DNA of 64,000 nucleotides. It comes from Takakia lepidozioides (taxonomy: Eukaryota > Plantae > Bryophyta). Position numbers and translations under genes: made by a program. Shown here in pieces: positions 1 through 64,000 of this stretch. Positions within the stretch are counted from its first letter, which is position 1. Every line of letters starts with the position of its first letter. The notes under the pieces were generated by a model. It saw only the letters and a list, made by a program, of their open reading frames with translations. It was not told the DNA's origin and did no database searches. The stretch covers positions 54,188,001-54,252,000 of the forward strand of contig CM060732.1 of the NCBI GenBank assembly GCA_030704615.1. Reading direction: 5' to 3'.

Positions 1-1650
1 ACCCTAGACATGGCACTATCTCACACTTCCATTCTTGTCAAATCATCCCAAATGACACCACCCAATCATCCAAGACAAAACAGGGTGGGAGGGCGGGGTT
101 CGTTCTTGTGTGGGACAAGATAAGATATTGCCACCTATATGCAAGTTGCAAGGCATCTTGGTTCAGCCTGCTCACATACCTTACCAGCAGGTCATATATT
201 AAAGGAGCACAAAATGTTGAGGTCATGCAAAGGGCAAGGTACCATGGTCCAGCCTGCCCTATTACCATTTCAAGACACATTTTCAAACATACATCTTGGG
301 CATGACACACAGGTTGCAACATCTTACCTTATCAGCATTTAATTACAGCAGATTATGCACCAGCCAAGGCATAAGGACCAGCCTGCAATTTTTCAGAATC
401 AAAACATGCTTCCAAGCAATCCTACTTGGGCATGAAAAAATAGATTCCATACCATTTGTACTCACCCCGAGACATGTAATCATACAAGGTATCAAGGGAA
501 TGTGATGTAGTGTGAAAAGAAAGGGCATAAATCCCCTTCTACTAATAATTCTAAATCTGTTCTTCTAGTGTAGCATCCACTTGCTAGTCCAAGACCAACA
601 CAGAGCTTAAAAAGCCCTATGTATTGTTCATGATCAGAGTTCATGTGTCCTCATCCACGCCGCAGCGGAAGAGAAGACATGGATGGGACTGGGAAGCTTC
701 TCCATTTTTATCTCTCAGATTATATAGGCAAGGCATGCAATGTCAATAAAATTGTTGTGATGTTACGTGACCCCAACAACACTCTATGTCGGCAAATGCA
801 TAGCCCGTGAGGCAATTTCACTTCTTGCAATGCTTGTCTGGAACTCCCTTAGATGATCAACCAAAATTTGAGAAGGCATCAAGGATCTACCACAAAGTGC
901 AGGTCTGATAAGTCATCTACAACTCATGGTTTTCCCTCTTTGTCTCTCAATTGACCATCCTATTCATTACCCATTTTACTGTGCAGCTCTCTCCCTTCCC
1001 AAATTTTTTTTCTCCCCTTTCAGATACAAGTACCCAGCTCTATTATCCAACCTAGATCTATATGCAATGTCGACGCGCCCAGCCAGATATCTAGTGAAAT
1101 CATCTTGAAAATTTAACCTGGAACACACAAGCATCACCACTTCCTACATGAGTCCTTCTCTCATCCCAAACAAACCCCCATTGACCATACAAGCATTCCA
1201 CCTTTGTATTCAGCTTCCAATGCACAGGTTGCCCCAAGCTGAACAATCTTTCTCTAATAATGCAGGTGTACTAAACAGATTGCAGGAAATTAACCTATCA
1301 TCACTCAATTGTGTGTATGTGGCATATGTAACACCCCCTTAACTCTGACAGAATCACAGAAGCATCCCTAATTCATACACTATGATAAAAGACAGCAGGC
1401 CTTGCTGGTTTGTACTCTACTATGCTCAAAATTGCATGTGCAATTGACATGAGAAGCCCAATGCAGCAGTGGGACCAGATTCATGATACTAAAACCAGTA
1501 TATCAAGAGCAAAGAAGCATCACACACTCAGTGACAATGGGAGGGATGCATCTCCCTCTATCAACATTTCAGTAGACCCATGCATCATCTCCCCTTCTCT
1601 CTACATCCTCCTTGGTTTGAAGGGTCAAAGCACACTAATATGACCCAAAA
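1..1650 (-). pseudogene. Possible highly degraded PPR-gene relic
   Basis: Only scattered PPR-like peptide fragments on the - strand (e.g. 'QDALQLA'); no continuous ORF; boundaries approximate. Confidence 0.25.
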
Positions 1651-3999
1651 AAAATGTCACAAATTGTTTTCCAGCACAGTCGATCCATATTTAGGATATA
1701 GAGTTCAGTATGAAACCATAGAGACATTATATCATTGGAAAGCCCTTGAAGTTCTTGTCATGCATATATAATTTTTTTTGTGATTTGACAAGTTTAAGGG
1801 GTCTTAAAAGAGTCTTGAATAACACAAGGTTCAAATGTCCCAAAATGTTATAGTCTTTTATGACTCATTTTCACACCCATAACATGTGAAGGTCCTATTA
1901 GGGATTTTCATGTGTTTATGTAAGGTATAGAAGACAGTAGACCTGCAAACCAGAAAAACCCATTATCATAGGAATTTTCTACTACGCGGTATGCATAACT
2001 TAGGGGCACCAAACTTTGGTATTACTAAACCTCAAAATTTGAACATAGTTCTTTCACCAAAAGTGTTTAGCTACTGAAAAAAAAAAAGGCCATGTCCTTG
2101 AAATGACTACAAGGTCCTCCAATTTTGAATTTGAGGCCAAAATGAGTTCTTACAAATAGTATATTATTCATTGTAAATTGTTTTAAAATTAAAAATATAT
2201 CGAAGAAACTCCTAAAAATTATATGAGCATCTGCAGCACTGAAGTAGGCATCAAAGACACCAAACCCAGCTTGGATGCGATGAGGGGAAAACAAATGGTG
2301 GCAAACGGAAATCGAGTTAGTATCATAAACTCAAAATTAGTGGTGTACGAGCAAAATTGGAGGTGTACAAGAGGGTGTACGAGCATCCGATGGATGGGGT
2401 TGAGATGCCCACTCTCATCTGTCAATTTCATCACGTTTTCATCGCAACATGTCAGTGTCCACGCGTCGCGATGTAACGCGCCAGTAGTCAAAATTTAGTC
2501 ATTTTCAAGAATGTCAGTGGTACACATTAGCATGCTTTCACCCTGAAATCAGGCCGACTCCATTCCATTTTCAAAAGTCTTATCTCCTACATCAGTCTTG
2601 CTTGAGAGCTCATAAGTCCAAGCAACAACAACTATTCCTAAGTGAAAGAAGCCCCTAATCATTGCACTTAGTTGTTCTTATATCTTCCCTTAAGCGGTGG
2701 ATGTCTATCTGTCGGTTCATCCCCCTTTCCCGCTTCTGCTGCCAGCTCGATCTCATCTGCCGTTGTCACTACAATACTGGCGCACCCAGAAAGACATCAT
2801 ACATTACTCTATGGTGCCAAAATCTTTCACTACCGCCTCAGCAGCCGTCATAAATTTTCAACAACTTGAAAATTGTAGCACGAATCACCACACCGCTAGT
2901 CATTTCCGCCCCTTCCTTCATCACGTTTTTTTTTTTTTTTTTATGCCTGAACGTTGCAAGTCGCACCGGCGCCGCGGCCAAAGGGGTCCCGGGGGGTTTG
3001 CGATTCCCCGAGGACGCTAATTAGCGACGTTCCGGGAGCGACGTCTCTGCGACTTCTCGACGTTGCAAAATGCCCCCGGCGCGCCCGGGCGCCGTAGAGT
3101 ATTTCCGTCGCTAATCGCGGCGGTTGGAGGTCGCTGGGGCATCGCTAAACCACCCAACCACGCCCCCCCCCCAAACGTAGTAGTGTACATCGTTGGCCAA
3201 TAATAGCCCATCCTTAGTGCCTTCTACATCGTCAATCTCCCCGCAAAGTGTTTGTCTTACATCCATGTTTGTGACTGCCTAAAGTAGAACTCAATCTTGC
3301 ACATCAACCTTGTTGGTAGTGGAAGTGCATAGTTATGCAGTGAAAATGGGAACCCAACTTGACAAGGGAGGAGGATGGGATTGTTGTCTCATCCTTAGAG
3401 TCTGTCCAACTGTATGTGTGATGGAAAAGTATGATACTATGCAGTACCATCTCTCTGCCCAAGTTGGGCGCACGGTCTATGGCAACATGGGTACATCAAA
3501 TGTACATTCTATCCTGTAAGATATGTAGATGCATTTTCAAAGGTCCATTGAGATTCATGGCATCCAATCGGAACTTTTATGCAATGATATGGGGATTGAT
3601 GATAAGGAAGTAGATGCTTTGCCTCAAAAGGTTTTGTCTGTTTGAAAATGTGCCAAGCTAAATGTGCCAGCACAATGCACATAGTTATATTCCAATACAC
3701 TCAATACAGATATTCCGTAGGTGAGCCAGCTTTGCTTCATCAAGTACTGCCACACCTCTTGCTTGTCTCCATGCAATCTTTATCATGCATCCATGGTGGT
3801 CTTGCAACAATAGCTATTATAACATGCCAGAAGTTCTTTCATGGAATGATACCTTGTAGTTGACATACAACAGTTTGCAAAGCAAAATGATAGCCAAAAA
3901 CTGCCAAGCGAAAGCTGCCTTTCAGACTTGGAGTCAATTTCAAATTGACTGTACCCATCACCAACTTAGCATTGGCTTTCTTCTGAGCTGAATTGCCCA

Positions 4000-5733
4000 G
4001 ACTTTACTAAACAATGGACGTTCGTATTTGTCAATTGTAGATATTATATTTCACGATTGTCTCTACAGGATAAAAATGCTTGACTGATTTCGGTCGATTT
4101 ATATATCTATGAATGTTCGAATGACATTTCACATCTATTGAATTTGGAGGAAGATCTTTCAGAATACTTGGTGGTTTTAGTACGAATGCACGTTCTTCAA
4201 AGCCTAGAGGGTGATGTGTTGATAAAAAAACATTTTCTTGATGAATGATGTAATGATATAGAGAGAATGAAGTATACTGCTAATTGATCAGGCATTTGTT
4301 GAGCGTTTAAAAATGCGTTGCCCATATGTTTTATATGTTTTGTTGCTTTAGTTTATTCTTGTTTACATGTTGTAAGGACCTTTTGTAATTCTTTGGTGAT
4401 GGTTTTGTTGACTTTTGTGAGATATGATGTACAATATGTAGCAACTGCGTAGGGATACAAAATAAATTGCACATCGGTGTTTGTGTGCCATAGAGGACCG
4501 ACGATTTTCCCAAAATCCTCCTCTCCCGCTTTGAAAGACTAGTACCTTGAAAATTGAGCTGATACTAATTAGTGCTGCTTAGTCCACTCAGCCAAAGTAA
4601 CATCAATACGTATGTCCATTGGTTTGCATTTTAAAAATATAGTGGGTTTGCATAAGTCGACTTCTCAATGTGTTTTTATCTAATTGTAGTAACAAAAGAA
4701 ATTCTTCAAAATATATGTTTTTCCCAATACCATATTCCTGTACTTCTTTAAAAATATGTAATGCGATGTTTTCTAGTTCGTTTATTTGGTCGTTTGTTTC
4801 CAATAGAGTCAAAATCTTTGTTTCCTTCATCATAGGGTAGTAGCTTCACCAGAATAAAGGAGGCTTGTGCTGGCGACAGCCCATTGGGCCCTTTTTTTTT
4901 TTCCTGCTTTCTCCTTTCTCTGCACTTAAATGCACTAGGATTGAGTGAGAAAAATTCTCAAGTTGCTGTGCATACCTACCTAGGAAGTGAGTTTCATGCT
5001 TTATGTCTTTGTTGTCAGATTATGGTTCGATTTGCATGAAAAGTGCCGAACATTGGGAATAGTCGCGATTACGAATATGACTAAGGCATAAGGCGCTCCA
5101 ATGTGCAAGAAGCTTCGTTCAGCAGGGGGGATCAACCAGACGTCCAAAAAGCTAAAGGAGGGCATCTATGACGGTGAAGTTGTACATCATGCATGTTTTC
5201 TAGTAACATTTCGCTATCACTAGTAACATATTTATCGATGAACAATTCTATTTCACAATCTTGTGCTATTCTATGTATAGGTGCATTTTAATCCATAAAA
5301 ATGATCCTTGATCGTGTTCCGCAACTTTCAAATTCAGCTGTGAAAAAATAATCGTGGACGGTTCCAAATAGGTTGTTATCTTTTTATCAGAAGTTTTCGA
5401 AATGAGTTCATTCGTCATGGTTTGGTTTGTGACTTAAATTCACATAAAGTTTTTGTAATGGGGTCTATTTACTTTTAGCACTTGTGAATGTTACAAAAAA
5501 AGTTGGCGGGCCAAGCTGACGTATCATAACAAAACTTCTTTCCGTTCACGCTCTAAATGGTATGATGATGTTCTTATATGTTCCAATTCTCTATAACCTA
5601 TACCAGATCGAAGGTTGTTATCTAAGTTTAGTTTATTGGCCTTACATCAACTAGCGTCCTTGCACTTTTTCTTTTCTAATATGTATCTAAGATTATGACA
5701 AAATACAATCGATGATGATTTTGATTGCCTTAA
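4000..5733 (-). mobile_element. Degenerate Helitron (Helitron2/Helentron-like) Rep-helicase relic
   Basis: Manual - strand translation gives typical RepHel motifs: MIRQLGPPTFFVTFTSA (~5480-5530), GYRELEHIRTSSYH (~5560-5600), MGNAFLNAQQM..QLAVY..LS (~4260-4330), FINTSP..EERAFVLK (~4180-4230), HRYINRPKS (~4085-4115). AT-rich, with stops and frameshifts. Confidence 0.75.
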
Positions 5734-7265
5734 ACGTGCTCGATACAGGAAATGACACGTGGCAGAGTGTTCGCTCTCCATGACTGCGAACTATGACTAT
5801 GGGCGTACAAATCCGATTGCAACACGTGGCACGTTGCAGTTTTTACACGTGGTCCCTCAACAGATTGACATGTGTCATGATGGGTGTTTTTATGGGGTGT
5901 ATTGCTATTTTTTTTACATATTTATATTTCTACCACGTGGTGTAGTACTATTGGAGAGTGAAAATAGATGTAGTCATTATTATGACTATGATAGCAGGCA
6001 TGTATATGTCTATTACAACAATGAAATATAATATATAATACAAAGAGAACAAGGCAACAAGACATAACTGCAACAAGCTGAGCAAAACCAAGAGATTGTG
6101 CACCATCTCTATTTACCAATCTATTTATCATTATCATTTTTGTTGCAATCTAAAAATACATAAAATAGTCACATGTTCTCATGTGAATTATATTGTCTAA
6201 CTATGACACTTTGAAAAGTGTTCACCCAGAATCTTCTAACTACTCATGTATTCCATCAATCTGCAAACCATCAAAGACTAAGGCTTGCATGGCTTTAAGA
6301 ATTACTACAACAAGGACATCTGTTTGTTTTCCAAGTTCTTGCATAAGATGCACCAACCAACATTGCATTATGAGACACTCACTCGCTATACTCCAAAGCG
6401 TCTAGGGAAGGTCATTGAGCAACCTGCCAAAGCGGAAACAATTAAGAGAATTATCTAATACCATATATGAAAAACCAATGCCAGTGTTGTTTATGGTAAC
6501 TTCTATCCCATGGACTCGTAAACAAAGCAAAGCAAAAAGCTTGGTGTGTGTTGGCGAAGTCATCAGATACTTCACAAAGAAACATGCACTAAAAATGAGA
6601 GCCAGGAGGATAGGAAGGTCACTCACGTTTATACAAAGACGTCTTGCCCATTGCCCAACACCCTGCGTCACCCACACTCTATCTCTACTCCTTCAGCTAT
6701 CCATGCCTCTACACAAATCAAGCATTCATCTTTGTTTTGCTGCTAGCAGCTGACAATGACAACCTACATTTGTTCTAGGAAACACCCAACTCAGCGTAGC
6801 ACACTAGTTCCTATGCTCAATTGCGTCTGCTACTATCTGAAATGTAGCAGACATTCACCTTTCTGCCTCGGTTGACCCAGCAGTGACTGGGCTCAGATAA
6901 GTATTCATTCCACAGCTTCTCCTCATCTATGTTATCTGTTTTTTTACACTTTTCTGTTGTCACATTGGCAGTATCATGTCAAAATTACTCCAATTTAGAT
7001 TCACTCAACCAGCTAACTTGCAGAATTGAACATGGAAATTTATGGCCGATTCTGATAAGAGGGAAAAACAGGGTGAAATGTGTTGAAGAAGATGCCTTCA
7101 TTAGCAGTGCCTGATTTTATCACTTGTGCCGCTGCTGCCAGTTGACCATCTACCCATGCAGGTTTCTTGTAGTTATTGATCCATAGGGAATTACAGGTAA
7201 TCTTGTGCTTGAAATCTGGCCCTCTTGGATGTATCTGGACCCACACAAAATCCCTGCTCATTCAG

Positions 7266-7910
7266 CTATCCATGCCTCTGCACAAAATCATGCATACATC
7301 CTCGCCTTGCTGCTAGCAGCTGACAATGATAGCCTAGAATTGTCAAAGCAAACACTAGCAGGGAAAACAGGTGAAATATGTTGAAGAAGGTACCTTCACC
7401 CCTTTCCCCATCATTTGCTTTCAGGTGTCCAAAGCCCCATCCCGCGCTCCTGCTCTGCACACCCTGCAAGCATCGCATTCCACGACACCACATCTGGTTC
7501 AGCCATAGTGTTGAACACTCCCTTGGCATCCTCAATGCTCCCACATTTAGCATACATGGCCACCACAGCAATGCTCAGGATGACATCTGGTACAATTGCA
7601 GATTTGATGATGTCACCAGGGATCTCTTTGCCCTTTTCTAGGGCTGCCAGACGCACTGCAAACGCACACAAACGTTATGTTGGCGGCCTTCACCCCTTCC
7701 CCCATCATTTGCTCAAAGGTTGGAGCCTCCGTCCCGCACCCCAGCTGTGCATACCCTGCAAGCATCGCACTATACGACACCACATCTCGTTCAGCCACAG
7801 TGTTGAACACTCCCTTGGCATCCTCGATGCACCCACATTTGGCATACATGTCCAGCAGGGCAGGGCCAGTGTTCAGAAGGACATGTGGTAATTTGACAGG
7901 CATTCACCTC
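7266..7910 (-). pseudogene. PLS-class pentatricopeptide repeat (PPR) gene fragment
   Basis: Two tandem units ALLDMYAKCGCIEDAKGVFNTVAERDVVSYSAMLAGYAQLG and AMYAKCGSIEDAKGVFNTMAEPDVVSWNAMLAG, separated by frameshifts. Confidence 0.85.
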
Positions 7911-9678
7911 CTGACTTGGCTGTTCCCAACCCATTCTGCCATTGGCAAGAAATTCCACAGAAACTGATAGTTGTCTGTTTGATGTATTCCTTGCTTTCTT
8001 ACAGCCTGTACTGTGACACGCGTAATGCTCTTGCTGTGTTGAATCATTTCACGCCTTCAGGTTTCAGAACAAACATTACCGTCTTTCTTATCAGACACGT
8101 GCACCAAGACAGAATCTCACCAAAAGATTGTTGGTGTTCAACAGTACCATACATGAAGATAACCAGCACCAAAAGGGCATATGAAGATTACACTGCTCTC
8201 CACTGGTATTAACCTGCACCAGGACTTTCAATGGTTGTCTTCTAGTACACCCACGGCCCGCTGTAAATGGCTTGCAACCTACAGATTTTCAAGAGAGCTC
8301 ATTACCATGAAAATTTAAAAATTGGCTTTACAAACCTAATAATTCAAGCATAATCAGCATTCAAGCTAAGGAAGCTTTACAAGCATTGTGTTGCGAGTAA
8401 AGCCTTGGCAATGTCACCAGGAAATCCCTGGCTGAATGGATGACACTGAAATAATGGAGCTTGAAATCCGGCCCTCTTGGACGAATCTGGGCCTACACTC
8501 TATCCCTGCTCCTTCAGCTATCTATGCCTCTGCACAAAATCATGCATACATCCTTGCCTTCCTGCTAGCAGCTGACAATGACAACCTAGAATTGTTCCAG
8601 CAAACACCCCCAACCCTACATATCAACGAGCAATGACCTAACTTACAAAATTCAATATGCATCTCAGGGCCGAGTCTGATGAGAGGGCAAAACAGGCTGA
8701 AATAGGTCGAAGAAGAAGGTGCCCTCACCACATTGGCCTTGACCTTGTATCATGACCCATGGAGGATTTGACCGACCATCAACCCAAAAGGACCTCTTGT
8801 GTGTGATGTTTATGTCTTGTAGTTAGGTAATGTCGGATTGGTCTGTGAGAACCTGCACCACGGTGCAGCTGAGCAGGCAGACATTGAAACACGGCCTGCT
8901 AAGACCAAGTTGACTCTCCCAAGAACCTTGTAAACATCAGGAAGAATATCAAATCATGGTACTAACAGGAGCCAACAGCCCACATTTGCAGGATGGACAA
9001 ACTTCTTCACATCGTACATTAAAAAAAAGCCACACCTTGCGATTGCGGTTGTCGCACCATCATGAAGGATCTCTAAAAAATTCATGCCAGCTCTGCTCCA
9101 TGATTCAAATTCAGGGCCGAGTCTGATGAGAGGGCAAAACAAGCTGAAATAGGTTGAAGAATAAGGTGCCCTCACCACATTGTCCTCGACCTTGTGTCAT
9201 GATCCATGGAGGATTTGACTGACCATGAACCCAAGAGGACCTCTTGTGTGTGCTGCTTGTGTCTGTAGTTAGGTAATGTCGGATTGGTCAGTGAGAACCA
9301 CCTTGGTGCAGCTGAGCGGATAGAGATTGAAACACGGCCTGCTAAGACCAAGCTGAATCTCCCAAGAACGGCGAGTTCCCAGCCGAAACCTCCTCGAACA
9401 CATACCCTAGCACCTCCTCACACACATATCCTAGCATTTCTAGGATGCTTGCTTCAGATGCGAAGGTTGGTCCAACTGCGGGCCTCCCATGCATGTTTGC
9501 CCTCCCTCCCGCTCGTTCGCTCTAAGTCCCAGCCCTCTCTCTCTCCCTCCCGCTCGCTCTAAGTCTATTCACGGCTACCGTGATAGGCAACTTTTTAAGT
9601 TTTTCAACCTTTTTGTAAACCCTAAAAGCTCATTTTTTATTTTTTTTCTTTTATTTATTTTTCTTGAAGGAACGCACA

Positions 9679-9850
9679 CGCCCTTGAGGAGGGGGAAAAA
9701 TTCACCCGCCTTCATTTATGGGCCATAAGACCTACAGGACGATCAACGCCCAGACACACCGTCAAGAACAATCCCACACACCGGATAAGGGCAGTGGGTT
9801 TGAAGCCCAAACCACCAGAGCGACACACTGTGCACTTACGAGCCGATGTG
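9679..9850 (-). repeat. tRNA-derived SINE-like repeat (degenerate copy)
   Basis: Homologous to 33897-34080 and 34720-34891; B-box-like GCTTCAAACCC; A box partly deleted. Confidence 0.5.
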
Positions 9851-9937
9851 TTTTTTTTTTTTTTTTTTTGGTTTTTTTTGGTTTTTTTTATAATTCATTC
9901 TAGTGGTCGGAGTCTTTGTTTTTTCAAAATATAAATA

Positions 9938-9941
<4 letters not shown>

Positions 9942-9981
<40 letters not shown>
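9942..9981. repeat. (AT)n microsatellite
   Basis: Run of about 16-19 AT units. Confidence 0.9.
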
Positions 9982-9982
<1 letters not shown>

Positions 9983-12480
9983 ACCAGAAAAGCACGTGCA
10001 GTCATGTAGTGATTCATCCACATGATGATCTGGAAGAATGCATTAGAATGAGAGTCATGAAGTCATATGTCTGTCTAACAATATGCACACGTCATTCCAG
10101 TGTAGCCATGACCATGACTGATAGTCATATCTGCCATGCCAATATTCGTGGTCAAACATGTTTGACCTGTGTTGCGCAGAGTCCGGAGCCATGCAATCGC
10201 ATATACGCCTTCCCCATACCTACATTATGACTTCAAAAGCATTTTACGACTGCAAATGGCAATTCTATCACAAATCTGTCATGACTGCGCACCCATGGGA
10301 GTCATAAAAGCCGCAATGTGTTGTAGTGCTTACCAAGGCCCAACGTCAGGTTCAAGGGCCTTTGAAAGTGGTCGTTGCTAGCCCAATGTTGTCGATGAGG
10401 GAGGAGGAGACGAGGAGGGCCAATGAAGTGGCCGAGATAGCAAAGTGCCTCGAAGTAGTCAAGCCAGGTGAGGGCTTCTACCCTGCTACGCATTTTGGGG
10501 GGGAGGTATGGGCCGGTTTAATGGAGCGGCCTAGCCGATCAGCGACGCCGCCCCCTGAGCTTGCGGTTAGCAAAAAAGGCCCTGGACTACGGGGTGCCGC
10601 CGTCGGCTATGCTCCACATTTGGAATCTACTTCCAGTGGCGCTCCGGGAGGGGATAGCGTGGGCACATCCGGCAACGGGGACTCCTGCCACATCGGGTGA
10701 CACCGGGGGCGAGTCGAACAAGCTTGCAAAGGTACAACTGTCACACTTGGTTCCATGTTTTGTCATTTCCTTTGCATGGATGATTTTCTTTGTTGTTTGT
10801 TTCTTTTTTTGAATTTGGGGGGGTTATTTGTCTTCAAGAGGCAGCAACATGGCTGGCCTCATTGGTGCAGTCTGGTGGGGTTGCCAATGAGGGAGAGCAC
10901 GTGGTGTTCATGACGGACCCGAACACCAAAGGTAAGAAGAAGAGGCCTCGACCTCCCGAGATCTCTTTTACCATCAATGAAGGGGTTGCCGAGGCGAGAG
11001 AGAGAATGGAGAGGGAGAAGGAGAGAGATGAAGTAGCGGGGAAGGGGAAGGAAAAGAAGAAGAAGAAGAAGAAGTCACATGGAGAGGAAGGGATGAGTGT
11101 GCATGCGGGGGAGGGCAGTGGGGTAACAAAAGAGCAGTGGAAGGAGGCTACAAAGAAATGAGAGGGTGGGAAGAAGAACATCACCTTGGCGATAGAGGAC
11201 GTGGCTTTGGCAAAGATCGTGGTGCCACTGGTGGAGGTGAATTGCCATGGTAACCCCTGCGATGCAATCTGGGAGGCTATGAAGAAGCCAGCCTTCGAAC
11301 TCACAATGAGGTGGTTCCCTTTGTAGATTGAGTGGGCTGATCAGCACCTTGGCGCGAAGCGGGTGTATGTCCGTGAGTTAGACTGTCGATTTCCGGGCAA
11401 TTGGAAGGGTGATGGAGATGGTGGGGCAAAACTTGAAGGACGGGAGGTACCGTGCCAAACAGATCATTCGGAGGGCAATGGAAAAGGGGGCCATACCCAA
11501 ACCACCTTATGGAATTACACAAGTTGACAAATCCTGAATCATTTCACCTTCCATTTGTCGCATGTGCATTAGTGAGGTGGATTTGATGCAACGTTTGATG
11601 CTCGATCATTGCATTACGTTGCTCGAAAGGGTGCCCTGAGATTGAGAAATTTTGAACATATTGGGAATCCAAAGTAACACGAAGATCCGGAAGTTTCTTT
11701 AGAGAGTTTCATAAGTTGCAGTTTCAAACAAAATGTGAAGTGCTTAGTGTGTGTTGGTGACTTTCCATGGCAACCACAAGATTGCCGTTGACATCGCTGA
11801 ACCATATTTCTCGTACCTGCAAAAATCTTGACAAGTCCCTGGATTTCTAAGAGAATGTATTGGGTTTTGCGCTGATAAAGAGACCCGGATCTTTTAATTT
11901 CGATGGAGCTTGACCTCTGCAGCATACCTTTCAAGTCGTAGGAAGTAAACGTAAATGCCCGATCCTTATTATGGTGGATTTACTACCATCCCGAGATCAT
12001 CACTCAAGGACCTGTGGCGAATAGACCTTTCCAATCCGACCACACACTTTTGTGTGCCATCTGTCCTAGATTTTGACTCGACGGTAGATAACTAGCCACT
12101 GCCGGCCTGATGTTGGTGTTGGTCTGATTTTGCTTAGATATTTCAGGGATGCCTCTTCTGCTGTCTATACATCTACGTACAATTTGTAAACTACTGAGAT
12201 GCTGGAACAAGAGTAATCAAAGCATGTCGATAATGTCGACCAACTCTGCAGGAAATCCCTTCCAGCAGAACTAGCAAAATCAGTCCTACAGGTCAGAACA
12301 TGGTTGAGCCTGGACTAATTATGTACGATTGGCTTGTGATTGTACGTGCAGTTTGACACCTTCAGCAGCTTGATAGGGTCCCTGCGGGAAGCTCATCTTG
12401 GTTGCTTGAGAGATACTCAGTTCATGATCTATGTGCTGCATTGGATTGTACCCAGGTTTCTGCCAAATATGCTGTCCTAC

Positions 12481-13537
12481 CTACTGGGTGGACTGCTCAG
12501 CAGGCTCAAATAGACCCAGCATGTGGCCATCCAAGCATCGCACTGCTGCTACCTGCATGCATTCCATGGCCCTCAGTTTTAGGTTTCACCTCCTTGTTGT
12601 CACCTCCTGAAGATGCCCAAAACAGAATGAAGAGATAAACTGCAAATACCTTGCCGTGGATTGGGTATTTGATTGGACCATCCAGTTCCCCTCCCATGGA
12701 CAGCAGCCTTGTCACAGTGCTCTCCATGTCCGTGACATTGAAGGACAAAAATGGCGAGTACCCCTTTGAGAATTCTGTATCACTGCGCCCTCTCACATTG
12801 TTCGATGCTGTTAGAATGCTTCACACCACATAACAGAGTCTCAACTGCTCAGAGTAAAGTAAAACTATACTATCTGGGAAGTCGAGTCTCTCCTTGGCCT
12901 GGAGTGTTACTTCGTGAAGTGGGAGGAGGGCACATTTTACTAGCCATTTCCAGTGCAAGGATGAATTTGTGACCTCTGTGAAGCCCCTAGTATTTGCAAT
13001 TGGCGAGGAAATGCCTTGCCCAGGCTGGGTGGAGGACATGGCCTAAGCCAACACTGGCCGGTGCAATTTGGATAAAGGAAAGCCTACAATGAGGCAAAAG
13101 TATCCTAATCATCGTGATATCTCCCGGAGCAATAATCATGGCGACCATTAGGATATTCCAGTTTCAGTGCTCAGGTACCCTTGTGTGGAAGAGAAGGAAG
13201 ACCAACAAGTGAGGAGCTACAGGCAGGCAACTTAAGGTGAGAAAAGACCATAAAATTGGGCCAGAGCCTTGCGGGGATACAAAAGCATCGTTCTTCCGGG
13301 CCAGATCGTCAGACACCACGCCAATTTTGTAGAGGGACAAGAGGGAAAGAAGCGAGGACACACAGAGAGGAAGACACACCTCGGGGCCTGCATGAGAGCG
13401 ATCTTGGAGGGGCCAGACTGCAGCTCAGCCCATTTGAGGGTGCAGACGCTGACGGCCAGCCCCAGCCCATGCGCGTAGAAGCGTGCCGCCCTCGGGACAT
13501 CTGTGCTACACAACACCACATACTTTAACACTGACAT
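12481..13537 (-). CDS. Glyoxalase/bleomycin-resistance (VOC) family protein, ~120 aa, 3 exons (13537-13380, 12782-12650, 12552-12481)
   Basis: Spliced product MSVLKYVVLCSTDVPRAARFYAHGLGL...GYSPFLSFNVTDMESTVTRLLSMGGELDGPIKYPIHGKVAAVRCLDGHMLGLFEPAEQSTQ*. GT-AG introns keep the frame; typical VOC motifs. Confidence 0.88.
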
Positions 13538-14302
13538 CTCTCTGGCTGTCTCTCAGGGTTTAGAGCTTCACACGTTCAGTTCCTGCTACCGTGGCAGACA
13601 ACAGCGAGCTGCCAATCTTTCTATCCTTCACATCTATTTCTCTTCCATTTCATTTCTCTTCTTTCAGATTGTCTCTCACGATTTCGATGTGCAGCAATTG
13701 GAGTTGTGTTTGAGACGACAAGACGTATTACACATAAACCCTAAGTAACTGATAGATTTCATATTTGACACCAAAACAGTGACATCACATTAATGACGAC
13801 GATGCGTAAGTCAATGGGAGCACAGTGTCATTTTTCACTGCTTCGATGCTCCAAGACGCCAGGCTCACAATGGGGACAGAGTTGCCATTTGGGGGTGGGG
13901 GCTGGTCCAAGCCAAGGCTGCAGTGGTGTTCTCAGTTGACCCGTTTGTGGGTTTGTGTGAGGTGCAAGCTTTCCTTCGGGGAAAGCTTGCGTACTCTCTG
14001 CTCTACTGGCGGGAGCATTTTCATGGCTAGCTTTTTAGGGTTTGGAGCAAGCTACATCCTGCGTCACTGTTTGCCATTCCAATTGTTGCTTTATGCAGAG
14101 GCCGAATCACAGAGAAGGTGGTGCTTTTGGAATCGTCGAGCAGCTTGTTGAGGGTTCTAAATAGAGTGGTGGCAGGAGGAAGGGTGGCGGTCACTTCCTC
14201 CTGGATTTTGTCAAAGAATTTTGTGCAATTGGAGTTGCGTTTCATCAAGGTATTCCAGAAACGCTGTTACATTCTTGGAGTTGCGGCTATATCTTTTGGC
14301 AG

Positions 14303-17300
14303 ATGAAGACTATGAGGACCAGGACGGTGCGGACGGTGAGAACAATGCTCACTCATGAGTATCCATACCCTCACGAGCACTCGCGGCACGCGCTGCTGGC
14401 AGTGCTTGCAGTATCGCTATTCTTTATCTCGACGGACAATCTGCATATTGTTCTTCACAAGCTGGACAAGAATATAAAGTGGTGGTCCATCTACGGTTTT
14501 CTGTTGGGATTCTTTTATTTCTTCTCTTCACCTTTCCTAGGGAAGACCATTCAGCCAAGCTACTCCAACTTCAGCCGTTGGTAAATTTCTCTCCTTGATT
14601 ACTATGGCAATCTTCAAGTAGTGGGGCACTTGTTCTTGAATCTATCGATACAATTGGACTGTCACTTTCACAAATGAATCATAAAGTTAATGGCAGTGTC
14701 TTCAGAGTAATAGCTCATTAGCAATGAAGGGATAGGTTTGGATTGGTAGGTCAATTTGTGAAGTCTTCTTTGGGTGGTTTGCAGGTATGTAGGTTGGCTG
14801 CTGATTGCGGCAGTGTACCATCTGCCAAGCTTTCAGTCCATGGGGGTGGACATACGGATGAACTTGTCCCTTTTCTTGACGTTGTTCTTGGCCTCTGTGC
14901 TGGCCTTGGTGCTTTTTCATATTGGGTTTTTGGCACTTTGGTACCTGGGGCTGGCAGCTCGCCTCGCAGGACAGCGGCCTGAAATCCTCACCATTGTGCA
15001 GAACAGTACGGTGAGCATATTATTCACCTATCCCTCCTCTGTTACCAACAGTAGTCAGGCCCGTGTTTTTGTAGGTTTGAAACAGGTCTTTTCAAGGGCT
15101 GGTTTTTACTTAAATTTGGACCATTTACTTGGCCGGAAGTACAGCTGCAGGATTATACACCTGGCAGGGGTGAAGTAGCCCCAAAAGCACAGGCATATTG
15201 GGTCTTCTGGCAATTGAAGGTGTCCGAGTGTCTGGTTGTGTTTCTTGTTAAATGGTGAACCTGGATGGTTCAAAGACAGCCCAACTTCCCAAAAGTTGAT
15301 TAATGGCCTTGATTGAACTACCTATACACGGTAGTCAATTTCTTAGTCAAGTTTTGATTGATTTGTATGTGAGAAAGGCTTACCCCATGCATGTCAATTT
15401 GTATTGCATTAGCTACATTATATGCTACTGTTCAAATTCCCTGTTGGACAAGCTTCTACTCCCTGGATATGATGATGGACTATACCTCAAAACTGTTTGA
15501 GCTGAGACTTTGCTGTTGCAATACTGTGACGGTAATCCACCTGACAAAATCGTGATATGAATCAAGGCCCAAAGCAACAAGATTGTAAACGGGACATTTG
15601 GACGGGTGCAGGTCCTGAGCATCGCTTGTTGTGTTTTCTACAGCCACTGTGGCAACCAGGCGCCTGTTCGGGCTCCCTCATTTGGGCGGCCATGGTCTCG
15701 TAACCTACTTTTTGAGGACCTGCCCAAGTACATGACGGGGTGGTTTGCAGGGTGGCAGAATATGCATCAAGTGAAGGAGCAAGTGTGCACTAATTGGTTA
15801 GGCCCTGTTGGGTCTGCACAAGATTACCCAGTCTTCTCCAAGTGGGTTCTCTATGGAGAGGTTTGCAGTCTCCTTTAGAAAGTTCTTGCTGACTCATATT
15901 GCAGCAGCTGCTGTAGCCTTGCTGTGAGCTATGGATGTCATTTGGTGTATGGTGTTTTGCAATTTGGTATTTGATGAGTATGATGAGAGCATGGCTCTGC
16001 CAATGGTTGACTGTGTCTGGATCTTTGGTACATGCAGCTGGTGTGTCATGAGGCATGTGTGGGACCATCTGACAACATCTCTCCTGTTTACTCCTTGTGG
16101 GCGACATTTATAGGCCTCTATATTGCCAATTATGTGGTGGAGCGGTCAACCGGGTACGTCAGCCTTTACTTCTGTCTTGTCTGTAAAGGCACCAAAGTGA
16201 ATCGTAATTTATGGGCATAGTGGATGGGGTGAACAGGTGGGCCTTAACACACCCTCAATCAACTTCCAATGGGGCGCAGCGTAACACAATTACAACGCCG
16301 GAGTTTTTGGATATGGTGCCCTGGTACTCAGGGTGTGTACACAAACCTATGCTTACTGTAACCCTTAGAGAGCAGCCTAGGTACTCATGGTCGGAGACTG
16401 CATGGGGGGGCTTGCCTGGGTCAGGACTTCGGCTGATTTGTTCAAGACAGCATTTGATTTGTTGGTTTCTGTCACACTCTTTCTAGGCCGCTTCGACATG
16501 CGAACTATGCAGGTACCTGCACAACTCACATCCTTTCACTCATCGCTCTTGTTTGTGATATTTGGCTTCTGGCCTTTCTGTAGATGACAACCGGGTTTGG
16601 GGAGGTAGCTGACTTGGCACATGGTGCTGGAGCAGGCAGCAATGACACAGGCACAACAGCATGGGAAGCAGGAAGGACTGCTGTATGAACATCTGAGCCA
16701 GCTGAAAGAGTTGTGGTTTGACTTCATGGCGGATACTGGTGATGGTGGTAATTCAACTTATAGCATTGCTCGATTGCTTGCGCAACCTTCTCTTCCTGTT
16801 GCAGATGAAAAACACCACGAGTATGACTTGCCCCGTAGCAAGCTTCTGCTTGTTGGCGGTGACCTTGCGTAAATGTCTCACCATTCTCTGTTAATTATGT
16901 AATGGCAGGTGTATTGCTGTGTTGTGCCTAGAAAGGAGATTGACAATTCATCTTATGTTGGGTTTTAGAGGTATGTTCTGAGGGCAGGGGCAGTCTGTAG
17001 AAATCCTTACAATAACACTAAAGCAGTGACTGCTATCTGAGTATCTAGAACAACATGTAGTTGTACCTTCATTTTTCTTTCCATGTTGTGGAACAGGTAT
17101 CCAAATCCGTCGACTTTTTCATATGAACAGCGTCTGTTTCGACCGTTTGAATATGCATTGCAGCCGCCAGCCTGGTACAAGCCACAGCACATTGCAGTCA
17201 GGAAACCAGAGCTTCCTGAAGGGGTGGATTCGCTTGAGCACTTTGATGCACCTCAATGCTTTGCTATACCTGGAAACCATGGTTTGCTCCCCATCCCTCA

Positions 17301-20300
17301 TTATGGATGGTAGTCTTTCAGCCCTTACTGTATAAGACAGTCTTGGGAACCCTTTTGTGTGGGGTAGTGTGTGTATTTGTGGTTGTGATGAGTATAATTG
17401 CATTTTAGCATTGTGCATTGAGCGATCCGAATGCACCTAGGAAATGGTTTGGCCGGGCAAATTTATCGAGGATGGCTTAGGAGCTCTGTTGGGGGGTGGG
17501 AATTGTGTTTCGCACATTGGGAGATCTGCAACCCCCCACGTCTTCACGCCAGGCACCATAGGAGTCATGGAATTTTCATCTCCTTTCTGACTCTCAATCT
17601 TCAAGCTGTGGAATCATCAGAATCCCTGTGTCAGAATTGGAGGTCACATGTATGTGTCAAAGGGATGGCCAAGTGTTAAGGAGAATGAAATGGTGTGTGC
17701 AGACTGGTTTGATGGGCTCGACACTTTTATGAGGTACATTTGTCACAGGAGTTGGCTGGGGGGGTGGCTGCTACCCCAACAGAAAAGCTACTTTGCATTG
17801 CAACTCCCACATGGTTGGTGGGTCTTTGGTCTTGATCAAGCACTTCATGGTGACATTGACATATTCCAGTTCAAGTACTTTTCAGAAATTGCTAAAGAGA
17901 AGGTGACTCATTTTTTTCTATTTGCTTGGTGAATAAAGCTGCAAGGGCCTTTGTGAATGGCAGATTCGTTTGAGTTGTGAATAGTAGATGAATGTAGGTA
18001 CTGATGGGCTTGGTGTTGATGTCTGGTAACTCCTTCAAATGTTACTCATATACTTTTGTCCACCTAGATATTAGTATGCACTGTGCCACTCTTTTTTTCC
18101 CTGAGCTTGGGTGGCCTAATCACAAGACCTATTGAAGGTTTGAATGATCTGGGCAAAAGGACCAGTAATGCTCAGGTTCGTAAGTGGTGGGGGAGGGTGG
18201 GGACAGGTAGGGGAGAATGACTTGGTGATAGTGATGACCCATGAGCCAAACTGGCTACTGGACTGGTATTGGGGCAGCGGGACGGGCAGAAATGTTTCCC
18301 ATTTGATTCAGGAGCACCTCAAGGGGCGCTGCCGCCTTCGTCTTGCAGGTGACCTGCACCACTACATGCGGCACTCTGTGCTGCCCAACACAGCTGCTTG
18401 TGTGGAGCATCTCGTGGTGAATGGCTCAGGTGGTGCCTTTCTCCATCCCACTCATGTCTTCGCAGGCTTCCGTCAATTTCAAGGTGGTTCCTATGAGAAC
18501 CTGGCTGCCTACCCCAGCATGCGGGACTCTCAAAGGGTACTTTCTGAAACATGCTCTCCTGGTTTACATCTGTTTGTAGACTTGTGAGGTTTATACTTCA
18601 CATTTTGTTCTTGGATTTGGTTTAGCTGATGCATTCTGGTCTGGGAGCTTTTGCAGATTGCATGGGGGAACATCTTAAAATTTCGGAAGAAGAATTGGCG
18701 ATTTGATGTCATTGGGGGTTTGGTGTATTTTATTCTGGTGTTTTCAATGTTTCCACAGGTAAGAGCATGAGTATGTGCGTGGTGTTCCATGTTGTATGGA
18801 TGTCGGTTATTTGAACTCAATAACATGTTCTGAAGTCACCCCTCTATTTTCTTAATATGCTGACCCTGTCTATGCCTATGCACTAGGTGGTAGGCCTCTG
18901 CTGAAACTGGGGTTGTGGCTAGTGTGGTGATGAATTTGGTCTTTTGAGTGGATCCTGATTTGCGGGTGGGATCACAGTGTGACTTGCGGAAGGTCCTCCA
19001 AGATGATACAATGGGGGGCCATATGAGGGAGTTTGCTGCCACCATGGGCCGGGCTTTTATTCAGATGCTTGAGCACAGTTACGTGTCAGTGGCAGGGACA
19101 CTGGGTCTCCTTCTTTTGTCTGTTTTATTTGTGCCGGTCAAAGTGTCAAGGCGCAAACGTGTTGTCATTGGCCTGCTGCATGTTTGTGCACATCTCACAG
19201 CAGCCACCGTTCTCATGCTTCTGCTCGAAATTGGTCTGGAGACTTGCGTGCGCCATCACCTTCTTGGCACTTCGGGTACTTATCTTCCTCCCTAGTTCCA
19301 GGTTGTCTTCGTTGTCAACTCCTCGCTACTGCCTTGTTTCTTGTTAAGTTGTGGGGATGCTTCTGTGGTAGGAATGCCAAGCAAAGTTAAGACCTATTTG
19401 CAGCTTTTGAGTTGGTGGAAGTGAAGCTCATCTGTGGTTGTTCCAGGCTTCCCTTCTAAGCAGGTAGACATGTTGCAGTTTAAGTGACTCCGAATTTCTG
19501 GATCTTATGGGAAGGGGCACTAGAAATTGGTGGTAAATAATCACTAACCAGATTGGTAAGAATCCTGCTTTGTGGAAGCTGTCTCCTAACAGTGTGAGGC
19601 AAGTGCCGTATTTGCAGGGTATCACTCTCTCTACGACTGGTACCACTCAAAGGAAGGCGAGCATTTCCCAGATCCAACTGGCTTGAGAGCTCGTATTGAA
19701 GTTTGGACACTTGGACTTTACCCCGCTTGCATCAAGTATCTGATGGCTGCTTTTGATGTGCCAGAGGTAAATATACAGGCAGCCTGGTCTTTCTTCACTT
19801 GAGAGTGCTGTTCTACTGTACATTGACACCCGATGCCCGCATTCTATACTTGCTTTTTTGTGATGCCAACAGTATTAAAAAGAGATGCCGAAGTAGCCTG
19901 GGGAGCTCTACTAGCATTGGTGACCAAGGGTCACCATGAGGGCCTAAGCAAGGTTGATGGTGTTTGGGGCTTTGTCATTGAAGCAGAGGCAGTGCAATAT
20001 TTACGATTGTGTTGGCAATCATCGGATGGCAGGTAATGGCTGTGACAAGAAGCAAGATCTGCAAAACTGGGATGAGTTCTCTACCTCGAGGTTTTGTGCT
20101 GGCATATTACTCCTCTGTGTTCTTGTACTACTGGGTTTTCTCCACACCTGTGGTATCATTGGTGTTTGGGAGCTACTTATATGTATCCATCAACTGGTTC
20201 CATCTGCACTTCGACGAGGCATTTTCCTCCCTGCGCATAGCAAACTACAAGTCATTTTCCCGGTGCCATATTACACCAACTGGGGATCTGCACATGTACA

Positions 20301-21228
20301 CTCTGGCAATTGATAAGGTATATTCTTAATGAATCCTTGATCTGAAGGAAGAAGGTATCCACTTCCGAAACAGAATGCAGTAGCCCTTTGGGGTGAAGAG
20401 ACATCATAAGTTATGCTCCCCCCCCAAAGGAAGTTGTTCCTGTTTCCTCACTTTGATCTCTCAAGTTTTTGTGAAGCAGGTTACATGTTAGTGCTTGTGT
20501 TGGTTGTTATTGATCGCAGAATGTGATATTATAAGTTCCATGTCCAAGCTGTCAAGAGCACACCATTGATGTGGGAGGGAGGGAGGGAGGGAGGACTTTG
20601 TTTGCCATAGACTTGTGGCACCCCGTGCCCAGTTTGGGCAGAGCGAACGAGAGACAGAGAGACACTAAATCTATTGGTTTGGGGAGTGATGTAGGTGCCC
20701 AAGGAGTGGGCACTCGATCCACATTGGGAGGTGGAGCAAGCATTTCAGCCAGAGTTGGCTTCGCATGAGCGTGACTACCCCAGCCAGTGGACGCCTGTGG
20801 GACTTTACCGCGATCGAAACTGCAATGTCCGGATCATCGACCACTTCGTGATCGAAAAGCGCACCTGTAAAGGGGGCGATGTTGGAGTAAATGTTCAAGA
20901 CTGTGATGCCAAGAAGGAAGATAGTGAAGTAAATACTGGAGACTCTAGTGGTAGCAAGGAATTTCCAGAGGTTGAGTCCATCGTAGCTCCTATTGTAGCG
21001 AGTTTGCCGAATATGAAAGCAGCTGATCACAAAGAAGCTGACTGTGAGGCAGTACTCTGTAATGGTAGTGATACTGGTGTTGTAGATCCTGAGGATGGCA
21101 TGACAGCTTGCGGGGAAGGCATTTCAATAGCAAATGTTTGGTGCTGTGATGGGTCTGAAAATGGAGATGCAGAAGTAAATGGAAGCTCTGAGAGTTGTCT
21201 GAACTCGAGCTCCGAGCCTTCCAGCTGA
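14303..21228 (+). CDS. Membrane-associated calcineurin-like metallophosphoesterase (conserved plant family), ~1122 aa, 15 exons: 14303-14580, 14785-15010, 15612-15860, 16038-16153, 16237-16332, 16425-16512, 16636-16868, 17097-17281, 17703-17902, 18207-18536, 18657-18758, 18978-19275, 19618-19766, 20033-20317, 20695-21228
   Basis: Metallophosphoesterase motifs DFMADTGDGG, GGDLAYP, IPGNHDWFDG, MTHEP, AGDLHHY, GGAFLHPTH; N-terminal YPYPHEHSRHA and hydrophobic segments. All introns GT-AG; exon total 3369 nt, in frame. Start codon slightly uncertain. Confidence 0.9.
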
Positions 21229-21775
21229 AATTTTGCTGGTGGCATCAAAGACGAGTTTCCCTCTTCCATCTAGCCCTACCACACCAGGTCAGTTCTTTTC
21301 ATGGTTGTCGAGCGCAGTTGATGTGTGTAATTAGGCTGTTAGTGCTGTCAGAGCTTTTTGTGGCAGGATGCCGATAATTTGCTCATAAACATTTTGTGAG
21401 CTTTGTCAAATGTGCAAAGATAGACACCCACCTCTCCTTTCACGGCCAGATCTGTTTGCATGTTGGGGAACTTCTGAGGATTATCTGTCGCAAGTCTACT
21501 GACCTTCCAACAAGTAGTGGGCATTCTCCTGCCAGAAATTGCAACCTAGTTTATGATGCGCGACTCAAAGTTGTTCGCGGGCCGGTTCTTCGTTGGGGCT
21601 CTTTCAATTGTGAGCCATGAGGCATATAGCATCAAACATTTTCATCCCAAACGCTATTGAACATCCAAGTACACAGTTTGCATCTCAAAACACACCGCTG
21701 CGAGTCTAAACTCTCCTTGATTAAATAAGTGTGTGTGGCTAATCTTAGTGGCCACGGGCTTTTCCCTTATTGGCC

Positions 21776-21940
21776 ACTCAAAGCCACACGTCATCTCCAG
21801 CCTGTCTTGTCCTACGACCTCACAGCCACACGTCAGCTCCAGCCTGACTTACCATAGGACCTCAAAGCCACACATCAGCTCCACCCTGTCTTCTCATAGG
21901 ACCTCAAAGCCACACGTCAGCTCCAGCCTGTTTTATCATA
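21776..21940 (+). repeat. Tandem ~39-bp repeat (about 4 units, core CTCAAAGCCACACGTCAGCTCCAGCCTG)
   Basis: Directly visible repeated units. Confidence 0.8.
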
Positions 21941-24654
21941 TTACTGTTTTTTTTTTTAATTTAAATTTAAAAGGCAACACCGGGATTATTCCACTCCTCT
22001 GCGGTAGGTGCTAGTGTAAGGGGATGTTAGCCTGGCAAAGCGTGCCTGGGAGGAAAGAAGGATCTACACGACGAGGAGCCAAGATATCACACTACATCAC
22101 AAGTTCATCCAGCACCGTCACACCTTCGTACACAAGTTAAACACACTGAAAGTACACCGGTCCCTTAGGCTTCCAGGTGATCCCTTAAATAAAGCCAAGA
22201 GGCTAATCTTATTAGACAGAGTGGCCACTTGTGATTGGCCAAGCGGATTATGTCCAGGTACTCAACCAGATAGGATGCCACGTCGTTACTGCTTTAGGAT
22301 AAGCTAGCTGTTTAGTATAAGACAGCTTAGTCTAATAATAGATCTGCCAGCTGTCTTCATCCTTGCTTTCCTAACGATCATCCACCCATTGATATCATCC
22401 GACTACATTCATCCTAAGGAGAATATATAGGAAGACAGAATCTGGCCATCACATATGTAAAGCCTCCTGGCACGCATAAGAGCGAGCTCCAGTGAGCTGA
22501 AGCAAGCACAAAGCCCATAGTGAGCATAACAAAGGTCCAAGAATTTACAGGGATGGGATGAAAAAACCTCTGAAGAGAAAACCTTGCTCTGCAAGTGTGA
22601 GCAAAGGACAAAACTCCTAAGGGGAAAAACCCCACCCCTTGGTGTGTAAATCCAAGGAAGAAAAACTAAGTAGTGAGCCAATGTCAAAGGCAAAGACCAA
22701 TCCAATCAAAATGTCACTACATCGCTACAAGAACTAGTCTCATGCAGAAGTAGAAGCAGCCTCCAGGCGAGCTCGTTTCCTCGGAGTCAAAACCACATGC
22801 CGGTTATCGACATTAAGGCAAGTCAGATCAAACTGAAGCTTAGAAGGCACCAGCTGAGAGACATGAACGGTGCTATTGATTTCTACGGTCGAAGGATGCT
22901 GAGGAAGAAGTCGATACTGCCTGCCAGGTAAGATGGCATGAATGAGATAAGGACCATCGATGTACATCTTGGACTTAGTGACCTGCTTGCCTGGCTGCAA
23001 CCTCACACAAACGTCAGTCTATCCCCACTCCTCGGTTAAGGCCCCATTTTTCTCAAGTAACTGGCACATAGTCTTGTTGAACTTTTCAGTGAGCCCATTG
23101 CATTGGGGGTTGTAAGGAGATGTCAAGCGATGCTAGACATCCAGATTGAAGCACATAACCTCCATCAACTGGTTACAAAATTCCTTAGCGACCTCATCAC
23201 TATCCTTAGCGACCAAAGCTCGAATCTCAACCCACTTTGTGTTTCCATTGTGTGTTCACTTCCATTATCACTACAAGAAGATCTCCTTATGCTTGTGAGT
23301 GCGGAGTGTAAGGGTTAGCTTAGCACTTGTGTGTTGGAGAGAGCTTGGTAGAGAGCTCTTGTGTTCCAAGGTGTTGCAGGTGTTGCAAAGGAAAATCCTT
23401 GTGGCGTGGAGAACATGGATGTTAGGGTTTGAGAAGCATAACTTTGCTCTATAGAGGTGAAGAGCTTTTGAAAAGAGCTCTTGCATCACAAGAGAAGGGT
23501 CTTGTGTGTGGAGAAGATAAACATTAGGGTTTCAAGAGCAAGCTCTAGTACTTGCTCATGGTGTGAAAGAGAAGCCAAAGAGCGGCACATGCTTGGGTTG
23601 GAAACACCATAGGAGGAGTACAACAAGGGTAGCTTGAGGAGCGTTGAGTAGCTCAAGAGAAGCTAAGAAGTGGTTGTTCTATCCATGGTGAAATGAAGCC
23701 AAGTAGGGTTTCATTTGGTTGACAAACAAACAAGCGAAGGCGGCGCTAGAAGGGAGTGATTTTGCTAGTTCTATGAGTTCTTGGATTGCTCTTGGTCAAA
23801 CAAATGATTGACCAAGCAAGTGGCGCATGTGTGGAGCATGCTTTCCAAGTGTGGCTTCCATTCAAGCTTGAGGAGAGCTAGAAGGTGAAGTGAGCAAGTT
23901 CATTCCTTGTGTATGAGGTGGTGCATGTTGTGGAAGAAAAGCCAAGGAGCTACATAGGCTAGGGCTTGAAAACAACAAAAGCAACCACTTGGAAAGCATC
24001 AAGGCTCAAGATGACTCCAAAGGGAAGCATGTGGGTGAGAATTCTATCCATGATGATGTGAAACCAAGCCTAGAGTATTGAAGAGCTTGGAACACATGTG
24101 GGAGATCATTGGAGGTGGTCTTCATGAAGAAATGAGATTGTGGCTCACGGCATGGATAGCAACTTCAACCATACATTAGCATGTGACAAGACAAGGAAGG
24201 GGAAGGTGGAGCTCATGTATTCATTCCCTTTTTGCTTAAGTTTTGTGGTGGATGGTTGATCAAGCAAGTGATGCTTATATGGAGCATGCTCTTTAGGGCT
24301 TGTGACTTCAAGTTTGAGAAGATGAGCTCTTGAATAGAGGTGTGGATACACATTATGACATGAATGAAGAGAACATCTAGGTCAAGAGGTGGAGTGTGTG
24401 TGACTAGCCCATGCAAGGGAAAGCACATGAAAGATGGCATACAAAATTCAAATTCAAGCAAGGCTTGGCGCTTGTCATTGGGCACATTAGCTTGCTATGA
24501 GTTCCAAGAAGATCAAGAGGAACTTGTCAATTTGGGATGAATGCATTGCAAAGTAACATAATGCAATCTTGCATGCATATTAGGGGGGAAGATACCATGA
24601 AGAAGGTGTTTCTTACTATACTCTACAAACCCTAGTCTCCATACTCTTCAAGAA

Positions 24655-24830
24655 ATTGTGTATGGGCTCCCTCTGCCCCACCATACTCTTTTGTGAACAG
24701 AGTATGGAACCCCTCTGCCCAACATACTCTTTTGTGAACAGTGTACGGGCCCCCTCTGCCCAACATACGTTTTTGTGAACAGCGTATGGGCTCCCTCTGT
24801 CCCACCATACACTTTTTTGAACAGTGTATG
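24655..24830 (+). repeat. Tandem ~42-bp repeat (4 units) in leader of element copy 1
   Basis: Units GTATGGGCTCCCTCTGCCC(C/A)AC(C/A)TACTCTTTTGTGAACA; absent from copy 2 at ~38255. Confidence 0.8.
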
Positions 24831-25782
24831 GATACAAGTGGAGAGACTTTGCCTACCATACGTTTTCATTAAAGTGTATGACATATAGGGTGTATCTGGA
24901 GGAGTATTGCCTTTGGAGGAACTTTGGGAGGTCCTTTGAGGAGCTTTTGGTAAGACACTTGAAGAGCTCTTGAAGGGGTGTTTGGAGGACTATTTGGAGG
25001 ACTATTGGGGGACCTTGAAGACCAATATTTGGCGAGCTTAAGGAGTCTTTGGCGACTTGTCTAAAGGACTTTTTGGGGTCCTTGAGGGCCAAGATTTGGC
25101 AGGCTTTGGGGGCCTTAGTGAGATTGTTTGAGAGACATCTTGAGGGCTCTTGGAGAATTATTTGAGAGACCCTAGAAGGTAGTTCTGTCTGTTGGTCATG
25201 AGCAAGAGCGTTTATAGATAGGGGGAGACTAGTGGGATGAGAGCATTCTGGGATTAGGAATTGCTTTAGTTTCTCTTCCCCGTAGTCTTCCACCCTCTAT
25301 GTAGGCCAAAAACCTTTCTGTAGGTAGAGGCAAGAGTCAGTCCGAGTTTGGGCTGGGGTGTCATTGCAAGAGCGACACTGTGGAGTTTTTTTTGGGTGTG
25401 GGGGAGTTACTGTCTTGATTTTCTTGTGTTTGGATCCCCCCACACCTGCATGCTTGACTGTGCGCCATGTCAGTTTTGTGTGAGCGCTTGTTTTCATAGG
25501 AGGTTGGTCCGGATTTGATCACCGGCCAATCCTAGAGCATGCTGTCGGTGGTGAGGCTGGGGTGATGACCAGTCAGACCATCATTGTTTCTCTTTTGGTG
25601 AGGCTAGGTTGATGACCAGCAGACCGTATGAGTGCTTGCGGTGGATGCAGGTGCAGGTTTATGTTACGAACCTAGTAGTCTAAGCCATAAGCTGCAACAG
25701 GTTCTCTACCCTGTTACCTTGTGGAAAGGGGGATTAGAGACAGGTTTACAACAGGTGTGGTTGTGAGGTTTTCATCACGGAG

Positions 25783-31739
<5,957 letters not shown>

Positions 31740-33896
31740 TGGGCATGACAATGGTGGAATTGACAAGTGATCCAAGGTCTAGCTGATGGGAGCTCAACGC
31801 CATGGATACTTAATTGAAGATCATGGATTGCAGGAAGGCGAGTAACGATGGGGCTACTTTTGCACCCGGCCTCTTGATCTATTGATTTTAGATACTGGGA
31901 CATGTGCGATTGAAGACCAAGCGATGATTTTATTGAGATGGATACTTGTCAACTATCCGGTGTTAGAGGGACCTAATCACCAGCCAGGGGGGCGATTGTG
32001 GCATAGCTTTCTAGGATTGTGTGCTTAGAATGTATGGTGGACAACGATGTATATTGTGGCACGATGCTTAGGTGCATGACAGCTGTCATGGTTTTAGTCA
32101 TAGTTAACTAGAATTACCTACTTCTAGTTAACTAGGACATTTTGGATATTTATATTTGTATTTTGTGTGTTGGGACTTCATTTGGTCTCACATGCCAAGT
32201 GAGGTGTCAAACCTCACTTGGGACACGGGGACGGGTTTTTCCCTTGTGAGTGTTGAGGAGGGCTCATCTTCTTGTAGTTGAGCCTCCATGAGCCTCTCCC
32301 ACCTCCATAGGTATTGAGAGGGAGTGTGGTGAGGGCTTTGTAGGGTGGATTCCTTTAGCAAAGGTGCCCTTTGCTTGACTTAGTTTATGTGATTGAGTGG
32401 ATTCATGAGTGGAGTGTTTCCATTGTGTGTTCACTTTCATTATCATTGTGGCATAGCTTTCTAGGATTGTGTGCTTAGAATGTATGGTGGACAGCGATGT
32501 ATATTGTGGCACGATGCTAAGGTGCACGACACGCTCAAGGCGAAACACCACCCCTAGGTAAATAAGTACATCATTAACTGTGTGCGGAAAGTGAGAAACA
32601 GGCACATGATCCTCCCAAGAGATGTCCACGTGATGCTCTAGCTTCCAGGTAGGGCGTAAGTTTGCCAAGGCCAGAGAGCTACCTCCTCGAACGAGCTCCC
32701 ACAATCTCTCAGGACTAGGACATTTGGGCGGTAGGAAACTTTCGAATTTAGTGGTGAGCTCACCCGCCACCATAAATTGAGGAATGCCCAACTCAGCCCA
32801 GCTCAACTTTCCACCAGCAGCCAACCTAGTTTTTGCAACAGCCAGGGGGAGTTTGAGCCCAATCTCTGTAGCATATAAAAGTTGCAAGATTTTGGCCGCT
32901 CGTGCACCCTAAAAGGCTTGGATACACTTCCGCCGTTGTTCAGCCTCCTCCTCAGGGGTATTCGCAGGCTTGAGCCCTTCAAGAGCAACAGTTGACTCGA
33001 ATTGCTAGACCCAGTGGTCAGATGGCGTATCCAAAATAAGCTCAGGCCGTTCAATGGGTTGATCAAGGGGCAGGTAGTCTACTTCCACCACCAACTTAGG
33101 ATCTACAGTTCCACGAAGAACACCATCAAAGACGGCTTCAAAGTTGCCTTCCGACGTCTCCTTGTAAGCGTTGAGGTCAGACTTAGTAGAGGGGCGGGAC
33201 GAAGACGCCATTGCTGCAAAACGCACGAACACAACAAAGCAAGGAAGAGCAGCAAAACAACACAGACAAGGAAGAGACACAAAAATGCAAACTGAGAAGC
33301 GCCGCCATTGTCACCCTGTCAGTGTACAACAACCTATCGTACCCACAGCGAATGATAGAAGAATGAGTAACGAGATCTTGTAACCCGTCTCCACCAGGAT
33401 TCTGTACCACCGAGATTATTCCACTCCTCTGCGGTAGGTGCTAGTGTAAGGGGATGTTAGCCTGGCAAAGCGTGCCTGCGAGGAAGGAAGGATCTACACG
33501 ACGGGGAGCCAAGATATCACACTACATCACACGTTCATCCAGCACAGTCACACCTTCGTACACAAGTTAAACAAACTGAAAGTACACCGGTCCCTTAGGC
33601 TTCCAGGTGATCCCTTAAATAAAACCAAGGGGCTAATCTTATCAGACAGAGTGGCCATTTGTGATTGGCCAAGCGGATTATGTCTAGGTACTCAACCAGA
33701 TAGGACGCCACGTTGTTACTGCTTTAGGATAAGCTAGCTGTTTAGTTGCCTAGGATAAGCTGTTTAGTTGGCCATTAGGATAAGCTAGCTTTCCTAATGG
33801 CCATCCATCCATTGATATCATCCGACTACATTCATCCTAAGGAGAATATGTAGGAAGACAGAATCTGGCCATCACAGAGCGACAGCCCACAATTCA

Positions 33897-34080
33897 GGCC
33901 CTTGAGGAGGGGCAAGAATTAACCCCCTTTCATTTATGGGCCATGAGGCCTACAGGTTGATCAACGCCCAGACATACCGTCGCGAACAATCCCACACAGG
34001 GGGCAGGGCAGCGGGTTTGAACCCCGAATCACCAGGGCGACACACCCTACACTTACCAGCTGAGCTACCAGCCGATGTGC
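33897..34080 (-). repeat. tRNA-derived SINE-like element
   Basis: Pol III A box TAGCTCAGCTGG and B box GGTTCAAACCC at tRNA-like spacing, followed by a ~110-bp non-tRNA body shared with 9679-9850 and 34720-34891. No proper acceptor stem. Confidence 0.65.
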
Positions 34081-34085
34081 ATTAT

Positions 34086-34595
34086 TGTTGACATAGGTGT
34101 GAAGCCTGATTTCGGCGCTATAGGTTTGTTCCCCTTCCTCTACCGGACTTGACCCTATCTGGGGAATGTAGTCGGTAGAAGGGTATGGCAGAGAAGACGG
34201 AATCTTGCTAAGAGGACGCCACAGACTCAGACTTCCAACACTCAGACCTCCAACACTACAACAGATTGCGGCTTTTATGACTCCCATGGGTGCGTAGTCA
34301 TGACAGATTTGTGGCAGAAATGCCATTTGCAGTCGTAAAATGCTTTTGAAGTCATAATGCAGGTCTGGGGAAGGCGTATATGCGACTGCATGGCTCCGGA
34401 CTCTACACAACACAGGTCAAACATCTTTGACCACAAATATTGGCATGGCAGATATGACTACCAGTCACGGTCATGGCTACACTGGAATGACGTGTACATA
34501 TTGCTAGACAGACATATGACTTCATGACTCTCACTCTAATGCATTCTGCCAGATCATCACATGGATAAATCACTACATGACTGCACGTGTCGACA
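34086..34595. repeat. Possible solo-LTR-like repeat (~510 bp)
   Basis: Termini TGTTGACA...TGTCGACA (imperfect inverted, TG...CA); partial inverted copy at ~9993-10328; motif TAAAAGCCGCAATCTGTTG recurs at ~61388. No TSD found. Confidence 0.4.
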
Positions 34596-36540
34596 CATGC
34601 TTTTCTGGTTATATATGTAATATATGAGTATTTATATTTTGAAAAAACAGAGACTCTGACCACTAGAATGAATTAAAAAAAAACAAAAAAAAACAAAGTG
34701 CAGAAAGATTAAAAAAAAAGCACATCGGCTGGTATGTGCACAGTGTGTCGCCCTGGTGGTTTGGGGTTCAAACCCGTTGCCCTTATCCCGTGTGGGAGAT
34801 TGTTTGTGACGGTATGTCTGGGCGTTGATCGTCCTGTAGGTCTTATGGCCCATAAATGAAGGCGGGTGAATTTTTTTCCCTCCTCAAGGGCATGTGGTTT
34901 CCTTTAAGAAAAGAAAAAAAAGAAAAAAAATCAAAAGGGGCTTTTAGGGTTTACAAAAAGGTTAAAAAACGTAAAAAGTTGCCCATTACGATAGCGTGAA
35001 CAGACTTAGAGCGAGCGGGAGGGAGAGAGAGAGAGGGCTAGGACTTAGAGCGAGCGAGCGGGAGGAAGGGCAAACATGCATGGGAGGCCCGCAGTTGGAG
35101 CAACCTTCGCATCTGAAGCAAGCAACCCTAGAAACGCTAGGGTATGTGTGCGAGGAGGTTTCGGCTGGGAGCTCGCCGTTCTTGGGAGAGTCAGCTTTGT
35201 CTTAGCAGGCCGTGTTTCAATCTCTACCCGCTCGGCCCTGATTTTACAGCACGGAGCAGAGCTGGCATGAGTTTCTTAAAGATCCTTCATGATGGTGGGA
35301 CAACCGCAATCGCAAGGTGTGGCTTTTTCTTAATGTACGATGTGAAGAAGTTTGTCCATCCTGCAAATGTGGGTTGTTGGCTCTATTAGTACCATGATTT
35401 GGTATTCTTCCTGATGTTTACAAGGTTCTTGGGAGAGTTAGCTTGGTCTTAGCAGGCCGTGTTTCAATCTCTGCCCACTTAGCTGCACCGTGGTGGTTCT
35501 CACTGACCAATCCGACATTACCTAACTACAGACACAAGCAGCACACACAAGATGTCCTCTTGGGTTCATGGTCTGTCAAATCCTCCATGGGTCATGACAC
35601 AAGGTCGAGGACACTGTGGTGAGGGCACCTTCTTCTTCGACCTATTTCAGCCTATTTTGCCCTCTCATCAGACTCGGCCCTGAATTTGAATCATGGAGCA
35701 GAGCTGGCATGAGTTTTTTAAAGATCCTTCACGAGGGTGCAACAATCGCAATCGCAAGGTGTGGTTTTTCTTAATGTACGATGTGAAGAAGTTTGTCATC
35801 CTGCAAATGTGGGTTGTTGGGCGCTCCTGTTAGTACCATGATTTGATATTCTTCCTGAGGTTTACAAGGTTCTTGGGAGAATCAGCTTGGTCTTAGCAAG
35901 TCGTGTTTCAATGTCTGCCTGATCAGCTGCACCGTGGTGCAGGTTCTCATTGACAATCCGACATTACCTGACTACAGACACAAGCATCACACACAAGAGG
36001 TCCTTTTGTCGGTCAAATCCTCCATGGGTCATGACACAAGGTCAAGGCCAATGTGGTGAGGGCACCTTCTTCTTCGACCTATTTCAGCCTGTTTTGCCTT
36101 CTCATCAGACTCGGCCTTGAGATGCATATTGAATTTTGTAAGTTAGCTCATTGCTCGTTGATAAGTAGGGTTGGGGGTGTTTGCTGGAACAATTCTAGGC
36201 TGTCATTGTCAGCTGCTAGCAGGAAGGCAAGGATGTATGCATGATTTTGTGCAGAGGCATAGATAGCTGAAGGAGCAGGGATAGAGTGTGGGCCCATATT
36301 CGTCCAAGAGGGCCGGATTTCAAGCTCCATTATTTCAGTGTCATCCATTCAGCCAGGGATTTCCTGTTGACATTGCCAAGGCTTTACTCGCAACATGATG
36401 CTTGTAAAGCTTCATTAGCTTGAATGTTGATTATACTTAAATTATTAGGTTTGTAAAGCCAGTTTTGAAATTTTCATGGTAATCAGCTCTCTTGAAAATC
36501 GGTAGGTTGCAAGCCATTTACAGCGGGCCGTGGGTGGACT
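34254..36540 (-). repeat. Inverted duplication copy 2, first segment (corresponds to ~8235-10328)
   Basis: Reverse-complement match, with mirrored ORF peptides. Confidence 0.88.
34720..34891 (+). repeat. tRNA-derived SINE-like repeat
   Basis: B box GGTTCAAACCC; homologous to 33897-34080. Confidence 0.55.
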
Positions 36541-39500
36541 GGTTTTAGTCATGGTTTTAGTCATGGTTAACTAGAATTACCTACTTCTAGTTAACTAGGA
36601 TATTTTGGATATTTATATTTGTATTTTGTGTGTTGGGACTTCATTTGGTCTCATATGCCAAGTGAGGTGTCAAACCTCACTTGGGACATGGGGATGGGTT
36701 TTCCCCTTGTGAGTGTTGAGGAGGGCTCATCTTTTTGTAGTTAAGCGTCCATGAGCCTCCCCCACCTCCATAGCTCTATGTATTGAGAAGGAGTGTGGTG
36801 AGGGCTTTGTAGGGTGGATTCCTTTAGCAAAGGTGCCCTTGGCTTGACTTGGTTTATGTGATTGAGTGGATTCATGAGTGGAGTGTTTCCATTGTGTGTT
36901 CACTTCCATTATCACTGCAAGAAGATCATCTTATGCTTGTGAGTGTGGAGTGTAAGGATTAGCTTTAGCACTTGTGTTGGTGTACACCAAGGAGTGAGAG
37001 AGCTAAGAAAGCTCAAGTATCTCACAAGGCTTGGAAGGTATTGCAATGAGGAGTGTTTTTGCATTGCATCAAAGAGGTGGAGAGCTCAAGGAGAGAGCTC
37101 TTGAGTTACAAGACTTTGTAGAGGTAGAGAGCTTAAGGAGAGAGTTCTTATATCACAAAGCTTGCATGGTTTTGCAAGGTAAGTGCTTGTATGTGCATTA
37201 AGGGTTTGAGAGCTTGGAAAAGAGCTCTTGCATCACAAGAGAAGCGTCTTATGTGTGGCAAAGATAAACATTAGGGTTTCAAGAGCAAGCTCTAGTACTT
37301 GTTCATGGTGTGAAAGAGAAGCCAAAGAGCGGCACATGCTTGGGTTGGAAACACCATAGAAGGAGTACAACAAGGGTAGCTTGAGGAGCATTGAGTAGCT
37401 CAAGAGAAGCTGAGAAGTGGTTGTTCTATCCATGGTGAAATGAAGCCAAGTGGGGTTTCATTTGGTTGACAAACAAGCAAGCGAAGGCGGCGCTAGAAGG
37501 GAGTGCTTTTGCTAGTTCTATGAGTTATTGGATTGTTCTTGGTCAAGCAAGTGATTGACCAAGCAAGTGGCGCATGTGTGGATCATGCTTTCCAAGTGTG
37601 GCTTCCAATTCAAGCTTGAGGAGAGCTAGAAGGTGAAGTGAGCAAGTTCATTCCTTGTGTATGAGGTGGTGCATGTTGTGGAAGAAAAACCAAGAAGCTA
37701 CATAAGCTAGGGCTTGAAGACAACAAAAGCAACCACTTGGAGAGCATCAAGAAGCTCAAGATGACTCCAAAGGGAAGCATGTGGGTGAGAATTCTATCTA
37801 TGATGATGTGAAACCAAGCCTAGAGTATTGAAGAGCTTGGAGCACATGTGGGAGATCATTGGAGGTGGTCTTCATAAAGAAAGGAGATTGTGGCTCATGA
37901 CATGCATAGCAACTTCAACCATACATTAGCATGTGACAAGACAAGGAAGGGGAAGGTGAAGCTCATGTATTCATTCCCTTTTTGCTTAAGTTTTGTGGTG
38001 GATGGTTGATCAAGCAAGTGATGCTTATGTGGAGCATGCTCTTTAGGGCTTGTGACTTCAAGTTTGAGAAGATGAGCTCTTGAATAGAAGTGTGGATACA
38101 TATTATGACATGAATGAAGAGAACACCTAGGTCAAGAGGTGGAAGTGTGTGTGACTAGCCCATGCAAGGGAAAGCACATGAAAGATGGCATACAAAATTC
38201 AAATTCAAGCAAGGCTTGGCGCTTGTCATTAGGCACATTAGCGTGCTATGAGTTCTTTTTGTGAACAATGTATGGATACGAGTGGAGAGACTTTGCCTAC
38301 CATACGTTTTCATTAAAAGAGTATGACAACTAGGGTGTATGTGGAGGAGTATTGCCTTTGGAGGATCTTTGGGGGGTCCTTTGAGGAGCTTTTGTAAGAC
38401 ACTTGAAGAGCTCTTGAAGGGGTGTTTGGAGGACTGTTTGGAGGACTATTGGGGGACCTTGAAGACCAATATTTGGCAAACATTGGGAGCCTTTGGAGGG
38501 CTATTTGGAGGACTACTTTGGGTTCCTTGGAGGCTAATATTTGGCGAGCTTAAGGAGTCTTTGGCAATTTGTCTAAAGGACTTTTTGGGGTCCTTGAGGG
38601 CCAACATTTGGCAGGCTTTGGGGGCCTTAGTGAGATTGTTTGAGATACATCTTGAGGGCTCTTGGAGAGTTTTTTGAGAGACCCTGGAAGGTAGTTATGT
38701 CTGTTGGTCATGAACAAGAGCGTTTAGAGATAGGGGGGGACTGTGGGATGAGAGCATCTGGGATTAGGAATTGTTTTAGTTTCTCTTCCCCGTAGTCTTC
38801 CACCCTCTATGTAGGCCAAAACCTTTCCGTAGGTGGAGGCAAGAGTCAGTCTAGGTTTGGGCCGGGGTGTCCTTGCAGGAGCGACATTGAGGAGTGTTTT
38901 TTTTCTGGTCTGGGGGAGTTACTGTTTTGATTTTCTTGAGTTTGGATCCCCCCCACACCTATATGCTTGACTGTGCGCCATGTCAATTTTGTGTGGGCGC
39001 TTGTTTTCATAGTAGGTTGGTTCGGATTTGATCACCGGCCAATCCTAGAGCATGCTGTCGGTGGTGAGGCTGGGGTGATGACCAGTCAGACCATCATTGT
39101 TTCTCTTTTGGTGAGGCTAGGTTGATGACCAGCAGACCCTATGAGTGCTTGCGGTGGATGCAGGTGCAGGTTTATATTACAAACCTAGTAGTCTAAGCCA
39201 TAAGCTGTAACATGTTCTCTACCCGGTTACCTTGTGGAAAAGGGGATTAGAGACAGGTTTACAACAAGTGTGGTTGTGAGTTTTCATCACGGAGGTGCCA
39301 CCAGTTGCTGAGGAGAGTGCCGGTACGAGCACCAGGGATACTAGTGGGTATAGAAGACGAGGTGTGCGGTTTAGGCCACCTTCACCTTCAGTGTCTTCTG
39401 AGGAAGGTTCAGACTCAAAGTTAGGAGGATTCTTGCCGAGGGTGCAAGCCACTTCCGTGCCATTGTTGTGGGATACGATGGAGGAAATGTATGGAGCTAC

Positions 39501-42500
39501 CAAGGGGCCACGTTGGTACTCTGGAGCTGTGGGCACCATTGAGCTTGATGATTTCATACAAGAGTTTGATAGTTGGTGTGATTTGCAGCAGATGCGCAAT
39601 CCACAACTGTTTACGCCTTTTATGGCGTGGAAGGGGCTGTTTCAGCACCTTGAGGGGCTGCCCATGGATGACTACCATGAGTTTAGGCGGGGACATGAGG
39701 TGGAGATTGAGGAATGGCGGGTGTATTGGTCACCTGACTATATCTCCATCACTAGAGGCACAAGCGCAGTGGTGACACCGGTAGCTGCACTGGCAGCTTC
39801 TGTAAGCAGTAGTGGGATGTCAAGTGGAATAGAAGCTGGGAAGTCCACCCAAGCTCCTGCTGCAGTACCAACACTTGTGTCTGCCTTTAACCCAGTTGTG
39901 GAGTTCTTTGAGGAGTTAAGGATAAACTACCAAGGGACAAGGACGGAGAATTTCCGGAGTTTGCAAGAGTTCCAACGAAAGCCTGTCGAGAGTTTAAGGG
40001 AGGCTTACACGCGCATGAGGCGCTTGATAAACGTAACCCAAGGGGTTACAAAAGCTCAGGTAGTCCAGTTCTGGTATGGGATCGTGGACAAGAAGCTGAG
40101 GAGAAGGGTGCGGGATGCAACTCACCTACAAGTGGACCAACCCACCTTAGCAAATGTGTTTTTGTTGGCAAAGCGGATAGAGCTCAATATGGTGGAGGAA
40201 CGAATGGTCATGGTGGGGTTTGGTCAGGAGACGCAACAAAATGGGGCTCCTAGCCAACAACAACCACTACCCCAATGTGCTCAAGGCAACAAGGGGGCTC
40301 AGGCGAAGCCCAGGGCAGGGCCGAGAGGATCTCAATTGCAGAGGTCACTTCCTTCATTCTCAGGCCAGCAACAGTCGGGTGTGACATGTTGGGATTGTGG
40401 AGGACCCCATGTTAAGAGAGATTGCCCGGAAAGAGGCAAAGGGCTGGCACAAGCACAGCCTACACAACTACAATGTGGGCATTTGTGGCAAGTATGGGCA
40501 TGAAGAGGCCCATTGTTATGACTTGCATCCTGAGCTACGGCCAGGCCAGTTCCAAGGGAACAATGGTGGCCGAGGACGAGGCAATGTAGTCAAGAGAGGT
40601 AGAGGAGGCAGAGGTCGGGGTGGAGGACGTAACCAAAACCAAGGAGCACAGGGTCAGGGTCAAGGTCATGACCAAGGCATGGTGGATAGACTTGCCCAGC
40701 TAGAGCAACGTCTTGCTGCCATGGCCACTACTCATGTTACGCCAGCTCCAAGGCTTGAGGTTCAAGCCCCACCTGCACAATCTCCTATGCCTAGGGAAGA
40801 CCAGATTGGTATGGGCTTCATGTGTGGAGCCGCACTTGCAGGACCATTGCATGTGAACTCTGCAGCTGCTGTCACTCGAGCAGCAACGCGTGCTTCTGAG
40901 CCAAGAGGAGCAGATGTGGATTTTGATCCACAAAGAGGGGAAGCAAGTCGACAGACAAGGCTTCCACAATGTTTCACATTGGCTGAGACTGTGCCAACTA
41001 TGCCATCGATGGCACCCGCTCGCCCAAGTGTGTCAGAAGTAGAGCCACGAGTGTCATTGGGGAGAGTTGGTGTGGCTCGGGAATTGCCAGTGGGTGGTGC
41101 AGCAAAGCAAGGTGCAGCCAGTGCATTGTTGGGGGCGGCCACGGCAATTTGCTAAGCTCCATTGTTTTCTGCCACGATAATTGCAATGTCGGGGATGCGG
41201 CCAGCTGCAGTATTTAGACTAGCAGCTTCACTCTGTGAGAGTGGTGATGCATCGGCACTATATGCGGGGATAGCGGATCAGGTGCAGTGTATGGATGCCT
41301 TGGATTCAAGGGTGAAAATAGCCACAACTGCGCCATGGCAAGCGGCAGCTGCAAGGTTGCAGGAGTTGCCAGCTAGACCAGCCATTAAGCGTAGTATGGT
41401 GACTCCTGAGGTAGTCCTGGTGGACAATCAGGATGGTGTGTTTCAGTTGGGTGGCCCAACCAGGAGGAGGTATAGGCCACTGCGGGTCTTGTTGGACTCG
41501 GGAGCACTACCATTGATATTGGGGAGAGCAGCAATTGCAGGCTTGGGCCTTACAGAGGCGGATTTGGAGCCTTGTCCTTTCCAAATTCAAACATCTTTGG
41601 GTGGTTTAGAGAATGCACGAGGGATTACACGCCATGAGCTCTTCATTCGATTGCAGCCAGATCATCCTACAGATGGCTCTGTCATGAGAGCTAAAGCCAT
41701 TGTAAAGGACGCGATATGTTATGATGTGCTTGTTGGTGGGGCTGTGTTATACTTGATGGGCTTTACTTTGGACTTTTGGGAGGAAACAACATCCTACAGG
41801 CGGGAATGGCAGTCAGGGGATGATCGACGTGCACTGCTCCCAGTGCGGTTTATTGGGAATGTAGCGGTGGATCATAGGAACATGATGCCCACATTTTTCT
41901 CAGGGGTTGTGGCTTGGGGTTGTGAGCTCTTGGAGGGCAATAGCCATGCAGATGATAGGCCACCACCTGATGAGGACAAACAATTGGCATACAAGGCTGA
42001 TTTGCTTCCTCATGTATCTGTTCATATTCCACTGTGGGATACAGTTCGAGTAGCAGGCGAGTGTGTGCACCAAGCATGGCAGGAGGCATATCCATTGGTG
42101 AGTGAGGGGAGTTCAGTGACATCACCTGGACTTCCTCAGTTAGCTCCTTTGGATACAATGCCCATTACCTAGCAACCACCTGACTCAGGGATTTGTTTGC
42201 TAGACCTGTTTGGAGGCATCAGCACTGGGCTTGCAGGAGTGTTGCAAACTGGGATTAAAGTACGCAAGTACTTGTATGTGGAGAAAGATGAGATAGCTCG
42301 GCATATTTCTATGTGCCACATTGCCTTGCTCACACACCGGTACCCTGAGTTGTTGTCTCTCTCAGCAATTCAAGGGTATCAAAAGGCCTTGCCAGCAGAC
42401 ATTACCTTGCTGGAGGCGGATGATTTGGACCAGCATGGTGCCATTGACTTGGTGATAGTTGGATGGTCTTGCCAATGACACTCTCCCGTAGGTCATGGGA

Positions 42501-45500
42501 ACCGCTTGCATGATGCACGATCGCATTTGTTTTGGGAGATGTTGAGAGTGTTGCGTGACTTGCAGACGAGGCAAGTGCAACCTCTAGCCTATATCTTGGG
42601 GAATGTTCCTCTTATGGGGGGCTCTCGGGCCAGGGTTATGGCCAGTGTGCATCAGGTGCGGTCTTGGATTGGATCGGCGGTGCTATTGGATGCAGCAGTG
42701 GTGGGATCATGAGCGCATCGACCTCGATTGTGGTGGACCAATTTTGCACCACCAGAGCTACTCAAGAGAGCATACAATTCCATTCAATGGCCACCCAATC
42801 TCACAGTTGAGAGCATTTTGGACCAAGGGAGGCAACCACAGAGGGTGCGACATGATGACCGTCCACCTCTAGCAGTGATAAATCGAGTGGGGCAGCCACG
42901 TGCGGCCTTGCCTACGCTCATGAGCTTTCCCTCGTCTCATGTTTTTCGAGACAATGGTCCTGGGTTGATTTGGGACAGTGTGCTACAGCAATTGGTAAAG
43001 CCCAATGCAGATGAGCAAGAGTGGGCAATGGGATTTGCCACGGGCACTACAGCTGTGCCAGCTCTATCAGAGGCATCACGCCGACATGTGTTGGGTCAAG
43101 CAATGGATCTAAATTGCTTGACATGGGTCATTGGCTTGTGCATGGCTAAGCAACAGAGGTTGCAGATAGTGGTGGCTACTTCTGCACTCCCATTTGGTAT
43201 TGTATCCCCTCTGCCAACCGGGACGGTTGAGGCAGTGAGTGGGGGCGAGCACATGATCATGGGGTGCAAACACCCATGGCAGATGTAGGATGAGATGCGG
43301 AAAAAGAGAGTCCTTGGATCTCTCAAGCAGCAATATGAGGAGTGGGGAGAGCCATATACTGAGGATCAGTTAGTGACCAAGGTGACCAATGTTTTTGAAG
43401 AGGTTGAGAATGTTTCTTCCCCAGAGGATGTTCTCAAGGTGGTTATGGCAGAGCAAGTGGAGGCTACGCCACAGTCAGATTGGGCGGACAAGGCCCAAGA
43501 GGTTGCTATCTAGCAACCAAAGGATTTGTCTCCTACCCCCAAGCCTGATGTACCCAAGGTTGCAGTCACTAAGGACAATTGGTAACCAGATGTTGGACCT
43601 ACAGTCACCGGAGGAGAGAGACGGAGGATCCAGCGATTTCTAAGGGCTTATAGAAATTGCTTTGCCTTCGGTTTAAAGGATTTGGGGAGTTTGAAGGGTC
43701 AGGAGATTCGTATTGATTTGGCAAGTGATACGCCAATCTTTTGAAGGCCCTACCGGTATAGTGACATGGAGAGGTCATTGATCTAGTCACGGACTATGGA
43801 GTTGTTCGAAGCTGGATTGGTGGAGTTGTCAGGCGGGGAGTATGCCTCGGCAACGGTGATGCTAGCTAAGAAGGATATCTATGGCAATTGGACAGAAAGA
43901 AGGATGTGTGGGGACTATCGTCCTGTGAACCGTCAGACTAAGTCCGATAGATATGCCATGCCAACTCCAAAGGAAATCTTTGATGCCATTGGGCATGCGA
44001 AGGTGTTTAGTATATTGGACTTGCGATCCAGTTACCACCAGTTGCCAATCAAAGAGGCTGACAAGCAAAAGATGGCATTCTGGGGGATTGACCAACATGG
44101 GAAGGATTCCTTGTACCAATGGCGCTTCCTACCGTTTGGGTCGAAGAATGCTCCTGCAGAGTTTCAGAGGGTTATGGATAGGATTCTCGCGGGGCTAGAC
44201 TTTGCCCGGTGTTACATTGATGACATCATCGTCTTTAGTGCTACGGTTTAGGAGCATGAGAGACACCTTCAGGTGGAGTTTGAGCGCTTGAGAGCGCATG
44301 GGTTGAAATTGCACCCTGGGAAGTGCAAGTTCTTCCACAACCAGATTGAGTATCTGGGCCACATGATATACCCTAGAGGATTGGGTGTTCAAAAGACAAA
44401 GGTGAAGGCCATTGCACGCATTCCACGCCCCATAGATGTTAGCAGAGTTCGTGCTTTCATGGGGTTGACAAACTACTATCGACGGTTTGTCAAGGGATTT
44501 AGCAGCATTACAAAGGCTCTTACTAAGTTGACCAAGGTGGGTCAGGAGTGGCAGTGGGAGGAGGAGCAGGAGGAAGCCTTTGAGGAACTCAAGGCTCGAT
44601 TGACTTCTGCACATATTCTGAGGCGGCCTATTCGGGGGCGGCCTTTCCAGCTACATACGGATTGGAGTATGCTGGGGATTGGAGTAGTGCTCACACAGAT
44701 GGATGGTGAGGGAAGAGAGTTCGTAGTGGCATATGCTAGCCGCTCAAACAATGATGCTGAGGCAAAGTATAGTTCCTATGAAGGGGAGTGTCTAGCTGCG
44801 GTATGGGCAGTGCCACATTTCAGATGCTACCTCTATGTCAATCTCTTCACCCTTATCATGGATCACCAACCATTGAAGTGGTTGAAGGAATCAGACAAGC
44901 TTACAAGGAAGCTTGCACGGTGGGCACTTATGCTTCAAGAATACGACTTTCAGGTGGTGCATCGAGCCGGTATTGTCAATCGGGATGCAGATGGATTGAG
45001 TCGTAATCCATGCACGAGCGAGCATGATGATACTGGAGCTTGGTGGCATGGTAAGACAGATGAGGAGATGGTGCCAGGATGGCATGCATCTGCCTTTTTG
45101 TGCATCCTAGCAATGGGAGCTCAAGCTGGTCCATCCCATAGCATTGGTCATGTAGATGGTATGCATGACGATCCGGAGATCAGTGAGGAGCTTGGTGGTG
45201 CTAAGGATGTGCATGAAGATGCAGCAGTGTTGGCCTACCTTCGTACTAGAGAGACAACAGCCAATGTGACTGCTAAGGAGAGAGATCGGATCCTACAAAA
45301 AGCCAAGAGGTTCAAGTGGGAGGGGACTCACCTACTCTGAGTATGGGAGGATGGACGAGTGAGGATTGTGCCTCATCCAACACAACGAGCGCGATTGGTA
45401 CGCCATGCCCATGAGGAGTTGGGACATTTTGGGGTGCGGCGCACTCATAGTTTGCTGCAAGGACAGTACTGGTGGCGGGGCATGCACACGGATGTGCAAT

Positions 45501-47214
45501 AGTTAGTGGCAAGGTGCATGATGTGTGATAGAGTGCGAGCTTCTTTCAATGCACCTACTCCATAATTGCATCATTTACCCATTATGGGTTTGGGCTATCG
45601 TTGGAGTCTTAACTTCGCAGGCCCATTGCCATTAACGATTCGCTATAACAAGTATGTGCTGGTGATGGTGGAACATTTCTCCAAGTGGATTGAACTGGTG
45701 GCATTGCCTGACAAGGCAAGTGAGGGGGCTGCGTATGCATTTTTAGATCGAGTGCTTAGCCAATTTGGTGCTCCAGCCGAGGTACTCACGGACCAGGGGA
45801 GAGAGTTCTTGGGGGAGTTTCAGGCGTTGTGTGAGCAAGCCTTGATAGATCACCGCACTACTACTCGGGATCATCCCGAGGCTAATGACTTGGCAGAGAG
45901 GGTTGTACAAACACTCAAGCGAGGCTTGCGCAAGTATGGCTTGCAGAAGGGACACTTAGGAGATTGGGACTTTCAGCTACCTTGGTTGGCCATGGGCTAT
46001 AGATTTAGCAAACAAGCATCACTTGCCTCGTTCTTGCCTTATTTCCTTCTTTTTGGCCGAGAGCCAGATTTGCCTGCATCTATTCGCAGGGAGACTGCAG
46101 TAGTTCTCAACCTTGATGATCCGGATGTGTGGATACAAGCATGTGCCCAGCGGGGTCGTTAACCATGACTAAAACCATGACAGCTGTCGTGCACCTAAAC
46201 ATCGTGCCATAATATACATCGTTGTCCACCATACATTCTAAGCACACAATCCTAGAAACCTATGCCACAATCGCCCCCCTAGCTGGTGATTAGGTCCCTC
46301 CAACACCGGATAACTGACAAGTATCCATCTCAATAAAATCATCGCTTGGTCTTCAATCGCACATGTCCTAGTATCTAAAATCAATAGATCAAGAGGCTGG
46401 GTGCAAAAGTAGCCCCATCGTTACTCGCCTTCCTGCAATCCATGATCTTCAATTAAGTATCCATGGCGTTGAGCTCCCATCAGCTAGACCTTGGATCACT
46501 TGTCAATTCCACCATTGTCATGCCCACTACCTATGTCCAAGGCATCGTGGACACAACCATTCTCCACTAGGAACCTTCTCAAGTGGCGGTGTCAAGCATC
46601 CCATGTGCCACCCCCTTGAGCATTTGTCACACACCAACATGGTCGCGGCACCACCAGCATACCCACATAGCATGTAACGCAACCCTGTAGGGTACCACTG
46701 CAAGGTTGGGATGTATCCTCCCATCCACATGTGGAAGGTGACATGGCGCACAATTGCGCACATGGTCTTTCCATACCATGCCATCTCGAATTACCTACTT
46801 CTAGTTAACTAGGACATTTTGGATATTTATATTTGTATTTTGTGTGTTGGGACTTCATTTGGTCTCACATGCCAAATGAGGTGTCAAACCTCACTTGGGA
46901 CATGGGGATGGGTTTTCCCCTTGTGAGTGTTGAGGAGGGCTCATCTTCTTGTAGTTGAGCCTCCATGAGCCTCCCCCACCTCCATAGCTCTAGGTATTGA
47001 GAGGGAGTGTGGTGAGGGCTTTGTAGGGTGGATTCCTTTAGCTAAGGTGCCCTTGGCTTGACTTGATTTATGTGATTGAGTGGATTCATGAGTGGAGTGT
47101 TTCCATTGTGTGTTCACTTTCATTATCATTGTGGCATAGGTTTCTAGGATTGTGTGCTTAGAATGTATGGTGGACAACGATGTATGTTGTGGCACAATGC
47201 TTAGGTGCACGACA
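36541..47214 (+). mobile_element. DNMT/PHD Ty3/Gypsy element copy 2 (full domain set, many stops, internal inversion ~46159-46786)
   Basis: A1 ~36541-36914; gag from 39295; protease LLDSGA in 41162-42172; DNMT ~42190-43140; RT (YIDD) 43796-44251; RNase H 44273-45340; integrase 45566-46155; PHD, PPT and B1 inverted; rest of A2 to 47128; B2 47129-47214 ending GACA. Confidence 0.92.
39295..46786 (+). pseudogene. Disrupted Gag-PR-DNMT-RT-RH-INT-PHD polyprotein of copy 2
   Basis: Collinear with copy 3. DNMT motif IV reads GWSCQ* and motif VI reads GNV (inactivated). PHD part lies on the - strand (46527-46784). Confidence 0.88.
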
Positions 47215-47381
47215 TTAGGTTTGTAAGTGATTCAACACAACAAGAGCATTACGCGTGTCATAGTACAAGTTGTAAGAAAGCAAAAGATACATAGTTATAC
47301 AGTCAAACAGACAACTATCAATTTCTGTGGAATCTCTTGCCAATGGCAGGATGGGTTGGGAACAGCCAAGTCAGGAGGTGA

Positions 47382-47909
47382 ATGCCTGTCAAATTACCAC
47401 ATGTCCTTCTGAACATTGCACCTGCCCTACTGGACATGTATGCCAAATGTGGGTGCATCGAGGATGCCAAGGGAGTGTTCAACATTGTGGCTGAACGAGA
47501 TGTGGTGTCGTGGAATGCGATGCTTGCAGGGTATGCACAGCTGGGGCGCGGGATGGAAGCTCCAACCTTTGAGCAAATGATGGGGGAAGGGGTGAAGGCC
47601 GCCGACATAATGTTTGTGTGCGTTTGCAGTGTGTCTGGCAGCCCTGGAATAGGGCAAAGAGATCCCTAGTAACATCAACAAATCTGCAACTGTACCAGAT
47701 GTCATCCTGAACATTGTTGTGGTGGCCATGTATGCTAAATGTGGGAGCATTGAGGATGCCAAGGGAGTGTTCAACACTATGGCTGAACCAGATGTGGTGT
47801 CGTGGAATGCGATGCTTGCAGGGTGTGTAGAGCAGGAGTGCGGGATGGGGCTTTGGACACCTAAAAGGGTGAAGGTACCTTCTTCATCATATTTCACCCT
47901 GTTTTCCCT
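47382..47909 (+). pseudogene. PLS-class PPR fragment (inverted paralog of 7266-7910)
   Basis: ALLDMYAKCGCIEDAKGVF...DVVSWNAMLAGYAQLG and AMYAKCGSIEDA units; interrupted by element copy 3. Confidence 0.85.
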
Positions 47910-48236
47910 TGTCAAGTTATTTTACCACTAGTGTGAAACTAGCTAGGAAATAGCTAGCTTTTACATATTGACATTTGGGATTGGCCCAAGTGTCAATCCA
48001 GGGGTCAAGGCAGATTTAGGCCCTGGAGTGGTTATATTCACGGCAAGCGCGGGAGGCTCATCTTTCTCGAGTTGAGCCTCACCGCGCCTAGCTATGGCGC
48101 CGTAGTGTGGATTCCCCATGGCGTGGGGTGCACTTGGCTTGACTTGTATTTGAGTGATGAGGTTATATATGCATGAGTTTATGCTTCAGCTTTGTGAGCT
48201 CGCATGAGCTTGTGCTTGTATTCTTCTTCTTTATCA
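47910..48236 (+). repeat. Terminal repeat A1 (327 bp)
   Basis: Direct repeat of 59042-59368. Confidence 0.95.
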
Positions 48237-48252
48237 CTCGAGAAAGATGAGC
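48237..48252 (+). promoter_or_regulatory. Putative self-primer binding site
   Basis: CTCGAGAAAGATGAGC directly after A1 is the exact reverse complement of 48056-48071; no TGG-starting tRNA PBS. Confidence 0.7.
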
Positions 48253-49772
48253 TCGTATCTATGAGTGCTAGATACGAGTTAGTTGTAGCACTTGTGGTTT
48301 TTGCTTGAGAATGAGAGAAACCAAGTTGTTATGCAAGGAGCACCGTGGAGCTCTTGGTTGTTAGAAGCGGAGGCGATGTGGGTTACGAGGTGGTAAACCT
48401 TGGCATTCGATCTTCAGCTTCAGAGATGAAAGCACCATACTGTAGGTAATTCCAGAGCACCTTGATGGTTTCAGATTGTGTACATGCATGAGCAAGCACG
48501 ATTGGGAAGAGGACCAGTCAAGAGCAGGTTATAGTGGCTTTGGTGGCAAAGCTGAGAACTGGACTTGGGAATGCGAGCTGTCATTGTGTGAAGGATTGCA
48601 AGACCAAGCGAAAGGGCTGATTTGGCTTGGGGCAAATCAGTGCACTTTGTGGAGTATGGTGAGATTGGGTTTCAATCTCGAGCTTCAGCATTGAGAGGGC
48701 TCTTGTCATGGCAAGAGCAGGGCTGGAACAGGAGCTAAGAGGTGCGGCAAGGCCATGGAATGTGCACCTAGGGTTTCAGAGCTTGGAAGAAGAGCTCTTG
48801 CACCACAAGAGAAGTGTCTTGTGGCTGGAAATGTAAGCCTTAGGGTTTCAGGAGCTTGGCAAGGGCTGTGGAGTGCTTAGTCTTGTCTTAGAGAGCATCA
48901 AGGAGCCAAGGAGCCAAGATAGGGGGCTGATATCTCTTGTGTGAAGAGGTTGCATGTGTGGAGCATGTATTCAGCTCATTGAAGCTTCCATCTTCAAGCT
49001 TGGAGGGCAAGCAAGGAAGAGGGAAGGGCTGACTTCCCTTATGTGAGGGCAATGTATGTGTGGAGCATGCTATCAGCCTGGTGAAGGCTTGCACTTTTAG
49101 GTGTGGGAGTGCAAGGAAGGAAGGAAGGGGCTGGTTTCCCTGTAGGGCATGTAGAGCATGCTTTCAGCCTGCTGAAGCTTGTATTTTCAGGTTTGTGGAT
49201 GCAAGAAATGAAGCAAAGGAGCTGATTCTCTTATGGTGAGAGTGGGGCATGTGTGGAGCATGCCTTCAGCCCATTGAGGCTCTTGTTTTCAAGCCTTAGA
49301 GAGCTAGAACGGAAGGTCTAGGGCTGGTTTCCACTTGGAGTGAAAGAAAAGCACTTGTAGGGCCTATGTGAGTTGGGGTTTCAACTTCAAGCTTGAAGGG
49401 AGCGCAACTCTTGAAGCAACAGGTGTAGAGGGCTGGAATAGGCTCTAAGACAGATGCTATGGCCAATGAGAGTGCTTGAATGAGTGCTCACAAGGGCTGG
49501 GAACCAGCAGGGCTTGGTTGTTTGCCATTGAGTTTAGTGGCGTGTTTGGGGAGGCTAAGTGAGAAAGAAGGCTTGGTTTGTGGCAACCACCTCATGGCTT
49601 AGGGCTACTATGGTGGTGTGTGGGAGCCGAAAGAGCAAGGATACCTTGCTGATTTCCTCACAGCCACCATAGCTCGGTGGAAAGAAGCCTAGAGTCCAAG
49701 AGACACAAACCCTAGCTTGGCGTGGCTAAACCCCTTGGAGAAATGGCTAAACTGCCAGAGCGGCCATGTGTG

Positions 49773-50552
49773 GGGCTGTGACAGGCTGTGGCAAGCTGTG
49801 ACGGGCTGTGGCAAGCTGTGACAGGCTGTGATGGGCTGTGATAGGCTGTGCCCAGTGGCCTGTGGGGCTGTGACGGGCTGTGACAGGCTGTGATGGGCTG
49901 TGATGGGCTGTGACAGGCTGTGCCCTGTGCCGTGTGGGGCTGTGACGGGCTGTGTCAGGCTGTGACAGGCTGTGCCCAGTGGCCTTTGGGGCTGTGACGG
50001 GCTGTGACAGGCTGTGACAGGCTGTGCCCTGTGCCCTGTGGGGCTGTGACGGGCTGTGAGGGGCTGTGACAGGCCGTGCCCATGGCCTTTGGGGCTGTGA
50101 CGGCTGTGAGGGGCTGTGACAGGCCGTGCCTGAGGCCTTTGAGGCTGTGAGGGGCTGTGAGGGGCTGTGACAGGCCGTGCCCTAGGCCTTTGAGGCTGTG
50201 ACGGGCTGTGATGGGCTGTGGCAAGCTGTGACAGGCTGTGATGGGCTGTGATGGGCTGTGACAGGCTGTGCCCTGTGCCCTGTGAGGCTGTGACGGGCTG
50301 TGAGGGGCTGTGACAGGCCGTGCCCATGGCCTTTGGGGCTGTGACGGGCTGTGAGGGGCTGTGACAGGCCGTGCCCATGGCCTTTGGGGCTGTGAGGGGC
50401 TGTGAGGGGCTGTGACAGGCCGTGCCCATGGCCTTTGGGGCTGTGACGGGCTGTGAGGGGCTGTGACAGGCCGTGCCTGAGGCCTTTGAGGCTGTGACGG
50501 GCTGTGAGGGGCTGCGACAGGCTGTGCCCAGTGGCCTGTGGGACTGTGACGG
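49773..50552 (+). repeat. Minisatellite of ~10-bp GGGCTGTGAC-type units with ~49-bp higher-order repeats in the leader of copy 3
   Basis: Dozens of GGCTGTGA units are visible. Confidence 0.92.
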
Positions 50553-51295
50553 CCTGACCAGTGAGCTGTGTGGGCCTGTGCTGGTTTGTGGTGGCCCGTG
50601 TTGACCTGTGGACGGCTTGTGCTGACTCGTGGAGGCACTGGTGGACTGCCTAAGGACTGGCATGTGGTCTAGAAGGCCGAATTTTGAAGCTCGTGGAGGG
50701 CGGTTTGAGGAGTATCTTCATGATATTCCCATGGTCATGCAAGTGAGGGTAGAGAGGAGAGGCAGAGTGTTGGGATGAGAGCATGCTGGGGTTAGGCATT
50801 GCTTTAGCTTCTCTTCCTCGTAGTTTCCACCCTCTCATTAGGCCAAGACCTTTCCGTAGGTGGAGGCAAGAGTCAGTCCGGGTTTGGGCTGGGGTGTCCT
50901 TGCAGGAGCAACACCGTGGAGTTGTTTTTGGTGTGGGGGAGTTGTCGATCTGATTTCTTGTGTTTGGATCCCCTCCATACCTGCATGCTTGACTGTGCGC
51001 CATGCTAGTTTTGTGTGGGCGCTTGTTTTTATAGGTGATTGGTCCGGATTTGATCACCGGCCAGTCCTAGAGCATGCTGTCGATGGTGAGGCTGGGGTGA
51101 TGACCAGCCAGACCATCATTGTTTCTCCTGTGGTGAGGTTGGAGGTGATGACCAGCCAACCATAGGAGTGCTTGCGGTGGATGCAGGTACAGGTGTAGGC
51201 TATGTTAGGAACTTAGTATTCCAAACCATAAGCCGCAACAGGTTCTCTACCCGGTTACCTTGTGGAGAGGGGGTTAGGGACATGTTCATGACCGG

Positions 51296-52729
51296 TTGAG
51301 TGTCAACACGGAGGTGCCACTAGTTGCTGGGGACAGTGCCGGTTCGAGCACTAGCGATACTAGTGGGTACACGAGACGAGGTGTGCGGTTTAGGCCACCT
51401 TCACCTCCTGTGTCTTCTACGGAAGGTTCTGATTCGGATTGTGAATCAGGAGGACTCATACCGGCGGTGCAAGTTGTTTCTTTGCCATTGTTGTGGGACA
51501 CAATGGAGGAGATGTATGGAGCTACCAAGGGGCCACGAAGGTACTCTGGGGCGGTGGGCACCATCGAGTTGGATGATTTTATCCAAGAGTTTGATAGTTG
51601 GTGTGATTTGCAGCAAATGCGCAATCCACAACTATTTACGCCTTTCATGGCATGGAAGGGGCTGTTTCAGCACCTTGAGGGGCCGCCTATGGATGATTAC
51701 CATGAGTTCAGGCGGGGGCATGAGGTTGAGATCGAGGAGTGGAGGATGTACTGGTCACCCGACTATGTCTCCATCACTAGGGGCACTAGAGCCACGAGGG
51801 CAGTGGCTACACCTGCCGCTGCACCGGCAGCTTCAGCAAGCAGCAGTGGGACTGGTGGTACAGTAGCTACGACGTCCACCCAAGCCACTACCGCACCAGC
51901 ACTAGCACCCGTGCCTGCCTTCAACCCTGTTGTGGAGTTCTTCGAAGAGTTGAGAGGGAACTACCAAGGGGTGAGGACAGAGAAGTTGCGGAGCTTGCAA
52001 GAGTTCCAACGGAAGCCGACCGAGAGCTTGAGGGAGGCTTTCACTCGCATGAGGCGCTTGATAAATGTAACCCAAGGGGTTACGGAAGCTCAGGCAGTCC
52101 AATTCTGGTATGGGATATTGGACAAGGAGCTGAGGAGAAGGGTGCGGGATGCAACTCTCCTACAAGCGGCCCAACCCACCTTAGCAAATGTGTTTTTGCT
52201 GGCAGAGCGGATAGAGCTCAACATGGTGGAGGAACGAGTGGTCATGGTGGGATTTGCTAAGGAGACACCACGGGGTAGTGGTGCTCCTAGCCAACCACTA
52301 CCTCAACGTGCTCAAGGCAACAAGGGGGCTCAGGTGAAGCTCAGGGAAGGGCAGAGAGGACCTCAGATGCAGGGGTCTCTCCCTTCATTTGCTGGCCAAC
52401 AACGGGCGGATGTGGTGTGCTGGACATGTGGAGGACCCCATGTCAAGAAGGATTGTCCAGAGGGAGGCAAAGGGCCGGCACATGCACAGCCTGCACAGTT
52501 ACAGTGTGGGCATTGTGGCAAACACGGGCATGGAGAGGCCAGTGTTATGGTTTGCATCCTGAGTTGCGCCCAGGCCAGTTCCAAGGGAACAATGGTGGCC
52601 GGGGGCGAGGTGGAGCAGCCCAGAGGGGACGAGGTGGCCAGCCACGAGGCCAAGGGCAAGCTCAACGTGGCCAAGGACGCGGAGGTCAGGGTGTTGACCA
52701 AGGCATGGCCAACCGGCTTCAGCAGCTAG
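51296..52729 (+). CDS. gag: Gag (capsid-like region + CCHC zinc knuckles) of copy 3; true frame shifts at ~52540
   Basis: FQRKPTESLREAFTRMRRL (retrotransposon gag-type motif), knuckle CWTCGGPHVKKDC, second knuckle CGHCGKHGH..C across a 1-nt deletion. Start codon uncertain. Confidence 0.85.
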   Translation: MSVNTEVPLVAGDSAGSSTSDTSGYTRRGVRFRPPSPPVSSTEGSDSDCESGGLIPAVQVVSLPLLWDTMEEMYGATKGPRRYSGAVGTIELDDFIQEFDSWCDLQQMRNPQLFTPFMAWKGLFQHLEGPPMDDYHEFRRGHEVEIEEWRMYWSPDYVSITRGTRATRAVATPAAAPAASASSSGTGGTVATTSTQATTAPALAPVPAFNPVVEFFEELRGNYQGVRTEKLRSLQEFQRKPTESLREAFTRMRRLINVTQGVTEAQAVQFWYGILDKELRRRVRDATLLQAAQPTLANVFLLAERIELNMVEERVVMVGFAKETPRGSGAPSQPLPQRAQGNKGAQVKLREGQRGPQMQGSLPSFAGQQRADVVCWTCGGPHVKKDCPEGGKGPAHAQPAQLQCGHCGKHGHGEASVMVCILSCAQASSKGTMVAGGEVEQPRGDEVASHEAKGKLNVAKDAEVRVLTKAWPTGFSS

Positions 52730-55509
52730 AGCAGAGGCTCGCTGCCATGGCTACAGCTCAGGTGGTACCGGCTCTAAGGCCGGATGGTCCACCTCCTGCT
52801 CCTGAGGGAGGAGATATGGGAGGCATGGGATTCATGTGTGGAGCAGCACTACCACTAGTGCAGGTGGAGTCTGCTGCAGCCGTGACTCGAGGAGCAGCAC
52901 GAGTTCCTGAGCCACGAGGTGCAGAGGTGGAGTTGGATCCACAGCGTGGGGAGGCAAGCCGTCAGGCTAGGCTTCCTCAGTCATTCACATTGGCGGAGAC
53001 AGTGTCGACGCCATCCATGGCACCTAGTTCTCGCCCGACTGTTACCGAGGCGGAGGTTACTATGCCATTGGGGAGAGCTACACGGGTAGCACCACTACCT
53101 AGTGTTGCCAAGGCTACGGCAGCTAGTGTGCTGCTAGGAGCGGCCACATCTGTGTGCCAGGCTCCATTGTTCTCGGCTACCATGATTGCGACGCCGGGGG
53201 TAAGACCAGCTGAGGTGTTCAGGCTGGCAGCTACACTCTGTGAGAGTGGGGAGGTTACTTCATCTTCTGCGGAGATAGTGGGAGGTGTAGTGCCGGAGGG
53301 ATCCTCGGATTTGAGGGTCAAGACTGCCACGGCGGCGCCATGGCAAGCTGCAGCTGCCAGGTTGATGGAGCTGCCAGCTAGGCCAGCCATTGAGCGCGCC
53401 ATGGTGACACCTGGAGTTGTCATGTTAGACAACCAGGATGGCATTTTCTGTTTGAGTGGACCGGCAGGCAAGAGGTACCGGCCACTGCGAGTCTTGTTGG
53501 ACTCGGGAGCTCAGCCACTGATGCTGGGCAGAGCTGCTATTGCAGGCTTGGGCCTCACGGAGGCGGATATGGAGCCTTGTCCTTTCCAGATACAGACGTC
53601 TCTGGGAGGATCGGAGCAGGCTCGGGGCATGACACGGCATGAGTTGGCTATCAGACTACGGCCGGATCACCCTACAGATGGCTCAGTGATGCGAGCCAAG
53701 GCCATTGTGACAGACGCAGTCTCATACGATGTCCTGGTTGGTGGGGCAGTGTTGTACCCCATGGGCTTCACCCTGGATTTTTGGGAGGAGTCAGCTTCCT
53801 ATAGGCCTGCATGGCAGTCAGGGGAGGGCCGGCGTGTGCAGCTCCCTGTGACGTTCATAGGAGGAGTTGCGGTTGCCCAGCGAGGCAAGATGCCGACACT
53901 AGCAGCATTCACAGCGGCAGTGAGTTGGCCTAGAGAGTTGCTTGAGGGCAATGCTCATTCAGAGGATGTACCACCTCCGGGAGAGCAGGATGACATGTAT
54001 GGTATGGCGGAGTTGCCTACCATGGTTGCTCAGACTCCATTGTGGGGCACGAGCAAGGATTTGCAGCGGGATGCTGATCGACGGGTGCAACAAGCCTGGG
54101 TGGAGGCTTTTGTACCGTCAGGAGAGGAGGAGAGTGTGGGATTGCACCAGGACCACCTCAATTGTCTCCATTGGACACCACACCTATTGTGTGGCAGTCC
54201 GGATGAAGGCATTTGTCTTCTGGACTTGTTTGGCGGGATCAGCACCGGATTGGCTGCTGTGTTACAGGCAGGTGTACGAGTTCGGCGTTACCTGTATGTG
54301 GAGAGGGATGAGACTGCACGACGCGTTTCACTTCGCCATGTTGCTCAGTTGGTGCAGCGGTACCCTGAGTTGTTGTCGGTGTCTGCAATTCGTGGATATC
54401 AGCAGGCCTTGCCAGCAGACATTTCGTTGCTGGGGGCGCAGGATTTGGAGCGGGTTGGCTCCATTGATCTGGTAGTGGCAGGTTGGCCCTGCCAAGGGCA
54501 TTCATCAGCCGGGCATGGCAATGGATTGCGAGACTCGAGGTCGGGTCTGTTTTGGGAGATGGTGCGGGTTTTGCGCCACTTGCAGCTTCATCAAGCTGTA
54601 TCTCCAGCATACATCTTGGAGAATGTGCCACTGATGGGCGATTCTCGGGCCAGGGTGATGGCCAGTGTGCATCAAGTCCGGTCGTGGCTTGGGTCAGCAG
54701 TGTTGCTAGATGCAGCTACAGTGGGGTCACGGGCTCATCGTCCACGGCTATGGTGGACTAACATGATGCCACCCGCACTGCTCAAGCGTGCATTTGATGG
54801 GGTGCAGCGGCCAGCACATCTCACAGTGGATAACATTCTGGACACAGGGAGGCAGTCTCAACGTGTGAGACACGATGACCGTTCGCCTTTGGCAGTGGTC
54901 AACAAGGTGGGTCAACCACGAGCAGCATTACCTACACTGCTCAGCTTCCCAGGATCGCATGCTTTCCGGGATAGTGGACCTGGCCTCCTGTGGGATGCTC
55001 AGTTGCAGCAGTTAGTGGAGCCTAATGCTGACGAGCGTGAGCGGGCAATGGGTTTTACCACTGGTACCACGGCGGTGTCGTCTCTTTCTGAGGCATCACG
55101 TCGTCAAGTGTTGGGGCAAGCAATGGATCTCAATTGCTTGACCTGGATTATCAGCTTGGCTCTAGCTGAGCAACGCAGAGTGCGGAATACACTTCCCTCA
55201 ATGGTCTCTCTGCCTACCGAGACGGTACAGGCAGTGAGTGGGGGCGAGCATATGAGGACCACGGGGTGCATGCATCCATGGCACACGTGGGAGGTGCTCG
55301 AGGTTCAGAGGGAGTTGGCAGCCAAGGCGGCTGTGATGGATGAGGTTGGGGATTCTTCTCGAGTTGAGGAGGTCCTCAAGGATGAGATGATGGGGCAGGA
55401 TGATGCCTTGTCATTGACTGAGCAGGAGGGAGTACTGCTCAAGAGGTTGCAGCATAGCAACCACGGGACGCGTCCTCTACCTCTAAGCCCACTGGACTTA
55501 AGGTTGTAG
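52417..55509 (+). CDS. Polyprotein segment: RGG-rich Gag tail, aspartic protease, DNMT3-like C5 cytosine methyltransferase (~54208-55170)
   Basis: Protease VLLDSGAQP...VLVGG. MTase motifs in canonical order: I LLDLFGGISTG, II YVERD, IV DLVVAGWPCQGHS, V SRSGLFWE, VI YILENV, VIII AHRPRLWWTN, IX ERERAMGF, X RRQVLGQAM. Confidence 0.93.
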   Translation: MLDMWRTPCQEGLSRGRQRAGTCTACTVTVWALWQTRAWRGQCYGLHPELRPGQFQGNNGGRGRGGAAQRGRGGQPRGQGQAQRGQGRGGQGVDQGMANRLQQLEQRLAAMATAQVVPALRPDGPPPAPEGGDMGGMGFMCGAALPLVQVESAAAVTRGAARVPEPRGAEVELDPQRGEASRQARLPQSFTLAETVSTPSMAPSSRPTVTEAEVTMPLGRATRVAPLPSVAKATAASVLLGAATSVCQAPLFSATMIATPGVRPAEVFRLAATLCESGEVTSSSAEIVGGVVPEGSSDLRVKTATAAPWQAAAARLMELPARPAIERAMVTPGVVMLDNQDGIFCLSGPAGKRYRPLRVLLDSGAQPLMLGRAAIAGLGLTEADMEPCPFQIQTSLGGSEQARGMTRHELAIRLRPDHPTDGSVMRAKAIVTDAVSYDVLVGGAVLYPMGFTLDFWEESASYRPAWQSGEGRRVQLPVTFIGGVAVAQRGKMPTLAAFTAAVSWPRELLEGNAHSEDVPPPGEQDDMYGMAELPTMVAQTPLWGTSKDLQRDADRRVQQAWVEAFVPSGEEESVGLHQDHLNCLHWTPHLLCGSPDEGICLLDLFGGISTGLAAVLQAGVRVRRYLYVERDETARRVSLRHVAQLVQRYPELLSVSAIRGYQQALPADISLLGAQDLERVGSIDLVVAGWPCQGHSSAGHGNGLRDSRSGLFWEMVRVLRHLQLHQAVSPAYILENVPLMGDSRARVMASVHQVRSWLGSAVLLDAATVGSRAHRPRLWWTNMMPPALLKRAFDGVQRPAHLTVDNILDTGRQSQRVRHDDRSPLAVVNKVGQPRAALPTLLSFPGSHAFRDSGPGLLWDAQLQQLVEPNADERERAMGFTTGTTAVSSLSEASRRQVLGQAMDLNCLTWIISLALAEQRRVRNTLPSMVSLPTETVQAVSGGEHMRTTGCMHPWHTWEVLEVQRELAAKAAVMDEVGDSSRVEEVLKDEMMGQDDALSLTEQEGVLLKRLQHSNHGTRPLPLSPLDLRL

Positions 55510-55616
55510 TTACGGAGGACAATTGGGAGCCTGACATTGGACCCATTGTCACCGGAGGAGAGAGACGACGTATACGGCGGTTCCTGAGGGCTTACAGGAA
55601 TTGCTTTGCCTTCAGT

Positions 55617-56348
55617 TTGAAGGACTTGGGAGCACTGAAGGGTCAAGAGATCCGTATTGAGTTGGCCACTGACACGCCAATCTTTCGGAGACCCTATAGA
55701 TACAGTGACATGGAGAGGTCTTTGATTCAGATGAGGACTCAAGATCTCTGGGAGGCAGGTTTGGTGGAGCTCTCTGGTGGAGAGTATGCTTCAGCCACAG
55801 TGATGCCAGCCAAGAAGGATGTCTATGGCAATTGGACGGAGAGACGTATGTGCGGTGATTACCGGCCTGTAAATCGTCAGACCAAGTCCGATAAGTATGC
55901 CATGCCAACACCAGAGGAGATCTTTGATGCCATCGGGCATGCTAAGGCCTTTAGCACTTTGGATTTACGATCCGGATATCACCAGTTGCCAATCAAGGAG
56001 GCGGACAAGCAGAAGACGGCATTCTGGGGGATCAATGAGCACGGCAAGGATTGCCTATATCAGTGGCGGTTCTTACCATTTGGGCTTAAGAATGCTCCTG
56101 CAGAGTTTCAGAGAGTCATGGATAGGATTCTAGCAGGGGTGGACTTTGCTCGGTGCTACATAGATGACATCATCATCTTTAGTGTTACGATGGAGGAGCA
56201 TGAGAGACACCTTCAGGTGGTATTGGAGCGCTTGAGAGCGCACGGATTGAAGTTGCATCCGGGGAAGTGCAAGTTTTTCCACAACCAGATTGAGTATCTG
56301 GGTCACATGATATATCCTGGAGGATTGGGGTACAGCAGACTAAGGTAG
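55617..56348 (+). CDS. pol: Reverse transcriptase (Ty3/Gypsy type) of copy 3
   Basis: RMCGDYRPVN, LDLRSGYHQ, KTAF, LPFGLKNAPAEFQ, YIDDIIIFS, KCKF..IEYLGH. Confidence 0.95.
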   Translation: MKDLGALKGQEIRIELATDTPIFRRPYRYSDMERSLIQMRTQDLWEAGLVELSGGEYASATVMPAKKDVYGNWTERRMCGDYRPVNRQTKSDKYAMPTPEEIFDAIGHAKAFSTLDLRSGYHQLPIKEADKQKTAFWGINEHGKDCLYQWRFLPFGLKNAPAEFQRVMDRILAGVDFARCYIDDIIIFSVTMEEHERHLQVVLERLRAHGLKLHPGKCKFFHNQIEYLGHMIYPGGLGYSRLR

Positions 56349-56380
56349 AGGCCATTGCACAAATTCCACGCCCCACGGAT

Positions 56381-58591
56381 GTGAGCCGAGTTCGAGCTTT
56401 CATGGGGTTGGCAAACTATTATAGACGGTTTGTCAAGGGATTTAGTACCATTGCAAAGGCTCTAACCAAGCTGACCAAGGTGGACCAGGAGTGGCAGTGG
56501 GAAGATGAGCAGGAACGAGCTTTTCAAGAGCTCAAGGCGAGGTTGACCTCGGCGCCTATCTTGAGACGACCTATCAGGGGGCGTCCCTTTCAGCTGCATA
56601 CGGATTGGAGCATGCTGGGGCTTGGAGCGGTGCTCACACAGGTGGATGATGAGGGAAGAGAGTTCGTAGTGGCTTACGCTAGCCGCTCGAACAACGCTGC
56701 AGAGGCTAAGTACAGCTCATATGAGGGAGAGTGCTTAGCTGCAGTGTGGGCCGTGGCACACTTCAGGTGCTATCTATACGGCAATCTTTTCACCCTTGTC
56801 ACGGATCACCAGCCACTCAAGTGGTTGATGGAGTCAGACAAGCTTACAGGGAAGCTTGCACGGTGGGCACTTATACTCCAGGAGTATGACTTTCAGGTTG
56901 TGCATCGACCGGGTTTGGTCAATCGGGATGCGGATGGATTGAGTCGCAATCCATGCATGAGCCAGCAGGATGACACTGGAGCTCGGTGGCATGGTGAGAC
57001 GGACGAGGAGATGGTGCCGGGATGGCACGCATCTGCATTTTTGTGTATCTTGGCATCGGGAGGTCAGATTGGACCTACAACAGGGATGACTGTAGACGGA
57101 GTGTCTGAGGACCCTGAGGCTAGTGATGAGCTAGGTGGTGCCAGAGATATACATGAGGATTCGGCTGTGTTGGACTACCTCCGCACGGGAGACACGGCAG
57201 CCATTGTGACTGCCAGGGAGAGGGATCGGATCCTGCAACGAGCCAAGAGGTTCAAGTGGGAGGGGATACACCTACTTCGAGTGTGGGAGGATGGTCGGGT
57301 GAGGATTGTGCCTCACCCCACACAGCGTGCACGGTTAGTGCGGCATGCCCATGAGGAGTTGGGGCATTTTGGAGTGCGACGCACTCACAGTTTACTGCAG
57401 GGGCAGTATTGGTGGCGTGGTATGCATACAGAGGTGCAACAGTTTGTGGCTAGGTGCATGGTGTGTGACAGGGTGCGTGCTTCATTCAACGCCCCTACAC
57501 CACAGTTGCATCCTTTACCTATCATGGGATTGGGCTACAGGTGGAGTCTTGACTTCGCAGGACCGTTGCCACTGACTATGCGCCACCACAGATATGTGTT
57601 GGTGATGGTGGAGCACTTCTCCAAGTGGATTGAGTTGGTTCCATTGCCTGACAAGGCTAGTGAGGGGGCTGCGTATGCATTCTTGGATCGTGTGCTTAGC
57701 CGATTTGGTGCTCCAGCTGAGGTACTCACGGACCAAGGGAGAGAGTTCTTGGGGGAGTTTCAGGCTTTGTGTGATAAAGCCTTGATAGACCACCGCACCA
57801 CTTCTCGGGATCATCCTGAGGCCGATGGCTTAGCAGAGAGAGTTGTTCAGACGGTGAAGAGGGGTTTGCGCAAGTATGGCTTGCAGAAGGGACACCTAGG
57901 AGATTGGGATCTTCAGGTTCCTTGGTTAGCCATGGGCTACAGGTTCAGCAAACAAGCATCACTTGCCTCCTTCTCACCATATTTCCTTCTCTTTGGCCGA
58001 GAGCCGGATTTGCCTGCAGCCATTCGTAGGGACACTGCTCAAGTCCTTAACCTTGACGATCCGGACGTGTGGGTACGTGCATGTGATCAGCGTGCAGAGT
58101 TGTTCAAGAAAGTCATGCCCATGGCTTTTGAGAACCTTGCCATTGCACAGCACCGTGATACGTTGAGGTATGCCACTATACGTGGTGGAGGATATCGTCC
58201 TGGGGTTCGGAGGTTTAGCCCTGGTGACTATGTTTATTTGCAGCAGACTGCTCCTACGACTCTGGATGTTACTGCAGGGCGTGTTATTCTGAGGGTTCGA
58301 GAGGTGTTGCCCTCAGGGGTCCTGATCTTGGAGGGTCGGGATGGCATGACTTGGAAGGACCATGTGCGTAATTGTGCGCCATGTCACCTTCCCAATGTCG
58401 ATGGCAGAGTTGACCCAAACTTGGCAGTGGTACCTGCAGGTTTGAGGTGCATGCTCTGTGGGTCTGCCAAAGGGGCAGCCACCATGCTGGTGTGTGATCG
58501 ATGCTCAAGGGGTTGGCATATGGGATGCTTGACACCACCTCTTGAGAAGGTTCCTGACGGAGATTGGTTGTGTCCACACTGCTTGGGATAG
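56381..58591 (+). CDS. pol: RNase H - DDE integrase - C-terminal PHD finger of copy 3
   Basis: LHTDWS, YEGECLA, TDHQPL, DADGLSR; HHCC (HEELGH...CMVC); SLDFAGP, TDQGREF, DGLAER; C4HC3 PHD CMLC...CDRC..GWHMGC...WLCPHC at 58448-58588. Confidence 0.95.
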   Translation: MSRVRAFMGLANYYRRFVKGFSTIAKALTKLTKVDQEWQWEDEQERAFQELKARLTSAPILRRPIRGRPFQLHTDWSMLGLGAVLTQVDDEGREFVVAYASRSNNAAEAKYSSYEGECLAAVWAVAHFRCYLYGNLFTLVTDHQPLKWLMESDKLTGKLARWALILQEYDFQVVHRPGLVNRDADGLSRNPCMSQQDDTGARWHGETDEEMVPGWHASAFLCILASGGQIGPTTGMTVDGVSEDPEASDELGGARDIHEDSAVLDYLRTGDTAAIVTARERDRILQRAKRFKWEGIHLLRVWEDGRVRIVPHPTQRARLVRHAHEELGHFGVRRTHSLLQGQYWWRGMHTEVQQFVARCMVCDRVRASFNAPTPQLHPLPIMGLGYRWSLDFAGPLPLTMRHHRYVLVMVEHFSKWIELVPLPDKASEGAAYAFLDRVLSRFGAPAEVLTDQGREFLGEFQALCDKALIDHRTTSRDHPEADGLAERVVQTVKRGLRKYGLQKGHLGDWDLQVPWLAMGYRFSKQASLASFSPYFLLFGREPDLPAAIRRDTAQVLNLDDPDVWVRACDQRAELFKKVMPMAFENLAIAQHRDTLRYATIRGGGYRPGVRRFSPGDYVYLQQTAPTTLDVTAGRVILRVREVLPSGVLILEGRDGMTWKDHVRNCAPCHLPNVDGRVDPNLAVVPAGLRCMLCGSAKGAATMLVCDRCSRGWHMGCLTPPLEKVPDGDWLCPHCLG

Positions 58592-58840
58592 TGGCAGTGG
58601 ACATGACTGGAGGCAGCTAACAAGACATGGGAGGCCAAGCTCATAGGAGTCAATACATGAGATCCCAAGCTCAAGTTCACAGGTTGCAAGACGGCGACTA
58701 ACGATGGGGCAACTCTTGCACCCGGCCTCTTGATCTATCGAGTTTGAGTGTAGTAGGGATAGTGGTGGAGGACTTAGTGAGGCTATGGTCACTATCACAT
58801 CTTGTGGCTACCTGGACTTAGAGGGACCTAAGCACCAGCT

Positions 58841-58850
58841 AGGGGGGCGA
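58841..58850 (+). promoter_or_regulatory. Polypurine tract (plus-strand primer) preceding B1
   Basis: AGGGGGGCGA immediately before B1; identical in copy 1 (31986-31995) and copy 2 (inverted, 46271-46280). Confidence 0.75.
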
Positions 58851-59557
58851 TTGTGTGGACTAGTGACTGCCATAGTGGGCAGCGTAGTGGCAGCCTAGTG
58901 ACTGACTAGTTGTAGCCTAGTGGTTGGACTAGTGGCTGGACTAGTGGTAGACTAGTGGTATACTAGTGTGTGGTGTGCACATGTGTTGTGTGGTTTTGGA
59001 CAGCGATGTAGTTGTGTAGCGATATGTATGCGCACGACAGCTGTCAAGTTATTTTACCACTAGTGTGAAACTAGCTAGGAAATAGCTAGCTTTTACATAT
59101 TGACATTTGGGATTGGCCCAAGTGTCAATCCAGGGGTCAAGGCAGATTTAGGCCCTGGAGTGGTTATCTTCACGGCAAGCGCGGGAGGCTCATCTTTCTC
59201 GAGTTGAGCCTCACCGCGCCTAGCTATGGCGCCGTAGTGTGGATTCCCCATGGCGTGGGGTGCACTTGGCTTGACTTGTATTTGAGTGATGAGGTTATAT
59301 ATGCATGAGTTTATGCTTCAGCTTTGTGAGCTCGCATGAGCTTGTGCTTGTATTCTTCTTCTTTATCATTGTGTGGACTAGTGACTGCCATAGTGGGCAG
59401 CGTAGTGGCAGCCTAGTGACTGACTAGTTGTAGCCTAGTGGTTGGACTAGTGGCTGGACTAGTGGTAGACTAGTGGTATACTAGTGTGTGGTGTGCACAT
59501 GTGTTGTGTGGTTTTGGACAGCGATGTAGTTGTGTAGCGATATGTATGCGCACGACA
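58851..59557 (+). repeat. 3' repeat block B1-GC-A2-B2
   Basis: B = 189 bp rich in CTAGTG; palindromic B1/A2 junction GACAGCTGTC at 59036-59045. Confidence 0.95.
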
Positions 59558-61168
59558 CCCTGCTAGTGTTTGCTTTGACAATTCTAGGCTGTCATTGTCA
59601 AGGATGTATGCATGATTTGGGTAGAGGCATGGATAGCTGAAGGAGCAGGGATTTCGTGTGGGTCCAGATTCATCCAAGAGGACCAGATTTCAAGCACAAG
59701 ATTACCTGTGATTCCCTGTGGATCAATAGCTACAAGAAACCTGCATGGGTAGATGGTCAATTGGAAGCAGCGGCACAAGTGATAAAATCAGGCACTGCTA
59801 ATGAAGGCATCTTCTTCAACACATTTCACCCTGTTTTTCCCTCTTATCAAGATCGGCCCTAAATTTACATGTTCAATTCTGCAAGTTAGCTGGTTGAGTG
59901 AATCTAGTTTGGAGTGACTTTGACATGATACTGTCAATGTGACAACAGGAAAGTGTCAAAAAATAGGTAACAGAGATGAGGAGAAGTTGTGGAATAAATA
60001 CTTATCTGAGCCCAGTCACTGATGGGTCAACCGGGGCAGAAAGGTGAATGCCTGCTACATTTTAGAGAGTAGCAGACGCAATTCAGCATAGAAACTAGTG
60101 TGCTACGCTGAGTTGGGTGTTTCCTAGAACAAATGTAGGCTGTCATTGTCAGCTGCTAGTAGCAAGGCAAGTGAATGCTTGATTTGTGCAGAGGCATGGA
60201 TAGCTGAAGGAGTAGAGATAGAATGTGGGTGACGCAGGGTGCTGGGCAATGGGCAAGACATCTTTGTATAAACGTGAGTAACCTTCCTATCCTCCTAGCT
60301 CTCATTTTTAGTGCATGTTTCTTTGTGAAGTATCTGACGACTTCGCAAACACACCAACCTTTTTGCTTTGGTTTGTTTACGAGTCCATGGGATAGAAGTT
60401 ACCATAAACAACACTGGCATTGGTTTTTCATATATGGTATTAGATAATTCTCTTAATTGTTTCCGCCTTGGCAGGTTGCTCAGTGAGTCCCACCACGTGA
60501 TGAGTCGCTTTGGAGTATAGCGAGTGAATGTCTCACAATGCAATGTTGGTTGGTGCATCTTATGCAAGAACTTGGAAAACAAACAGATGTCCTTGCTGTA
60601 GTAATTCTTAAAGCCATGCAAGCCTTAGTTTTTGATGGGTTGCAGATTGATGGAATACATGAGTACTTAGAAGATTCTGGGTGAACTCTTTTCAAAGTGT
60701 TATAGTTAGACAATATTATTCATGAGAACATGTGACTATTTTATGTATTTTTAGATCGCGACAAAAATGATAATGATAAATAGATTGGTAAATAGAGATG
60801 GTGTACAATCTCTTGGTTTTGCTAAGCTTGTTGCAGTTATGTCTTGCTGCCTTGTTCTCTTTGTATTATATATTATATTTCATTGTTGTAATAGACATGT
60901 ACATGACTGCTATCAGAGTCATAATAATGACTACATCTATTTTCACTCTCCAATAGTACTACACCACGTGGCAGAAATACATATATGTAAAAAAATAGCA
61001 ATACACCCAAAAAAACACCCATCATGACACATGTCAATCTGTTGAGGGACCATGTGTAAAAACTGCAATGCGCCACATGTTGCAACCGGATTAGCATGCC
61101 CGTAGTCATAGTTCGCAATCATGGAGAGCAAACACTCTGCCATGTGTCATTTCCTGTATCGAGCACGT
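59558..61168 (-). repeat. Inverted duplication copy 2, last segment (corresponds to ~5734-7363)
   Basis: Reverse-complement match, with mirrored ORF peptides. Confidence 0.88.
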
Positions 61169-61444
61169 GCCACTCTTGCACAACTGCTGACATGGACTAC
61201 ACTGTCCGTTCAGTCATTCAGTAAAGCCAGCGTGTATGACTACCCCCACAGCTGCTCAGGCGCCACGTCACAGCCAGCCTGGAGAGTCATATCTGCCATG
61301 TCACAACTGACTAGGCTTTTACGTCTTCAGAGTCAGGAAGTTGTAAATGGCTTCTATAACTGCATTTGCAGTCATAACACAGAGACGTAAAAGCCGCAAT
61401 CTGTTGGATAACAAGCGAGTGAGGGGAGCAGCTAACTTGGCAAA

Positions 61445-62425
61445 CTAAAAAATGAAGCGACGATAGTAAGAACCCAAGCCTAAGAAGGCTTTAACGCATG
61501 TTTTATCCCGAGGGGCTGGATAGTTCCACACAGCTTGGATCTTTGCAGGGTCAGGACTGATGCCAGCAGCAGAAAGCAGATGGCCCAAGAAATGGAGCTG
61601 TTCCATACAAAAATCACACTTCTTGGCTTTAACCTTAAGCCCAGCTGCACGAAGTCTGCACACAACCCGCTGTAAGTCCAACAGATGGGCATCAAACGTT
61701 GTAGAGTAAATGTTGATGTCATCGATGTAAACCAAGGCACATTCCCAACGAAGGTTTCCTAAAACAATATCCATTAGGCGCTGAAATGTGGCAGTGGCAT
61801 TGCAAAGGCCAAAAGGCATGGTTTCAAATTGCAAGAGGCCCATCGTGCAGGTGAAGGCAGTTTTCTCTTTAGCAGCAGCAGTTAAAGGAACTTGCCAAAA
61901 GCCAGAGGCTAAATCTAAGGAAAAGAAGATAGTGGCCCCATTAAGTTGATCGAGCGTTTCATTGATGCGTGGCAAAGGGTAAACATCCCTCTTAGTGATG
62001 GCATTTAAATGCCGAAAATCAACGCAAAAACGGGTGGAGCCATCCTTCTTACCCACCAAGACAATGGGACTAGCCCAAGGGGATATGGAGGGGGTGATTA
62101 TACCAGCATCAAGCATCTTCGTAAGCTCATCCTGAATGACCTTGCGTTCACGGACACTCTCCCTGTAGGCATGTTGTTTGATAGGCTTACCATCCGTGAT
62201 GATGTCATGATCCAGAAGGGTGGTGCGGCCCAAGTCATGAAGCCCTTGACTAAAGATGTCGAGATTGTCACGGAGAAACTGGTGCAGGCGATTAATCTGC
62301 TGGGGAGCAAGGTGATCACCCACCTTGATATCCTGCCTCAGGAAGCGGGCCTTTGTCAGTGGAACCAGAGTGAGAGGCAAAGGCCTGGAGTTAGTCCACA
62401 GGGGAGTCCACCAGCCCAATATCAT
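61445..62425 (-). CDS. pol: Reverse transcriptase (truncated pol)
   Basis: SPWASPIVLVGKKDGSTRFCVDFRHLN, LDLASGFWQ, MPFGLCNA, YIDDI, FLGH. Confidence 0.9.
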   Translation of the reverse strand: MILGWWTPLWTNSRPLPLTLVPLTKARFLRQDIKVGDHLAPQQINRLHQFLRDNLDIFSQGLHDLGRTTLLDHDIITDGKPIKQHAYRESVRERKVIQDELTKMLDAGIITPSISPWASPIVLVGKKDGSTRFCVDFRHLNAITKRDVYPLPRINETLDQLNGATIFFSLDLASGFWQVPLTAAAKEKTAFTCTMGLLQFETMPFGLCNATATFQRLMDIVLGNLRWECALVYIDDINIYSTTFDAHLLDLQRVVCRLRAAGLKVKAKKCDFCMEQLHFLGHLLSAAGISPDPAKIQAVWNYPAPRDKTCVKAFLGLGSYYRRFIF

Positions 62426-63413
62426 GAAGACTGAGACCTTTCTGAACAGAGGTCAGCTCAGACAAAGGAGTAGCAGTGAGTCTAGCAAAGATCTGACCCC
62501 TACGTATATTGATGCTGATGCGTTCAAGATTAGCAAGAAGTAACCTGACCTCACCTTTGAAACCTCGGTCTAAAACCCCAGAAGCAATCAGACAGTGCTT
62601 TTGGAGGGTAAGTTTCTTCCAGCCCTCAATCTCAAGGAAATGACCTACAGGGCAAGCAAAAGCTAGACCTGTAGGTACTATGCGCTGAGAAAAAATAGGG
62701 ATGATGAAGTCAATAGGAGAACGTAGCAAAAGAGAGTTCTTTGCCACGGGCAGTGGAGGTCCAGACTTCTTACCTGGTGGAGGGAAATGCCATTGATACC
62801 AGGTATCACCAAGTGGGTGGAACTGGCTGAACTTGGCCCAATTATAATGCAAACCCACCTGCTCCTTCATCTGCTCAGCTTGAAGCTTGAGACGAGAATA
62901 GTTGGCCATAGAGGTCCCAGTAGCAATGGTAACATGGTTTAGATTCACCTTGTAGGGTTGCCCTTCACCATTGTGAAGACACATAATGTTATTCATGATG
63001 TCTATGCTGGCCTCTGCACCCTTCATCCAATCCAGACCCAGCAAAACTTGCTCACCCATGGTGACAATGCAGGTTAGCAAGACAGTTTTCCCACTAATGC
63101 AGATAGGTAAGGTGACTAACCCAATAGGTTCATAAGCCGTGCCATCAGCTATGGTAACCACAAGACCATGAGCAGAGCCAATCTTTAATCCAAGAATGCA
63201 AACTGTACTAAGTGGAATGGCAGACATGGTACAGCCCGTATCAATAACACATGGAAAGGAAAGGTGGCCTACATGACATTGTGTCATCAACGGGTGGATA
63301 CGGTCCCGACTGAAACGTTTATAGGCTTCACAATGCATGAGTTTGAAATCACGAGAAAGAACAACACTTACCAGCGTGTTGGGGTTCTTACCATGGTCAT
63401 CTGGCACCCTCAC
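62391..63413 (-). CDS. Aspartic protease + degenerate dUTPase-like domain
   Basis: VIDTGCTMSAI...LLGLDWM; then IVPTGLAFACPVG...GVLDRGFKGEVRLLLAN...IRRGQIFARL. Confidence 0.8.
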   Translation of the reverse strand: MRVPDDHGKNPNTLVSVVLSRDFKLMHCEAYKRFSRDRIHPLMTQCHVGHLSFPCVIDTGCTMSAIPLSTVCILGLKIGSAHGLVVTIADGTAYEPIGLVTLPICISGKTVLLTCIVTMGEQVLLGLDWMKGAEASIDIMNNIMCLHNGEGQPYKVNLNHVTIATGTSMANYSRLKLQAEQMKEQVGLHYNWAKFSQFHPLGDTWYQWHFPPPGKKSGPPLPVAKNSLLLRSPIDFIIPIFSQRIVPTGLAFACPVGHFLEIEGWKKLTLQKHCLIASGVLDRGFKGEVRLLLANLERISINIRRGQIFARLTATPLSELTSVQKGLSLHDIGLVDSPVD

Positions 63414-63973
63414 AGACGACCTGGTTCGTTTAAAGTACCCTGCTGTTTCTTATCCCTTTGTAACTGTTCAATCAGGGCAGACAAGTCAGATTGGTAAGGG
63501 CACCACCTGGTGTAATGCTTGATGGACTTGCAAATCATGCAAGCCACCACTGAGGTCCTGGTGTCATGACGCATGCCAGCATAGGCTTTACTTTGAATCC
63601 CGGATCTGGCAGGGACTGCAGGGTTCCAGCCTACCTCAGCCTTGAAGGCTTGCAGTTCTCCCTGGATTTCATTACAAAAGGATGACAATTCATGCACAAT
63701 GGAAGGGACCAGATCTGCTGCAATACCTTTCACCCCAGGGTCCCCATCAGTAGGCTCTACACAGTGACTCTCACTAGCGAGATGAGTGTGTTTTGTGGTG
63801 GCAACTTTAGACAGGCCTGCCTTAGCAGCTTTGAGACGTAATCGTTCTTCAATCAATTCCACCATCTCATCTTCAGTGGTGTAAGACTGTTTTTGCAAAA
63901 ACACTTTATCAGCAGGTGGCAAGCCTTTTACAAAACAATATTTCAAAATAGTAGGTCTCTCTGATGTAATCAA
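63410..63973 (-). CDS. gag: Gag C-terminal part with CCHC zinc knuckle
   Basis: FVKGLP and CMICKSIKHYTRWC (CX2CX4HX4C) upstream of the protease. Confidence 0.75.
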   Translation of the reverse strand: MITSERPTILKYCFVKGLPPADKVFLQKQSYTTEDEMVELIEERLRLKAAKAGLSKVATTKHTHLASESHCVEPTDGDPGVKGIAADLVPSIVHELSSFCNEIQGELQAFKAEVGWNPAVPARSGIQSKAYAGMRHDTRTSVVACMICKSIKHYTRWCPYQSDLSALIEQLQRDKKQQGTLNEPGRL

Positions 63974-64000
63974 AACCGACTTACAAATTGCAGTTTGTAA

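Follow-up and report, generated by a model that had tools for sequence, protein, structure and literature searches.

Results

Organisation of the element

The window, the whole 64-kb stretch of DNA that was analysed, contains three copies of a retrotransposon family; copy 3 (47910-59557) is the element of the original prediction, and copies 1 (23236-32531) and 2 (36541-47214) are further relatives. These copies and the features described below lie on the + strand, other than the target-site duplication and the palindrome, to which no strand is assigned. Pfam profiles and motif reading gave the protein order of copy 3 as Gag, protease (PR), C5 cytosine methyltransferase (MTase), stop codon, reverse transcriptase (RT), RNase H (RH), integrase (IN) and PHD finger. 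The predicted domains, their coordinates and their order were borne out, but not the single continuous polyprotein, as a conserved in-frame stop closes the Gag-PR-MTase frame.

We identified Pfam matches in copy 3 to RVT_1 (E 6.6e-34), RT_RNaseH (E 8e-36), Integrase_H2C2, rve and PHD, and a Retrotrans_gag match (E 0.0023) that falls under the curated cut-off. The protease has no Pfam match in copy 3, and was read from a DSGA motif (53500-53511, in a domain at 53401-53850) and from the relatives P0189, P0208 and P0166, which have aspartyl-protease Pfam matches at the equivalent place. ORF1 (51503-55457), with its presumed start at the first in-frame ATG, encodes Gag with two CCHC knuckles, protease and MTase, and terminates at TAG 55455-55457; the 3-kb 5' leader holds a 10-bp tandem array of GGCTGTGACA-like units (49774-50556). 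ORF2 (55458-58591) encodes RT (YIDD at 56157), RNase H, an integrase with HHCC and D-D-E motifs and, at the integrase C-terminus, a C4HC3 PHD finger (58448-58582; PF00628, E 1.2e-10), for which the nearest PHDs of solved structure are those of CHD4, KDM5B/A, PHF12, ATXR5, DPF3 and PHF21A.

The coding region of copy 3 is spread over four open reading frames by five small frame breaks, near 52538, at the compensating pair 54137/54197 and near 55426 in ORF1, and once in ORF2 (near 56326-56329). In relatives, Gag-PR-MTase is one continuous ORF of 1250-1450 aa. Assembly error may be the source of the breaks, although copy 2 runs through 1883 codons with no frameshift, and no indel separates the duplicated repeats of copy 3. 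With its frame broken, copy 3 as assembled cannot itself be autonomous. Copy 2 belongs to another subfamily; its whole ORF1-ORF2 region is in one frame, with 13 in-frame stops over those 1883 codons (one being the conserved stop, at 43511) and a 3' inversion (46158-46789). Copy 1 is a mosaic with a truncated left repeat (A1), most of RT and RNase H deleted, and an intact right end (B-GC-A-B).

Terminal repeats and integration

The ends of copy 3 are split repeats, arranged as A-internal-B-A-B; the original prediction noted neither these nor the frame breaks. Repeat A1 at the left end (47910-48236; 327 nt, TGTCA...TATCA) matches A2 (59042-59368) at 326/327 positions, and B1 (58851-59039; 189 nt) is identical to B2 (59369-59557), which forms the right end in ...GACA. 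The junction of B1 and A2 forms an internal palindrome, GACA-GC-TGTC (59036-59045), whose halves are the right and left termini of the element; it is also present in copy 1 (32078) and copy 2 (46179), and among distant relatives L045 keeps it and L034 has it with one change. Target-site duplications of CCCT flank copy 3 (47906-47909 and 59558-59561), and an uninterrupted homologue of the host repeat near 7360 carries a single CCCT. With one difference in the 516 nt of duplicated repeat, the insertion is young. The description of the element as recently active fits the family, and does not fit copy 3 itself, because of its five frame breaks. A repeat at 21978-22453 and 33408-33876 was considered as the A repeats of copy 1 and rejected, as copy 1 has its own B-A-B at 31997-32531. 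LTR-finding tools are likely to miss or mis-bound elements with such split ends.

Directly after A1 lies a primer-binding site (PBS) of the self-priming type (48237-48253). The complementary segment of A (48055-48071), likely the transcript 5' end and self-primer, pairs with it over a run of 17 nt, 16 of them Watson-Crick, and this pairing is present in the minimum-energy fold (z -6.7) and absent from the centroid. Equivalent pairing was found in 5/8 elements tested, involving three different sequences placed 176-186 nt short of the end of A, and failed in the other 3/8. A polypurine tract (PPT), AGGGGGGCG (58841-58849), directly precedes B1, and the same tract precedes B in related loci. A1 likely holds the promoter, R and U5, with the U3/R/U5 roles remaining putative.

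Copy 3 is a Gypsy element by its proteins, and not a canonical LTR element by its structure. It has the Gag-PR-RT-RH-IN set with a DDE integrase, a PBS, a PPT, TG..CA ends and a target duplication within the 4-6 bp of Ty3/Gypsy elements, and lacks two complete direct LTRs at its ends. A PHD finger occupies the integrase C-terminus in place of the chromodomain of chromoviruses. DIRS, PAT and Ngaro elements encode a tyrosine recombinase and are not known to make a target duplication; copy 3 has an rve integrase and 4-bp duplications, and a Pfam search of its four ORFs gave no tyrosine recombinase match.

The LTR as defined by PBS and PPT is B+A, yet the 4-bp target duplications flank the palindrome halves (GACA|GC|TGTC), and for this reason the cDNA was likely circularised and reopened at the palindrome by integrase. 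The transcript would begin some 180 nt upstream of the A end and self-prime at the site after A1, with plus-strand synthesis initiating at the polypurine tract that precedes B1. From there, ordinary reverse transcription would yield B-GC-A / internal / B-GC-A, the two cDNA ends would join into an A|B junction, and integrase would make a staggered cut after each CA of the palindrome and join the ends to the target.

We identified target duplications at the A start and B end in copy 3 and in seven distinct locus elements with both ends (five exact, two with one mismatch). The insertion L032/L036 retains 9 nt of PBS inside its A|B junction, as expected if cDNA ends were joined afresh. B+GC was found ahead of none of 23 left A repeats (20 distinct sites). 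Against this route, a two-LTR circle that is symmetric ought to be open to cutting at its other palindrome too, which would yield a mirror form, and this form was seen in 0/23. An A-internal-B form, seen at 9/16 right ends, could reflect one-LTR circles, or B1 and B2 could have recombined at a later stage; this count omits L020 (contig ends), L023 (partial), L054 (no polypurine-tract flank) and L044/L047 (rearranged), with L032/L036 handled apart.

The split repeats might instead be regenerated as in the PAT/Ngaro-like model, by template switching on an A1-to-B2 transcript, which would produce A...B ends with no need to ligate an ordinary LTR-type cDNA. This would account for the missing mirror form, and the A-cds-B-A-B layout is shared with DIRS-type elements. 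We nevertheless consider it unlikely, as the PBS after A1 and PPT before B1 fit ordinary LTR-type synthesis with an LTR of B+A, the PBS remnant of L032/L036 fits end-joining, and the element has a DDE integrase with 4-bp duplications. Cutting of a circle at the palindrome has retroviral parallels, as retroviral integrases can cut palindromic LTR-LTR junctions (PMC1905944, PMC1180852). In the accessible parts of these papers, the foamy virus and HIV-1 integrases likewise cut a palindrome with two CA ends, giving processed ends. In those viruses the palindrome arises where the RT-defined ends meet, and its use is reported alongside linear integration; in the present element it is internal to the RT-defined LTR, and no other site appears to be used.

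The methyltransferase domain

The MTase domain (54199-55170), in a single frame and with intact catalytic motifs, has a significant match to DNA_methylase (PF00145, E 2.1e-12, 47.6 bits against a cut-off of 22). Motifs I-X occur in non-permuted order, with FGGISTG (54229-54249), the catalytic PC (54487-54492), ENV (54619-54627), RxR within AHRPRLWW (54733-54756), ERERAMGF (55033-55056) and RRQVLGQ (55099-55119). The best sequence matches among solved structures were to DNMT3A (E 1.4e-11) and then DNMT3B (2e-8), with weaker matches to DRM (5e-6 to 1e-4) and M.HhaI (4e-4). An AlphaFold model of the domain (pLDDT 71.6), searched with Foldseek, matched DNMT3A/B/C in 40/40 matches listed among the top 50 ranks (best match E 2.9e-12, TMq 0.62). 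Judged by its best sequence and predicted-fold matches, the domain is closer to DNMT3 than to DRM, DNMT1 or bacterial enzymes, in keeping with the prediction of intact motifs and a DNMT3-like rather than permuted DRM-like enzyme. An Atlas search returned only generic DNA_methylase clusters, one of them from Streptophyta.

The domain sits in the same place in copies 1 and 2, as predicted, though both are decayed, with stops in each, a frameshift in copy 1 and, in copy 2, SC in place of PC. Of the 92 MTase domains compared, 88 keep the catalytic C and 90 the E of ENV, while one RxR arginine is conserved in 89 and the other in 88; these counts exclude the motif II and motif X columns. Using our own Nei-Gojobori script, we obtained dN/dS values between copies 3 and 2 of 0.09 for MTase, 0.06 for RT and 0.07 for IN, an MTase value of 0.25 between copies 3 and 1, and MTase values of 0.04-0.17 in the 5/8 loci in which dS was unsaturated. 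The MTase is under purifying selection (dN/dS 0.04-0.25), upholding the view that it is a fixed feature of the family.

CpG observed/expected ratios are 0.44-0.52 for MTase elements and 0.35 in a neighbouring Gypsy element without MTase. As depletion is no stronger than in the MTase-less element, it gives no sign of self-methylation, and we rejected it as proof of that activity.

The stop codon between methyltransferase and reverse transcriptase

An in-frame stop, TAG-CAA-CCA (55455-55463), which is likely a readthrough signal, lies between MTase and RT, and follows the MTase in all three window copies. Among 80 related loci, 53 contained both the MTase end and the RT start. In 51/53 of these the nearest in-frame stop upstream of RT is TAR-CAR-YYN, and in 40/53 MTase and RT share a frame. 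The commonest context, CAA-CCC (44/53), is not the strict CAR-YYA, which is found at 5/53 loci; the second codon after the stop varies between Pro, Leu and Ser, while its pyrimidine-pyrimidine stays. The stop persists at the same position down to 51% MTase identity, and the most distant lineages fit the readthrough consensus exactly (CAG-TTA, CAA-TCA, CAA-CCA). As 48/52 stop-bearing loci form one star-like clade, these counts represent only about four independent locus lineages and the two window subfamilies. A second TAG-CAA-CCA ahead of the MTase in copy 2 (42170) was dismissed as decay; copy 1 has a Trp codon there.

The original prediction took the element to encode one continuous polyprotein; on such a reading the MTase would be made only at Pol level with RT, and the stop would be decay. 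The Klebsormidium clade and other relatives do have MTase and RT in one ORF (P0202, P0203, P0211, P0206, P0189, P0205, P0208). The Marchantia gene models P0126, P0127 and P0131 also fuse the two; they have no linker and look like predicted splicing. For the clade studied here, the position of the stop in 3/3 window copies and 51/53 loci, and the termination of full-length relatives 66-183 aa past the MTase (from tree labels), already contradict this reading, which we regard as highly improbable.

Splicing between protease and RT is known in Ogre-type elements, and Pol might similarly be made by splicing, with the conserved TAG as 3' acceptor and the MTase possibly excised from the Pol precursor. 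The TAG ends in AG, and a T-rich run lies just upstream of the stop in the main locus clade. TAA variants are scattered and, at 33% against 2-40% background G-to-A decay at TAG sites, are explicable as decay; we therefore rejected them as proof against splicing, and they are compatible with an acceptor. Splicing is nonetheless improbable, given the purine-rich sequence upstream of the stop in the window copies, the conserved downstream CAR-YY with its exact readthrough consensus in the most distant lineages, and the MTase-RT frame kept in 40/53 loci, which splicing does not require.

RT and integrase likely need readthrough of the conserved stop, judging from these sequence comparisons. Readthrough in TMV needs CAR YYA, reaches about 10% and is lost if the first C is altered, according to the accessible portion of PMC2754532, which also mentions candidates in rice gypsy elements. 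The stop context here resembles this TMV-type UAG-CAR-YYA; unlike the TMV-type cases, the stop lies between Gag-PR-MTase and RT, and MTase dosage would thus depend on it. With this conserved and probably leaky stop behind it, the MTase is likely produced at Gag level: most ribosomes would halt after the MTase, giving particles with MTase at Gag level and RT and integrase at a fraction of it.

Relationship to known elements

We identified close relatives sitting unrecognised among the gene models of Marchantia, Calypogeia, Riccia and Sphagnum, including at least 15 in Marchantia polymorpha (e.g. Mp4g09160, Mp8g17980, Mp6g11220, Mp2g26090). Trees were rooted at the midpoint or on a single outgroup, included no MTase-less Gypsy references, assumed P0206 to be a KnitGypsy-Dnmt3 copy, and omitted MTase cover below 240 residues, unnamed proteins below 600 aa and RT cover below 180; some further relative proteins entered the RT tree only. 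The window copies fall with Marchantia elements in the MTase and RT trees alike; in the MTase tree, this grouping extends to Calypogeia and Sphagnum. With a PPR fragment in the window, these groupings make the predicted land-plant host likely. The MTase tree places the window copies and the Klebsormidium nitens element among MTase-before-RT elements (FastTree 0.79-0.93), and the RT tree places the stop clade with the K. nitens clade and RT-RH-MTase elements (0.96). Among viral contigs, none of three pattern matches was confirmed.

By sequence, the copy 3 element is probably a land-plant relative of KnitGypsy-Dnmt3 of K. nitens (de Mendoza et al. 2018, PMC5890265), in support of the suspected kinship to a charophyte element; a "streptophyte Gypsy-DNMT3" is also named in bioRxiv 10.64898/2026.05.21.726589. 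As far as the accessible text of PMC5890265 goes, KnitGypsy-Dnmt3 shares the Gypsy domain set, a non-rearranged Dnmt3-like domain under purifying selection and DIRS-like split repeats (Fig. 4 legend), and K. nitens KFL_009030040 has the same PR-MTase-RT-RH-IN order, with 45% MTase identity over 78% of the query. That text gives no primer site, target duplication, palindrome, integration route or PHD, some of which Fig. 4c and the supplementary figures may show. According to that text the MTase is part of the Pol ORF, and in Klebsormidium-clade proteins it continues into RT; here, a conserved stop follows the MTase, which closes the Gag-PR frame, and the host is likely a land plant. Because this stop splits MTase from RT, the element is a variant rather than a plain KnitGypsy-Dnmt3 member.

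SymbioDIRS-Dnmt3 and PAT/Ngaro-type split-direct-repeat elements share the A-coding-B-A-B repeats and the expectation of circular intermediates, and SymbioDIRS-Dnmt3 the Dnmt3 domain. They use a tyrosine recombinase, whereas copy 3 has a DDE integrase, 4-bp duplications and an LTR-type PBS and PPT. Tcn1 and Tf1-Sushi Gypsy elements, in non-seed plants, share a self-priming PBS, but are chromoviruses with ordinary LTRs, where copy 3 has a PHD at the integrase end, an MTase and split repeats (Neumann et al. 2019, PMC6317226, accessible text, from which the words "PHD" and "methyltransferase" are absent). Our literature search, whose scope excluded most subscription papers and Repbase/Dfam, found no land-plant description, readthrough report or integration model for the family.

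Discussion

In our interpretation, copy 3 inserted recently, has a broken frame and belongs to a likely bryophyte family of Ty3/Gypsy elements that has KnitGypsy-Dnmt3 as a relative. In this family the Gag-PR frame closes with a DNMT3-like MTase, Pol is likely made by readthrough of the stop, and the cDNA is likely circularised and reopened at an internal palindrome. We put the probability of this reading at about two in three.

As the original prediction suggested, the MTase may be freed by the protease and packaged. It would methylate new cDNA in the particle or nucleus, so that a copy arrives pre-marked, and the PHD finger likely binds H3 tails without K4 methylation. The MTase domain might alternatively be retained for binding (of DNA, RNA or SAM) or as a particle component. 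The absence of extra CpG loss and a Gag-level expression exceeding a catalyst's need are consistent with such a role, as is the algal homologue, KnitGypsy-Dnmt3, which gave no methylation in yeast, a result that its authors call inconclusive because DNMT3B failed too (PMC5890265, accessible text). However, SymbioDIRS-Dnmt3 domains methylate CG de novo (same source), and the catalytic C, E and RxR residues are conserved in 88-90 of 92 domains; we consider such an alternative role improbable, and favour cDNA methylation.

The palindrome GACA-GC-TGTC contains CAG/CTG sites. Speculatively, and on balance doubtfully, a widespread bryophyte Gypsy lineage, with members in Marchantia, might integrate only via circular cDNA reopened at the internal palindrome by a DDE integrase and load MTase at capsid level via a leaky stop, with methylation deciding which of two identical palindromes is cut or spared, a control resembling restriction-modification.

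What DNMTs carried by retrotransposons do has been an open question since 2018, in part because known hosts are algae that are hard to work with; as the family is present in Marchantia polymorpha, it is testable in a genetic model. Its element models there can be mistaken for host methyltransferases; a 2018 methylome paper gives five host enzymes, with none of these models among them. A leaky stop would supply the MTase at capsid dose, narrowing its possible roles. Finally, the split end repeats suggest that insertion likely occurs by cutting open a DNA circle; taken with the integrase-type duplications, they point to integration via circles in a natural element, a route debated for retroviruses.

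Identity and conservation of the methyltransferase domain

Copy 3 (47910-59557, forward strand) is a Ty3/Gypsy element with a cytosine methyltransferase (MTase) domain and a PHD finger. Its coding region consists of four overlapping ORFs, with Pfam matches in the order Gag (weak), DNA_methylase (E 2.1e-12), RT, RNase H, integrase and PHD. All the MTase motifs named in the original prediction were found where it had placed them, including the catalytic PC at 54487-54492, and its assignment of the domain to a DNMT3-like rather than a DRM type was borne out, both by sequence, the closest solved proteins being DNMT3A (E 1.4e-11), then DNMT3B, DRM and M.HhaI, and by the predicted structure (pLDDT 71.6), which matched the DNMT3A fold (E 2.9e-12).

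A set of 92 related MTase domains retains the catalytic cysteine in 88 members, the glutamate of ENV in 90, and the two arginines of RxR in 89 and 88. Using our own Nei-Gojobori counts, we obtained an MTase dN/dS of 0.09 for copy 3 against copy 2 (0.06 for RT). With copy 1 as reference the value is 0.25, and five of eight related loci, those free of dS saturation, gave 0.04-0.17. The MTase domain is thus a selected part of the element family; methylation by it is putative.

State of the three copies

The A1 and A2 repeats of copy 3 differ at 1 position in 327 nt and B1 and B2 are identical over 189 nt, indicating a young insertion. Copy 3 has no decay stops but is frame-broken at five places, so the proposed recent activity fits the family rather than this copy. 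Comparison with the other copies and contigs puts these small breaks at ~52538, at 54137 and 54197 (a compensating pair directly upstream of the MTase), at ~55426 and at ~56326-56329 (forward strand). At the break sites copies 1 and/or 2 differ from copy 3, as do contigs from three studies; the window itself may derive from one of these studies. Copy 2 reads in a single frame, interrupted by 13 stops, for 1883 codons between its second zinc knuckle and its integrase. On these comparisons the breaks are specific to copy 3 or its sub-lineage, or could stem from an assembly error.

Copy 1 is a mosaic with deletions. At 27582-30006 its protease-MTase portion is 92% identical to copy 3 and the remainder 93-98% identical to copy 2, indicating that the module was swapped between subfamilies.

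A conserved stop codon between MTase and RT

The MTase had been placed within a continuous Gag-to-integrase polyprotein, which the sequences contradict: an in-frame TAG-CAA-CCA separates MTase from RT in all three window copies. Of 80 metagenome loci, 53 included the end of the MTase as well as the beginning of RT; going upstream from RT, the first in-frame stop in 51 of them is TAR-CAR-YYN, at the homologous position. MTase and RT share one frame in 40 of these 53, and full-length Gag-protease-MTase relatives (1250-1450 aa) terminate 66-183 aa past the MTase. The conserved stop thus places the MTase on the Gag side, outside Pol, as read from sequence. The MTase would be produced at the Gag level, and RT and integrase through readthrough. 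The TMV readthrough consensus is UAG followed by CAR YYA, with ~10% readthrough (PMC2754532); strict CAR-YYA occurs in five of the 53 loci, including the three most distant (CAG-TTA twice, CAA-TCA), but the commonest context, CAA-CCC, departs from the strict form. The conserved TAG may alternatively be a splice acceptor, since the TAA variants at this site are no more frequent than background decay would explain.

Stop-bearing loci fall largely (48/52) in one clade, which limits their weight as independent cases. Proteins of the Klebsormidium clade run from MTase into RT without interruption, which makes the stop a hallmark of the clade with the bryophyte elements (support 0.998 in the RT tree).

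Split ends and a proposed integration route

Copy 3 has the repeat layout A1-internal-B1-GC-A2-B2. The right end of copy 1 is the same, as is that of copy 2, which is partly inverted (46158-46789, spanning the integrase end, PHD, B1 and palindrome). A polypurine tract lies immediately 5' of B1, and the sequence following A1 is not a tRNA-type primer site; in five of eight elements tested, with three different sequences, the post-A1 bases are complementary to a stretch of A lying 176-186 nt in from its end, resembling the self-priming described for Tf1/Tcn1 elements (PMC6317226). Primer site and polypurine tract together define the reverse-transcribed LTR as B-GC-A.

A 4-bp target duplication, CCCT, borders the A1 start and B2 end of copy 3; where the host repeat occurs uninterrupted, CCCT is present once. 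Seven distinct locus elements with both ends share this geometry (five exact duplications, two with one mismatch), and none of 23 left A repeats follows a B plus GC. Each terminus is one half of a palindrome, GACA-GC-TGTC, that is conserved in L045, a relative at 51% MTase identity. Staggered cleavage following each CA would yield ordinary processed integrase ends. Foamy-virus and HIV-1 integrases cleave palindromic LTR junctions (PMC1180852, PMC1905944). We suggest that the cDNA ends would be joined into a circle, which would be reopened by a cut at the upstream palindrome. In line with end joining, one insertion (L032/L036) retains 9 nt of primer site within the A/B junction. Counter to a simple circle model, the mirror product expected from a cut at the other palindrome was absent from all 23 left ends.

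Among 16 right ends in the loci, 7 run on as B-GC-A and 9 end at B without A2-B2 (L015, L018, L024, L026, L027, L038, L063, L074, L077), which fits one-LTR circles or later recombination. L018, L027 and L038 have A-internal-B with a 4-bp duplication.

PHD finger and genomic surroundings

The PHD finger of copy 3 has complete C4HC3 ligands, and is closest to those of CHD4, KDM5 (PHD1), PHF12, ATXR5, DPF3 and PHF21A, several of which read H3 tails lacking K4 methylation. By analogy, the finger may target the element to silent chromatin; the insertion of copies 2 and 3 inside one other repeat lends this weak support at most. PHD fingers are listed among the accessory domains of green-algal transposons (PMC8557442).

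The shared target is a 4.6-kb repeat with PPR fragments (7613-7903, E 1.8e-7), present at 5734-10328 and inverted within 34254-61168, where the two insertion points lie ~700 bp apart. Copy 1 is flanked by a direct repeat of another element (21978-22453 and 33408-33876, 90% identical). A second Gypsy-type element at 61445-64000 (reverse strand) has the order protease-dUTPase-RT (dUTPase E 1.6e-8) and extends past the window edge. Exon-like ORFs of probable host genes, with no firm Pfam match, occupy 12357-21228; we take those at ~17-21 kb to be a phosphoesterase-like, plant-type gene, and 13232-13552 (reverse strand) is presumably glyoxalase-like. Together, the PPR fragment and the plant-type gene suggest that the host is a land plant.

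Distribution and relatives

We identified named homologues (49-78% identity) in Marchantia polymorpha, M. paleacea, Calypogeia fissa, Riccia sorocarpa and several Sphagnum species, and the window copies cluster with Marchantia, Calypogeia and Sphagnum sequences (FastTree 0.97-1.0). The host might still be a fern or lycophyte, since the land-plant sequences that carry a species name all come from the genera listed here. The wider family comprises 444 clusters at 50% identity (E up to 1e-30), with related MTase domains in Monoraphidium and Cymbomonas gene models. RT-RNase H-MTase-integrase-PHD is the commonest order (29 of 79 long representatives); it is present in P0153, P0154, P0159, P0160, P0162, P0204 and many of P0226-P0362, one being a Monoraphidium model. 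In the RT tree these proteins group with the K. nitens clade, suggesting that the MTase moved within Pol. The K. nitens gene model KFL_009030040 has the order protease-MTase-RT-RNase H-integrase. One protein, P0174, combines RT-like, cytosine MTase and Dam adenine MTase domains, resembling dual-methylase elements, and P0019, labelled a Candidatus Obscuribacterales MAG protein, nests with locus L034 in the MTase tree and probably reflects eukaryotic sequence binned with a bacterium.

The copy 3 family is real, and its kind was already described in 2018: KnitGypsy-Dnmt3 of Klebsormidium nitens carries a Dnmt3 in Gypsy Pol, with Ka/Ks < 0.2 and DIRS-like repeats (de Mendoza et al. 2018, PMC5890265), and showed no activity in yeast, an inconclusive result (PMC5890265). 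Its repeats resemble the split repeats of the copy 3 family, whereas its Dnmt3 is placed in Pol and not on the Gag side of a stop. It is cited for streptophytes in PMC12344493, and a 2026 preprint names it 'streptophyte Gypsy-DNMT3' (bioRxiv 10.64898/2026.05.21.726589), a term that may already include land plants. Land-plant elements of this kind are not mentioned in the available parts of PMC5784723, PMC6453930, PMC11982613 and PMC6317226, and a literature search by four Marchantia gene ids found no paper. Domain content, repeats, target duplications and the stop are read directly from the sequences, and readthrough, circle opening, methylation and chromatin targeting are proposed from them. 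To the 2018 description the present analysis adds a bryophyte range, with a genetic model among the hosts, and a conserved stop that shifts the MTase out of Pol and onto the Gag side. It also adds self-priming and sequence evidence for a DDE integrase acting at an internal palindrome, where the substrate is probably a circle.

Follow-up and report, generated by a model that had tools for sequence, protein, structure and literature searches.

In the 64-kb window, by which we mean the whole 64,000-nucleotide stretch of Takakia lepidozioides DNA that was analysed, an 11.6-kb retroelement, E3, is built from two repeat segments, A and B, in the order A1-ORFs-B1-A2-B2 (Table 1). Both of its ends are backed by a paralogous empty site at ~7360-7363 on the minus strand. 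A1 and A2 agree at 326 of 327 positions and B1 and B2 at 189 of 189. Four overlapping frames encode Gag-like, protease-like, C5 methyltransferase, reverse transcriptase (RT), RNase H, DDE integrase and PHD domains, and the order protease-RT-RNase H-integrase, with the HHCC and DDE motifs, is that of Ty3/Gypsy elements. A Pfam scan of 18 frames found no tyrosine recombinase, an rve integrase being present instead; likewise, Pfam matched a PHD finger and no chromodomain at the integrase C terminus. The long leader of E3 contains a complex array of ~10-nt units (49767-50594). E3 is inserted in a repeat (47225-47909 plus 59558-61168) that has its empty paralogue in inverted orientation at 5734-8049; the tandem units of this repeat, which we take to resemble fragments of PPR genes, gave no Pfam match in the single frame tested. 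On the minus strand, 61445-63449 holds a separate Gypsy-type element, which encodes aspartyl protease, dUTPase and RT.

Table 1. Features of E3 and of the damaged copies E1 and E2, in window coordinates
Feature	Position	Strand	Remarks
E3, whole element	47910..59557	+	TGTC...GACA; order A1-ORFs-B1-A2-B2
E3, left target-site duplication CCCT	47906..47909	+	
E3, A1	47910..48236	+	putative 3' part of U3, R, U5
E3, TATA-like TATATTC	48033..48039	+	27 nt 5' of 48060; lines up with relatives' TATA motif
E3, hairpin spanning the putative U3/R border	48047..48087	+	12-nt loop 48061-48072; -32.5 kcal/mol, z -4.8
E3, predicted self-primer core ATCTTTCTCGAG	48060..48071	+	48072 adds one possible pair, 48056-48059 four
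E3, GGCTTGACTT	48136..48145	+	predicted alternative partner of 48069-48078 when the upstream arm is absent; p 0.98
E3, primer-binding site core CTCGAGAAAGAT	48237..48248	+	possible pairing range 48236-48252
E3, leader hairpin right after the primer-binding site	48250..48280	+	12 bp, p 0.95; rival fold in other folding runs
E3, Gag-like frame	51278..52729	+	Retrotrans_gag E 0.002, under the curated cut-off
E3, protease-like (LLDSGA motif) and C5 cytosine methyltransferase frame	52291..55509	+	PF00145 E 2e-12
E3, reverse transcriptase frame, YIDD	55458..56348	+	RVT_1 E 7e-34
E3, RNase H, DDE integrase (HHCC, D-D-E motifs) and PHD finger frame	56294..58591	+	Pfam matches, motifs
E3, polypurine tract AGGGGGGCGA	58841..58850	+	directly 5' of B1
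E3, B1	58851..59039	+	putative 5' part of U3
E3, internal palindrome GACA-GC-TGTC	59036..59045	.	element ends head to head, 2-nt spacer; putative integrase cutting site
E3, A2	59042..59368	+	contains second primer copy, 59192-59203
E3, B2	59369..59557	+	A2/B2 joint is the putative join of two cDNA ends
E3, right target-site duplication CCCT	59558..59561	+	
E1, 5' end	23239..23282	+	32-nt A1 remnant, then primer-binding site CTACAAGAAGAT (23271-23282)
E1, 3' end	31996..32531	+	B1 31996-32081, GC, A2 32084-32445 (primer copy 32266-32277), B2 32446-32531
E2, 5' end	36549..36926	+	A1 (damaged start), primer 36729-36740, primer-binding site 36915-36926
E2, 3' end	46158..47214	.	inverted piece 46158-46789 (B1-GC-A2 start), then remaining A2, B2 (47129-47214)

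E1 and E2 are damaged copies of a second subfamily with the same layout as E3. One breakpoint of the E2 inversion falls within the palindromic hairpin at the A2 start. E1 is a mosaic, its segment 27582-30006 being 92% like E3 and 69-72% like E2, and the flanks of that segment resembling E2 at 93-96% and E3 at about 80%; both subfamilies have therefore recombined despite differing in their predicted primers.

A sequence-only reading of this DNA had noted that the 16 nt following A1 (48237-48252) repeat 48056-48071 inside A exactly, in reverse-complemented form, and had proposed that the family primes minus-strand synthesis from its own RNA. The complementarity holds, and the perfect duplex reaches 17 bp (48056-48072 with 48236-48252); the final base of A1 (48236) may belong to the primer-binding site instead. 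Over the whole element, the only inverted matches of at least 14 nt are this duplex and its A2 twin. The conserved core comprises 12-13 nt from 48060, and the four additional pairs are peculiar to the E3 copy. The hairpin described around the primer, GCGCGG-GAGGCTCA paired with TGAGCCTC-A-CCGCGC, is real as well (Table 1). In the second subfamily, 32266-32277 pairs with 23271-23282 at 12 of 12 positions; the hairpin by itself is weak (z -1.25). Of these two partners, one lies in A2 and the other at the 5' end of a single element, E1, whose A1 is reduced to 32 nt. E2 has kept 10 Watson-Crick and 2 G-U pairs between the corresponding segments.

Relatives were collected from metagenomes (the best 80 of 439 loci) and from genome contigs (6 loci). 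Eight families had A plus the sequence following it; A could be given a definite end in seven of them and not in L083, and each of these seven is represented by its best-preserved copy (E3, E1, L016, L048, L081, L001 and L022). Pairs were counted family by family; one six-family alignment had misplaced the primer in two. The covariation that the earlier reading had seen between two subfamilies extends to the whole set: the first 11 nt after A pair 11/11 with the family's own A in seven of seven families, which are not seven independent trials because L081 and L001 are close kin, versus 6-10 of 11 pairs at most with the A of the six other families. More than one Watson-Crick pair type occurs in 10 of the 11 columns, and in all seven families the primer-binding site adjoins the point where A, delimited independently, ends. 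Simple repeats overwhelmed a generic inverted-repeat scan, which gave way to an anchored one with background counts; at 20,000 random positions, true sites included, a 12/12 complement within 310 nt upstream was found at 10 and one of at least 11/12 at 76.

Pairing was also followed in 17 A1 copies of two large metagenome families. These are old copies: 11/11 pairs are left in four (two of them representing one insertion), 10 in five and 9 in two, while site or partner is not intact in five and one is truncated. L012 has lost the site from A1 and still has it in A2, and a loss after insertion is therefore indicated. In L012 (1766-2074), L075 (4629-4930) and L014 (4629-4950), similar short deletions have removed the A1 primer hairpin wholly or in part. 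The deep-branching L083 yielded no assignable primer and L083-L085 no assignable site, and the end of A is missing from L002 and L003.

Most plant Gypsy lineages are primed by tRNA, and half-tRNA priming occurs in Copia lineages, as described in PMC6317226. A host tRNA or an internal tRNA fragment could thus be the primer here too, with the match to A arising by chance or as a by-product of copying. Chance would have to supply, in each family, a match whose background rate is the 10 in 20,000 given above. Across the seven families there is neither a TGG start nor a fixed sequence at the site; the variable columns always match the family's own A. Within the window no tRNA gene was found, and no Rfam match was found across 47800-48500. 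Because no site starts with TGG and two subfamilies of the same host differ in the site, tRNA priming is disfavored, and we regard it as very improbable, the least probable of the readings weighed here.

The pairing might instead serve a structural role, as part of a leader fold, a dimerization or packaging signal or a bridge between the two ends in strand transfer, while something else acts as primer. Repeat A is indeed rich in hairpins, and in the predicted folds of E3 and L001 only the first 9 and the first 10 primer pairs form, respectively, with the 3' bases of the primer preferring a stem in U5; a stem similar to that made by 48136-48145 in E3 is predicted in L001 only. Against such a role, the partner begins at the first base past A in seven of seven families, exactly where a primer must end, and no other primer-binding motif was found 3' of A in these families. 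We consider the structural explanation improbable. Priming of the element by its own RNA, as originally proposed, is supported by the covariation across seven families and by sites that lack both TGG and a fixed sequence; to judge from these comparisons, self-priming by one RNA end or the other is very probable.

The RNA end that would act as primer is suggested by what surrounds the core. CA or TA stands at -1/+1 of the core site in 12 of 12 copies. Pairing stops exactly at the core A in eight of these 12 and continues beyond it by 1 nt in L038, by 3 in L001 and L022 and by 4 in E3; in the three copies whose pairing is 3-4 nt longer, the core start was set on the A by us. A TATA[AGT] motif lies 27-32 nt upstream in five of seven families (at 27 in E3 and at 29, 29, 31 and 32), a range that was chosen post hoc with the data already seen, and is missing at that distance in the E1/E2 subfamily and L022. 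The same motif occurs at 80 of 2,433 positions in the same repeats and at 0 of 49 chance complements. The TATA spacing and the halt of pairing at a pyrimidine-A step favor the 5' end of the RNA over its 3' end, and transcription would accordingly start near 48060, not necessarily at 48056. In the A2 of E3, the fourth base of TATATTC is C, and the TATA motif is lost there.

Were the 3' end to prime, the transcript would end or be cut at 59203-59204 in A2 and anneal to the primer-binding site with the same pairing and polarity, and the two-strand binding energies do not separate the two ends: the 5' end is favored in four of seven families and the 3' end in three, E3 among the latter. Given the TATA spacing, R would then consist of the primer alone, and pairing halts at the 5' side of the site and not at a fixed 3' feature. 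In one family, five of five copies carry AATAAG or AATAAA 39-46 nt downstream of the site, and the RNA of that family would therefore end after the primer; no such poly(A)-like hexamer was found downstream in the other families.

Predicted folds bear on the same choice. When the RNA is folded from the site, the primer helix forms in 14 of 14 copies (mean p 0.53-0.98), and when it is folded from the start of A, helix p is ≤0.22 in 8 of 14; the rows of E2, L016 and L013 in this 14-copy set are one base out of register, and E2 and L016 were refolded. Upstream sequence does not block the helix in the other six copies, all of one hairpin-less family. The 5' arm of the hairpin lies between TATA and site in six families, and in four of the families it would hold the site of a primer still joined to upstream RNA. 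In E3, this arm would be missing from the 5' end of the RNA and kept in the A2 copy. The idea that the primer must occupy the hairpin loop was rejected, loop position not being conserved: the primer lies in the loop in the window copies and in the 3' arm in L016, L081, L001 and L022, and one family has no hairpin.

One copy, L030, appears to preserve a product of extension: past A2, at 3361-3878, come the primer-binding sequence and then positions 1-180 of A in inverted form (12 mismatches), stopping precisely at the palindrome half-site. It represents polymerase extension in the primer register together with an end made at the internal site, and fits either end model. A complement of the primer plus all of upstream A is what copying of a primer still joined to upstream RNA would yield, as in 3'-end priming, but this is a single copy that snap-back of the copied primer also explains. 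With no precedent for 3'-end priming in the literature searched, we think it unlikely that the 3' end is used, and hold priming by the RNA 5' end to be quite probable.

A G-rich polypurine tract lies 5' of B in 10 of 10 copies listed; its terminal A in E3 may instead be the first base of B. Since the primer site follows A and the polypurine tract precedes B, the LTR that is copied must be B+GC+A. In inserted copies, by contrast, TGTC of A forms the start and GACA of B the finish, and a perfect 4-nt target duplication flanks nine of the 11 copies that have two ends (one site is common to two); the exceptions are L038 (3 of 4 nt) and L049 (none). The spacer between B1 and A2 is always 2 nt, GC in 13 of 21 cases and GT, AT, AC or AA in the remainder; most of these joints were found by a pattern that requires two bases, and a BLAST survey of B copies found no other spacing. 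The joints between A2 and B2 are precise in 11 of 17 copies and show loss or gain in six, as an end-join would leave. That the element ends at the internal palindrome suggests end-joining combined with an integrase cut inside the repeat, a route that all 17 A2/B2 copies fit. This route does not account for the one-sidedness of the cut: B+GC is carried by none of 17 A1 left flanks, although the palindrome would be present twice, in identical form, in a joined circle. Copies of the form A-ORFs-B (L013, L016, L020 and L069) were considered as evidence of one-LTR circles and rejected, because L069, with a single B, shares one insertion site and both flanks with L070, which has B1-A2-B2; recombination or assembly collapse that removed A2 accounts for L069 at least.

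We put at roughly 0.78 the probability of a cycle in which the first 12-13 nt of the transcript prime from its 5' end, followed by end-joining and an integrase cut within the repeat. Transcription would begin at about 48060, ~30 nt past the TATA motif. Nucleotides 1-12, which are complementary to 48237-48248, would pair there, RNase H would sever the RNA behind them, and extension by RT would proceed from the A end. The hairpin would form only in the A2 copy, because the arm that it needs lies upstream of the transcript start, and would there mask the second copy of the primer. The polypurine tract, which stands directly before B1, would prime the plus strand, and ordinary LTR copying would then give B-GC-A-ORFs-B-GC-A. 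The A end of this product would be joined to its B start, and the DDE integrase would make a staggered cut in GACA-GC-TGTC of the upstream repeat, inserting A1-ORFs-B1-A2-B2 with a 4-bp duplication.

Among named proteins, the nearest come from Calypogeia and Marchantia, and relatives are also present in Sphagnum, Coleochaete and Klebsormidium; this distribution by itself would make a bryophyte host probable. In a FastTree of 133 RT-RNase H rows, E2 falls in a 78-row clade (support 100) with P0047, P0053 and P0065, which are named only as K. nitens retrotransposon proteins. The clade is separate from 12 chromo/SH3_Tf2 rows in a tree whose base is poorly resolved and which holds no named Tf1 or Tcn1 sequence. 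In viral contigs, a single-protein scan gave 0 loci and an alignment scan 72, none in the clade among the 8 placed in the tree; these 72 were excluded from the repeat analysis.

On the sequence features compared, the element belongs to the KnitGypsy-Dnmt3 clade, with which it shares a C5 methyltransferase in Pol (Dnmt3 subtype not assigned), A-ORFs-B-A-B repeats and an RT-RNase H that groups with K. nitens proteins. KnitGypsy-Dnmt3 of Klebsormidium nitens is described in the legend of Fig. 4 of de Mendoza et al. 2018 (PMC5890265) as combining DIRS-type repeats with Gypsy domains; the split-repeat layout was therefore already known. The covered part of that article describes neither a primer-binding site or polypurine tract nor a target duplication or a model of integration, priming terms do not occur in its text supplements, and KnitGypsy was found in this one paper only in the literature searched. 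The accessible portion of a bioRxiv preprint on methyltransferase-bearing LTR elements (10.64898/2026.05.21.726589) has no priming content. Relative to the KnitGypsy-Dnmt3 description, the clade is here traced into land-plant-type hosts.

Like Ty3/Gypsy elements in general, the family has a primer-binding site after U5, a polypurine tract before U3 and a short target duplication, but it lacks two complete colinear end LTRs, B being missing at the 5' end and placed at the far 3' end. Tf1 carries a chromodomain. In Tf1, the RNA's initial 11 bases anneal to the site, RNase H cutting after base 11 (PMC7175516), and in Tf1/Tf2/Tj1 and Tf1/Sushi elements, as reported in PMC7175516 and PMC4600332, the site is complementary to 11-12 nt inside the LTR at the presumed RNA 5' end, as here. 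Cleavage was demonstrated for Tf1, whereas we infer it from sequence; Tf1 LTRs are ordinary, whereas the present LTR is permuted, with a hairpin over the start site and a PHD-ended integrase. In plants, the covered parts of Neumann et al. 2019 (PMC6317226) and PMC2864245 predict self-priming for Tcn1 chromoviruses and TAR Copia elements only, which are other lineages with ordinary LTRs. Identity with the moss lineage Phygy, which makes 4-bp duplications and is assigned tRNA-Trp (81%), or with Selgy, assigned tRNA-Ala (PMC6317226), was rejected by primer type, no TGG-initial site being present in the seven families.

The A1-ORFs-B1-A2-B2 arrangement with internally abutted ends is shared with PAT, TOC, Ngaro and VIPER (PMC4157794, PMC6681497), which use a tyrosine recombinase, in contrast to the DDE integrase and 4-bp duplications seen here; the words primer and priming appear in neither source as far as covered. 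The putative cut resembles one made by retroviral integrases. HIV work has reportedly likewise dealt with integrase cleavage of two-LTR circle junctions. Foamy virus integrase, also a DDE enzyme, cleaves the palindrome formed by two att ends at the junction of two-LTR circles (PMC1180852). There the palindrome is the circle junction and the route a side one, while here it is stored inside the LTR and the end-join lies elsewhere.

Self-priming and the split layout have each been published, and what is new is their combination, which was not found in the literature searched. That search, whose coverage left out most subscription journals and the Repbase reports, also found nothing on priming in the KnitGypsy-Dnmt3 clade or in split-repeat elements, nor an account of the way in which the latter restore their ends. 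We would give about an even chance to the broader proposal of a widespread streptophyte Gypsy clade that dispenses with a host primer, primes from the RNA 5' end, silences the second primer by a hairpin in the 3' repeat and integrates only through a joined intermediate, its DDE integrase opening one chosen LTR palindrome. If this is true, a retroviral-type integrase would depend obligately on a circle route, self-priming would have arisen separately, and plain LTR copying would supply the template for split direct repeats. Both priming signals can be located here, which fixes the copied LTR and makes the cycle stepwise and testable. The clade would be a third plant lineage predicted to self-prime, beyond Tcn1 and TAR. 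Dependence of retroviral integrase on a joined DNA intermediate is an idea that was dropped for retroviruses, and these elements offer a natural test case of whether a retroviral-type integrase can depend on one.

Members of the clade also occur in genome records titled cyanobacterium, mollicute and halanaerobe (L081-L085), which are probably eukaryotic contigs binned into bacterial genomes. Outside the clade, in L146 (10700-12100), the frame after the integrase reads as a chromodomain and then a methyltransferase-like stretch when the DNA is read by eye.
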